Positions 1 through 64,000 of a stretch of 64,000 nucleotides of DNA are shown here, in pieces; within the stretch, counting starts at the first letter, position 1; each line of letters starts with the position of its first letter. Both the position numbers and the translations under genes were made by a program. This DNA is from Perna viridis (Eukaryota): positions 24,242,001 through 24,306,000 of the forward strand of contig CM074518.1 of NCBI GenBank assembly GCA_037379345.1, in the 5' to 3' direction. The notes under the pieces are model-generated. The model had not been told where the DNA came from. It made no database searches and saw only the letters and a list, made by a program, of their open reading frames with translations.

Positions 1-27
1 ATAATTCTATTTTATTTGGCATGTGTA

Positions 28-91
28 ATCGTCTGAATATAGCTGAAATATTGCTGCTCGGACGTTAAACCCCAACAATCAATCAATCAAT
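28..91 (+). mobile_element. 65-nt retroposon 3' tail (hairpin plus (CAAT)n), same tail as the SINE family at 9726 and 19062
   Basis: Reads atcgtctgaatatagctgaaatattgctgctcggacgttaaaccccaacaatcaatcaatc, flanked by the 8-bp direct repeat catgtgta (20-27 and 92-99). Confidence 0.75.
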
Positions 92-369
92 CATGTGTAT
101 GTAAATGCATCAGTCATAAGGTTTCTTTTATCTCTACTTAATAATATAATAGTTTAGTGTTTCTTCAACTGGAGATTGAGTTAACCACTGAAAATGGTAC
201 CTTTGCGACAAAGGCTTGGTATATAGTGATATGTACGAAAAACATAAAACGCTGATCTCCAATTTGTCTTTTACTTCATAATAAACATGGCAAATGCAAA
301 TGGATTCCTCCCTATTTACTCTACATTGGTGCATTGTAATTATATAAATACTCTAGAAAGAACAAAGTT

Positions 370-590
370 TTGGGATTTGTGATTGACAACACCTATTGTC
401 TAATGTGGTAGATGTGTTTTTAAACAGACCGTTGGCATTCCAATGGGGACAAAATGTGCATCGTCAACTCGCTGGCCTATTCCTTTACTCATATCAGGCT
501 CACTTTATGGTTGATCCTATCCAAGAAACAAAACGTCGTTTAAATTGATCTCAGTTTCCGGTACGTAGATGGCGATTGTCTTTAAATCAA
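370..590 (+). mobile_element. Degenerate Penelope-like (Naiad-type) RT fragment
   Basis: Manual translation across frameshifts gives IDN...FKQTVGIPMGTKCA...LFLYSY...FRYVD, i.e. PLE RT motifs B' and C. Confidence 0.7.
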
Positions 591-2584
591 AGTGTGTATG
601 TACTGAATCAATTTATATTGATAGTTTAATTTGTACCCCAAATAAGGGTCAAATTGGAATAATTTTGATAAAATAAATAGAGAGAACGGGAATCGACTTT
701 GAATGGATCTAAACATACTAAGCTTGTTATAAATGGCTAAAAAGGCACTATTTAATTTGATTTGATTACACAACGACATTTAATTTTCTTTTATATAAAT
801 ACCATCAAGATACACGGAACACAGGTTCGTTGTCGACGTACATGCAACACCAAGATGAATAATCACAAAACTGCCCGACACCTAGCGTAATTGTGATTTG
901 GACTACAAGCTACATTTTCCTGTATCTTTAAGGATTCGGACAATCTTCCCTGCTATTTTGTTCATTGAAAAGTGGTCACAAGTTAGTGCTATTATTAGGC
1001 ATTTCTTGTTCTTTTTCACGTTCTAATTCAATTTATCAACCTTAATTTTGCAATTAATAGTCAAATTACAAAAACATCAACAATAGTTGAAAATCAATGC
1101 AGCACTAAGATATATGTACCACTCAAATGGCAACTCCCATATATAAGTATTTCTCTTTTGATTAACTTAAGCTATTGTGCTATGAATCCTCCCATAAAGA
1201 CACCCGTGTGTGTGGTAAAAGCGTTTAGTTTATGTGTGCCTAGTTCCAAGGACAATACAAAAAACAACAAGGTCTGATCAAGAAAATGTAAGTTCCTTGA
1301 GCAGCTACAGCTTTATTATCAAACTGTTGCTAAGAGTTGGAATAGTTCTATTTTTAATGCTTTTTCTCGACCTGTTAATCGCGACCAAATTTGTTAAAAT
1401 TTGGCAAAATAATTTGTATAAATGTATTTATCCCAAATTTTGCTGGAAAAAGAAATGAATCGTCAGATTAGCCAAGAAAATCATATTAGAAATATGTTGT
1501 GCTGTGAAATTTGTTAATCTGTCAAAGTTGGCGAACGATTATTTTGTTCCACTATCCCTCTCGATTTTTTGTCAGATACAGATATATTCCTTATTACATT
1601 CCGATTCTATCGATGTATGACACAAGAAATTCGGTTGAGTGGAACAGGTCGGGCGAGATGAAAAACCGACATAGTACGTGTTTAACTTTCGTTTCCCTTT
1701 TGTTTACAAATGCTCAAATGATCTATCTTTAGATTCAAGATTAAGTGACAGTGGGTTATACGATTACGATAACCGATATTTCTTTCACTGATGAGCTTTA
1801 TTATAACCGTGTAAATCCGTACATTATCTACTGAATTGCAGGGAATGATTAAAGTTTGTAATACATGTGTTTATGATACTGCACACTTTTAATTCATTTG
1901 CATATCCAAAGGATTCTGTCAACTAATTTGCATACAAAATTGACTTTTGTGACACAAAATTAAATTTTGTCTCACAGAATTAAATTTTGTGAGAAAATTG
2001 AATTTTGTGACACAAAACTGATTTTGATTACAAAAAGATCAAGTCCCATTCGGCGCCCCGTAGTAATACCCGACTCAAAGTAGTTCTATTCACCAGATGG
2101 CATTACAATTTTATAAGATATCACTAGAAATAAAGAACAATAACTCAGTCAAGAATATTAGCGTAAAGCGAGGAGCTGGGAAAAAAGAAGTGGTCAAAAT
2201 TTAACCTGTAAAACCATAATTTTAGAATCGGATTGGTTAAATTATTATTTTCAATGGATACAATTTTTTTGGTCCAGATAATAATTTAGATTTGGTTTGT
2301 TGAACTGAAAAAATGGTATACATACTTAAATTTTCCAGTATAAGATCATCATTATTTTTTGCAAGAGCTTTCAAAATTAGTTAGAATTATCGAAGGATGT
2401 GATATAGCAACATATAGCCTTTGTATTGAGCCATTCAAAATACGGCAAGTTTATATTACTTCATTGCTGATGTTGACATTATTTTCTATTACAAGTCTTA
2501 GCGTCAGTTTTGCGTTTGAAGGATTAATCAGGGAACCAAGATTCTTGCACAAATCAAACGAAAATAATACTGGAAAAACACAAG

Positions 2585-2780
2585 CCATGGAAAACAGACA
2601 CACACATACCCATGGTCCCCAAAAGAAACATACATATCAATATAAGGTCCCATTTAGGAACATACCTATAGATAGAAATTGGGTTACCAATGGAGTCCTT
2701 GATAGGAACATACATATCAATATAACTTGGGTTACCAATGTCACCTATATGAACATACATGTAGATATAACATATAGATA
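2585..2780 (-). repeat. About 4 inverted copies of the 47-bp minisatellite
   Basis: aggaacatacatat...ttgggttaccaatggtcc is the reverse complement of the unit at 5180-7110. Confidence 0.7.
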
Positions 2781-5179
2781 TCAATACGATACAACTAAAT
2801 TAAATTACCGATGTATTTTTTTGACTGCATACATAAATACATCTTGAGTATAATACATGTTTGTGTTTTTTAGTACCTGAGTGAATTGCCTTTCCATAAA
2901 CGACAGGCAATTCAACCAGGTCCGGTCAAATAGCCACCGCTTAACAATGTTGCGTTTACGTAAAAAAACTTATCCGACATCAAGTCCTAGCATAACCCCC
3001 TCATCCATGATAAAAAAATGGTTGGTGCCTAAGAAGTCCGCCATTTTCATTGCGTCAAATATTATAATAGAGTATCCGACTTGGTCCCAAAATTAAACGT
3101 TTGCGGTCGTATTTTGTTGGCTTCAGCGTACAGATAGCTCTTTATTGATATTGTTTTACCACGATTCCACTACGATCTTCTACAGATTATGACGGTCTCG
3201 GAGAGTTATGAATTCGGGGGTTGGTGTTAATGTATTGCCATTTTGCATATTTCGCTGGTCGCTCGTATGTTAAGTACGGTAGTGTTCCAAAGTGTAAAAC
3301 TGTGGTATAGGAAAAAGTCTGTCCTCATAGCAGATATGGTAACACTTTATAATCCTTCATTTATCAATAAGTTCGTAATGGCGATCATGGCATGTTAGAA
3401 TAACGACAGCATAACCAAGTTACATCAGCTTATTTTTCAGAGTTAGGAAACAGCAAATTATATTAGTGAAGACGTCAATATTATTCATTTTTTATCCATT
3501 TTATATAATTTGATTAAATTTCTAGCAGTGTCTAGATAGTCGTATGAAGTATCCAGATACATGTGGGTATGGCAAGCATGTGAGATGTATCTAGGTGCTT
3601 CTGAAGAGTTTTTAGATAGTTTTGAGAAGCATCCAGATGTTTGTGCGAAGTATCTAGATATAGCCAAATAGCCGAAACGACCTAACCTAACCAGTAGAGT
3701 GAAAATGATCTAAGCACAGAGCTTTGTGTGAGGGATTTACTTCTTTAAATAATTCATTATTTATGATAAGTTTATTTAAAATTACATTATATAATTCATA
3801 GTGTTTACCTAGATGTAATTAGTATAATCTGAGTCATGTCAATTACATTATAATGCCTTTTGCACATGACTTATCATGACACTTTCATTTTTCAACCAGA
3901 ATTTTCTAATGTTTGATTTTGCAGCAAGTATGAAAATTTACCTTTTTGGACCACTTTTTAGAAGTCTTGCCCATACCAATGTCTGTCAGAACATAACTGT
4001 TATGGCAAAATACCATCTGAGATATTGCACAAAGCATTTCTAAACAAAATATAGACAACTCAGGGTACAACACTCCTAAACTAATGTAAAATCAATATTA
4101 GTTAATTTGATTATAATAAACAGAGCATTGCAACCCTCATTTGAGGTAGACATTCAGAATGGCAAATCCTTTACATGTTGACAAATCTGAATCTGAATAC
4201 CCTACAAATGAGAATTGTAACTTTATACACTTAACATAAAATCATAACGTGAATCAATAACATGATTCCAGTGATGAAAAATGTCATTGTGTGTGTAACT
4301 CCCCCCCCCTTACACACACAGGTATTGTCCGCAGCTTGTTTTTAGAGCGTACGCAGTACTTCTGCGTGCGCAAGAATCCAAAATTTAGCTTGTACGCACG
4401 ATTCACTGTGTAAAGTTTCAAAGCTATAGTCTGGAAGTGCTGTCATTTTTTTTAGCGTACGCTAAAATCAAGGGTCGGGGTACATCTCCATCATTCATAC
4501 AAGTCAATAAGCATATTAAAACCTACCTGCTTAACTTAGTCACACCTTCTTGTCAATGAGTAGGCAAAGGCATTGATTATCTGGATAAGATAACGAAATA
4601 TTAATAATATTATAAAGATGGCAGAAACACAAAAAAATATAGAAAAAAATTTTGACTCCATCCTCTTCCAGAAAAATCCATTCCTACGTCAAATACAACC
4701 AATAATGTACCAACCCGTGTCTAGACAACATGACTTGTGCAAAACATTACGAATGCGTTTTTATATAAGGATTTTTCTTTAGAATAACTTTCCGTTTACA
4801 TAAAGCATATTCTCATGACTTCTTTGCATATCAGAGGCATGAATTCAAAACATTCTTTTCTATAACTAAATGTATCAAGATTAATATACACGTGTATATA
4901 TCTGAAAATTCTGGTAATTGTGAAAGTTTACTCTATCAAATTGAAATAATAGTGCATAGCATAGCATAGCCTCACTAAGATTATAGAAACAGTGAATTAG
5001 AAAAAACAGTTATAAATCACAATGGAGCACAATTTTTCATTCTTTGGGATTATCAAAAAACCAATGCCCGATCATTCAGTTCTTCCCCGAGCTTTTCGCT
5101 TTTCCATATTCAACAAAAGGTGTAAAACATATAAAAGAGGTTCTTCGGTTAGCCTATATTATGTACGTATATTATATAC

Positions 5180-7110
5180 ACAAGTATGTTCATATAGGGG
5201 ACCATGGGTAGTCCAATGTTACATCTGTATGTGAGTTCAAATAGGGGATCCTGGGTAATCTTATGTTATATATATGTTTGTTCCTATGGGGGACAATTAG
5301 TAACCCAATGTAATATCTATATGTACAAATGTATGTTCCCAAATAGGACCATAAGTACCCCAATGTTATATCCATATTTTATCCTTTAGAGATCTGTTAG
5401 TAACCCAACATTATATAATTAATTATGTTACTCCTTTGGAGAACAATGAATAACCCTATCTTATATCTATATGTATATTCCTGTAGTGGATCATGGGTAA
5501 CCCATTTTTATATCTATATGTATGTTTCTATAGTGGACTATTAGTAACCCAAAGTTTGTATGTTCCTATTGGGGAACACGAGTAACCAATATCATATGTA
5601 TATGTATGCCCCCGTTATGTAATCATGGCTAATCCATTGTTATATCTACATGCTACATGTATAGCATAGCCTCACTATGAATATCTCAATGTTATATCTA
5701 TATGCATGTTCCTGTAGTGGATCATGGGTAACCCAATGTTTTATCTATATGTATGTTCCTATAGTGGACCATTAGTAACCCAAGGTTTTATCTAGTTATA
5801 TGTTCCTATTGGGGAACACGAGTAACCAATATTATATATATATGTATGTCCCCTGTATGTAACCACGGCTAACCCAGTGTTATATCTACATGCTACATGC
5901 ATTTCATATCCTCACTAAGAGTCTAGAAACAGTGAATTAGAAAAAAAAAGTTATAAATCATAATGGAGCACATTTTATCTTTTTTTCGGATTATAAAAAA
6001 AACAATACCCGATCATTCAGTTCTTCCCGGGCTTTAAAGTCAAAATGTCTAAAACATAGACATATATGGCTATATAAAGGACCAATGGTAACATCTATAT
6101 GTATGTTCCTATCAAGGACCATGGGTAACCCAATGTTACATCTATAGGTATGTCCCCTATATATCACCATGGCTACCTCAGTGTTATAACTATATACTTG
6201 TTCATACCCAATGTTATACCAATATGCATGTTACTATAGAGGACCATATATATAAACGTCTAAATATGTTTAACATCACCAGAAGATGGTAAAATTTAAA
6301 TTGAATATTTCGGATAACAGATATCCTTCCTCAGCATAAAACTCATAAAACTATATGAGCATAAAACTCACAAAACTTAACGAGCATAAAACTCACAAAG
6401 TTCAAGATCGTACCCTAGGTGGAGCCTTGCATTTCCTACCCGTTCCGTCGCCTCATCACATATCTTCAATATTTTCGACAATGTACCTATATTGTATATA
6501 TGTATGTTCACGTAAAGGACCATAGACAACCCAATGTAATATATATGTGTATGTTTCTACAGGGGACCATGGATAACTCATTGTTATATCTATGTGTGTT
6601 CCTATAGATGACCATGGGTAACCCAAAATCATCTTTGTATTTGTTTATATGGAGGACCATTGGTAACCCAATATTATATTTTTATGTTTGCCTCTACAGA
6701 GGACCATGCGTAACCCAATGTTATATCTATATGTATGTTCATATAGAGGACTATTGGAAACGCAATGTTATACCTGTATGTTTGGTCCTAAAGCGGATAA
6801 TATGTAACCCAATGTTATATCTTTAAGGGGGATTATTGGTAACCCATATGTCAATAATTATGTATGCTCCTTTAGGGAACTATGGGTAACCCGATGTTAT
6901 ATCTATATGTATACACCTTTACGGGACAATTGGTAAAGCAATGTTATATCTGAATGTGTGTTCCTATAGATAGCAATGGGTAACCCAATGTTATATTTAT
7001 GTATTTGTACCTATAATGAACCATTGGTAACCAAGAACTATATCTGTATGTTTGCTACTATAGAGGACCATGGGTAACCCAATGTTATATCTATATGTAT
7101 ATGCTCCTGT
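5180..7110 (+). repeat. Diverged 47-bp minisatellite array, interrupted around 5900-6060 and 6250-6480
   Basis: Consensus is about ggaccatgggtaacccaatgttatatctatatgtatgttcctataga; period 47 (for example 5197 to 5244). The short ORFs here are repeat artefacts. Confidence 0.9.
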
Positions 7111-7319
7111 AGAGAGAATAAACACTGTCCTTTATAAGCTGTTTATAGTTTTATCATCTACTTAGAACATCGTAAGAATTAAATTAAATTTTTACTTTTA
7201 TAAAAAAAAAAGATTGTTGAACGAAATCATTACGGTAAGTTTAGTTATAGTCTATTGAAGAAAATATACAACAGCCATACATACATATAATAATTATATC
7301 TTTGAATCTTTGAATCGAG

Positions 7320-8075
7320 GTTTCATTTTCCGCTATATAGATGGCGTAATATTTTTAAAAAAATTCAAATTTCGGGGATTTGATACATCGCATCTACCCC
7401 AAAGAACTTGAGATAAAGGATGCTACAGACACTGTGAGGTCAGCCTCATATCTTGACCTACAATACGAAATCGATGGTAAAGGAAAACTATTGACCAAAC
7501 TTTACGACAAACGTGATGACTTTTCATTCAGAATTGTCAACTTTCCTTTCATCTGTGGCAACATCCCTTCAGCACCTGCGTATGGAGTGTTCATATCACA
7601 ACTCATACGTTATGCCAGAACTTGAGAAACTACGCGGACTTTTTGTATTGCGCTAGAATTCTAACAAATAGGCTTCTGGGACATGGTTATGTTGCTACAA
7701 GATTGAAGTCATCACTACAAAAGTTTTTAGGTCTTCATCATGAACTCGTGGATTCCTACGGTGTATCGATCTGTGCCATGAAAACTGATTTATTCAATGT
7801 GTCAGTTTCCTCTTTCGTCTACCCCGGACTTGACTTTTCATAAGCAACTCTGCGGGTGTTTCTAGAAAAGCAGAGGACGCTAACCCTACTGGTGCACCTG
7901 ATCCATGCTCCCAGTTTGTAGTGGAGTCCGAGTTGCTCATTTGCTTTTGTTACATTGTATGTATGATATTTTAGTTACTTTATGTTCTTTGGTGTGTATG
8001 TCTGTTTTGCATGTCTGGTCTTTGTCCCTGGATTACATTCGATTACCGCTATAACCTTGGTTCCCTTGATTACTC
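7320..8075 (+). mobile_element. Naiad-type Penelope-like element, 3' part (RT C-terminus/thumb plus 3' terminal sequence)
   Basis: FRYID...IYPKELEIK...ASYLDL...LYDKRDDFSFRIVNFPF...PAYGVFISQLIRYAR; the ORF ends with no C-terminal GIY-YIG. The 3' end (ttggttcccttgattactc) is shared with the copies at 40009, 44206 and 46226. Confidence 0.8.
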
Positions 8076-9725
8076 ATTGAATCTTAAATATTACATTATT
8101 TAAGCAGTTAAGTATTGTAAATCATTTATTGATATATAAGTGTTTGTGTTTGCGTGCGTGACTGTAATTATTCAGTGTAACTGGAAAAAAAAAAGAAACC
8201 ACGTTGTTTGTAAAGTGAAAGTAGATATAAATAATCTCCAATATGAGTAAATTGGTACGCAATCATCTGGCACTATTTGCTGGGATCTCCGGTCAGTATT
8301 GAGCGACAGAAATATCTTCGTACCCTTTCAAACGGAAATCGATTAGTCGCCAGTAAATTTAGAACCGGTCGACAGAAGGGCCGATCGTGCCGATTGGATG
8401 TTTTCTCCTGTTTTGTCCGAAATCCCCAGTAGGCCATGATAGTACTTTGTCCTGTTTAACTTAAACGATGGAATCAAATAAATATATTTCTAATGAACAA
8501 TGAGTAAATAAGAGCGTACCCAAAGTTCAACTCTCTTGACTTCAAAAAAACTTTTAAAGTGCATGTAGTGGTTCTACATGTATATAGTTATATTTTAATA
8601 TGCAATCTGCTATGACTGTTTGGATAGATGAAGCATTTTTAAACTTAAAAAAAACAAACGAAGAGACACTTGGGGGTCATAAGCCATTTCTACTAAAAAT
8701 GCTAAAATGACCCCAAAAAGATAGGTAGGCATGTGCCCATGTTTTGTGTAAAATAATGCATAATTAACATTATTGGTAATTGGATCATTTCAAATCCCCC
8801 ATTTAATGTCACAGGAATGGGTCTTGACCCAAAATGAGAAAAAAAAAATCAAGAGTTATTTCTGTCATATAAGTTTTCATTCCTAATATTTATATTAAAT
8901 AAAATCTATATCAAATTCAATGAGATAGATGAAAAAATATAATGTAATGTCAACTATCGAATTTGAAACAATTCACCCAGGAGCAAAGTGAAGTGATCGC
9001 GAATACGTTGTTTTCTCTCTATCATATACATCAAATTAAGACATCAAGAGGATAGATGTACTTACATAAAGTTAATTACCTGTAGACATTTTTGTGAACT
9101 TTCATTCCGAAAATATTTGCTAGCTGTTTTTTTTTTTGTACAGGTGGTGGTGGAAATGTTCATTTGGAAGGTTGGAAGAGTTCCTGTTTTTTTTCATGGT
9201 GGTTACAGTACATTATAATTTTTTTTGTAAATACTGTTTGATGCGTCTTTATATTTATAACCTGTGCATAAAGAAACAGTGGCTATCGTTAGTCAAAATG
9301 CACATTTTCTTTTACATGACTTATCAGTAATAATGGGGTGTGCAAGATTTTTATAATCATTCTAAGCCTGGGGTTAGTTAATAGAAACTCACAGTAAAGT
9401 AGACTTAATAGGTTCACTTGTAACAATGGGCTACATAAATTGGTGCTTTTATTGCGTTGCATTTTTTGCCTGTATCAATCTCTTGTGAAATCTGTGCAAT
9501 CAAAATATTCCTTGTGTTTTAAATTCCGGTTTGCTGTTAAATAATAAGTTTAAAAGTTTTAAGAAATCATCATGTTGCATCAAATGTCGATAGTGACGAA
9601 TGCTGCTTATTCGGGTAATATATGCAAAATGTACTGATAAGAAGTTATTGGTCAATTATTTGTTATTAAGGCATCGTTGTTAATAAATATGCACAATACG
9701 ACACTTAACTTTTAACTTTTTACGC

Positions 9726-10230
9726 GCCCCGTGCAGGTCCGGGTGTCAAAAGAATTGGCCTGCAGCAGTGCTAAGCTTGTCGTAAAAGGCGACCAAATAG
9801 TGCTCAGAACTTTTTCCGGGGGCTACGGCCCTCTGCCCACAGAACAACAGGGATATGAGCCCCAGGTGGTGGAATGGGGTACCCCTGGCGTGTTACATGC
9901 TGGGGTTGTCAGGCTATAATACGGAAAACCTGACCGCAAAATGCAGTGGTGCACCGTGTTGGGAAAGATGCCACGTTTCTCGCACGTTAAAGAACCCTAC
10001 TGTGGTGTTCTCCCGGAGTAGGAACCATAGGGCTCCGCCACAGGAGGCTAAATTGCCCGACCCTACCCACCTCTCCCTTTTAACAGTGGCAATCAAAATT
10101 TGTCGACCCCTTTATCCTCGTGTCCCATCCCATTTTTCATTTCATGTTCATTTTATCATCCACTTCATGTTCATCGCCTAAATATAGCTGAAATATTGCT
10201 GCTCGGGCGTTAAACTCCAACAAACAAACA
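9726..10230 (+). mobile_element. Full-length SINE-like retroposon (about 505 bp) with non-tRNA head, Meta-like gcacgttaaagaaccc motif and (CAAA)n tail
   Basis: 12-bp TSD aactttttacgc at 9714-9725 and 10231-10242; a close copy lies in reverse orientation at 19062-19580. Confidence 0.85.
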
Positions 10231-10729
10231 AACTTTTTACGCAAAAATCGAAGTCAATAAGGGAATTCGAAAGCAATTAATATCTCGCGAATATTATAAG
10301 CTTTTGGAATTGGAAACGGTTCGACAAGCAACGTTAATCGGTAGCTTATAGAAAAATGGGTCCGACTAAAAACTATCATGTCAACAGTCGTACGCTTCAG
10401 CTACCCAAGCGGAACCCCTAAAATCGAAATTTGTAAATACCAGTGAGAACTCTGTTAACCGTCATATAAGTGTGAAGCCAACCGACAAGTCTGCGCCTAA
10501 CGGTAATGTAACGAGTGATGAACTCTTAATGATCGTGAAAGCCCTAGGGCTTCAACTTCTGATCAGAACACTGAAAACGTTACACTTAGTAATAGTAATG
10601 GGGCTGGAACTTTGAATTTTAACGAATCTACCGAGTCACATTCACCTAATTACACCACGTATTATATTCCTCTACGATCAGGCGGTTAAACTGACAATGT
10701 AAAATCTACTGATGGCGATATGTTCTTTT

Positions 10730-13486
10730 AGTGCGTAAAGAAACGTAGCAAAACTCCTAAATTCTATTTGTCGGGTATTGACTCGAAATCAACACGAGAG
10801 GATATACTCGCCTTCTTGGATCGTAAATGTGTAAATGTGACTTACCTACGGTTGTTCAATAGATACGAAGGGCAACCTTCATATCAGCTAAATAACACGT
10901 TTCTCAAGATTTTGCTTACATGTATGTTCTAAGCGAGAAAAACTTTTGGCCAAACGGCGTATCTTTTAATGAATGGTTGAGCGAACGTGAATGGCATAAG
11001 AGACTATCAGAAGCCCTCCAATAGTATAACGAATATGCTACTCATAACACTTATCATGATTAAATACATTATAATAACTTTAGTATAATTGTTTATGTCG
11101 CTGTCTTTTCAATCATTTATGAACAGTCTCAAAATTGTATCATGGAATGTATGGGGCATCATGTCTTCAACAGTTTGTCTTAGCGCACTTACTATTTTGA
11201 CAAAATGTGATGTATGCATACTGTCTGAACACAAGTTAAAAGAAACATCGATAGATTTTTCGTATAGTTTAGAGAATGGATAATCTTGTATTGCAAAATC
11301 AGTTCAATTGCCACCTGATTATAAAGCATACCATGAAAAAAGAGGCATAGCAATATTATATAAACGTTCTCTACAATTCTCTGTAAATAAAATTTATGAC
11401 AAACTCTCAGAAAGAACTGTAGGAATAGCGTTGTAAAATCAATTATTCAGTTCATTGTATATATATTTGGTGTTTACATGCCCTCAAGCGAAAGCTTGGA
11501 CAGTATGGCAGTGTCACAAGACAGACTATTTCTTGATGTTGCATCGAAGAGTAGTCTTGGATTCTACCAGCACTGCCATATCAAAACTGGAATGCAGATG
11601 ACACTAGCGACTTTAGATCCTCGCGGATAAAACTGCTTGCCAGAACGAACTGCTTAAGTCTAAATAAGAATCTCTTTAGAATGCAGATGTCTGAAACTGA
11701 TCGGTGTCCGCTATGCGATTCGAATAGCGCCGAGGATTTAGAACATTGTTACTTACGTACCCAGCACTCGATCATATACGGTCAAAATATAATACGGTTT
11801 TCAACTCGGTTGTAAATACTGGCTTGAACTTCAGTGAATTGTCGCCAAGTGCCAACGTTTTATTTCTTATTGGTGATATAGGTTATGCTTTTAGCGATGA
11901 TGTTGGTTTGTCATATGATTCTATGGAAGAATGTACCTTGTAGAATCATTTAACAATCGTCGCAGTATTCTTAATCAGTACTTTTTAATGGAAATGATGG
12001 TTTTTGTTTTTTACGTCGTATTTTACTCAGAAATTAGATTTTATTGATATTTTACGACTCATTCACTGAGATTGATATTTTACGTACGATGATGTTCTTG
12101 GAAATTGCTGATATTTTTAATCACAGAAATAACATTTTATGTACTATGATAACCATGTGTTTCTCAGAGGAATTTTATATTGTTATTTTCTATTGTTATT
12201 GCAGCTGAATATTCTAGCAGTTCTGTTGTACATTTTGTAACTATGATAGACGCACCGTACCCTGGTAGCTGGTGCCCCTTTGTAAAGGGGTAGCTTCTAA
12301 ATAAAATATAATACTGTGTTAAATTCCTTTGATATGTTATACTCATACTATAGAAATCAAGGGAATGTTTTGATTGCAGGTGATCTTAACGGTAGTCTAT
12401 TGTCAAAAGATAGGTTGGTGTCTAATGCACTCAAATCAAATCAATTATTGAAATTTGCTAACCGAAATAATTTATGATATGTAGTAAACGAAATACATTA
12501 CAAAGGTCCAAACCATACATTTGTATCAAAAAACAGTCAATCGTAGATTATATTCTGGCTGATGATGTATGTAGATAGATGAGGATTTATGAGATCCTTG
12601 TTGAAGGGGAGATAAGCAGTACTTCCGATCATTTACCAATATACATATATATATATATTTATTTATATTGCATTAAACTCAAATTCTCACATAGTTTTAG
12701 AACAGTGTTATAAACGTCCATCATGGCATCGTATGATAGACTTTCAAATTGATTATTATCAACAGTGTTTAGTGGAGTCCCTAAACGCTTTATCCGAGGA
12801 TATAGAAAGTGGGGTTATAGATATTGACTCGGGATATGATGCATTTTTATCCGTCGTCCTCGATCCGTCAGAGTGTGCTGTACAAAAAAAAAAAACTGTT
12901 TCAAACCAAATACGAAACCATATTGGACTAATGACGTTAAGGAAGCACACAAAGAGGTCGTGGTCGTGTACAGAACGAACATGTAAAATATGGTGGTACA
13001 AAATTTGTGCATTTCATAACTACACTATTTAATCGTATTGTATATGAAGGTCGTATCCCGAGAAAGTGGAAGTGCGGTCTCATAGTTCCCATAGATAAAG
13101 GTGGAACAAAAAGTAAAACTACTTCGGAGAGTTATAGACCTGTTAGTCTTCTGTCTGCTGTTCTAAAATTATTTGAGAGTGTACTAAGATCACGTATTAC
13201 CTCTCGTGTTCTACAGGAAAAATTCCCAAACCCCCAACAGCAAGGATTTCAGCAGTGTCTCGGCTGTATGACAGCTTCCTTTAATCTACATGAAACCATA
13301 TACCACAATATTGAAATGTCTAATAACAAAGTTTATATAGCATTCTTAGATAGTAAGCAGGCATTTGATTCAGTGTGGAGAGTGGGGTTAATGTACAAAT
13401 TGTATAATTTAGGGATAACAGTTACGTTGTGGTGTATAATTAATGATATGCATACTGATACGTATAGCGCTATTGTTGTAAAATGA
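10730..13486 (+). mobile_element. Degenerate CR1/L2-type LINE (ORF1 end, APE endonuclease, RT N-terminal half)
   Basis: ORF1-like FYLSGIDSK...NFWPNGV; APE motifs LKIVSWNV...ILSEHKL (11120-11240), IAGDLN (about 12375) and SDHLPI (about 12625); RT motifs WKCGLIVPIDK...YRPVSLLS...QQGF...AFLDSKQAFDSVW (13007-13486). Confidence 0.75.
11505..12312 (+). mobile_element. 3' end of a second LINE nested in the APE domain
   Basis: Encodes a C-terminal zinc-knuckle-like CPLCDSNSAEDLEH, then a T-rich UTR, a cccctttgtaaagggg hairpin and aataaa at about 12299; the APE motifs resume after it. Boundaries are approximate. Confidence 0.55.
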
Positions 13487-14623
13487 GGCCCCTTTTTTTC
13501 TGTGTTTGAAAACTTTCAGTAATCGAAATCGGAAAGATTAATCCAGATGGACAACCTTTTGATGTTGTTTTTTGATCGGATTAAAAGCACAAATGACGGT
13601 ACGTTAGGATTTATTTAATACCGATTTCATTGTTGCTGCATGTTAAAGGAGTCATAGACCTGTAATGCATTAAATCGCAGGTGTGTTATTGATCATTAAG
13701 ATATTGGAATGGACTCTATGATCTCGTATTACATATAGTTTTCTTCTATTTACATAATTGATTGTGAATTGAATTCTGTTTTGTTTGGCCTCCATGCTTG
13801 ACCGCTTTCAACGCGTCATTTAATTTAATGTAGCCATTTGTCCTGTGGCACTAGGGTATAAGTGTGAACGGATTGTGTGAATTTATACGTCTATGGACGG
13901 ATTTAGATGATTATCAATCGCAGTTTCAGGTAAGATGTATAGTGCAACCTTATTCTTTGGAGCCCACACGGAAAGAGTAATTTTCTTATTATACAAATAT
14001 TTATGTTTTACAAGATTACATATTATTGAATTTGAGATCATGTCAGCCTTAACAACATTGAAATATTAAATTGTTTGGTCGTAATTTATTGCATGACTGG
14101 AGAACCGTAACCAATGCACTTGTTCACGTTTATAAAACATTATGACAATACAAGTAATGTCAGTATCTAGAATTACAATAAAAACGTAATGTTGGAAAAT
14201 GTCTCATACATTGCTTTGTTGATTTATTTAGATTACAATACTTAGTGAGTGTGCATTTTCTGTACATAAATACAGGATAATTTAAAACGCAGTCAATTTT
14301 ATGTAAAGACACAATGTGTTACATTATTATGAATAAGTGTGTGGAAAAGTAGTTAGAGAGTTTACGTTATTAAAAGAATGTATTTCCGCGTTAAAATGTA
14401 TCGTGTATATTGTGTGTGTTATTGTTGCGACAAAATCACTCATCACTTTATGCACACTCTTCGAATTCCTTACTCTTGGTCCAAGTGCCGTTTCTTAGGC
14501 GACGTATCCGTACGATATGATCGGAATCTTTATGTTAGCCATTCTATGGAGACCGTTACTAAACATTTGTTTTATATTACTAGAATACTTCTTCGTTGTA
14601 TCCACATTCACATGTTTGAGTTA

Positions 14624-15301
14624 ATTAATGGTATCAATTCAATGTGGATCCGGAAAAATTCGAAAGATCTTATGGAAACCCCCAGTTTAAGATAATAATC
14701 AGAATACAATAGCATTAAAACCTATGATTTTTCAACTCTTTATACTTCTATTCCCTATACTCATTTAAAATCCCGACTTAAAAACATTATATATCGTTTT
14801 AACTCCAAAAAAAAAAAGACGTTACACCTATATACAAATATATAGTTCTTGAAAGAGATTCCTCATACTTTGTAAAAATAATTACAAAATCATCTGCGAA
14901 ATATACCGATTGATTGATTGATTGATTGATTGTTGGGGTTTAACGCCCGAGCAGCAATATTTCAGCTAAATTCAGGCGATGAACATGAAAGGGATGATAA
15001 AATAAACATGAAATGATGATGATAAAATGAAAAAAGGGATGTGACACAAGCATAATAGGATCGACAAATTTTGATTGCCACTAGAAAAAGAGGGGATGGA
15101 TAGCGTCGACCAATTTAGCCTCCTGTGGCGGAGCGCAAAGGTTCCTACTCCTATCGAATACCACAGCTATGGTTTGCGGTCAGGTTTTCCGTATTATTGC
15201 CTGACAACCTCAGCATGTAACACGCCAGGGGTACCCCATTCCACCACCTGGGGCACACGTCCCAGTTGCTCTGTTGGCAGAGCGCATAACCCCATGCCAG
15301 G
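14624..15301 (+). repeat. About 680-bp copy of the Naiad-RT/SINE junction region (about 18852-19496), inserted with a 32-bp direct repeat
   Basis: ttcgttgtatccacattcacatgtttgagtta occurs at 14592-14623 and 15302-15333; the interior aligns with 18.85-19.5 kb. Confidence 0.85.
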
Positions 15302-15938
15302 TTCGTTGTATCCACATTCACATGTTTGAGTTACCGAAATCCATGAGATTTTTTACATCCTACTGTTTGGAGGGACTAACGAACATACATGTACGTCTCC
15401 CGACCATCTTTTTCGTAGAAAAAAATAATTGTTCACCTTTGTTTATTCACTTTGGTCCTGTGCTAAGAGAGCCGGGGTTTGAGCCCTGTGTCAAAGTTCC
15501 CTTTAATTGGACATACGATTGTGGTTTTCAACGATTTGTTGGATGTTACATCCCATAAAACCATTCTCCCTGGTTTGGAAAAAAAATTCCATGGTCGTAT
15601 ACTAATTAAAAAACTATTTTTGTGGACACCTTGTCTAATGATATTTGTGGTCCATATATGTTGGATTAGACGTGACTTCGGCGTTTTGCATTTGTGCCGA
15701 TGTTTTTCTTTCACTTACGCCGAATTTTCCCTTGGATCGATTTTTTTCATTACAGGTAAATTACTGTTCAAAAAAGTTAAATTTTTCACGATATTTTTTA
15801 TATATTTTTCATAATAGGTTTTCCCTTTGAGGTCTGATGTCTAACTGTGTCAGCCACCTGGGGTACACATTTCAATAGCTCGGTTTGCTTAACATCCGAC
15901 CACTGGTTAGATCTCAGTGTTAACTTACTCGCCTTTTT

Positions 15939-16081
15939 TACAGGGGCTTGTTCCCACTATCAAATATGCAGCCCCGCTAGTATATTACTACATTATAAGT
16001 TATATACTATCTTGGCTGCAAATTTAGTTATATACATGCACTAGTGGGGCAGTATATTTGATAGTGGGAGCAAGCCCCTGT
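15939..16081. mobile_element. About 142-bp MITE, hAT-like
   Basis: 42-bp inverted repeats (15940-15981 and 16040-16081, 4 mismatches) starting acaggggc; the 8-bp repeat gccttttt flanks at 15931-15938 and 16082-16089. Confidence 0.75.
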
Positions 16082-16932
16082 GCCTTTTTAAACAAGCTGG
16101 GTTCTGTTTGGATTTATTCTTTCAAACACCCGGGCCTTCCAAACGAGAATTCATTACATTTTTGTAGAGGTTTGTGTAATGAGACTTGATTAACATGTGC
16201 ACGCATTTGTACGTATTGTTTTACTTTCTGATTTAACCACATTTTCGGTTTTCTTTATTTGGGTTCATGGTAACATCATAATGAAATCGACTAGACTACG
16301 ACAATTAACTGAGTCGTTCCGTTTCTACCCGGTACCTTACTGGCATTATGCATAGTTTTACAGTTATTCATTTTCAAAAATTCTTATGAGATTTAATGCA
16401 AAATTTGAGTAATCTGATGTAGAAAGTCACTGTGCTTGAAGAATCATAGTATAATTATGTATATGCATAAACAAGAAAACCACATATTTTTATGGTTTAT
16501 CATTGTATTTACGTTTTTTTATTTTATTTTTGTTTTGTCTTTTTTTATACCACTTGTTACAAAGTTCATTTGAAACTTCTCCTAAAGTATCTTCTTGTTC
16601 TATTTGGCTATAAACCAAAATGTACGACGAGGCACAAAAAATGACTGAAAAAGCTGAAAGTACGAATGAAAACGGATCCAGAACCTTAACTTTTTTACCA
16701 AGTGTATTGAAAAGTTACGACATTAGTCTTCTAGATACAGTTTCATTTGAATAAGAAAATAAACGCAAGCTTATTCAAATACACAGACGAATGTCCATTA
16801 ATTATAATACCGACGGCAGTGAAATTATTTCTGAAGTGCAATATATTTCATTTCACTATATTTTGAAAGCAAACCTATTTGTTTACAAGTCGATACATAT
16901 AGTTGTACATGCTGTTAAACCCTTTAAATACA

Positions 16933-16998
16933 TTGATTGATTGATTGATTGTTGGGGTTTAACGTCCGAGTAGCAATATTTCAGCTTTATTCAGACGA
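16933..16998 (-). mobile_element. 65-nt retroposon 3' tail fragment
   Basis: (ATTG)n plus ttggggtttaacgtccgagtagcaatatttcagc; imperfect flanking repeat ccctttaaataca / ccctataaatgca. Confidence 0.7.
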
Positions 16999-17989
16999 GC
17001 CCTATAAATGCAAGGTTTCTTTTCTATCATGGTGAACTGATAGGAACTTTATATGTACTGACAACATCCTCAGGCTGAACAGTTATTTTCAGGCGTACAA
17101 TTTTCCGCGTATAATAACGTAGATACTGTACGTTCTCTAAATTTACCTGTTTAGCCAACTGCAAGCCCCCGTTGAATAAATTGCCAAAAACTCTCCGTTC
17201 CCGTATGTTGTATTATACGCATGAGTATGATAGAAATAAGAAGTCAACACCTATTAGAAAAATCCAGGGCCCAATAACACCGTTGAATGTAATTTCATCC
17301 GTTTTGCCTTCATTATTTCCTTTTTCGTTCCGCGCTTTGCTTGTACCGGTACTGTTCAAGCATGTGTATAAAAGGCTAATTGATAATAATAGTGTAGAAT
17401 ACAATATTAACACGACAAAATCAGTAATGATATCAGATCCGGCTACATCCCCTTTAGTCATAGTATCAATGTCCTTAGCTACCTCAATACTGCAGATGAT
17501 AAATGCTTGTTATACGAAGTCATATACAAATTGTATGTTTGAAAATGTGAATTCTAATAGGCTTTATTGATTTTCATGTCAGTAAAGGAACAAAATACTT
17601 ACGCGTGGTACTATGTACATGTGTACAATGTATATAATTCTAGCCGCATTATGCTTAGTGGAAAGATATGATTACTATTGATGACCACATGAAAAGTGTA
17701 GTGGTCACTTATTACTACGTGTGACTTGCTTTAAGAGAAGTGTATTAACCATTTCCTTCCGGTAAGTGTATAAATATCATTCGTATGTAGTTACATGTAT
17801 TTTACCAGCGGGGGGGAATACACACGTACTTGTGCAAATATATGTTTCTAATATACCATCTTGATTGTGGTGAAATACTAAACGGTAATTTTTTTTAAAA
17901 ATGAAGATATTCTGAATTTCAATGTATATACCCTGATATGATAACACTTTTTATGAATCTTAGCTTCAAGTCGCGAACTGAATACCCCA

Positions 17990-19665
17990 ATATCTCAAAG
18001 ACAAACTAATACCGATGATTTTATATGGAATTTCCTATACTTCACCTATTACATCCAAAATTTTCAATTATAAAAGGCTGTTGAAGGACCTCGAGATTGA
18101 GGACTTCAAGGTTAAACAATCTGACTGTCCTTGCAAACTCTCCATTCAAATAGTATGGTCCTTCCGGTCACGTAATTACATGTACGTGAGATTTAAACAT
18201 CATCGAAAACGAATCTCTCGGTAAGGTCCTTTTTAAAGATTCCAAGTACCGTGAACCACACTCCGTAAATTGGAATTATAACTTAAGTTCTTTTGGATGC
18301 CGTAGAGGACTACGCAAGAAAACGGATAAAACGAACAAGAAGACATTGATAATCTCTGTCAGAATGAGTAGAGACTGTGTGTTCTTTAATTTTGAAACGT
18401 GTGAAAGTTTTAAGTAGGTCAATGATAGTCAATGCTACATCAGTTTTCAAGGACCAAAACATTGTCTATTATACAAAAAAAAAATGTTATCGTACCGGCA
18501 GACAAAGCCCAAAAATAACATTGTTTTTATCTGCAAAACGTAATATATCCTATGTTTATTATCAGAGGTAGACACAGAAAACAATAGCAGTAATAAAACC
18601 TATACTGATACCACACTCTCCATAGAATAGATAATGCAAAACCATAAATCTGTGCTATCCTTTTTTGGTCTCTCTACCAAGGACGATGATTGTGATCTAC
18701 AGTCTATGTACTGGATTCCTAAACTCCACAAGAATCCATACAAACAAAGCTACATAGCTGGATCTGATAAATGTACCACCAAACCTAGCTCTTTCAAAAC
18801 TTTTAACTTCTATTCTCACAGCTGTCCAATCACGCTACTTGTTACTCCCGTTAATTCAATGTGGATCCGGAAAAAAATCAAAAGATCTTATGGAAACCCC
18901 CAGCTTAAGATAATAATCAGAATACAATAGCATTAAAAACTTATATATCGTTTTAACTCAAAAAAAAAAGACGTTACACCTATATACAAATATATAGTTC
19001 TTGAAAGAGATTCCTCATACTTTGTAAAAATAATTACAAAATCATCTGCGAAATATACCGATTGAATGATTGATTGATTGTTGGGGTTTAACGCCCGAGC
19101 AGCAATATTTCAGCTAAATTCAGGCGATGAACATGAAAGGGATGATAAAATGAACATGAAATGATGATGATTAAATGAAAAAAGGGATGGGACACAAGCA
19201 TACAAATTTTGATTGCCACTAGAAAAAGAGGGGATGGATAGCGTCGACCAATTTAGCCTCCTGTGGCGGAGCGCAAAGGTTCCTACTCCTATCGAATACC
19301 ACAGCAGGGTTCTTTAACGTGCGAGAAACGTGGCATTTTTCCCAACACGGTGCACCACTATGGTTTGCGGTCAGGTTTTCCGTATTATAGCCTGACAACC
19401 TCAGCATGTAACACGCCAGGGGTACCCCATTCCACCACCTGGGGCACACACGTCCCAGTTGCTCTGTTGGCAGAGCGCATAACCCCATGCCAGGTTCCTG
19501 AGCACTATTTAGTCGCCTTTTACGACAAGCATAGCGCTGCTGCAGGCCTATTCTTTTGACACCCGGACCTGCACGGGGCGAAATATACTGAACAAAATGT
19601 TTTCAAAATGCTGTATATTTTGATCGATAACATACTAGTATTTGTCCAGTGTGGTTGACGCGTTT
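17990..19665 (+). mobile_element. Degenerate Naiad-type Penelope-like element (CxC linker plus RT N-terminal part), interrupted by a SINE
   Basis: DCPC (CxC) linker followed by KYREP; SMYWIPKLHKNPYK..YIAGS.KCTTKP; NSMWIRK; LIDNI after the SINE. A CxC linker ahead of the RT is the established hallmark of Naiad/Chlamys PLEs. Confidence 0.75.
19062..19580 (-). mobile_element. Full-length SINE-like retroposon, second copy
   Basis: Reverse-complement homologue of 9726-10230 with a (CAAT)n tail; TSD gcgaaatatac(c/t)ga at 19048-19061 and 19578-19591. Confidence 0.85.
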
Positions 19666-22007
19666 GGTTACTCTTTTAAACATTGAAGACATCTCAAATA
19701 CATTGATATATATATTTTTGTTATTCTATAACTCTTTCAAAACCTCATGTCCAACATCAACTTTCCTTTGCTATTACAACTTACTTAGTGTCTTCATTGG
19801 GTAATTATTTAGAAATATTAAGTGCTGAGCTCAGATCATCTTAACTTAATTGTGTGTTTTATATGCAAAATGTACTATTTTTTTTTTTCAACCTTCATGA
19901 AAACATCGGTATTGTCTTGAGTAAGATTTATTATATCTTGAGAAATCATTTTATTGTATCATCCACGGGTCTGTCACATAAAAGGATATAGTCCCTGTCA
20001 AGGTGACCAATCAAATACATGTATATGTTTATTTCACTCCAGTAGAATGTTGTTCCATTTACCATCTTCAATAAGACTTTCAACGGTGGCGAATCTAGAA
20101 ATTCCGAAAAGAGAAGACCCGTTTTATTGGTTTCTATGGACTTCCATTAAAGTTAACATAAAATTAACAAAAATGAGAAAAATGTCTGCACCCCCAAAAC
20201 CGCTCCCGCACCAAGGACCCCATATATATATTTAAAATTTTCCACCAGGTAGCTATGTATTTTTTCTTTAAGTAGGGTTGTTAAGCTACTATATTGATTC
20301 ATATGATGCGTTTTCATAATCCCGTTAAGTTGACATGAATCATTTATATAAGTCAAGCCTTAATAATTTCCACAATACGAATATATATCGTGGTTATTTT
20401 TGTATATTCTGTGTGTTTCTTTTACATGTATTACATTTTATTACAATATATTCGGTGATAATGATAAAAGGTACTTTTGAACACGAGTACAATATACCGA
20501 AATCGACAATAATTGTATATATATGATATGGTATTCTTTTATCTACCACAGTCATATAAAGTTTTGAATTAGTTGGACGACCACTACTCATGATGAACCC
20601 CCTTTTTAGAATCTCTTAATCCGCCCCTGGTCTTTCCTTCCCACAAGCCTGGTGACCATGCTAGAAGCTTACGTAAGACAAACGGGCGTAAATCTTTCCA
20701 TCGGTTAATGACAAGCTGACTTCTTTTTGGACTTATTGTTTTAAACACCCAGGCCTTTCAAACGAGAATAGTATACATTTTTGTAGAGGTTATTTGGTAT
20801 AATGAAACTTAACACATGCATGCTGTTGTGTGAATTAATTATTTTTTTCTGATTTATTTAGTTTCTCGGTTTTTCTTTATTTTGACTTCCAAAATCATGG
20901 TAACATCACGACGAGACTATGACAAATCATCCAGGTTCCAATTGGTACCTTGCTTACGTGAAACAAGAAAAGCACAGATTCCCCCCCCTCTTTTTTTAGG
21001 TTGGAAACTTTGTTAATTTTGCACAGAACTTGGTAAAATAGTATTAGATAATAGCATAGAATCCCCTTTGAACCCCCTTTTTAAATCTTTAAATCTGTCA
21101 TTGGTATTTCCTCTCCACAAGTTTAGCGACCATATATATGCATGCGAGAAGCTCATATAAGCAAAACGGTGGTAATTCTTGCTGTCGGTTAAAATGCGCT
21201 ACAGAGCTTAGTAATTTTGCAAAATGTTAACTTGTCCACGAATATGCACACACTAACATCAAAGATAATCAATCTTGACATTAAAAATCAGTTTTGAAAC
21301 TATTATTAAAGTGCTGAGGTAGTGCGGTAAAAAGATCATTTTGACATTTCAGTGAAAAAAATAACTCCAATTGTTTTAAGTGCAAACCCATTTTCTTAGT
21401 TATAAAACACGTAGAAATCAAGGTACTCAGTTCAAGCTGTTACAAATTGGAGAGTGCTACGATAGCAAATACTCTTATTCAGACAAATATGTACATGTTA
21501 CTAAAAGGCGGAAACCGAAAACAGGACAGAAATTGAAACGGATTACGGAGTGGGAATGCGATAATTTTTTACCATTATAAGTATCTTTTATTAAAACAAT
21601 CGTTTTAAAAAACGCCGCTTTAACACTTCCATTACAGGATGTTTTTTTTCATATTTTTTGTTGCCATTTTGTTTTGTTCTTTTTATGCACGTATATTATT
21701 TCGTGTTACGAAAATAGAATAAATAACATTTATCTCAAAATCGTTAAATGGCATGTTTTCAACATATCATAGAGCTTCCTGAACTGATAAAAACATTTTA
21801 AGTTTTTGTCCGTTTTCAATGTTTTATCATTAAATTTACGCTTTATTATTATTTTTTGTAATTTTGTTTTTTTTTTATATTTCATAATTTGCTTTGCTGT
21901 TTGTTTTTTTATGTACTGTAACACTTGGTAAAAAGTTCATTTGAAACTTCTATACTACCTTCTTGTACTGTTTGACTGTAAACAAAAAGTACGACTACTC
22001 GAACATA

Positions 22008-22390
22008 TTAAGTGTCAGTCCCTCTAAGAATTAGGCAGTAGATGAAACGTGGTATTAAAAAAAAACCATCATTTTGATAGTGTAATTTGACTATTTGCAT
22101 CATCAGAATCAAGATTTTCCATATCATGCTGGACAATTGAGTTACAATTTCATTGAAATGCACTGAAAATGAATATTTCAAGGGCAGATAACTCTGTCAC
22201 AAACCTAATTTTTTCTAAGATTCTATTGAAAACTTTCTGAGTAAAGCCAGTGATGCAGAGATTGAATAGTGTTATTTTCAAATAGAGAAAGTATCCTTGA
22301 GAAATATGACATTGTTATATCGTTTTTTTTTACGTGCATGTTTCTGATTTTTCCCCATTTTGCCTGATTCTTACAAACATTTACGCTTAA
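22008..22390. mobile_element. About 380-bp non-autonomous DNA transposon (MITE), copy 1
   Basis: Imperfect TIRs ttaagtgt...taagaattaggca and tgcctgattcttac...acgcttaa with TTAA ends; a homologous copy lies at 31093-31464. Confidence 0.7.
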
Positions 22391-23846
22391 CTATATTACT
22401 CGACGCGTTAGTATGATAAAAACACATGCCGACTCCTTATACCACCATGCACAACCTAATTGCACATTTGAATATAAGTTCATTCCTTTTGCTTTATTTT
22501 GTTCTGCACTTATTATTATTTAGTTTTATTCCAGTCCATTTCTTTTCGTTTTCGTTTTGTTTTGTTTTGTTTATTGTTTTTTTTGTTTCGCAGTTTGCGT
22601 GTATCTAGGTTACAGACCACCAATTCAACCAATGAGCATTTGGAACGTACGCAAAAATAGTCCTACGCAGAAATTACCCCAGTTCCTCATAGTGCTGTGA
22701 AAAAAAGTTCTCATCTCATTTAAAAAATTTAAACAGTTTCTGAAAGGAAAAACATTTCTGTACATTTTATAGGTGCATTTTGCTTCTTGTGATGTGAAGC
22801 CTAATCTCCATAATGATTTCTAAATATACCCCTATCTTGTGAAAACACTGGGATTTCCCATGCTACTTATAGACACTTCACTTCCGGTGACCAGTACTGC
22901 ACTGCAAGTCTGCTAACCCCACATGCCATTCTGAGGATTGTGAGCTGACATATGTAGAATCATGCTGATATATAGTCATCTGCAGGTTAAAGTTAAGGTA
23001 AAGTCCAGAGAAGCCATTGAATATTGTGAAATTAGCATAGAAGGCTATGGGAAGTGGAATTAGTGGTTTTTAGCCTCTATACTACTGAGTATTTTGGTCG
23101 TTCATTCTGGTAAAGTTTTGCCAGTGACCAAAATAAGAAATAATGTTTGGAACGCATTAGATACTACATGTACTATACCCAATAAATTATACATATACAT
23201 ATATAATATATTCTATATTATATTGGAAGCACAGTTAACCCGATTATGAAATTAAGGATGTTAAGAAGTGGTGGGATCGATTTAGACATGACATGACCAA
23301 CATGTTCAAACATGATCGAGCATTTATCTAGTTACATGTATAAAAGGCTAATTCGGTTCATTCCCATTTATCCAACTTTTGGAAATTTCAGGTAATACAG
23401 GTAAAAAATAAAAGCTGGATAAATGAGATCAAAGGTAATTAAGAACAAAGGATTCTTGATTAGAGCTTGGGTTAAGGTGAGTATTGAAATATGACTACTC
23501 TTTAATAAAGCCTGGATATTTTTCAGGATATTAATTTCTGTAGTTTTTAATACATGAGACCATTTTTGTTTTAATTTTTTATTTTGTTTTCTCATTTTTG
23601 GGGTACTTTTAATGCATGAAAGTAATAATTTTGTACGATGATATTAAGCTGTTTTTTATTTGTATATTCATTTTATGGTAAAGTTGTATATTTTTCATTT
23701 GTTCAGGAACTCCAATATTGTGATCCTGGTAAAGTTCCGTCTCATTTTTTTTATATTTTTATATTGACCAGGTTTTGCATACTGTTTTTTTTTCTCTAGG
23801 TTATTATACCTTGTTGAATTCGCAATTGATAAATTTCACTTTTCCT

Positions 23847-23847
<1 letters not shown>

Positions 23848-23895
<48 letters not shown>
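23848..23895. repeat. Poly(T) tract, 48 nt
   Basis: Directly visible homopolymer. Confidence 0.95.
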
Positions 23896-23898
<3 letters not shown>

Positions 23899-24013
23899 GG
23901 ACTGATGATTGTGACGCATAAGCAACACAGTCATCGTGAAATAAATGAATTGTTTTGGGCTTCAAAAGAACAAAAAAAAAGATATTCATATGTTTATTGT
24001 ACAATATTAAGCA

Positions 24014-24720
24014 TCATATAACATGATAATAACAATGACACCATACAGCATACTGTATCAATCGAATCTCTGTCAAAGCCTGTGTGTTCTGAAATTTCTG
24101 AATAATCAGGTATAAGTTTGGGTGAGTTTGGATAAGATTTGTTGAGTTTTTTTTGGTTTTTTTTTTATGCCATCCTTCAAGATGATTTGTGGTCGTCCCG
24201 GGTCTCTCGGTCGAATGGTGGTTCCAACGGTCTGGTTCTCTGTCAAGCCACTGTTCTGTCACGTAGTCGTTGAAGCTGGTCACTTTTGTATCGTCTCTTT
24301 GATAGACGTCTAGTGCATTGAACCACTTCTACTTGGTCTGGTGGTACAAAAGGAAGTGCTGATGCTCGTCGTTCATGTTGATAGAGGGTCGGAATATTCT
24401 TGTATTGCTCTGTCAGGCCAAGAGTCTGTACCTTTTGACAGAAGTGGAATTGTAAGGCTGAGGTGTCGAAAGTTGTCAAAAGTATCGGTCCATTGTCCTT
24501 GCAAGTTGATGTTCTGTCTGGTGGCGGGTTGCTGTGTTAGTTCGGAATTACATTGGGTGGGTGGATGTGATTCCTGGGAAAGTTGTCTTTGGTGTTGAAT
24601 GTGCCTTGACAGTCTTTTTCGGTACATTACCAGTAGATGAGTTCAGCGTCTCGTCCCTGTTTTCTGGTATTCACCATGTATCTGTAGCTAGATATCAAAC
24701 TTCTAGGTAGTGACCACGAG
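24014..24720 (-). mobile_element. Degenerate FLYWCH/MULE-type transposase remnant with internal deletion
   Basis: Minus-strand fragments YRYMVN...IYW.C....C (FLYWCH-like), FHFCQKVQTLGL, ALPFVPPDQV, FNDYVTEQWL, RWNH...TTNHLEGWH and HPNLY. Confidence 0.7.
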
Positions 24721-27700
24721 CATGTGGAATAAGCCTGACTTGTGCGTTTGCCATTTTGACTGATAATATTTTTGACTGAGGTCCTATATATACCAAAATT
24801 GAAAGCTTAGATATGCTTTCTGAAAACTGTTCTGTTCCATAGGATGACACTTCGAGCACTTGAATATATTGGCTTGTATGCTTGGATGGCTGAATACAAA
24901 ACTAAGGAAGTGTAACGAAAGTTTAGATTTGTTATATCTGATTAATACACAGAATCATTAAAAATAATTGACAGTGACCATTTTTCACATACACTATAAA
25001 CTCTTTAATTTCATTAGAGATAATTAAATATTTAATTTGGCCCAATTCATCATTTTAAAATAAATTAGTTATCTGATTTATAATAACAACTAATTCACTT
25101 TTTATTAGATATTATATGAATGCTTTACACTTTAATTGTCATAAAGTTGGGTAAATGGGAAGACACCGCTAATTCAAATTGAATAAAACAAAAAATATTA
25201 AAACAAAAAAATATTCCGAAATAAACACGACAGAAACCAGTAATGATATTACATTACTAGATCGACCCGGCTGACCTCCTTTTGTTATTGTATCAATTAC
25301 CTGGAAATGATCAATGTCTGATGGTTATCACTCAGTAAAACCCGTCCTTGCATTTAAAAACGAAGCTATATAATAATTGTATATGAAAATTTTAATAGGA
25401 TTTAATGATTTTGCGTGGTACAATGTTCTAGTCGCATTATGCGTAGTGGAAAAGACAACTACTACTAATACAAGGATTAAACCACATTGAAAGTGTATTT
25501 TGTCACTTGTTACTACGTGTGACTTACTTTAAGAGAAGGGTATTAAGCATTTCCTTCCGGTAAGTGTATGAATGTTATTCTTATGTAGTTACATGTATTT
25601 TACCAGTTTATCAATGTTTACACTGTGTTCGACATTTTTTATAACATTACCCTGACACCTCTCCTGTTCAAAGTGTCTAGATCCGCCCCTGCTTTTTATT
25701 GATCTTAGCTTCTTGTACTATTATATGTCGATATTTAAATTCTGTTGTTTTTATTTTACTTGAACATTTTTGCTGGTTTTACAAGAATAGTAAGTAATCG
25801 AACTTAATATTGTATCATCTCTGATCTGAAAGTGGACATTTAGTTTTGAAAATCTATCATGGAGCTGTAAATGGACTCAGTATACTAGTATTTGTGTAGG
25901 CATTAAGAAAACAAACAACTTAGAGTGGGGTACAATTTAAAATAACGTTATGTTTTCTTGTTTTTTTTTGTATTGTTTTATTGGTATTTCATTACAGAAA
26001 TGACATGTACCGTCTGCTTGAGCTGTCAAGAAAGCAGGATGTCTGTCCGTCTGTCAAATTACTTTATTAACTATAAATATTGTGAAACTCCACCAACGTT
26101 AGTCTGGAGGTCTTGAAGGTTATGTACATAATGTACATGTATGCACCTCTGTTTGAAAAGTTTTGTAAACAAAGCTAGAATATGAATTGTCGTGTCTTTG
26201 TTTTGTTCACAAACTTGGTAGTGTACTGTATATTCATTTTATTTTTTTGAGTAACTTCAATGATTATTAAGTGAACAAATTGACGTATCTCTACTTTTCA
26301 TACTGATTCAGTGTCAAATGTGTAAAATAAGATCAACTTGTTATAATTATGCAACACATTTTTTTTCTCGATTTTATATCAAAAGTTGGAGGAACTGAAA
26401 GCAAATTGGTTGTATATGTTATGTACAAGTTGTAATTTTGTACTTGTTATAAGATGTACAAAATGTCCGAATATGTTATAACGTTTATGACCAAAAGATA
26501 CAAGCAATACCATATTCAAATTTTGCCTGTACAAGTTATAACATGTACAAACAATTTTTTTCATTTTGTACAATATTTATGCATATACTCTAATATTATT
26601 GACGGTTTAATTATGACATGAGATGCAATAATTGAAAAGTCCCAGTACACCATAGGCAGTTTTATTTACATCTGGTAAAAGATCATGTATACAATTCGAA
26701 AGTTAGGGACAGACTCCCTAATTAAATAAACAATGACTTGTTCAAAATTTTTTGGTAGTAGATAATAAAACATTTATAAATATAATAATATAATGAATAT
26801 AAAATGATTGATACTGAAATTATTACTGAAAGTAATGATTGATATATTTTTTGGTCTGTTTGAAAAAAAAACTCAATGCCCGTGGTGCGCATTTGAATAT
26901 ATCTTCATTTTATTTACATTAGGTTACATTTGTGTGGATCACGTTTCAAAATCCGGGACTACATGCACATGTATATACACACATAACAGCATTTACGGTA
27001 AATTAAAAATAAATGTCAATTAATGAATATAAATTCTATAGATACGAAGAAAATTATAAAACCATAAAATAAACAATGACCAGCACTTAAAGTTTTATAA
27101 AATTTTGTTTCAACTAAAAATGTCCATTGTGACCCGCCCGGCCGTCCGTTATCTCCCGGTTATTTTAAACAATATAAGTGTAAAACAGTTCATATCTGTA
27201 AATAAATCAATAGCTAATAAAGTGTGAAATTCATATAGTCTTGTTCCTAAAAGTTTTTTTATGCTAGAATTGATATACTTGGACAAATTTTACATGTATT
27301 ATTGAGGTTATGGTATGGTCCAGCTAAATACCAATACCAATAAGCATGAAATGTCGTTCTTTCCATTTAAATCTGGTTATTTGTTACAAGCTCGTGACAG
27401 CTAGAACTGAACTGCTTCAGATCTTTTTCATTTCCAAACAAAAGTATGCTCTGATTAAACTGTGCATTTATTTAAAATGATTTGAAGTTACATTGTAACA
27501 TCTTCATTGTCTGCAAAATATTTAGTTGTACATGTAATAACATGTTTTCTTAGATAAGTTAATATGCTTATGTATAGCATATTGCATATAGGAACATTTA
27601 ACTAAATATGTACATTGATTCTTGAAAACAAATTCCCAGATATTGTGAAAATAAAAGTTCCCGAAAAAGAGGGTTCCAGGTTATCATTCGGATTTTTATC

Positions 27701-29990
27701 GAAATTTTGTACGACTGAAGTAAGACTTTCCAATATAAAAGATGTTCAAGTCTGGGACCCTACTGATTCCGCCATTAGAACACAAGGCAGGTTTAGTTAT
27801 ATTTATTTACATTAATAAAAGAAATAACACTAGCTCTAATGAGCGTCTTTAAAATGGACATTACATACGTAACACTACATGACTTAAAAGCATTTAAAAG
27901 AAATAAAACGCATATCTGTCATCTACGTGCTATGACATTAGGCGATAATTAATTGTACGTAAAAATATGGTAACATAATTTGTTTTTCTAGCTTCCAGCT
28001 TTTCAGTTCAATGCACGAAACAGTGGTAGATACATCAGATTGGTTTCGGGGGGCTCGGCCACCCTAATGTTTATAAGTTTGTGTAGAATTTAGCTAAAAA
28101 AGGGGAAGATGATGCTAGCCTGGAACTCCTTCTGCATCGGGATCACTACCCATTCTTTGTAATTGTTTGGATTCGCGTATGTATCAAATATGAAGACAGC
28201 TCTTCCAATTGTTGTTTAGGACCAACCATAAATGCCTGTACCAAATCAGGACAATCGCGGTGGTTTCCAACTTTCCGGTTTTTACTCTGATATTGCCGTG
28301 TGTTATATGGACGTTCTTTTTGATATTTCATGCCTAGATTTGATCAATTCGGTAATTTTATCATTACCCGTCATTTGTAGACAACTTGAATATCGTAAAT
28401 GAACGACTGCTTTATTAGGGTAAATGCATAGGAATGTACAACAGGTAATGATATGATGTTGGAGGTGAACTATTTTTTATTGGATCGTTATTAATTCAAG
28501 CCAAATGAATACGCATATTAAGTTCGGAGTAGAAGTTGTTTATAATACGGAATTAATCTGGATATTTTAAAAACAACTGTAAAGAGGACCTAGGTATTTG
28601 CATTTTAACCTTAAAGGGTGTGCCAATAGAACTTTATTCCTGCGGCAGTGTAAGACAGCTGCAGATGCATTACATGTTTTATAAATCTGTATTTTCTGTC
28701 GACCGCTATATCAATTTCAACCTTCGATCTAAATTGATAACATTAGTACAAACCAACTAATATATCCATAACGTGTGGGAAGGTGGTTGTTTGGGGGTGT
28801 ACGACGTGATACAGCTGATACATTCTATACTTTGAATATATCTCTATTCATATATTTTATAACTTGATAACCATACTCGATCATACATTATCTATGGAAA
28901 ATCAACACCCACAGATATAAATCAACTTTTAAATCCTAGAATTTTTACATGTACATGTATGCAGACAGCTATTACGAAAATATCAAGAGAAAATGAGCTA
29001 TTACCACATAAATATGGATAGAAGTGCGTCTGGCATACGAATTATGACACATTCATATATTGATAAACCCCAAAAAACTGTCCTTTGATATAATATTAAA
29101 ATTGATAATTTGATAATTATATGATCTAAGGCGAAAAAAAAACGGACCATTCCAGCGGCATTTCTGGGTTTGCATCTGTAAGAAAGTGACGCAACCTCTC
29201 CTCCCCCATGAGGTTATAATTATGCCACCATGGTGTATGACTTATTTGGCTCATTTCTCAAAAAAGTTTGAGATGTAATTTTTTTTTTTTCATAATTGAG
29301 AACACAACTCAATAATATTATCTATGTGAATCACTATGTATGTATCGAAAAGTGAGCGAAAGCCGCAGAGAATATATCGAAAAGAGATTAACACTACAAA
29401 TGCTTGTAAATATTTCTATCGTAACTGGTAAACAATAACCTGTTTTGCGGGAGTATGGAATAGTATCGATTTATGGTAAATCGATGAGCATGCATGGTAT
29501 ATACTTCTGCGAGCTACATGTAGATTTTTTTCCTCGGGAAAGTGTATGTTCATTAAACACGAAAGGAGTGAAGACTTACTTCCGTATAAAGTGTTCAAAA
29601 CTTGCAAACATTCCTTAAAGTCAAATTTCTTATGAATTGAAATCGAAATATTAAGAATTGATTCGTAATCAAAACGATATTTTTTATAAATAATTTGAAT
29701 CGTGAAGTGCGGACCAATCTATGAAAATGTCGACACGTTATACAATATAAACTGGTTTGTATAAAGGGAGCCAAATAAAATGAAATTATTTTGTAATAAT
29801 ACATAATTAACAAATGACTATTTCACGAACAATAAGTTGCTCAAACGATCAAGTACCCTGTTCAAATTTATACATGATATAATTCCCATACACTCAACTA
29901 TAATAAAGTTGAGTTTCGATTGTCATATCACCATAATTAATTGTTGTATTTTTTTTATCCAGGGTGAGTGGAGATTATTGAAGACCTAAT

Positions 29991-31013
29991 ATGGACGGAA
30001 AATACAAGTTCTTGGGAGTTTTCTGTGTAATTGTTTTGTTCGTCGTCTTGATATCAAACAGGGATACAATACCACAGAAAAGCATGGTTATTAATATGAT
30101 ACAAGGTAAAAAGACTGCGCCAACATTTTCAGAGATTGAGTCTGACAGTTCTGACCCTCTGACTTCAATTAAAAATGCATGCGGGGAATTGTGTGATACT
30201 TCTCGTAAGGGAACACCGGGTCAATACTTCGACCACGTCACGGCTAACATTAACTGCAAAGCCTTGTTTATGAACAAATACATTGACCGTGGTCATGGAT
30301 TGCCGCATGCCCCTAGAAACATTCCAAAAGAACTAGTGCAGGAATATAATATGCATGGTAAAATTAAAATAACACAAACGTATTTTGACCAGCAATATCT
30401 TGGAAAAAAAGCAATGACACCTGTTTGGAAAAAAGATCTAATTGAAAAATGGATCTTGGAAGCGAAAGAAGGCAAACTGCATGGTACTTATGGGCCAGGT
30501 GAAACAAATGCTCTTCGCGATGGACTGAAACATGCTTCAGGAATCAAAGATGGTCGAGTTCTCGTCATTGGGTCTGAAAATCCTTGGGTTGAAGCGTGTG
30601 CGCTAGAGGCTGGTGCAAAAGAGGTAGTGACTCTCGAGTACGGTCGCATTATATCAGAGCACCCAAAGGTTAAAACAATGGTGCCTTATGATTTTCGAAT
30701 GAGTTATCTAAATAATACTCTGGGAGAATTTGATGCAATAGTGACATTCAGTTCAGTTGAACATTCAGGGTTAGGGAGGTATGGTGATGCCTTAAATCCT
30801 TGGGGAGATATTATTGCGATAGCTAGATCTTGGTGTGTTGCTAAACCGGGAGCGTCCTTAACTATTGGAGTAATGTACAACTATGATAATGAGTTTTTAC
30901 GCTTTAATGCAGATAGATGGTATGGGAAAATAAGATATCCATATCTGACAACGAACTGGAAACAAGTGTACCGAGGTCATGGAGGACAAAAAGTTCACGT
31001 GTTTAAAAAATAA
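29991..31013 (+). CDS. DUF268-like protein, SAM-dependent methyltransferase fold, with N-terminal signal anchor (340 aa, uninterrupted CDS)
   Basis: Intact ORF with hydrophobic FLGVFCVIVLFVVLI; motifs VLVIGSENPWVEACAL..GA..V.TLEY and FDAIVTFSSVEHSGLGRYGD.LNPWGD are typical of DUF268; splice acceptor ttttttttatccag ends at 29962; aataaa at and after the stop. Confidence 0.88.
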   Translation: MDGKYKFLGVFCVIVLFVVLISNRDTIPQKSMVINMIQGKKTAPTFSEIESDSSDPLTSIKNACGELCDTSRKGTPGQYFDHVTANINCKALFMNKYIDRGHGLPHAPRNIPKELVQEYNMHGKIKITQTYFDQQYLGKKAMTPVWKKDLIEKWILEAKEGKLHGTYGPGETNALRDGLKHASGIKDGRVLVIGSENPWVEACALEAGAKEVVTLEYGRIISEHPKVKTMVPYDFRMSYLNNTLGEFDAIVTFSSVEHSGLGRYGDALNPWGDIIAIARSWCVAKPGASLTIGVMYNYDNEFLRFNADRWYGKIRYPYLTTNWKQVYRGHGGQKVHVFKK

Positions 31014-31092
31014 AAAATAAAAATATCTGAGAAGTGTCAATTAAGACCCAATGTTATAATACAGATGGAAAGATGGATAAATAAATAATTCT

Positions 31093-31464
31093 TTAAGTGT
31101 CAGTCTCTGTAAGAATCAGGCAGTGGGTGGATCATTATGTGACAAAAACTACCATTAAAAAATAATTTGACTATTTACTCCATTAGATTTAAGGAAAAAA
31201 GTGTTCCATATCATGTTGGTAAATTAAGTTCTAATTTCATTGAAATGCACTGAAAATGAACATTTCAAGGGCAGACAACTCAAAAGTTTCATTTTCCAAT
31301 ATTCTATTGAAAAAAATCACGAGTAAATCAGAGATCAAATAATGGTCTTTCCAAATAGAGACAGCATCCTTGAGTGAAATTGTACTTTCTGATAGGTGGG
31401 GTTTTGACATACATGTTTCTGATGTTTACTATTTTGCCTGATTCTTGCAAAATCTTACACTTAG
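31093..31464. mobile_element. MITE, copy 2, 80 bp downstream of the DUF268-like stop codon
   Basis: Colinear with 22008-22390, sharing for example ttcattgaaatgcactgaaaatgaa...tttcaagggcaga. Confidence 0.7.
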
Positions 31465-32812
31465 TTTCTCATTTTAAAGTGCATCCTAATACAATATTAT
31501 AGTTACAATGTACACACTAACATGCTGATAATAATACAGATAAATCGAATCAGCCAGCCTGACATATGAAGCCCTAGCTAACTATAGAAACATACACAAA
31601 TAAAAAGCAATGTGAAATCTTAACTGACAGTTTGGAATTCTTATCAGACTTACAAAAAAAACCATCGTGTATTCGATATAAAATATATATTCTTTGCGAT
31701 CATGGTTAATAGCGAGCACCGTTGTAACATTTATCTCAGATTCCTCTTTAATATAATTTTGTTTTAAACGACCCCTTTACATCGGGGGCTTTCGTCATAG
31801 GGGTAATGACAATTGCGCCCACAAAGCACATTTGAAACACAAAATAATACGTTCAAATAACTTACATTGAATTTAACGTGAGTTCCGGTGTGAATTCAAA
31901 CTTACAACTTTAGAAATGATAATACACTGTATTCATGTATAAATACAACTGAATGAAAAATGAGTTGACAATTGCCACTACAGATTTGATGTTGGTAAAG
32001 TAAGGCCAATCGACGGAGGAAGTACTACGAAGCTCGTTAAACTGTCTAGCTTTTGGATAGATTATTCATGAAAAATGATGCCATTTGTTTTCATACATTT
32101 ATCCAGGCTCTATAGAAATACACTCGGTTTTTGGAATTAGGTTTAAAGAAATCATCCACCCATTCCATCAGACCAGACTAATATAAAGGTACTCAGATAA
32201 CGAAATGGCTACAGTTAAAAAACACACTATGCTCCAAACGTTTTCTGTGCTAAGTGCTAAAAAAATAAGAAATTCTGTTAGAACATATAACTATTTTCCA
32301 TTAAAGTCTGGTTTTATAAATGTCCATTAATCATTTCAATTCTCTCTTAAGTGAAAACTTACCACTTAGCACTAATCATATACAAAATTACCCATGTAGG
32401 ACATTTACCTTTTTTCTTAATTAAACTATCTATCTATCTATCTATCTATCTACCTTTTTTCTTAATTAGACAGCTAGGAAAAACTACAACCCAGACAAAT
32501 CAAGCATCCACTGAAAAAACCCAAAAAACAACATCAATCTACTTCCTCTGGTGTGAGTAAATACGTCCTCGTTGTCATACAAGGTTCACTGAAAATATGA
32601 TACACCTATGTCTATACTCACTATTCCGATTTTGTGGTAAGTTTCAACATGTATTGGCAGCTATCCGGGGAAACTCTGCACGGACCATCCAATCTGGTTT
32701 AGCACTCTCGGATACTATGAAATCATTGTATTTTTTCGCTGTAGATGTTTCCATTCTTGTGGATCGTCGAGGTTGTGGTGTCGTACTATCTGTAGTGTCA
32801 TCATTCAATGCA

Positions 32813-32827
32813 TCATTATCATCATCA

Positions 32828-32860
<33 letters not shown>

Positions 32861-32880
32861 TCATCATCATCATCATCATC
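32813..32880. repeat. Compound (TCA)n(TCG)n(TCA)n microsatellite; poly-Asp on the minus strand within the integrase tail
   Basis: Directly visible; in frame with the PQPRRSTR motif in ORF 32644-32907(-). Confidence 0.9.
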
Positions 32881-35103
32881 CATGTGTCTGTTCGAGAGGT
32901 TACTCATTGAAACATATGTACAGCATATCGAAATTTACAATATATAACACTGTTTTTTTTTTGTATTTTCGAATACCGAAACCTCCGAATCCTAAGGCAA
33001 AAGAGCATCCTCTGGTTCAGTCTTACGCTTTATGATGCGGCCCTGATCGTAACTAGCGTTACCATGAACAGTAATACTCTCTTTAGCAACCATTTCATCT
33101 TTGTAAGAACATTGCCAGGTTGTGTATTTTTGAGGTTCTACTTCGAAATACATCAAGGTCTCATCATCACTCTCGTCGCCGTTGTCAGAGGAGACAATAC
33201 TATATCTTGTCATTGGTCTTACGACAGGTTTTCGTCTTCTTGGATTTGGAAGAGGTAGTTGAGGTGTTGTCTTCAGTTATGTTAGTTTCTCATTCATGCT
33301 TCTTATCAATAACTTGTTTCTACTTAGTGATTGCTTCTTACCAGGTCCATTTTCCTTTCTGACGACATTCACAGGGATTCCAAAATTCGGCTGGTCACTG
33401 GCAACATCAGGATCTTCTTCACATTTTGCTTTAAGCTTGTTTGAACCTTCAAATGCCAGTTTCCTCACAAGAACTCTTTCACCCTTATGGAGGATGGGCT
33501 TTTCACTCTGTTTTAGTAAGATTTCTTTTCTTTCCTTTGTGGTCGATGATGCAATGACCATTTGCCCTTCTTGGTTTCCGCTTAAGGTCTTCAACATACT
33601 TTGTGATGGGCTTCTTCTCATGCCTCTCATCAGTCTCAAATGCCAAATTCACAGCAAGTCAAGGCTCTCTTCCAAACATTAGTAGAAATGGCGACAAACC
33701 AGTATTGTCATGCTTGGTTGAGTTGTAGGCATGGACAGTAGGAACAATGTAGGATTTCCATTCTCTTTTCTCGTCTTTCTCCAATGTTTACAACACGCTG
33801 ATAAGTGTCCTATTAAACCTCTCTCACTGGCCATTTTTTGTGGATGGTTTTGCGTGGTACGAGATTTCTTTGTACCTGTGAATTTTTATAACTTCCTAAG
33901 GAGAAGACTCTCGAAGTTGCCATCTTAATTTGTAGGGATTTATTTTGGTAGTCCACAGTACACCACCAAGATCCTAAAGAAAGCCTCAGCTGTTTTCTTT
34001 GCCGTTTCATCCTTGGTAGGAATCGCTTGTGCGCAGCGGATAAAGTGGTCAGTGATGACAAACACATGCTGAAGACCGCATTTGGACATTTCAAGTTTCA
34101 AGAAGTCCAACCAGATGATTTCCATTAGTTGCAGGACAATATACTGTTCATTGGGCTCTGTCTGTCATATCTGTTTTTCGCCATATGTATTAAGGGCACT
34201 GATGAATCCACCGTTCAATATTCTTGGTCATTCCATGCCAGGAGAATCGACCCTTCACAAGTGATGTTGTTCTATCTTTTCCCATTTGACCCATGCTGTT
34301 GTTGGGTGAAGGAAGTACAGTAGAATACTGAGATGCTGGTGGTACTATCTCTCGTTTGTTAGTATCACTGTCCATTATTCTGTACTCCTCTCATTACTAG
34401 TCAAAGTTTGCATACATAGCTTTGTTAAGTGGCGAAGATAGAATGTTTTGTTTGTGTGGTTTCATCTTCCTGTTATCCATCCAATATGTAATAGATAAAT
34501 CCATCATGTGTTCTTCTCTGATGTCAACTTGGTGGTCCTCAAATATATCATACTGTCCATCTTAAATGTCAGACTTGTTGGCCGATGACTCAATAAAAGC
34601 GATTGGATCGATGGAAGTACTACTTTTGACATCGGCAGAGCGCTGCTTTCACTATGTCCCTTGAACTGGTAACCGTTTAAAGTTCACACAACAATACTCT
34701 AGGAGCCACATGAATGATTCTTTTGTTATGCTGTTGGTCGAGTGAAGTACAGCAACTGCTGTTGGATGTTGAAGCATCTTATTCGGAATCCTTTGATGAC
34801 CCCTCTCAGAGTTGGCAGGAATGGTAAACGGTTTTTTTTCCGCTCACTTCATCTGTGCCAATCGGCAATGTTGACTCTGCACTTCCTTATCGCGAAGGGC
34901 TAGAAAGAACGGTCTACATGCAATCATCTTTAAGAAATCATTGGTCATACTGTTGCTGTGCATCTTTTATAATTTCCTCTAGAATGTTGGTACCAATCAG
35001 TAGTGGAACATGTTTATGGTATTACCTCAAGAAATAGACAAAGATACGCTGTGTTGGATGATGTACCAGGTAAATGCAGGTCTGCTTCTATGTAGACAAG
35101 ATA

Positions 35104-36700
35104 TTACTTACTTACTTACTGCCCTTTACGCCACTGGCATGTAGGGCAGCAACGAAGTTCCTCCACTCTTGTCTATCATTGGCAAGTTTCTGTAATGTGC
35201 CCCAAGTTCTTCTTATGTTCTTTGACTTCTGCTTCAATGGTGCGTCTCCAGGTGATCTTTGGGCGTCCTCTCCTGCGTTTTCCCTCAGGTGTCCAGAATA
35301 GGGCTGTTTTTGTGTTGTCTTTTGGGTCTTTTCGCAGGACATGTCCTAACCACTTCCATCTTCGTTTCATAATGATGGTGGCCATGTCTTCTTGTTGGCA
35401 TCTATTAAGGAGGTCCTGATTACTGATCTTAAGAGGCCAAAATATTCTTAGGATCCTCCTCAGACTTCTGGTGTGAAAGGTTGAGAGTTTGTGTTGGTCT
35501 AACTCTGTTATCCTCTAGCTCTCTGACCCATAAAGCAGGATAGGCAAGATGCAACTGTTGTACAATTTTAGTTTGGTGCGGATAGTGTACTGTCCTGATC
35601 TCCAGACAGGTTGCAAGCTATTAAATGCTCCTCTTGCTTTTGAGAGGCTAAGGTGGATGGCGCTCTCCGCACCTCCATCAGTTGTAACTATACTACCGAG
35701 GTATGTGAATTTGTTGGTAAAAGGTAGACATTGTTCGTGCAGTTTGATAGGTGTTGGTGTGTTTACATTCAACATCATAACCTCGGTTTTCTTTTTGTTG
35801 ATGTTTAGCCCAATTTGTCCAGCAAAATTCTGAAGTTTCTTTTCTTGTGTTGGTGGGTGTGAGAAAGCAAAGCTATGTCATCGGCAAAGTCTAGATCTTC
35901 CAAGATGGAGAAGGTATTCCATCTGATGCCTCTTGGTGTATCTTTCGTCGTTTGTCGCATCACCCAATCAATGGCTATGATGAAAAGTGTTGATGACATA
36001 ACACAGCCTTGACGGACTCCAGTTTTTACATTGAAATACATGTCGCTGTTGTTTCCGCCTCTGCATCTGAAGTTCGTGTAGAAACTTTTGATGACGTCTA
36101 TAAGTTGTTGTGGTATTCCGTATGATCTAATTATTTTCCATAAACTTTCTCTATGTATGCTATCAAAAGCTTTTTCAAAATCTATAAAGTTAATATAGAG
36201 TTGTCTCTGCCATTCAGTGCTCTGCTCAATAATATTGCGTAGCGTGAAAATTTGGTCGATGCAGCCTCTACCTGGTCTAAATCCAGCTTGTTCTTTTCTC
36301 AATAGTTCATCTACAGATCTTGCAATTCTTTTGATGACAACTTTGGCTAGTATCTTACTTGGGATAGAAATCAAAGTAATACCTCGCCAGTTATTACAAT
36401 CATTTAATGACCCTTTCTTTGGTAATTTTATGATGGTTCCTTTGTTCCACTCATCTGGTACTTTGGTCTTATTCCAGATATCTTGGAAGATGGGATGGAG
36501 AATTTTTGCGGATAGGTATGGATAGTTTTTAAAGAGTTCTGCATTGAGATTATCACTACCTGGTGTTTTGCCACATTTCAGACTTTTGATTGCTGTTATG
36601 ATTTCAGATATTTCTGGTGGTTCTATATCTATGTCAAGCTCTACTTCAGATTTTATTTTTATCTGTCTGTCCTGTTCTACTTTATTGTCGATTGATAACT
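35104..36700 (-). mobile_element. 5'-truncated RTE-clade LINE
   Basis: RT motifs NWRGITLIS, EQAGFR, FIDFEKAFDS, GVRQG and LEDLDFADDIALLS; C-terminal KRRWKWLGHVLR...TPEGKRRRGRPK.TWRRT; (GTAA)n tail at 35104-35120; few frameshifts. Confidence 0.9.
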
Positions 36701-39700
36701 GTTTTATCGAATTGTTATGGTAAATAAGGATCACGAATTCAGCATATAATGTTGGTACAAGCTGCTAATCCCTGTTATCCTTCAATACTCTTGAATAAAA
36801 CGTCTTTGGAAAGCTATTGAACCTGTTCAGTTAGTTATTAAATCTGTTTTTACTCATTAGTTGTCGTTGACTGTTTGAGTGGAGTTGGTTTTTATTTGGT
36901 GATGGTTTCAAGTTGTGTTGACTCGAAATCTCTCTAACAGCTCGAGGTAAAGTGACATACTCCGTGATAGTATTCTTATTGCAGCAAGTTATGTTCTTAA
37001 GTTCATTTTGAAATCAATCGAAAAAATTGGATGTAAGTATGTTTTTTGATTCAGCAGCAATGATATTCTTCCGATCTTTTGCCTTCCAGAAAGTGCATGT
37101 TGCTATATCTTCGTTTTCGTACTGTCTTGCCATATAAAACTGTTCATACAGGATAAACAGAACCACAGATACTGTCCGATTTATCAAAATGTCATTTGTT
37201 AGAGCAAGCCGTAGAAAGATTCCGCTGGCATCATTACGAAGTGACCAAAGCATTGCCATTGTTTAGTGCTGTAGGTGTAAACTCCGACCGTCACATATCA
37301 TATGTTGTTACAGTCTTTTGTTCCCCGGAATATGGTGAAATAGTTTGTGAGGGTGTGAGTATTCGTCACCTTGTATTCCTCCATCCATATCGTGAAATCA
37401 TCAGGTATTTGTGTTGTAGGCCTGAGATTCATATCCTTGAAAACCAATACAATGTTGTTGATCTCATTCTGACATGGCTCTGTGTAGTAAATAAAAGAAC
37501 ACAACAGGTTAATTTGATCTACCAGAGGAACCTACGGATATACCAGAAGAACAGAAAACTCTGCTACCTGAAACTAGGACCTGTATAGATCTCTAAAGTT
37601 GGGTAACAGAAGAACTGTTATGCAATATAGTAGAATGCAAGTGGATCTCCAAGAAGGTAGTATGTATGCCTACAGTGAAAAGTATAGAACAATGGTTGGT
37701 TTCTGAAAAATAAAGCAGAGAATATGGTATGGTTATGTACCTACAAGAGAATTTAAAATATATTTAGGGTACAAAATTTTGGTAGTTTTGCCAGAGAAAG
37801 ACTCGTGCATCGACGAAATCTTACCAACCGAAGATGAGTCTAACGATTGGGAGAAAGAACTCATTGCAAGCCACTAACTACAACCAGACACAAATGGAAG
37901 TGACGACCGACGACGACGACAATACCGAACCAAGGACAGCAACACAGGAACAGCTCTCACTAGAAGAAACATTAGCAGCAGTTGAGAAGATTTACCAAAC
38001 TACGACTGTCAACTAAATCCTTCAAAAAAAAAAAACGAACAGTTACTCATACAGAAATTTTATTTTAAAATACATGTATAAAACATATGGTAACATTATG
38101 GTAAATAGTGATACCTAGTCAGTAATTAAAAACAATATAAGTAGTCATTTTGAGAACTCTTTGCTATTTTTCAACAAACCAGCAAACCCTGTAAACCGGC
38201 CATTTCTTCTTATGCCAGTGGTGGCCGGTTTTGAGAAGTTTCACTGTAATATTACATGTGTATGCATCGAGTAATAAAGTACTGATGAACATTTGTAGAC
38301 TAAGCCATTCTACTACTATACTATTAGAACACCACTTAAGTAAGTAATTCAGCAATGCAGCAGTAATAAAACAATACAACCAAGGTATGTCAACAGAACC
38401 TTTAGGATTATGGAAGTTTATGTGCTGATTTTAAGTACAGTCTTAATTACATCATATAAAATTATTCATGTCTATTTACCCGAATAGTTCTGGTATTTAC
38501 CAAATAATAATAACAAATATCAAACACAATTTAATGTATACTACATGGTCATATTATGTACCTGTACTTCGTTAAGTTCATACGACACTGCTAAACAACA
38601 TAGCTGTACACATCAAGTACTCATTAATATATGTGTAACCCGTACCTCACAGAGTACGAACAACTATACTAATGTATATACAATACAATAAATATACAAC
38701 ACTATATATATCAAAGTGTGGGATGCTGGTATACTGCTGTTACTGATATACACTTGTATATATAGAGAAGTATGGTGCAATCTGCTATTCACCGCAAGAG
38801 AGGATCATTTGATTCAATCAGTCAACACTCTTACATCAAAAGCAACATATCTACCTATGCAGTCTAGAATATCAACACCAGTAACTGGAATTTTCAATGA
38901 TCTAGATTCTATACAAACTCAGCTAACACTAAACTTAGTATTTAACTTACTCTTCAGGACATATATTAAACTGTTTATGCTTACCACAAGTTAGATGTAT
39001 GTCAATATCAGTTGATACTCTTCAATGCCTTTACTGTATCAAGAGTTAACTACCTTACCTCTTTCTGTAACATCAGTATGGGCAGGGCAGGGACGGGCAG
39101 TTATGAATCTATTTAATATACACGTACAAATACACAAAATTTTCACAAAGACATAAATCACAATATCCAAATGCATTTCAGTATCAATGCGCAGACAATA
39201 TATATTTATAAGACTATAGTCGTGCCACTTCAATTAACTCCAGAAAATTTAACCAAATAATTAATTGGAGCTAAAAAGATAAATGTGGAAGAAACAACAT
39301 TAACCAATTTAGTGTGGAAACAGCGAAAATAATTTGAAAACAAAAAATTAAAGCCAAATTTCACTGAAAAAAATTATTCAATAACACAAAATGCAAAATC
39401 ACAAATATAAATAAATAACTCAATTAAAAATCATTATCTAACTGTCCAGTTTAAAATACAGGTGTGAGACATACATTCTATGAATAATTATTATCACCAA
39501 ACAGGTGTCCCTTAAAAACCAATGAATAATTAATTAAATTTCAGATAACTACTGTCAATGATTAAGCACTCAACTGTAACATCAAAGTTATTCATCTGAA
39601 TGTGTATTGCTATCGTAAAGTTCATCATCAGAGTCATGTGTATTGGCAATCTCAATCCACCAGTAAAAACACGTTGCATGCCAATGAAACCGACTAGCTC

Positions 39701-40008
39701 ATGGGTAGATTATTAGTGAAAGTTGATACCATTCAGTTTCATACATTTATTCAGGTTCTATAAAAATAAACAGAGATTTACAGAAAAAATCCACTCATCA
39801 GACTATACTAGTATAAAGGTACTCAGATAAAGAAACGGCTTTAGTTCCAAATATGAATTATGCTCCAAAACTTCACTGTGCTAAGTGCTAAGGAACTAAC
39901 AAGTTGTAAGACAAAAATTCTGTTTCGAAATATAATAGTTTTTTTTATAATAGTCTGAATTTTACATATGTCCAAGCTAGTCAACATTGACTCTTTCAAA
40001 TCTTTGCG

Positions 40009-40733
40009 AAAGAGTAATCAACGGAACCAAAGTTATTGCAGTAATCAAAAGAATGTAGCCAAGGGACAAAGATCAGACATGGAAAACAGACACACACAAC
40101 AAAGAACATAAAGTAACTAAAATCATACATACAAAGTAACAAAAGTAAATGAGCAACTCGGACTCCACTAAAAACTGGGAGCATGGACCAGATGCACTGG
40201 TAGGGTAAGCGTCCTCTGTTTTTCTAGATACACCTGCCGAGTTGCTCATAAAAAGTCAAATCCGGGGTAGACAAACGAGGAAAGGAAAACTATGACCCGT
40301 TAAATAAATCAGTTTTCATGGCACAGATGGATACACCATAACGATTCACGAGTTCATGATGACGAGCATAAAACTTCTGTAGTGATGGCTTCAATCTTGT
40401 AGCAACATAACCCTGTTCCATGAGCCTATTTGTTAAGAGTTTTAGCGCGATAAAAAAAAGTCTACGTAGTTTTGGCAAGCTCTGGCATAACGTATGAGTT
40501 GTGATATGAACACTCCATACGCAGGTGCTGAAGGGATGTTGCCACAGGTGAGAGGAAAGTTGACAATTCTAAATGAAAAGTCATCACGTTTGTCGTAAAG
40601 TTTTCTTTTACCATCGATTTCTTTGTTTAGGTCAAGTTATAAGGCTGACCTCACATTGTCTGTAGCATCCTTTATCTCAAGTTCTTTGGGTGTAAATGCG
40701 ATGTATCAAATCCCCGAAATTAGGATTGTTTAA
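40009..40733 (-). mobile_element. Naiad-type Penelope-like element, 3' part
   Basis: Close reverse-complement homologue of 7350-8075 (YARACQNY, QGYVATRLK, HHELV). Confidence 0.85.
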
Positions 40734-41129
40734 AGTATGAACTGGCCAATAAGAAATAATCATAGAAAGTTACCTAGGTGCAACATTTATCTGGACAATC
40801 AAAAAAAAAAAAATACAATCCAGACAAATTAAGCATCGACCGACAAAACCAAATTAACTGAGTACAATGAACAGCTTATGATATAATGAATAATGTGTAC
40901 TATCTTGCAGGTAATACAAATAAAATAGTAAAACATATGAAAAAAAATACAACCTTTCACACTACTGCACGCAGTCTCTCCTCCAGATCGTTGGGTAAAT
41001 ACTGATTACGACACGCGTTGTCTATCTAAGATGTAATTTATAAGTTCCCAGCCTAATTCTAGGAGAACGGACGACGTAGCCGTAATCATTTTAGTTCAAC
41101 AAACGAATCTTTGCCCCTCGGTATTGTAT

Positions 41130-41550
41130 ACCACCTAATTTCAACCTTCGACGACCATAACTTTGGACATGTTCGTATTGAATTTCAAATTTCATTTGCA
41201 AGCGAACTTTGCAAATCAATCGAACAACGTATTAAGATCCTGCTCGGATTCTGCCATCAGCATAATGTCATTAGGCAATAAAAGCGCATGCAATGCGTAT
41301 TTTTGTTTAACAAACAGACCATTTCATTCATTACAAAAGAAAACAAAGCAGGATAAAGACCACAGCCTTATTTGACGCCATATTCCTAATCGAACCATTC
41401 AGTTTCAAATTCTCCAAACAAGACCAAACAAAAAAGATTACGGAACAAACGACAGTAGTTTCCCTGGATATTATTTTGCCGCAGTGTATAAAATAGCCCG
41501 TCCCGCCAAACTCTGTAAAAAGCTTTTGATAAATCTTTGAAGGCAATATT
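41130..41550 (-). mobile_element. Degenerate LINE RT fragment (CR1/L2-like)
   Basis: Minus strand gives AFKDLSKAFYRVWRDGLFY and NDIMLMAESEQDL...NLKFNTNMSKVMV. Confidence 0.65.
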
Positions 41551-41788
41551 TATGAGGAGAATGGAGATGTTGAAAATATCAAAGAGACAACAACCCCACA
41601 GGCATAATAAAATGTCAGCTCAAGGCCACCTCTGGTCCCAATGATCGACGACGAAACCCTCACACCACTGGACAGGCTGCAGCTAGCACCGAAACATTAT
41701 TCACAGGTATAAAGAAATAGTTTCCTCTGTATAATCCAGCAACAAAAAGTAAACTGAAGTAAAAAGATTTCGTCACTTTTGTCACAAT

Positions 41789-41854
41789 GTCAGGATGGCC
41801 GAGTGGTCTAAGGCGCTGTGTTCAGGTCGCAGTCTGATTCACCAGGCGTGGGTT
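41789..41854 (+). pseudogene. trnL-CAG: 5' 66 nt of tRNA-Leu(CAG), broken in the T-loop (GTT|CGA) by Tx1 element A
   Basis: gtcaggatggccgagtggtctaaggcgctgtgttcaggtcgcagtctgattcaccaggcgtgggtt, 3 mismatches to the intact gene at 61461; also shares the 22-bp upstream flank atttcg(t/c)cacttttgtcacaat. Confidence 0.92.
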
Positions 41855-44205
41855 TACATTTTGCCGCTCCGTTTTGGTGAGTTCAGCTATATCTATGTGT
41901 TCAGATACATTTCTGCATGCTTGATATTGTTTCATTGATGCAAAGAGATAGGACACTTGTCAAATTTTGTCGTATATTTCCCCTTTTCCTGTCATTTAGT
42001 GCAGGAAATAGGGGGGAGAAAGGTGCGTTTGATTCGCTTTTACTGATTGAACCTAAAACCAAATTTAAATAATGAGAACAGAGCACAGAGAGCCATTTGT
42101 ATTTGGTTGTAAAGCAGGAGATAGGCCAAGACAGTACACAAATAGAAAGAAGATATATCAGAAGAAATGTGCGGTTAAGATTATGAATCTTCCGAAAGCA
42201 CCTGGAACTCCAGAAAAAATCATTAAGGCTCCTGAGCAGGTTTGTGGTGAAAATACCGTTTTAGCAGTTGTCCGGGATGAAATTGAACATTGGTATTGTG
42301 TTATTATCGACAGTGAAGAAAATGCAGATAAATTAACAAAGGGAGTTAATATTGATAGTTTTCATGAATGTTTATTTGTTTTTCAAAACTCAGTAGTGGT
42401 TTCAGTTACTCACTTGCCTGCTCACGTTAGTTATGAATCAATTCTTAATGTACTGATAGAAAAGAATTGAAAACCATTATCTCAAGTTTCTAGACATGTT
42501 CATCCTGGAACTGAAGTTGCAGATGGGACAAGGGATGTCCGAGTTCAGTTTCCTCATGGGATTACTTCCCTTCCCTGGTCAATGGAATTTGACACAGGAG
42601 TAGGAACATGACCATCACAGGCAGTTATGTAACTATTGTGGATCTCCTGGTCATACGTACAGACAATGTCCACAACTAATATGTTTCAACTGTGATAAGC
42701 ATGGTCATAAAGAGCATGAATGTAAGATATCTACGTGTGATAATTGCAAGAAAAGACTTAGGCATTGTTTTTTGCAAAGAAAAGAAACATGCGTTTGTCC
42801 TTGTTTCACTTGTGACAAGATGGAGGAAGATGTAAGTGCAAAGAATGTAGATTGGTAACTGAGAGGTGTATTGGCAGAAAGGAAGATAGTGATCATATAA
42901 TTAAGGATAAAAAGGGAAACAACACCAAATGAGAATGGAGGTGAGGATGATAAAAAAAAATTACGAAGTTGAAATTGTAGATGTTTCAGATACAGTGGAA
43001 AGCGAGAAACAAAATGAGGATTTTACATACATTGTATCAAGTTACTGAAGAAGAAGACATTGTCGGCGAGAAAAAGTCAGCAAAGGATGTGGAAGTCACT
43101 ATAGAAGTTGAAGATGTAGTCTTCGGGGCCGCGGAAAATAGTGATGATTTGGTCTTCGGGGGCAATAAATATAGTGATAATTCGGTCTTCGGAGCCAATA
43201 AAAGCAAGGATAGTGTGGTCTTCGCGACCACTTTAGACAAAAACGATGTAGTCTTCGGGACTATAGAGGAGAGAAATGAGATGGTCCTTAGGACTATGAC
43301 GGATAGTGAAAAGATCGATCTGATCGTTTGTGATGATAATATGGTCTTCGGGCCAAAGATGATTCCAATGTGGTCTTCGGGACCACATGTGATGATAAGA
43401 CTGACAGACAATGTAGTGAAGGTCTTACTGGAGATGGATCAACTGAAGGAATCGCTCAAGGACAGAAAAGACAAAGAGATGATATTTCAAGAACAGGTGA
43501 CTGATGATGAAACTTTTTGTACATAAGCATGTTGTAAAAGAAAATGTTAAAGAATGTAATATTGTTAGTGATGATATGCACACTGACACCCTCTCTAGTG
43601 GTGATAACACTGAAGTCGATGTCACATTAGAAACAGACCTTGATGTGTCCTGTTCTGGGAGCTCAGATGTAAGTGCTTCTGAATTTTGTACAGTAGAAGG
43701 TGAAAAAAGAAGGAACAAGATGAAATTTTATCCGAATGTAAATAATATTAAGGAAGACAAATCCAGCCAAAAGAATATTAACAATGGAGGTGTTTAATAT
43801 ATGTTTCACTTTTTTTATTTTTGCAATGGTGCTGTTTGTACTGGGTTGAGAGACGTTAATAAATTTAAGAAGTATGTATAAATTATTGATAATAGTAGGA
43901 TTGATTTCTTGTTACTAAAAGAAATCTTCTGGGATGATGATTTTATTTTGAATATTGATAGAATGTACGACGGTCGTGTTTTATATTTTAATAGTAGTAC
44001 TAAAAGACAAGGTGTTGCTATCCTTGTACATAAAAGGTTTAAACATAATATACAATTAATTTCAAAGGATGATGAAGGTAGATTTGTACATGTCCAATTT
44101 GAACATGAAGATTGTATTTATAACATATTGAATATTTATGCATATCATTATTTTTTAATCAATATATTAGCTCCTATGATAATATTTATTTTATCGGGTG
44201 ATTGG

Positions 44206-44411
44206 AAAGAGTAATCAAGGGAACCAAGGTTATAGCGGTAATCAAAAGAATGTAATCCAGGGACAAAGACCAGACATGGAAAACAGACATACACAACAAT
44301 GAACATAAAGTAACTAAAATCATACATACAAAGTAACAAAAGTAAATGAGCAACTGGGACTCCACCAAAAACTGGGAGCATGGACCATGTGCACCGGTAG
44401 GGTAAGCGTCC
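44206..44411 (-). mobile_element. About 205-bp Naiad 3'-terminal fragment inserted in the Tx1-A APE domain
   Basis: Matches 7875-8075 in reverse; splits the GDW|NTT motif. Confidence 0.85.
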
Positions 44412-46225
44412 AAGAATACAACTTAGTCATATCTGGATAGATCTAATAAAACTGTGCACAGAAACGATATGAGTTATAACTTACTTTGTATTTGATGATA
44501 GATAACAATTTATATGATGTGTGGAGAACTAAAAACCCTAGTGTTAGAACTTTTTCATGGAAACGAGTTGGTGATTTTTATTTACAACAATCAAGATTGG
44601 ATTATTTTCTCATTACTAGAAATTTGTCAAATTTTGCACAATATGTAAAGTATAAAGAGACTTCTTTAAGCGATCATTCTTTTGTGGAAATGAGAGTTTT
44701 TGATGAAGTAGAAAGAGGTCCAGGTGTATGGATTTTTAACAATACATTGTTGGATAATGACGATTATGTAACAAAATGTTTAATATTATTGATGACAGTA
44801 AGAAATGTTCTCTTTTTGATGATGATGTATTGATTGGTGGGATAATTTAAAATATAGAGTTGAGAAATTCTCTAAACTTTTTAGTAAGAGAATTGCAAAA
44901 GACAAAAATGCTGAGTATTATTGTATACATAATAAGATGCAAACGTTATGTATGAGAATTGCAGAAGGAGAAAATGTAGATGTAGAAAGATATGACAACG
45001 TACAGTTAGAATTAAGTTTATTAGAATTAGAGAAATGTAAAGGTGCTATCTTGAGATCAAAAGCTTTTTGGGCCACAGAAAAAGATAACTGTATAAAGTC
45101 TTTTTCGAATTTAGAAAAGTACATCCAAGAAAGTAACTGTATTGAAGAAATAATTGATTTTGATGATAAAACTACTGTTTCTGATACTGATGGTTTGTTA
45201 GACATACGGTATAGATTTTATAATAAGTTGTATTCATGTGTGGAAATAGACAAAAAATAAATGGATGTTTTCTTGCAAAATATTGATGTGAAAGTTGATG
45301 ATATTGATCAAGGAGTATGTGATAGTGATATTACTGGAGACGAGATTTTTGTGGCATTACATAAAATGTCTAAAAATAAGAGTTCAGGATCTGATGGGCA
45401 TACAGTGGAGTTTTATTGTAAATATTATCATGTTTTACATGACATTTTACTGAAGGTGTTTAAGGCATTTAAAAAATGTCACACCTTATCAAGGTCTATG
45501 AAAAATGGTGTACTGTCTCTTATTTATAAGAAAAAAGGTGATAAAAGGGATCTAAAGAATTATAGACCTATTTCATTGTTGCAGGTAGGTTACAAGATTT
45601 TAGCACGTGTCATGTCAAATAGATTCCAATCAGTACTTTGCAAGATAATATCAAATAGCCAGTCATATTAGAGATACAATAGCTAGTTACGTGATGTAAT
45701 TAATATGGTAGATGATGATGATGTAGAAGGGTATATTTTAAAATTTGATCAAGAGAAAGCTTTTTACAGAGTGTCTCATGATTATCTCATTAGAGTATTA
45801 GATAGTGTTGGTTTTGGATGTAAATTTATTAATTGGATTAGGATTTTGTATACCGATATTCAAAGTACTGTCAAGTGTAACGGTTTTTTTAACAAAACAT
45901 TTTATGATACGAAATGGTATTAGGCAAGGTTGCCCTATCAGTGCTATATTGTATGTTTTATCAGCAGAACCACTGTTAATGGCAATTAAGAAACATTGTA
46001 ATATTAATGGAATACGTATACCTTACAGTAAGAAAACTGCAGTTTTGTTTCAACATGCAGATGATACTACCTTGTGTTTGAGCAATAAGAATCTGTTGAA
46101 TGTACTTTCGATGTATTTAATTTATATAGTAGAGCATCAGGTTCTAAGATTAATAGAAGTAAGTCTTAAATTTTATCTATCGGAAAAGGAAGTTTGACTG
46201 ATGTTGATTAGACTGTACTTGGATT

Positions 46226-46419
46226 AAGGGTAATCAAGGGAACCAAGGTTATAGTGGTAATCAAAAGAATGTAATCCAGGGACAAAGACCAGACATGGAA
46301 AATAGACACACACAACGAAGAACATAAAGTAACTAAAATCATACATACAAAGTAACAAAAGTAAATGAGCAACTCGGACTCCACTAAAAACTGGGAGCAT
46401 GGACCAGGTGCACCGGTAG
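46226..46419 (-). mobile_element. About 195-bp Naiad 3'-terminal fragment inserted in Tx1-A ORF2
   Basis: Near-identical to 44206-44400; the Tx1 reading (VCEKCIQVLG) resumes after it. Confidence 0.85.
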
Positions 46420-48273
46420 AGTTTGTGAAAAATGTATTCAAGTTCTTGGCGTTTATGTTGGTGTAGACATTGATGTATGTAATGACATGAATTCGAAGGA
46501 TAAGATCAGAAAAATAAGATGTATTGATAATATGTGGAAACAAAGACAATTGATTTTATCTTGTAGAAATATTGTAATTTCTTCTTTATTGGTATCAAGA
46601 ATTTGGTATCTATTAGCTGTTTCGCCAATACCCGAAAATGTACTGACAGATTTAAAGCAAATATATATTGAATTTTTTAGGGATTCTAAGTCTAATTTAA
46701 TACAATATGCAACTATTAATGGTATGAAACAGGATGGTGGCTTGAATTTTCAAGATATTTATTTAAAAATGTTTTCATTTAGATTGAAATTTTAAGGAAG
46801 ATTTTTAAACCCTGGGTGCAATTGTATTTGGAAAAGTACCTTTAGCTATTTTTTGAGCAGAGTACATTGTATGAATCTACTAGGCCTGTTTTATTTTTGC
46901 GTTTAAACAAAAATGATTTATTATGTTTACCGCATGTGTACAGAGAAATGTTGGAAGCATGGCAGTGCATTAGAAAAGATGTACCTTTTAATATAATAAA
47001 CTGTGATGTTTACAATCAACCACTGTTTTATAACAGCTTGATGTTTGTGTCTGGTAAAGAATGGGAATGTTTTATAAAAGCTGGTATTGTACTAGTTAAA
47101 GATATATCATATGAAGCTATACCTGGATTTTTGCCAGTTCAGGCAATTTTTGATATGAAGAGATAAAAAGAAATAGATGTTAATTTTAACATTGTCAGGA
47201 AATTGTATATGTTATTATTGAATCATATTTCTGTTGAGTGGAAAGAAGTCGTTTTGACAAATTGTTATTTGAAAATTGAAGAACTCTCCCAATTTTATGT
47301 TCAATTTGACAGTAAAGTGTGTGATATGACGCTATGTACAACAAAAAGGTTTTATACATTACTATTACAAAAGTGTTTTATTAAACCTAAATGTTATGAA
47401 TTTTGGTATGAACAATGTGGTATTCATGAAAGTGATTTCCGTTTTGTGTGGAAACAAGTACATAATTTTTGGAAACCATCTGAATGTATTGATCTAGACT
47501 TCAAATTGTGTCACAACAGGATTTTTACTAATGTTAAACATTGTAAGATTGGAATAATAGGAAGTAGCACGTGTCAAAATTGTGACTGTGAGGAGGAAAG
47601 GGTCGTTCGAGTTTATGACCCGAATCAGATCTTCAATGTCTTTTGAAGTGTATATATGTTTGACTACACATATTTGATTTTTTCATGATATTTCCGTAAT
47701 GTTTATGCATTGTTTATTATTGTATTTTCGATATTTAGGCATTTTATAGAATATTTGGCAGCAATGAGCCAAGCGATAGAATCACATTTTTTTGCAAAAG
47801 TAAATGATAACATAGATATTTTAAAGGACCTATTAGGCGTTATGCTCAGATTTTTTGTTGTTATAGGACAATCAGGTTTACTTTTAGAAGATATGTAGGC
47901 ACAACATTTTTGAGCATCTACGTAAAATGCACTTTTATGGTGTTCTTGTCATTTAGTTTAGACTTGTCACATTGAATTTTCATTTTGCTCACCAGTCGCA
48001 AAGGCTCCAATTTTTGCTCATTTTTCGAAATTTTTTTTTCAATGAAAACACATACTAGGATTGATTGTTTTGACATATTTAGACGTGACACTGATATTCA
48101 TAGGCCTTTTATGATTATTAACGCTGATTTATGATGTTTTTCTGTACTTATTGGAACATGTGTTTATGATATTTACATTTTGTACTGTAGCTTTTTACCT
48201 TCCTCCGGGGAGGAACAACTCAATTAGGCTTAGGACATAACAGTAAAAAGCCTAGGGACCACGACAGGCAGAC

Positions 48274-50665
48274 ATGGCATCAGGGGGATCAGATGAAGAT
48301 AGAAGAGTCAGAACGATGACAGATAAGGCCAGACCCATATACGAAGAAAGAGTAAACAAACAATTCCGAATACTAGCTCAACTGAAAAGTAACCTTGAAG
48401 CAACAATTGATCTCATTGATAGATACTCAGATGACAATGTCGCATTGCAAGAAATAAGTGACCACCTCCATGATGGAATGACCAAATTTTATGACACGGT
48501 TCAAGAATTCAAACAATATTTAGACTCTCAACACATGGAAGAAATTATACAAGAAACAGTAGTTGAACATCTTTATAGTGAAGTTAACAATATGGTAAAA
48601 GATGGACTTAGAAAAATAAAATCAATCCTGAAACCTAATGAACAACCAATGGAAAGCCAAGTGATACAAGATTCGACTACAAGTTTAACACTAAGATCAG
48701 AAGCAGCAGAATCTAGTGAGACTTAAACAACAGAAAAACAAGTGGAACAAGAAACTAAATCGGAGGCAGAAAACAAACCTGATCATAGTGATAGAGACAG
48801 AAAATCAAGTGGCCGTCACGACAAAGTTCATCACATTCACAATCAAGCAGGATGCTTCTAATAGAAAAGAAATCGAAACTACAGATTGCTAAAACACGAC
48901 TTGCAATGATAGAAAAAGAAGAACAACTCAAGAAACAGCAGAATGAGTTAGAAACAAAAGTGAAAGAAGAAAAAGCATTAGCAGAGGCTAAACTAGAAAA
49001 ACAACGTTTTGGCTTTAAATCCACTCTGAATGTTCTCAAACATCAAAGAGAAATGATGAAGCCTGAGGCGGAATTTTCAGCAATTAACGAGTTATTACAG
49101 GATGGTGAATCTGACATTGAAAGCAAAAAAGCCAACAGTTTAGGCATACAGGAAATATTCTCTACAGAAAAAGTTGCCAAATTTGTGTCTATGCATGATT
49201 ACAACGATGTGAAGGAAACATTTCAGAGTACATATGTGAAAATCGATAAGAAAGACACTGATGATATCATTCAACAGACTATCTACACAGTGAATAAAGT
49301 TGTAAATCCCGAGAAAAATGACTCTGGTCTTCATACACTGAATCCTAATGTTCAGGAATTCATTCCAATGAACAAAGTTGATACAGAAATCAACAACAAT
49401 GTTACACCCGCCAAAGTATACACTCCAGTAGTCTCAAATCAACATCCAAGACAAATCAAGAGTATAGATCAGCAGTCAGTGAACTAACAAAATACATCAT
49501 AAAAAAGACTTGTTGCTCTCTAGATTAACATGATGATAGACCAGAACGATATCTCAGCTGGAGAAGTGGTTTCATGAACATTAGAACGGAGTTAGGAACA
49601 ACTAGTGCAGAGGAACTAGATCTTTTGATCCGATGGTTGGGTCCACAGTCAAAGCGACAGGCCATTAGTCTACGAGTTGCTAATGCTCACAATGAAACAG
49701 AACCTCTGAATAAGATCTGGAGAAGACTCGATGAGAGATACGGGGCGCCTGAGAAAGTTGCAACATCTTTGAAGGATCGACTAGATAAGTTTCCGAGAAT
49801 CTCAAGCAACGAACCAGAAAAACTCTATGAACTATCTGATCTGCTTTCAGAAATACAGTCAGTCAAGGAAAATCCACAGTATAGTTTAGTCTTGAGTTAC
49901 TTCGATTCATCGGTTGGAGTAAACGCAATCGCAACCAAACTTCCACTCTTTGTACAGAACAAATGGATTGAATATGGTAGGAAAAAGAAGACGGCTCCTG
50001 AGTTGATGTATCCACCTTTTTCAGTGTTTGTAGAATTTGTACACGGTATGGCTGTACACTTAAATGATCCAAGTTTTCACATAAGAACAAATGACACTCG
50101 TAACGAATTTCCAAGAAAAGATAGGAAACCAGAAATTAGATTCAACAATCCGCCTAAGACACATGGCACCCGAATTATATCCGCTAAAACCGAGATAGAC
50201 AGGGAAAGCTCAAAGAAAGTGATATGTCCTCTTCATGAAAACGGACAACATACATTAGCGACATGCAAGGTATTCAACGGAATGTCACTTGATGAGAAAA
50301 GACAAATCGTTCAGAAAAATGGACTTTGTTACAAGTATTTGGTTGGAAAACATCTAGCTAAGGATTGTCGAGATAACGTCAAATGTGAGAAATGTAATAG
50401 CAGAAAACATAGTACTCCATTTCACATAGAACAAAAACAACCCGACAACGATCATGGCGGGGAACTAAATAATAAATCAGTAGAGACGAAGTTTACACAA
50501 ATTTGTGGAGATCAAGCCAATGGACTTCAATTTAAAGGCAAGTCATGTGTAAAAACCGTTTTGGTCAAAGTTTATCCAGATGGTAAACCAGAATTAAGTA
50601 TCCAAACTTATGCGACAATTGATGATCAGAACAATAGGTCAATGGCTCGAAGTGAGTTTTTTTAA
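48274..50665 (+). pseudogene. BEL/Pao gag (DUF1759-like, Cys/His knuckles) and protease start, disrupted
   Basis: ELDLLIRWLGPQS, IWRRLDERYG, CPLH...H....C, GLCYK...HLAKDC...CEKC...HSTPFH, and protease-like TYATIDDQNNRS. Confidence 0.8.
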
Positions 50666-51248
50666 CATTTTAATGAAAACTCAGACTTTACAGAATATAC
50701 TCTTGTTTCATGCTCAGGACAAACAAATTGTTCAGGACGATTAGCCAATGGTTATGTACTAGAATCAGTGGATGGGAATGTACAGATGAAATGTCCCACT
50801 ATACTAGAATGCAATGGGATACCGAACTCAAAGCATGAGATCGCAACCCCAGATGTTGCAAGACAATATAAACATTTACAGGACCTAGAAGGATTCATTC
50901 CGGAGATAGATGCACAGGCAGATATCCTGCTTCTGATAGGCCGTGACATGATGCCAGCACATCATGTCATGGATCAAAGGATCGGTGGAGATAACGAGTC
51001 CTACGGACAAACATTGAGACTAGGATGGGCGATAATAGGCGAGTCATGTTTGGGACTAGTACACACGTCTCCAATAGAATAAGACTGCAATTTTAGCAAA
51101 TGGAAGAGAATCTCATTTTGAACCTTGTGAATACAATTTCAAGGTAAAGGACAATATCGGAAATGAAACGTCAAGTCAGATCTTTCAACGTACTCCGGAA
51201 GATGATTCAACAGGTCTTTCTCAGGAAGACAGAGAATTTCTTGCGACA

Positions 51249-52889
51249 ATGGAAAAGGAATTCGTAAAGGCGGAAAATGGAAAGTTAAGTGCTCCACTTC
51301 CGTTTAAGAAGGATCGTCAAGCCTTACCTAACAACTACGCTCAAGCGAAACAGAGAGCTGAAAATCTAGCACCAAATCTCAAAAGAGACAAAATGAAACA
51401 AGGACATTTCATAGAATTCATGAGGAAATTCTTTGAGAATGATCACGTGGAAAAAGCACCCCATCTACAGGAAGGTCAGGAAGTATGGTATTTGCCAATA
51501 TTTGGTGTTTACAATGCTAAAAAACCCTCTAAAATCAGAGTAGTATTTGACTCCTCGGCTCAACATGAAGTCATCTGTTTAAATGATGTATTGCTCAAAG
51601 GACCGGATCTAACGAACAATTTGGTTGGTGTTCTGATAAAATTCCGCAAAGGAAAGTATGCAGCAACTGCGGACGTAGAACAGATGTTTTTCAATTTTGA
51701 GGTAAATTCAGAACATAGAGACTTTTTGAGATTCATCTGGTTCGAGGACAATAATATTGATAAACCTCTGAAGGAATTTAGAATGAAGGTTCATGTTTTC
51801 GGGAATTCACCGTCCCCAGCCGTTTCAACATTTGGCTTGCGAAAGGCAGTTTGTAATCACAAAGACACCACATGTGACGATGTTTGTCATTTCATTCGTG
51901 AGAACTTTTATGTTGACGATGCGCTGGTTTCTGCTGAAAACACAGAGGAAATTGGTGATTTGATCAGTTCGACACAACAAAGGCTAATACAGGGCGGTAA
52001 AATTAGGCTACATAAGATAATATCGAACAGTGGTGAGGTATTGAGAAACTTTTCATCTGAAGATATCGCGGATGGAGTAAAGGAAATGGACTTTGACAAG
52101 GACGCTTCTTTTCTGCAAAGAAGTCTTGGACTCACTTGGGATGTCATCAAAGACATTTTTACATTCAGACTATCGTTCGATGACAAACCATACACAAAAA
52201 GAGGACTTCTATCAGTGATCAACGAAATATTCGATCCTCTCGGCTTCGCCGCACCAGTAGTTCTTAGTGGTAGACTCATTTTAAGACAAGCAATTCAGGA
52301 TAGCTCTTTGCAATGGGACAACCCCCTTCCGAATGAGTTATTGTCCAAATGGCAAGAATGGAAGTCATCGCTGAAAGACTTACAGGACATTGAAATCTCG
52401 AGATCATATACTGAGTTGGCATTTGATCAGCAGAACTGTGAGTTACATGTTTTCGCAGATGCGTCCAAGGAGGCTATCTCAGCAGTAGCGTACATCCGAG
52501 TAATAGAAAACAAGAAGTCGAAATTTGGATTCATCATGGGTAAATCCAAACTGGCTCCGAATCATGGACATACGATACCTAGGTTAGAGCTATGTGCTGC
52601 TCTTCTTGCGACAGAAATTGCATGCTTCATTCAAAGACAACTAAAACTAGAGCCAAGTCAAACACATTTTTATACAGACAGTCAGGTAGTTTTAGGCTAT
52701 CTCTACAATGAAACCCGACGTTTCTACGTATATGTGAGCAATAGGGTTGATAGAATTTTGAAGGTGTCCACTAAGCATCAGTGGCATTTTGTATCAACAC
52801 AGTTTAATCCTGCAGATCATGGAACTAAACCATTAGACTCAAGTCGTTTGAAACAGACTGTTTGGTTGTCAGGACAAATATATTTGTAG
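51249..52889 (+). CDS. BEL/Pao reverse transcriptase plus RNase H (Peptidase_A17 family) fragment
   Basis: WYLPIFGVY, KIRVVFDSSA, GPDLTNNL, VFGNSPSP, NFYVDD, ELHVFADAS and TIPRLELCAA. Confidence 0.9.
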   Translation: MEKEFVKAENGKLSAPLPFKKDRQALPNNYAQAKQRAENLAPNLKRDKMKQGHFIEFMRKFFENDHVEKAPHLQEGQEVWYLPIFGVYNAKKPSKIRVVFDSSAQHEVICLNDVLLKGPDLTNNLVGVLIKFRKGKYAATADVEQMFFNFEVNSEHRDFLRFIWFEDNNIDKPLKEFRMKVHVFGNSPSPAVSTFGLRKAVCNHKDTTCDDVCHFIRENFYVDDALVSAENTEEIGDLISSTQQRLIQGGKIRLHKIISNSGEVLRNFSSEDIADGVKEMDFDKDASFLQRSLGLTWDVIKDIFTFRLSFDDKPYTKRGLLSVINEIFDPLGFAAPVVLSGRLILRQAIQDSSLQWDNPLPNELLSKWQEWKSSLKDLQDIEISRSYTELAFDQQNCELHVFADASKEAISAVAYIRVIENKKSKFGFIMGKSKLAPNHGHTIPRLELCAALLATEIACFIQRQLKLEPSQTHFYTDSQVVLGYLYNETRRFYVYVSNRVDRILKVSTKHQWHFVSTQFNPADHGTKPLDSSRLKQTVWLSGQIYL

Positions 52890-53244
52890 ACTCTCAAGAA
52901 CAATGTCCTGATTCGTTCGACATTGTAGAACCAGAAAGCGATAAAGAAATAATGCCACAAGTTCAGGTTAAGAAGACATTGATCAAGTCTTCGATAGGAA
53001 CATCCAGATTTGAAAGGTTTTCTTCTTGGAATAGATTAGTGAATGCGATAACTGTCTTAAAACAGAGACTTTCAAAACACTATCAAAGAAAACATGCGAC
53101 GGTAGAAAATCGAAGCAAGGTAGGCTTCATGAATGAATCTGAAGCTTTTATCATAAAAGCAGTACAGGAGGAATTTTTTGACAGAGAACTTGATTCTCAT
53201 AAGAACGATAGACCGCTACGGAAGGATAGCAGTATCATTGATTT

Positions 53245-54501
53245 ATGTGTGTTGCAGGTCGATTACGTCAGTCAAAACTAGAAACAGGCGAGAAAACACC
53301 GATAATCATACCGGGCAAAAGTCATTTTGGCACTTTGATTGTAAGACACTTCCACAATCATGTATATCATCAGGGTAGACACATAACAGCAGGATCCATT
53401 CGATCAAATGGATACTGGATAACAGGAGGAAAAAGACTCATAAACTCAATCTTGTATAAGTGTATTCAATGTAAGAAACTCAGAGGTAAAGTTAGTCAAC
53501 AGAAAATGGCAGATCTTCCAACAGATAGAATTACGCCAACGCCACCATTTACATGTGTTTCAGTTGACTGTTTTGGTCCGTGGAACATCGTTTCAAGACG
53601 AACCCGCGGAGGCCTAGCACAGGCTAAAAGATGGGCTGTGATCTTCTCCTGCCTTGTGACACGTGCAATACACATTGCAGTTCTAGAGGATATGTCATCG
53701 GCGTCTTTCATTAATGCCCTACGTCGGTTCGTTGCGCTAAGAGGACCAGTGTCAGAATTCCGATCAGATCATGGCACAAACTTTATAGTAGCGGTCAATG
53801 AAATGAACATTCAAGCAATAAATGTGCAAGATCAACCGATAGAAGATTTCTTGCAAGAGAAACGAATTGTGTGGAGATTTAGTCCACCGTGTGCGTCACA
53901 CATGAATGGAGCTGTAGAAGGGATGATAGGTTTGACTAGGAGAATTTTAGATTCAATGTTGATGGATCAAAATCTCAAACAATTGACACATGAAGTTTTG
54001 TGCACTCTCATGGCGGAGATATACTGTATCGTAAACAGTCGCCCACTTGTACCAGTTTCAAGTGATCCTATGGAACCAACAGTTCTCACGCCGAACGTTT
54101 TGCTCACTCAGAAAGTCAACCACAACGACATTGATGCAGAAAGTATCGAAACTTTTGAACAATTGAGCATCAAAGACATCTACAGATCAACTTCGAGGCA
54201 AGTTCAAGTTCTTGCTAATCAGTTTTGGAAGCGATGGAACTGTCAGTATTTACAAAGTCTTCAACGTAGGCGAAAATGGAATTCTGAGGAGCGTAATCTA
54301 CAACAAGGCGATGTAGTGCTGATGATTGAGGATAACGTACACAGGAGCCAATGGCCAACAGGAATAGTAGATGAAGTGTTTCCGAATAAATCTGAAGGAC
54401 TAGTCCGAAAGGTATCAGTGCGGATCATTCGAGATGGCAAAGCTACGAACTACATAAGACCCATCACAAAACTTGTGTTCTTGATGTCAGATAAGAGTTA
54501 A
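53245..54501 (+). CDS. BEL/Pao integrase
   Basis: H..V.HQG, C..C, MADLP, VDCFGP, FINALRRF, SDHGTNF and DUF5641-like QFWKRW..YL..LQ.R.KW...RPITKL. Confidence 0.9.
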   Translation: MCVAGRLRQSKLETGEKTPIIIPGKSHFGTLIVRHFHNHVYHQGRHITAGSIRSNGYWITGGKRLINSILYKCIQCKKLRGKVSQQKMADLPTDRITPTPPFTCVSVDCFGPWNIVSRRTRGGLAQAKRWAVIFSCLVTRAIHIAVLEDMSSASFINALRRFVALRGPVSEFRSDHGTNFIVAVNEMNIQAINVQDQPIEDFLQEKRIVWRFSPPCASHMNGAVEGMIGLTRRILDSMLMDQNLKQLTHEVLCTLMAEIYCIVNSRPLVPVSSDPMEPTVLTPNVLLTQKVNHNDIDAESIETFEQLSIKDIYRSTSRQVQVLANQFWKRWNCQYLQSLQRRRKWNSEERNLQQGDVVLMIEDNVHRSQWPTGIVDEVFPNKSEGLVRKVSVRIIRDGKATNYIRPITKLVFLMSDKS

Positions 54502-54665
54502 ACCGAAAAGTGTGGAATTGTGAAAAAGTGTTTTGTACATATTGTGGGTTTATATTTGGTGAATTTGTTTATTTTGAAACATTTTTGAAACTGATTTGAT
54601 ATATTTTATCGAAATGTAGTAATTTTGAAATCAAAATTAGGCGGGGAATGTGGTGTCCCAGTACA

Positions 54666-57600
54666 TTATAAATCTTTTAAACCCAAACAGATTTTTTCCG
54701 AGCAAAATGTTTTTAGTTTCTTCAATGTTTCGCACTACGTTGCAGACTCGGAAATAACAGATAAATTAGTTAATCTTGGCCTTGAAGTGAAGTCATCGAT
54801 GAAACGAAACGTTCACCCAGGCACTCAAGTGGAAAATGGCACGAGGTATGTTGTGGTGAAATTCAACAATGAAATTAAAAGCCTCCCTTACACGATGAAA
54901 TTACCAACAGGTGTTAACTCGTTTGAGTATATTCGTGTGACACACGATAATCAGAGAAAAGTTTGTACCAAATGCTTTGAAACCGATCATGTGTTTTCGA
55001 AGTGTCCAGAAAACAGATGTTTCAAGTGTTTAAGGCTTGGGCACTTAGCCCGATTTTGTAACACTCCTCCATGTAGTAAGTGTAATCTGCATGTGACGAT
55101 ATGTAAGTGCCCCAGTTGGCCGATGACACACATGAATCCCAAAACAATTATGATAATGAGGAGATCGACACTGATGAGAATGTCGAAAAAGATGAGATAG
55201 GCAGTGATGATGAGTATGATGATATCAAAGATGATGATGTTGATGTTGCTAATGGTAGAGAAAAAGGTGATGATCCTGTTACAAATGAACATGATGAGAG
55301 CATAAATGATAACAATCATGATGATACACATAAATCTGGAGAAAATAGTGATGATAATGGACAATCTGACGAGGAACTATACCTGATGGCCTCTGGTGGA
55401 AATCAGACGGAACAATTAGACAATAACTCTTTTGTTGATTTACCTGTTAAAAAAGTAATGAAAAATCAACTAGCCCTCCCCCTCTACTTTACAATCCCCT
55501 CCTCATCACACTAAGTCTGCCCCCTCTGGTATAAATAGTGATACTGAGGTGACTGATGACGAGTTGGCTGTGAATATGGTGAAAATTCGCCGCAAAAGAT
55601 TGGTGAATGGTCCAAAGTTTTCGAAAGATGAATTGAAAAAGATAAGAAAGGATCCAAGAAACAAATTAACAGAATCAAATTCATCCGATTCAATCTTTTT
55701 CAATTTATTATTATCTTTCAGATGATAAGTATTGTTTCTTTCAATGTAAATGGTCTTCGAGACTTGTCAAAATTTCAGCAGTTATGTACTTACTGTTCTG
55801 AAAATTATTATGATGTTGTAGGGTTACAAGAAACTTTTTGGTCAGAAGATTTAATTGATAATTTGTCTAAGTTCTGGAGTTGTCAAATATTTCATTCATG
55901 TAGTGATATTCACAGACAAGGTGTAGCCTTTTTAATAAGCAAAAAAATAGAAAATGAAGTAAAATATATACAGGGTTTCGATGGTAGGTGTATTCAAATA
56001 CAGCTTCACCAGGATGACAAAGTTTTTGACATTGTTGTGCTCCTAATTTAGTCCTTGAGAGGAGCAAGTTTTTTGACAGCATATTAGATAATTTATCTGA
56101 CCCCGAAAATGTCATTCTGTTGGGGGATTTGAATACATCTATGTCAACACTTGATAGGTGTGGCAGATCACAACACACTGTAGACAAAGCTTATAAATCT
56201 ATTAGTAAATTTTGTGACAATTTCAACCTTTATGATGTATGGCGCTCAAGGAATCCAAATGCTCGAGTGTACTCTTGGCGCCGAGTGGTTCAAAATATTC
56301 TCATTCAGAGTAGGATTGACTTCATCTTTATTCCAAAATCTTTTTCTGTTTTTGTCAAAAATATTTATCATAAACACAGCACTTTCAGTGATCATTCTTT
56401 AGTAGTTTTAAATATAGAATTTTGTGAAGTTGAGAGAGGTCCAGGATTATGGGTGTTTAATAACACACTGTTAAATGATGAAGAGTTTGTTTTAAAAATT
56501 GAGAAATTAATAGAAACTGAAAAACAGTGTAGACAATATGATGACGAGCCACTGATTTGGTATGATAATTTAAAATTTAAGATTAAACAACTATCTAAAG
56601 TAGTTTCAAAAGATAAAAAGCGTGCCGAAAGATCGGAATATTTTAAAATTCAAAGAGAATTCGAAAAGTTCTCTCTTGCTGTGGCAAATGATGAAGAGGT
56701 TGATATAAATAAATTTGAAGAAATTAAATTAAAACTTAAAAGTCACGAGGACATAATCTGCAAAGGAGCTATATTACGCTCTAAAGCTCACTGGGCTATT
56801 GAAGGTGATACAAATTCTAAGTATTTTTTAGAGCTTGAAAAATATAAGCAAAAAAGTAATGCTATCAAAGAGTTGAAAACAAAAGAAGGTATCATTGTAA
56901 ATACAACTGAACAAATTTTAGAAGAAGTGAGGTCCTTTTATGAGGAGTTGTATTCCTGTACGCACATTAACAAGAATAGCGCACATGAGATTTTAGATTT
57001 TATTACCAAAAAAGTTCCGGAAAATGATATGAAAAATTTAGAAGCTGATTTTACTTGCGACGAAATTAAAACGGCACTATTTAGTATGACAAAAAATAAA
57101 TCGCCGGGTCCGGATGGTTTAACTGCGGAATTTTTTTGCAGGTTTTATCATTTGTTTGAAAATATTTTTATGAAAATATTTAGTATTATTCAAGAAGAGC
57201 AGATTATGACTAGATCAATAAGACATGGGGTTATAACCTTAATCTATAAAAATTCATTAAAGAATTTCAGACCGATTTCTTTATTATGCGTTGATTACAA
57301 AATAATGGCTCGCATCATGTCGAACCGACTAAAATTCGTTCTGCCTAAATTAATATCGAATAGCCAAACGTGTTGTATTTTAGGTCGTGATATTGCTGAT
57401 ACGACTTCGAGTATTCGAGATCTGATAGAAATAATTGAAAACGATAATTTAGAAGCATATCTGATAAAAGTAGACCAAGAGAAAGCCTTTGATGAAGTTG
57501 ATCATGATTACCTTTTTCTTGTTTTACAGAAATTTGGCTTTGGTCCAAAATTTATAGAGTGGATTAAAATATTTTACAAAAATGTTAACAGTAGTGTCAA

Positions 57601-60600
57601 ATGTAATGGCTTCTTGACCAAGTATGTTAAGCTTAAAAATTCTATAAAACAAGGATGTCCGCTTTCCGCGTTATTGTACGTTTTCGCCGCAGAACCACTA
57701 GGACAAGCCATAGCAAAAAATCAAACTATACGAGGAGTAACAATTCCGAAATCTGAAAGAGAAGCGCGAATATTTCAACACGCAGATGACACGAATATTT
57801 TCGCAAGTGACAAAAACTCGATAGATTAAGTTTTCGATGTTTTGAAACTTTATAGTGATGCGTCCGGTGCGAAAATCAACAAGCAAAAATCAGAAATTAT
57901 GTGTCTCGGGTCCGGAAATTTATCTGATAACGAGCTAAATAAATTAGAAATACAAAGATGTGAAGATGTTACAAAAGTGCTAGGCATTTACGTTGGTATA
58001 AACCGAAATGCGCGTGACGACCTCAACTGGAGAGACAAGCTTAAGAAAATAAAAACTATTTTATTTTTCTGGCTAAAACGAAATTTAACATACCCGGTCG
58101 AGCCACGGTTTTGACATCGTTAATTATATCACGGTTTTACTATACTCTCACAGTTTATCCACTACCGGAATATGTAAAAAATGAACTTCGAGTAGCCGTC
58201 ATGAAGTTTCTGTGGCAAAACAAAGCGCATTTAGTGAAATATCAAACTAAAAATAGTTGGTGAAAAAATTTCCGGTGGGTTAAATATCCCTGATATTTTT
58301 ATAAAGATGCAAGCATTCCGGATAAAATTTCTCCGGAAATATTTAGATCCTGATTGTACATCCATTTGGAAAGTAACACTAGATTATTTTATTTTCAAAA
58401 TTGATCACATGAATCTTAAGCAGAATATTGTGTACACATTTTTGAATTCTGCTCAGCTGAAAAGGTTGCCTCTTTATTATCAGGAGATGTTTGCAGCTTT
58501 TTACAGAATAAAATCCAAGTTGAAATTTCAAATCGAAGTTCAACATGCCTACAGTAATCCGATATTTTGTAACCCGAAAATAACACACAACGGTAAGAAG
58601 CTTCTTTTTGACGACTTTGCACAAGCCGGTTTGATTCAAATTAAGGATGTGTGTTATGAATTCATTCCTGGATTTTTCACTTCTGATGCGATAGTAGAAA
58701 TTATTCATCGTAGATTTCCGGACGAAAAACCATACACAATCGAATCCGCTTTTAACAAGATATTGCGTTGTATTCCTGACGAATGGAAAATATTGCTCCG
58801 ACATAACAATCCGGTCAGTGCTAATTGCGTCCCACAAATAATGCTTTGCTTTGAAAATAATGCAGAAATTCCATTATTAACGGCTGTAACAAAACAAATA
58901 TACAAACTCTTCATGTCTACTTTCTTTGAAAAACCGACCTCTGAGTTAAAGTGGGCGGCGAAATTTCCATAGATCAATTTTAGACAAGTGTACTCAGTAG
59001 CCAATCAGGTGGGACTTTGTCCAGATCTTCATTGTTTGAATTATAGGCTGGTTAATAGAGCAATTTTCACACTTGATAAACTGTCTAAATTTAGTCAGGT
59101 AGATACCAATACATGTAAAGCGTGCGGGTATTGTACTGAGGATTTAGCACACCTGTTTATTTTTTGTACGAAATTAAAATCAGTACATGATTACCTGAAA
59201 GATTTATTACATAACATATTTATTAATGTCCCACCTGATATTGTAAACATGATCAATTATGACGAACTGATATATTTTGGCTATTTGAGGTCTTCCAAAA
59301 TAGTAAATGTTCATTTTTCGAACTTTTTATTAAGTATTGCTAGATTGTGCATTTTTAAAGTCAGGAATATTCTCGTTTTTAAAGGTAAAAACTTGGATAC
59401 TTTACGTTTATTTAAGTACACAATGCAGAAGTATGTAGTACGCATATTCATTTTATAAGATGAAAAATCAAATGAGGTTTTTTGAAAAATATTTTTTACG
59501 AAACAACACACTATTGAAAATACAGAATGATAAGGTAGTTTTATTTCTGTAGCTACTGGGGAGGTAGACTTCAGTCTGGCAGTTTTGGGGTTCTAATTAT
59601 TTAAATTTTAGTTGGTACATTAGTCGTTGCCCTGCACGGAATTTACTTATTTACTGTTCGGTAGAGAGGCGCTTGCCACCTATCGTTAGGTTCGACTAAG
59701 TCTGGTGCGGGCCGATGGTGATATACTTTGTTGCATTTAGTAGATTGGTAGTCGTTGTCTTTTATCTACACAGTGTACAGTAAACAAAATGGATAACTTT
59801 ACAATTTACACATACACGTACATGAATGGTATGAACACATAGAAATGACGTTAATAGTTACTTTGGGACTGTAGATTATATCTATTTTCTCTCTAACCAA
59901 TTGAATGAATGCAATGATACTTATGCAAATGTGGTCACGAATGATTACATAAGGCTGTGAAAACATCGAAAATTCTATCTGTAGTTTATTTCGGGCCATA
60001 ACATGTGAAAATGACTTTTGTTGGTTTGGCTTGCGGTGTTGTGTAACTCCTTTGTGGTTAATCCATATTAAGAGTGGGCTTCAAAACTATTAATTTCGAT
60101 GTTATTTAGAACATATGAAATATTTTCAATGGTGTGTTGTAATATTTTAAACACAGTACAAATGAGGTTTTCCATCTATTATTTACATTTGCAGCAGGGT
60201 GACTAATGATAACACCCTTAAATATATTAAAGAGTATTTAAGTTAGCCGTGTATACACATTAAATTTACGAGTAAGATGTAACGGTACCATATGTAACTT
60301 TATGAGGGTGACTAATAATAACACCTGAAAGAATTCTAAAGGGTTTTAGTCATATATACATATTAAAAAAGGTGACTAATGATAACACCCCAAAACTTCT
60401 TAGAATCAGGGTGACAGTACAAGTCAAAACTGCCCGTTGCTATGGTTCAGTATACAAAGAAGAATAACTTAAGTAATTATGGGTCTTCTATTGGTTCCGG
60501 ATTATAAAATTATATAAAATTATATAAATTATATAAAATTGCTCGCTGCTATGGTTCAGTATGAGTATACAAAGAAGAATAACTTAAGTAATTATGACTT

Positions 60601-60918
60601 TAATGAGACCACAGTTGTGATCTCCCCTGGATAGTGCATGCATATAGACAGGATCTTCTATTGGTTCCGTATTACTTTTTATATACGATGAAACCAATAG
60701 ACGGCACTGATAACTTCTGCACCCAACATTCAATACTATACAAGTAAATAAAGACATTGGATTAATTACATCAATGATGGAATCCCTCACAGGTGTACAA
60801 GATTAACTCCACATTATAGTATTTAATATTTAGCACTGTGATAGCGGATTTCGGGGATTGTCCGATTCCGTTTTTATTGTATTGTATGTATTATAATTTT
60901 AATAAATGATAAAAAAAA
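54666..60918 (+). mobile_element. Tx1-clade LINE B (5'-deleted, 3'-complete with poly(A))
   Basis: Partial ORF1 with CTKCFETDHVFSKC and CFKCLRLGHLARFC; ORF2 from 55722 to about 59550 (SFNVNGL, GLQETFW, SPGPDGL, QGCPLS, FQHADDT, CKAC..EDLAHLFIFC) with a few frameshifts; about 1.4-kb 3' UTR; aataaa at 60901-60906 and A8 at 60911-60918. Confidence 0.92.
56120..57829 (+). CDS. Tx1-B ORF2 core (APE C-terminus plus RT), largest intact segment
   Basis: 569-aa ORF containing GDLN, SRIDFIF, SDH and RT motifs through HADD. Confidence 0.85.
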   Translation: MGDLNTSMSTLDRCGRSQHTVDKAYKSISKFCDNFNLYDVWRSRNPNARVYSWRRVVQNILIQSRIDFIFIPKSFSVFVKNIYHKHSTFSDHSLVVLNIEFCEVERGPGLWVFNNTLLNDEEFVLKIEKLIETEKQCRQYDDEPLIWYDNLKFKIKQLSKVVSKDKKRAERSEYFKIQREFEKFSLAVANDEEVDINKFEEIKLKLKSHEDIICKGAILRSKAHWAIEGDTNSKYFLELEKYKQKSNAIKELKTKEGIIVNTTEQILEEVRSFYEELYSCTHINKNSAHEILDFITKKVPENDMKNLEADFTCDEIKTALFSMTKNKSPGPDGLTAEFFCRFYHLFENIFMKIFSIIQEEQIMTRSIRHGVITLIYKNSLKNFRPISLLCVDYKIMARIMSNRLKFVLPKLISNSQTCCILGRDIADTTSSIRDLIEIIENDNLEAYLIKVDQEKAFDEVDHDYLFLVLQKFGFGPKFIEWIKIFYKNVNSSVKCNGFLTKYVKLKNSIKQGCPLSALLYVFAAEPLGQAIAKNQTIRGVTIPKSEREARIFQHADDTNIFASDKNSID

Positions 60919-60982
60919 TAAGGCGCTGCGTTCAGGTCGCAGTCTGGTTCTCCAGGCGTGGGTTCGAATCCCACTTCTGACA
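60919..60982 (+). pseudogene. trnL-CAG: 3' part (positions 21-84) of tRNA-Leu(CAG), directly after the Tx1-B poly(A)
   Basis: taaggcgctgcgttcagg...gttcgaatcccacttctgaca is identical to 61481-61544 and has the same downstream spacer. Confidence 0.93.
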
Positions 60983-61460
60983 TACCTTATTTTTGGTAAC
61001 ATTTTACAAGTATACTTTCTTCATTCATTTCGAAAACCGATTTAGAAGTACCCTTAATCATACATGGATAAAGTGAAAGTCTTTTCCATCCAAAGGTAAC
61101 TCTGGGAAAAGTCATTTTGATACTACAATTTGCAATCAACATCCAAGAGAATACCGTGCTTTTAACATTGGAAAAATACAGTTTACTGTTTCCTGTGTTT
61201 TCATGAAATCAATGGATATTGCGGAGAACAATGTTATCTTTTTAAAAAAACCTTTTCAAAAAATTGCTTAATCATTTGAAGTTTTGTTTCTGGAAAGAAA
61301 TATTTTTCCCGCCTTTTTACAGATAGGAGATCGGAATATTCGAGAAGCACAGAAACTGTATATAAGATAATTTATATGTAATTGGTAAGAACTTTTATAC
61401 AAAAATGTTCAAAATTGCCGAAGAAATAAAGGACTTTAATTTCGCCACTTTTGTCACAAT
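60983..61460 (+). repeat. Spacer of the tRNA-Leu tandem unit (unit about 562 bp)
   Basis: The first 79 bp recur at 61545-61623 with 1 mismatch; the last 22 bp recur at 41767-41788. Confidence 0.85.
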
Positions 61461-61544
61461 GTCAGGATGGCCGAGTGGTCTAAGGCGCTGCGTTCAGGTC
61501 GCAGTCTGGTTCTCCAGGCGTGGGTTCGAATCCCACTTCTGACA
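61461..61544 (+). tRNA. trnL-CAG: tRNA-Leu(CAG), intact
   Basis: Acceptor GTCAGGA/TTCTGAC plus A, A box TGGCCGAGTGG, anticodon arm CTGCG-TTCAGGT-CGCAG, long variable arm, B box GGTTCGAATCC. Confidence 0.97.
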
Positions 61545-61551
61545 TACCTTA

Positions 61552-61556
61552 TTTTT
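61552..61556 (+). terminator. Pol III terminator (T5)
   Basis: TTTTT 7 nt after the tRNA end; the same run follows the copy ending at 60982. Confidence 0.8.
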
Positions 61557-61878
61557 GGTAACATTTTACAAGTATACTTTCTTCATTCATTTCGAAAACC
61601 GATTTAGAAGTACTCTTAATCATGGTCGGTTTTTGGATGCATCATCTGTAGGATGTAAACATTGTGTCGTCCGAGAATTTTTCTTTGTTTGGTGAGTTCT
61701 TCGCCGTATTTTTGTGTGTAAATATTTCCTGAACATTGTTAGATCATATTTGCTTTAAAGTGATAATAGTTTCCATATAAATATTCGTTTTATATCCCCT
61801 TTTCCTGCTTTTTCGTAGCAGGAAAAGGGGGGAGGAAAGGTGCGCTCGATTCTTTTCTTGAGATCCATCTAAGAACTA

Positions 61879-63450
61879 ATGGCGAACTTTGAAAGAAGTG
61901 GACCAGAAAGGTCCAATAGAAAGTCTTTTAATGTTGAAAATGAATTTTCAAAGGAGAAAACTGTTTTAATTTCATGTGTACTTGAAAGTTCTGGGAAAGT
62001 AGAACCTGATTCAGTAATTGATGAAATTGAATTGAAATGTGGTAGAGGAAGTGTTATAGCATGTGTGCCAAAGACCGGCAGTGGATATGAAGTTGTATTT
62101 AGAGAGAGGCAGATGATGGAACCAATTCTTGGTGATTTATCAGTCAGTGGTAAAACATTTAAAGTGACTGAATTAGAATCCAGCTTCAGATATGTTTCAA
62201 TACTCAACTTGAGTATGTATGTAACTGATGCTGAAATCATTGAAAGATTTTCAAAAATTGGAGTTGATGTGGTGTCACCAATTAAAAAACATAAGATGAA
62301 GTCGAAAAACTATATTTATGATGGAACAAGAGTATTTAAGGCAAAACTTCCACCTAATATGAAATCCATCCCCTACTCGATGAAGTTCTCAGTGAATGAA
62401 AAAGAAACTGCATACTATCGTGTGATCCACAATCATCAAGTTAGAGTGTGCCATGGGTGTTTTAGCCCGGACCACATATATAAAGATTGTCCTGATTTCA
62501 AGTGTTTTGAGTGTGGCGAGCAAGGTCATATTAGTAGGAAATGCTTGAAAAATAAGTGTTCTTTCTGCTTTTACAAGAAGGAGAACTGTAAGTGTGAAAC
62601 CTTGAGGAAGACAGGCGTGGGTAATTCATGTACAGAATTCCAAACTGATTCCTACTCAGGCATTTTTAAGGATCATGACATTCAACATTCAAGTGACAGA
62701 ATGTTTCATACAGAAAATGATGATTCAAGTGATGTTTCTGAAGATGACGAATGGGCACAGAACACCAGAAGACGTGAAAATGTTGTCAGTAGTGTTCATT
62801 CCCGTTGTCGTGATGATGTCAGTCATGTTGACACTAATGGTGATGCTACCCATACAACTGTGGAGGCGGTTGTTGAGCCGATAGCGAATGGTGATAATGT
62901 TCCGAATGGTGTTGCTAGCCAGTGTATTGATGAAAGTAACGGTGCTAGTCACGATGGAGAGAATCATGAAGTGGATGGTGATGACGTTTCTGAGGTGTTA
63001 GATGATGTTTGTGACATGGTTCATGGTGTTGAAGATATTGTAAGTGGTGAAGATAAAGAAAAAGTAGAATCAGAAATCGATCATGACAATCTTACTAATA
63101 ATGTAGATGTTAGCCATGTTAATTTGGTTGAATTTAATGATGTCTCTGGTGTATCTGAGAATAATGTTAAAGATATTGATCATATATCTAATATAGAAAA
63201 TACTGTCTCCTCTCAGGATAAAATCAAAAGCCAGGGAGGAGTCAGCCATAGTACTTGTGATACTTTGGATGATTTTGAAATGGACACTCATTCATTGACA
63301 AGTGATTGTCAGTTGGCGAATGGTGATGAGTTTACTGTTGTGGGTAAGAAAAAATCCTACTTGGGTATCAAAAGGCGAAATAAATTTCAGATTAAGCCTA
63401 ATTTAAAGGCAGCTAGATTGTCAAATGTTAAAAATAAATTAATGAAGTAA
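61879..63450 (+). CDS. Tx1-C ORF1 (RNA-binding protein with CCHC zinc knuckles and acidic tail), 523 aa
   Basis: YDGTRVF, IPYSMKF, RVIHNHQVRVCHGCFSPDHIYKDC, CFECGEQGHISRKC and C-terminal KRRNKF; homologous to ORF1 of A and B. Confidence 0.92.
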   Translation: MANFERSGPERSNRKSFNVENEFSKEKTVLISCVLESSGKVEPDSVIDEIELKCGRGSVIACVPKTGSGYEVVFRERQMMEPILGDLSVSGKTFKVTELESSFRYVSILNLSMYVTDAEIIERFSKIGVDVVSPIKKHKMKSKNYIYDGTRVFKAKLPPNMKSIPYSMKFSVNEKETAYYRVIHNHQVRVCHGCFSPDHIYKDCPDFKCFECGEQGHISRKCLKNKCSFCFYKKENCKCETLRKTGVGNSCTEFQTDSYSGIFKDHDIQHSSDRMFHTENDDSSDVSEDDEWAQNTRRRENVVSSVHSRCRDDVSHVDTNGDATHTTVEAVVEPIANGDNVPNGVASQCIDESNGASHDGENHEVDGDDVSEVLDDVCDMVHGVEDIVSGEDKEKVESEIDHDNLTNNVDVSHVNLVEFNDVSGVSENNVKDIDHISNIENTVSSQDKIKSQGGVSHSTCDTLDDFEMDTHSLTSDCQLANGDEFTVVGKKKSYLGIKRRNKFQIKPNLKAARLSNVKNKLMK

Positions 63451-63452
63451 CA

Positions 63453-64000
63453 ATGGAGTGGAATGTGTCATTAGTTATGAACTTTTGTTTTGTGATGGCT
63501 ACTTTTAACTTCATTAGCCTTAATTGTAATGGTTTGTGTGACAAAAATAAAAGGGATTGTATTTTTGCATTATGTATTGAAAGAAAATATGACATTGTTT
63601 GTTTACAGGAAACATTTTGGACTGATAAATTGTATGAGGATATTCAAATTGATAAAACTGTATGGGATGGTGAGATTTTTGCCAGTAATAGCATTTGTAA
63701 TAGGAAAGGGGTTGCCATTCTTGTAAGTAAAAGGTTGAAAAATGTTTTTAAAGTTTGTGAGAGTGTATGTGGAAGATTAGTTCATATACAAGGTAAAATT
63801 CTTGACAAAAGTTTGGACATAATTAATTTGTATGCTCCAAATAATGTTAGTGAAAAGTGTAATTTTTTCAATGATTGTAAAAGTAAAATATATGGAGATG
63901 AATTTATTATAATAGCAGGTGATTATAATACCACTCTTTCCCCTTTAGACAAAAGTGGGAAAACTGTTTTTTATGCTGACAGATCTTTAAAATGTCTGAC
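63453..64000 (+). CDS. Tx1-C ORF2 N-terminus (APE endonuclease), partial at the window edge
   Basis: Manually translated, open from ATG 63453 (or 63495) to the window end: ISLNCNGL, DIVCLQETFW, KGVAILV, INLYAPN, IIAGDYN. Absent from the ORF track, presumably because no stop lies in the window. Confidence 0.9.
   Translation, partial: MEWNVSLVMNFCFVMATFNFISLNCNGLCDKNKRDCIFALCIERKYDIVCLQETFWTDKLYEDIQIDKTVWDGEIFASNSICNRKGVAILVSKRLKNVFKVCESVCGRLVHIQGKILDKSLDIINLYAPNNVSEKCNFFNDCKSKIYGDEFIIIAGDYNTTLSPLDKSGKTVFYADRSLKCL

Follow-up and report, generated by a model that had tools for sequence, protein, structure and literature searches.

Introduction

Target-specific mobile elements are divided in the literature, as represented by the accessible part of PMC3706591, into sequence-readers that insert inside genes and host-factor-tethered elements that insert beside them. 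The closest described systems in targeting are the dictyostelid L1-clade LINEs TRE5-A, TRE3 and NLTR-A/B, together with Ty3, Ty1 and Tj1, in which one element serves many tRNA genes and 5S by Pol III position (PMC5911963, accessible text). TRE5-A is, like the elements described here, an APE-type LINE, and the same text gives two precedents for tethering, TRE5-A ORF1 with TFIIIB and Ty3 with TFIIIB. As far as that text describes them, these elements insert upstream or downstream of the gene, in fungi or amoebae, whereas the insertions that we describe lie inside the transcribed region, break the gene and occur in an animal host.

The closest systems in structure are the fish LINEs Dewa, Mutsu and Keno of the Tx1 clade, to which our elements would belong by their layout, and which likewise occupy multicopy small-RNA arrays: Mutsu is found in 5S and Dewa in tRNA-Leu arrays (PMC3706591, PMC4494074, both in their accessible parts). 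These sources describe one family per target, with Dewa in the spacer, whereas single families here use 11-23 target types. Dada DNA transposons also insert in 5S and, close to the A box, inside tRNA genes (PMC8869645, PMC3706591, accessible parts), but differ in their DDE transposase and their target-site duplication (TSD) of 6-7 bp, and each Dada family is described as using its own tRNA by sequence similarity, with some targeting U6.

Results

Two LINE insertions and a broken BEL/Pao element at the edge of a tRNA-Leu(CAG) array

The window analysed here is a stretch of 64,000 nucleotides from Perna viridis (C8:24242001-24306000). A tandem array of tRNA-Leu(CAG) genes (unit ~540-562 bp) has its left edge in this window and continues ~51 kb beyond it; unit homology starts at 41767. 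The features at this edge are as follows.

41789..41854, + strand: tRNA-Leu(CAG) positions 1-66, the diverged left-edge unit of the array; its final 3 bases are common to element A (microhomology)
41855..47599, + strand: element A, a decayed Tx1-like LINE (APE-RT) with 86-90% identity to a full-length 6.0 kb family copy (L080)
44208..44413: ~200-bp interspersed repeat inside A ORF2, with further copies at 40008-40214 and 7875-8078
46232..46417: second copy of this repeat inside A ORF2
47593..48242, + strand: BEL/Pao 5' LTR, lacking its first ~228 nt and joined to A through 4 nt of microhomology
48243..54648, + strand: BEL/Pao internal region with broken frames (DUF1759, RT, Peptidase_A17, integrase, DUF5641) and a polypurine tract at its end
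54649..54668, + strand: BEL/Pao 3' LTR, of which only the first 20 nt are left
54669..60918, + strand: element B, a Tx1-like LINE that is young (98% identity to full-length 6.6 kb copies), starts at family position 437 and retains its poly(A) tail
60919..60981, + strand: tRNA-Leu(CAG) positions 21-83, identical to the majority unit, at B's 3' junction
61461..61543, + strand: intact tRNA-Leu(CAG) gene
61624..64000, + strand: element C, which belongs to a third family of Tx1-like LINEs and is full-length at 5.9 kb; the window holds its 5' part, with the 5' junction at unit position 163

Element A lacks ~30 nt at its 5' end, where it is joined to the tRNA through the shared bases, and is broken inside ORF2 at the BEL/Pao join, its final ~520 nt and poly(A) being gone. 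The middle element was assigned to BEL/Pao on its DUF1759, Peptidase_A17, integrase and DUF5641 domains, its LTRs and its polypurine tract, although both LTRs are incomplete; the 5' LTR has matches in the solo LTRs L275 and L276 (~900 bp, 92-93% identity). Two deletion joins, one between A and BEL/Pao and one between BEL/Pao and B, thus removed the 3' junction of A and the 5' junction of B. Since A has no 3' end, B has no 5' end and a broken BEL/Pao element lies between them, A and B represent two insertions. Reading A and B as a single element interrupted by BEL/Pao was rejected, as they have separate ORF2 regions with ~49% identity as family proteins. We also rejected the idea that the target sequence is carried on the element 5' end, as full-length A copies start alike after unrelated flanks.

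The poly(A) of B meets the tRNA-Leu(CAG) gene at position 21, and so does the 3' junction of C beyond the window end. All nine poly(A) junctions in this array are at tRNA position 21/22, and its 5' junctions fall at positions 25, 29, 34, 66 and 163 and 10 bases upstream of the gene.

The first-pass annotation of this DNA had drawn attention to a 46-nt overlap, tRNA positions 21-66 being present both before A and after B with three differences in the upstream copy. We confirmed this overlap (41809-41854 and 60919-60964): the copies are alike at 43/46 bases (93.5%, E 4e-12 in a comparison of the window with itself), each of the 3 mismatches is in the upstream copy, and the downstream copy equals the array majority unit. 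Any tRNA segment will recur in a tandem array, so the overlap is by itself no proof of duplication from one insertion, and overlaps read at junctions in such arrays are unsafe as TSDs. The upstream piece is as diverged as the age of A permits and the downstream piece is the present-day unit, and we infer that the two 46-mers are best read as parts of two separate insertions. The chance of three mismatches in 46 at 2% divergence is P 0.06, which is weak evidence against a duplication by B.

Several further features were observed at this locus. Families A and C share a purine/pyrimidine hairpin in their 5' UTRs (window 41975-42035 and 61791-61852; 84% conserved). Left of the array, the window contains a 47-bp satellite, two RT fragments and a DUF268 ORF (5446-7100, 12941-13486, 29982-31013 and 35805-36764). 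The array spacer contains an LTR element of 8.9 kb at C8:24339832-24348772, which has a 5-bp TSD and two identical LTRs of 867 bp.

3' junctions across the genome fall in Pol III-type genes

It is established for target-primed reverse transcription that the 3' junction is set by the first nick. We collected the tails of 8 probe families from retrieved loci, scoring all candidates for B, D and F and the top 40 of 75 for A and top 40 of 249 for C, with at most 20-30 loci taken per search, which gave 174 distinct 3' junctions, a count inflated by neighbours within retrieved arrays. All but four of them (170/174) are in tRNA, 5S or tRNA-like genes. Matching to a library of this genome's genes placed 151 junctions, with 136 in tRNA genes, 13 in 5S and 2 in a tRNA-like gene; the 23 unmatched junctions were assigned by eye to tRNA genes (9), tRNA-like repeats (10) and sites elsewhere (4). 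In samples free of neighbour bias, 19/20 B loci and 20/20 A-like copies are in Pol III-type genes. Surviving insertions differ as a sample from fresh ones.

The tRNA targets comprise 31 anticodon types for 18 amino acids, among which near-identical anticodon variants may be swapped. Matched junctions outside 5S lie at +20 to +24 in 130/138 cases, all in sense orientation, and those in 5S rRNA genes at +27 to +29 in 13/13 (mainly +27/28). tRNA and 5S genes have type 2 and type 1 Pol III promoters, respectively, and families A, B, C and D each use both, with the 11-23 target types per family mentioned above. B copies are 99-100% alike with open ORFs, and two of them that are 100.0% identical over 6,595 bp lie one in tRNA-Gly and one in 5S, where the nick sequences are unlike. 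ORF2 identity among families is ~50%, except in the closer pairs C/E and A/A2.

Three further kinds of repeat were noted in these loci. A tRNA-like repeat with A and B boxes (L083, L196-L199, L201-L204) carries insertions of A and of a distant D subfamily at the corresponding position; the tRNA-like targets had no family match in Rfam. Family G (L034:3803-5406) is ~1.6 kb long, has a C-like tail and one 277-aa ORF unlike ORF1, and uses the same sites; it is likely a non-autonomous partner. Family H, of similar size, was found in His and U6 arrays.

The nick position is probably set by the Pol III start complex rather than by the nick sequence

Most tRNA junctions fit a position 2-3 bases (range 1-4) after the D-loop GG, so anchoring on sequence or on the A box explains the majority equally well. 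Only 5S and the genes for His and Ile(TAT) separate the models. Families C, D and E share a 140-kb array of His and Lys genes, in which their junctions lie at +21 to +24 in Lys genes and at +12 to +15 in His genes. The 7-base upstream shift in tRNA-His was seen in 7/7 junctions (5 distinct events) from three families, despite the usual D-loop GG context of this gene. In Ile(TAT), 3/5 junctions are at +19.

A hand count on the flanks placed the start of a TATA-like motif at -31 to -34 in 11 tRNA types, at -42 in His and at -28 in 5S. The junction is 51-56 bp downstream of this motif in all 13 types, compared to a 14-base spread when counted from the mature 5' end. This count was made by eye on 13 of ~32 target types picked for a visible motif in AT-rich flanks, and tRNA-His also carries an AT-rich run at the usual TATA-like place.

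These results suggest, at a probability that we put at about 0.65, that the Tx1-like LINEs find their site in Pol III genes through a tether to the TFIIIC-dependent start complex and not through the nick sequence. Guidance by Pol III factors had been guessed at in the first-pass annotation and is now the best reading.

Alternatively, a relaxed Tx1 endonuclease might recognise an A box/D-loop motif directly, with 5S and His as look-alike secondary sites. The D-loop GG context of most junctions fits such a readout. The Tx1L endonuclease is sequence-specific in vitro according to the accessible part of PMC1950540, the B endonuclease has a hairpin loop of Tx1L length, and the available text of PMC8869645 describes Dada families as picking tRNA sites by primary sequence. 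Against this, His keeps the motif and is nevertheless cut 7 bases upstream in all five events, Ile(TAT) is displaced in 3/5 junctions, the 5S site has no evident shared motif, and families with ~50% ORF2 identity and differing loop residues use the same sites. We therefore consider a direct readout unlikely.

Accessibility would be another way to tie the nick to the start of transcription. In this case the element would have no tether, and its endonuclease would act where DNA lies exposed or melted as the open Pol III complex ends on its downstream side, in arrays that are nucleosome-free and strongly transcribed. This fits a start-site-tied position, a 2-4 base spread and a weak sequence preference. 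Evidence against it comes from a tandem U6 array (C2:52180000-52370000; L254-L273), in which the ~690-bp unit contains a U6 gene (214 seen) and an ~80-nt tRNA-like A/B-box gene ending in a T run. No tail junction was found in any of the 214 U6 genes in 200 kb of this array, whereas every 3' junction of its 27 inserts (10 distinct events) is in the tRNA-like gene (P ~0.001 for 10 vs 0); two 5' junctions of long overlaps land in U6. U6 also forms a Pol III open complex, yet received none of the ten events, and accessibility alone would hardly bring 170/174 junctions into Pol III-type genes when the genome measures 723 Mb, which makes this explanation, too, improbable. A caveat on the U6 comparison is that the tRNA-like gene is possibly dispensable, so that selection could remove insertions from U6 more strongly than from this gene.

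The tethering that we favour was also compared with 7SL, which is usually TFIIIC-dependent. None of 27 7SL genes in a 7SL/U1 array was struck (P 0.1 at an 8% rate), which is weak evidence against a simple TFIIIC rule. In this array (C2:48829000-48891000; L317-L322), where 7SL and U1 lie on opposite strands, a different LINE of 5.5-5.6 kb occupies one U1 site; it is present as three full copies with 10-15 bp TSDs and a 5' remnant at the array edge, and its ORF2 identity is 31%. Another distant LINE (~35% ORF2 identity to A) follows an apparent U2 snRNA 5' end at L331:1-100, recognised by eye and as in Keno; Rfam made no U2 call for L331:1-100 at the gathering score.

5' junctions vary and the 46-nt overlap is not a family rule

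To read both junctions, 20 A-like and 20 B-like loci from other contigs were examined at both ends where the DNA allowed. The 3' junctions are near +21 to +23 in both families, and the 5' junctions are variable, with no fixed position at 66. Overlap values were reduced by the unit length by hand and array twins were counted once; excluded from the tally were L111, a tandem B; L099 E, truncated where the locus stops; L081, for which no homologous flank could be reached on the 5' side; and all junctions with a 5' end beyond the retrieved DNA. The resulting 67 distinct events comprise 32 with overlaps of 4-19 bp (27 of them at 12-15, mode 13), 10 at 20-66 bp and 25 longer. A-family overlaps span 4 to 695, and element A of the window is alone among the 67 events in the range of 40-52 bp. 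Overlaps of 20-66 bp were five times commoner than the 2 predicted from a uniform scatter of the long class. This suggests that the 46 nt of A are likely a long true duplication made at A's insertion, and no family rule.

Overlaps of at least 87 bp may be either true duplications or joins between units. Among 12 of these checked for substitutions, 6 had none between the copies, 4 differ at sites with both alleles in intact units and 2 differ at private sites only, a readout blurred by later array turnover. Extra pieces were seen at some 5' junctions (L098, L113, L111 and L260), consisting of another family's 5' end, a same-family 3' piece or a tRNA-Lys fragment, which suggests template jumps.

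The first-pass annotation had proposed that A and B share one target with fixed nicks in the D-loop and T-loop, a 46-bp TSD being the normal product. Its first part stands, as both families have their first nick at 20/21 (3' junctions at +21 to +24 in several tRNA genes). A fixed second nick in the T-loop/B box is very improbable. A's 5' junction at 66, the A-family 3' junctions at 21-24 and the excess of 20-66 bp overlaps are what such a product would leave, but only one event in 67 falls at 40-52 bp, A is 5'-truncated and joined through microhomology, and A and B do not stem from one event. The annotation had itself named ordinary short TSDs centred on one site as the result that would refute it, and these form the commonest class; with variable 5' junctions and a mode of 13 the 46-bp TSD is rejected as a family rule. 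Least probable of all is its other proposal taken in full, that A cuts at 66 and B at 21 in different units with the intervening DNA deleted: DNA between A and B was indeed lost and the halves likely come from different units, but all A-family tails examined, including that of an A-like copy 28 kb downstream in the same array, are at the site of the B tails (A family, +21 to +24).

Discussion

A model for insertion at the Pol III start complex

Tethering to the start complex, the reading favoured above, would work as follows. The element ribonucleoprotein may dock on Brf1-type TFIIIB, on TFIIIC or on the Pol III that these recruit, and a candidate for the contact is the cysteine-rich tail of the ORF1 knuckle region. 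A loosely specific APE endonuclease would then nick the template strand close to where the start complex ends on its downstream side, ~51-56 bp past the TATA-like motif, and target-primed reverse transcription would fix the 3' junction. The second strand would be opened usually 13-15 bp further along and sometimes much further; alternatively, the cDNA end may be joined through microhomology or to another unit. At the locus studied here, the join of A at 66 would most likely be a long member of the overlap tail, dating from A's insertion and with its partner copy lost later, and the copy after B would be part of B's own target unit.

Docking on the Pol III initiation complex would explain why a single family can use 5S, tRNA-like repeats and tRNA genes of every kind but not U6. 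Ty3 is able to use U6; these families did not use it. As a general statement, it is somewhat better than an even chance that an animal LINE lineage docks on the TFIIIC-dependent Pol III initiation complex and cuts within the gene at a fixed distance from TFIIIB.

Relationship to Tx1 and other elements

The LINEs carry a Tx1-clade layout of two ORFs, with an N-terminal APE endonuclease, RT and a C-terminal zinc region in ORF2, and a poly(A) tail. One copy (L103) has ORFs of 422 aa and 1283 aa, with L1 ORF2p as the best solved match (E 9e-79). ORF1 has Gag-like zinc knuckles, for which the zf-CCHC hit in C ORF1, at E 0.001, is just below the curated cut-off with the motifs aligned. The B endonuclease scored 68.8 bits, with no gap in the loop, on the L1/Tx1L loop chimera LTx (defined in the accessible part of PMC1950540) and 58 on L1. 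Judged by this layout and the Tx1L-type endonuclease loop, the elements probably group with Tx1. The nearest named relatives are mollusc proteins with 36-43% identity over most of their length. A metagenome scan with B ORF2 found nothing and one with A ORF2 found two loci; a relative on a metagenome contig (41-45% ORF2 identity to A and B) has its 5' end directly after a tRNA-Gln array, and since the contig does not reach its 3' junction, this relative is no more than a lead.

In their targets, these families depart from the single sequence-defined site per family. This trait is common in the Tx1 clade but does not define it, so they represent a variant. They share with Pol III factor-tethered elements the use of many tRNA genes and 5S by each family at a set distance, and differ from them in that insertion is not outside the coding region. 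Nor do they insert like Dewa in the spacer: the tails in the tRNA-Leu(CAG) array are all within the gene, and only some 5' junctions are in the spacer. Dewa copies are reported to occupy more than one position, as if something besides the endonuclease specified the site, and Dewa may be the same phenomenon. The accessible parts of PMC4494074, PMC3747384, PMC5753468 and PMC10294476 do not describe the pattern reported here, and it was not found in the openly available literature; Repbase Reports, subscription journals and supplements may carry mollusc Tx1 target notes.

If tethering is true, this is Pol III factor-tethered integration in a metazoan that is intragenic and not flanking, and it might also explain Dewa. 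These families appear to break the split between sequence-readers inside genes and tethered elements beside them, in an animal and with young, intact copies that are testable. Controls are built into the genome: His and Lys genes within one array, U6 sharing its unit with the tRNA-like gene, and a separate LINE specific to U1. What emerges is a group of LINEs with position-specific, intragenic targeting of tRNA genes in general and of 5S.
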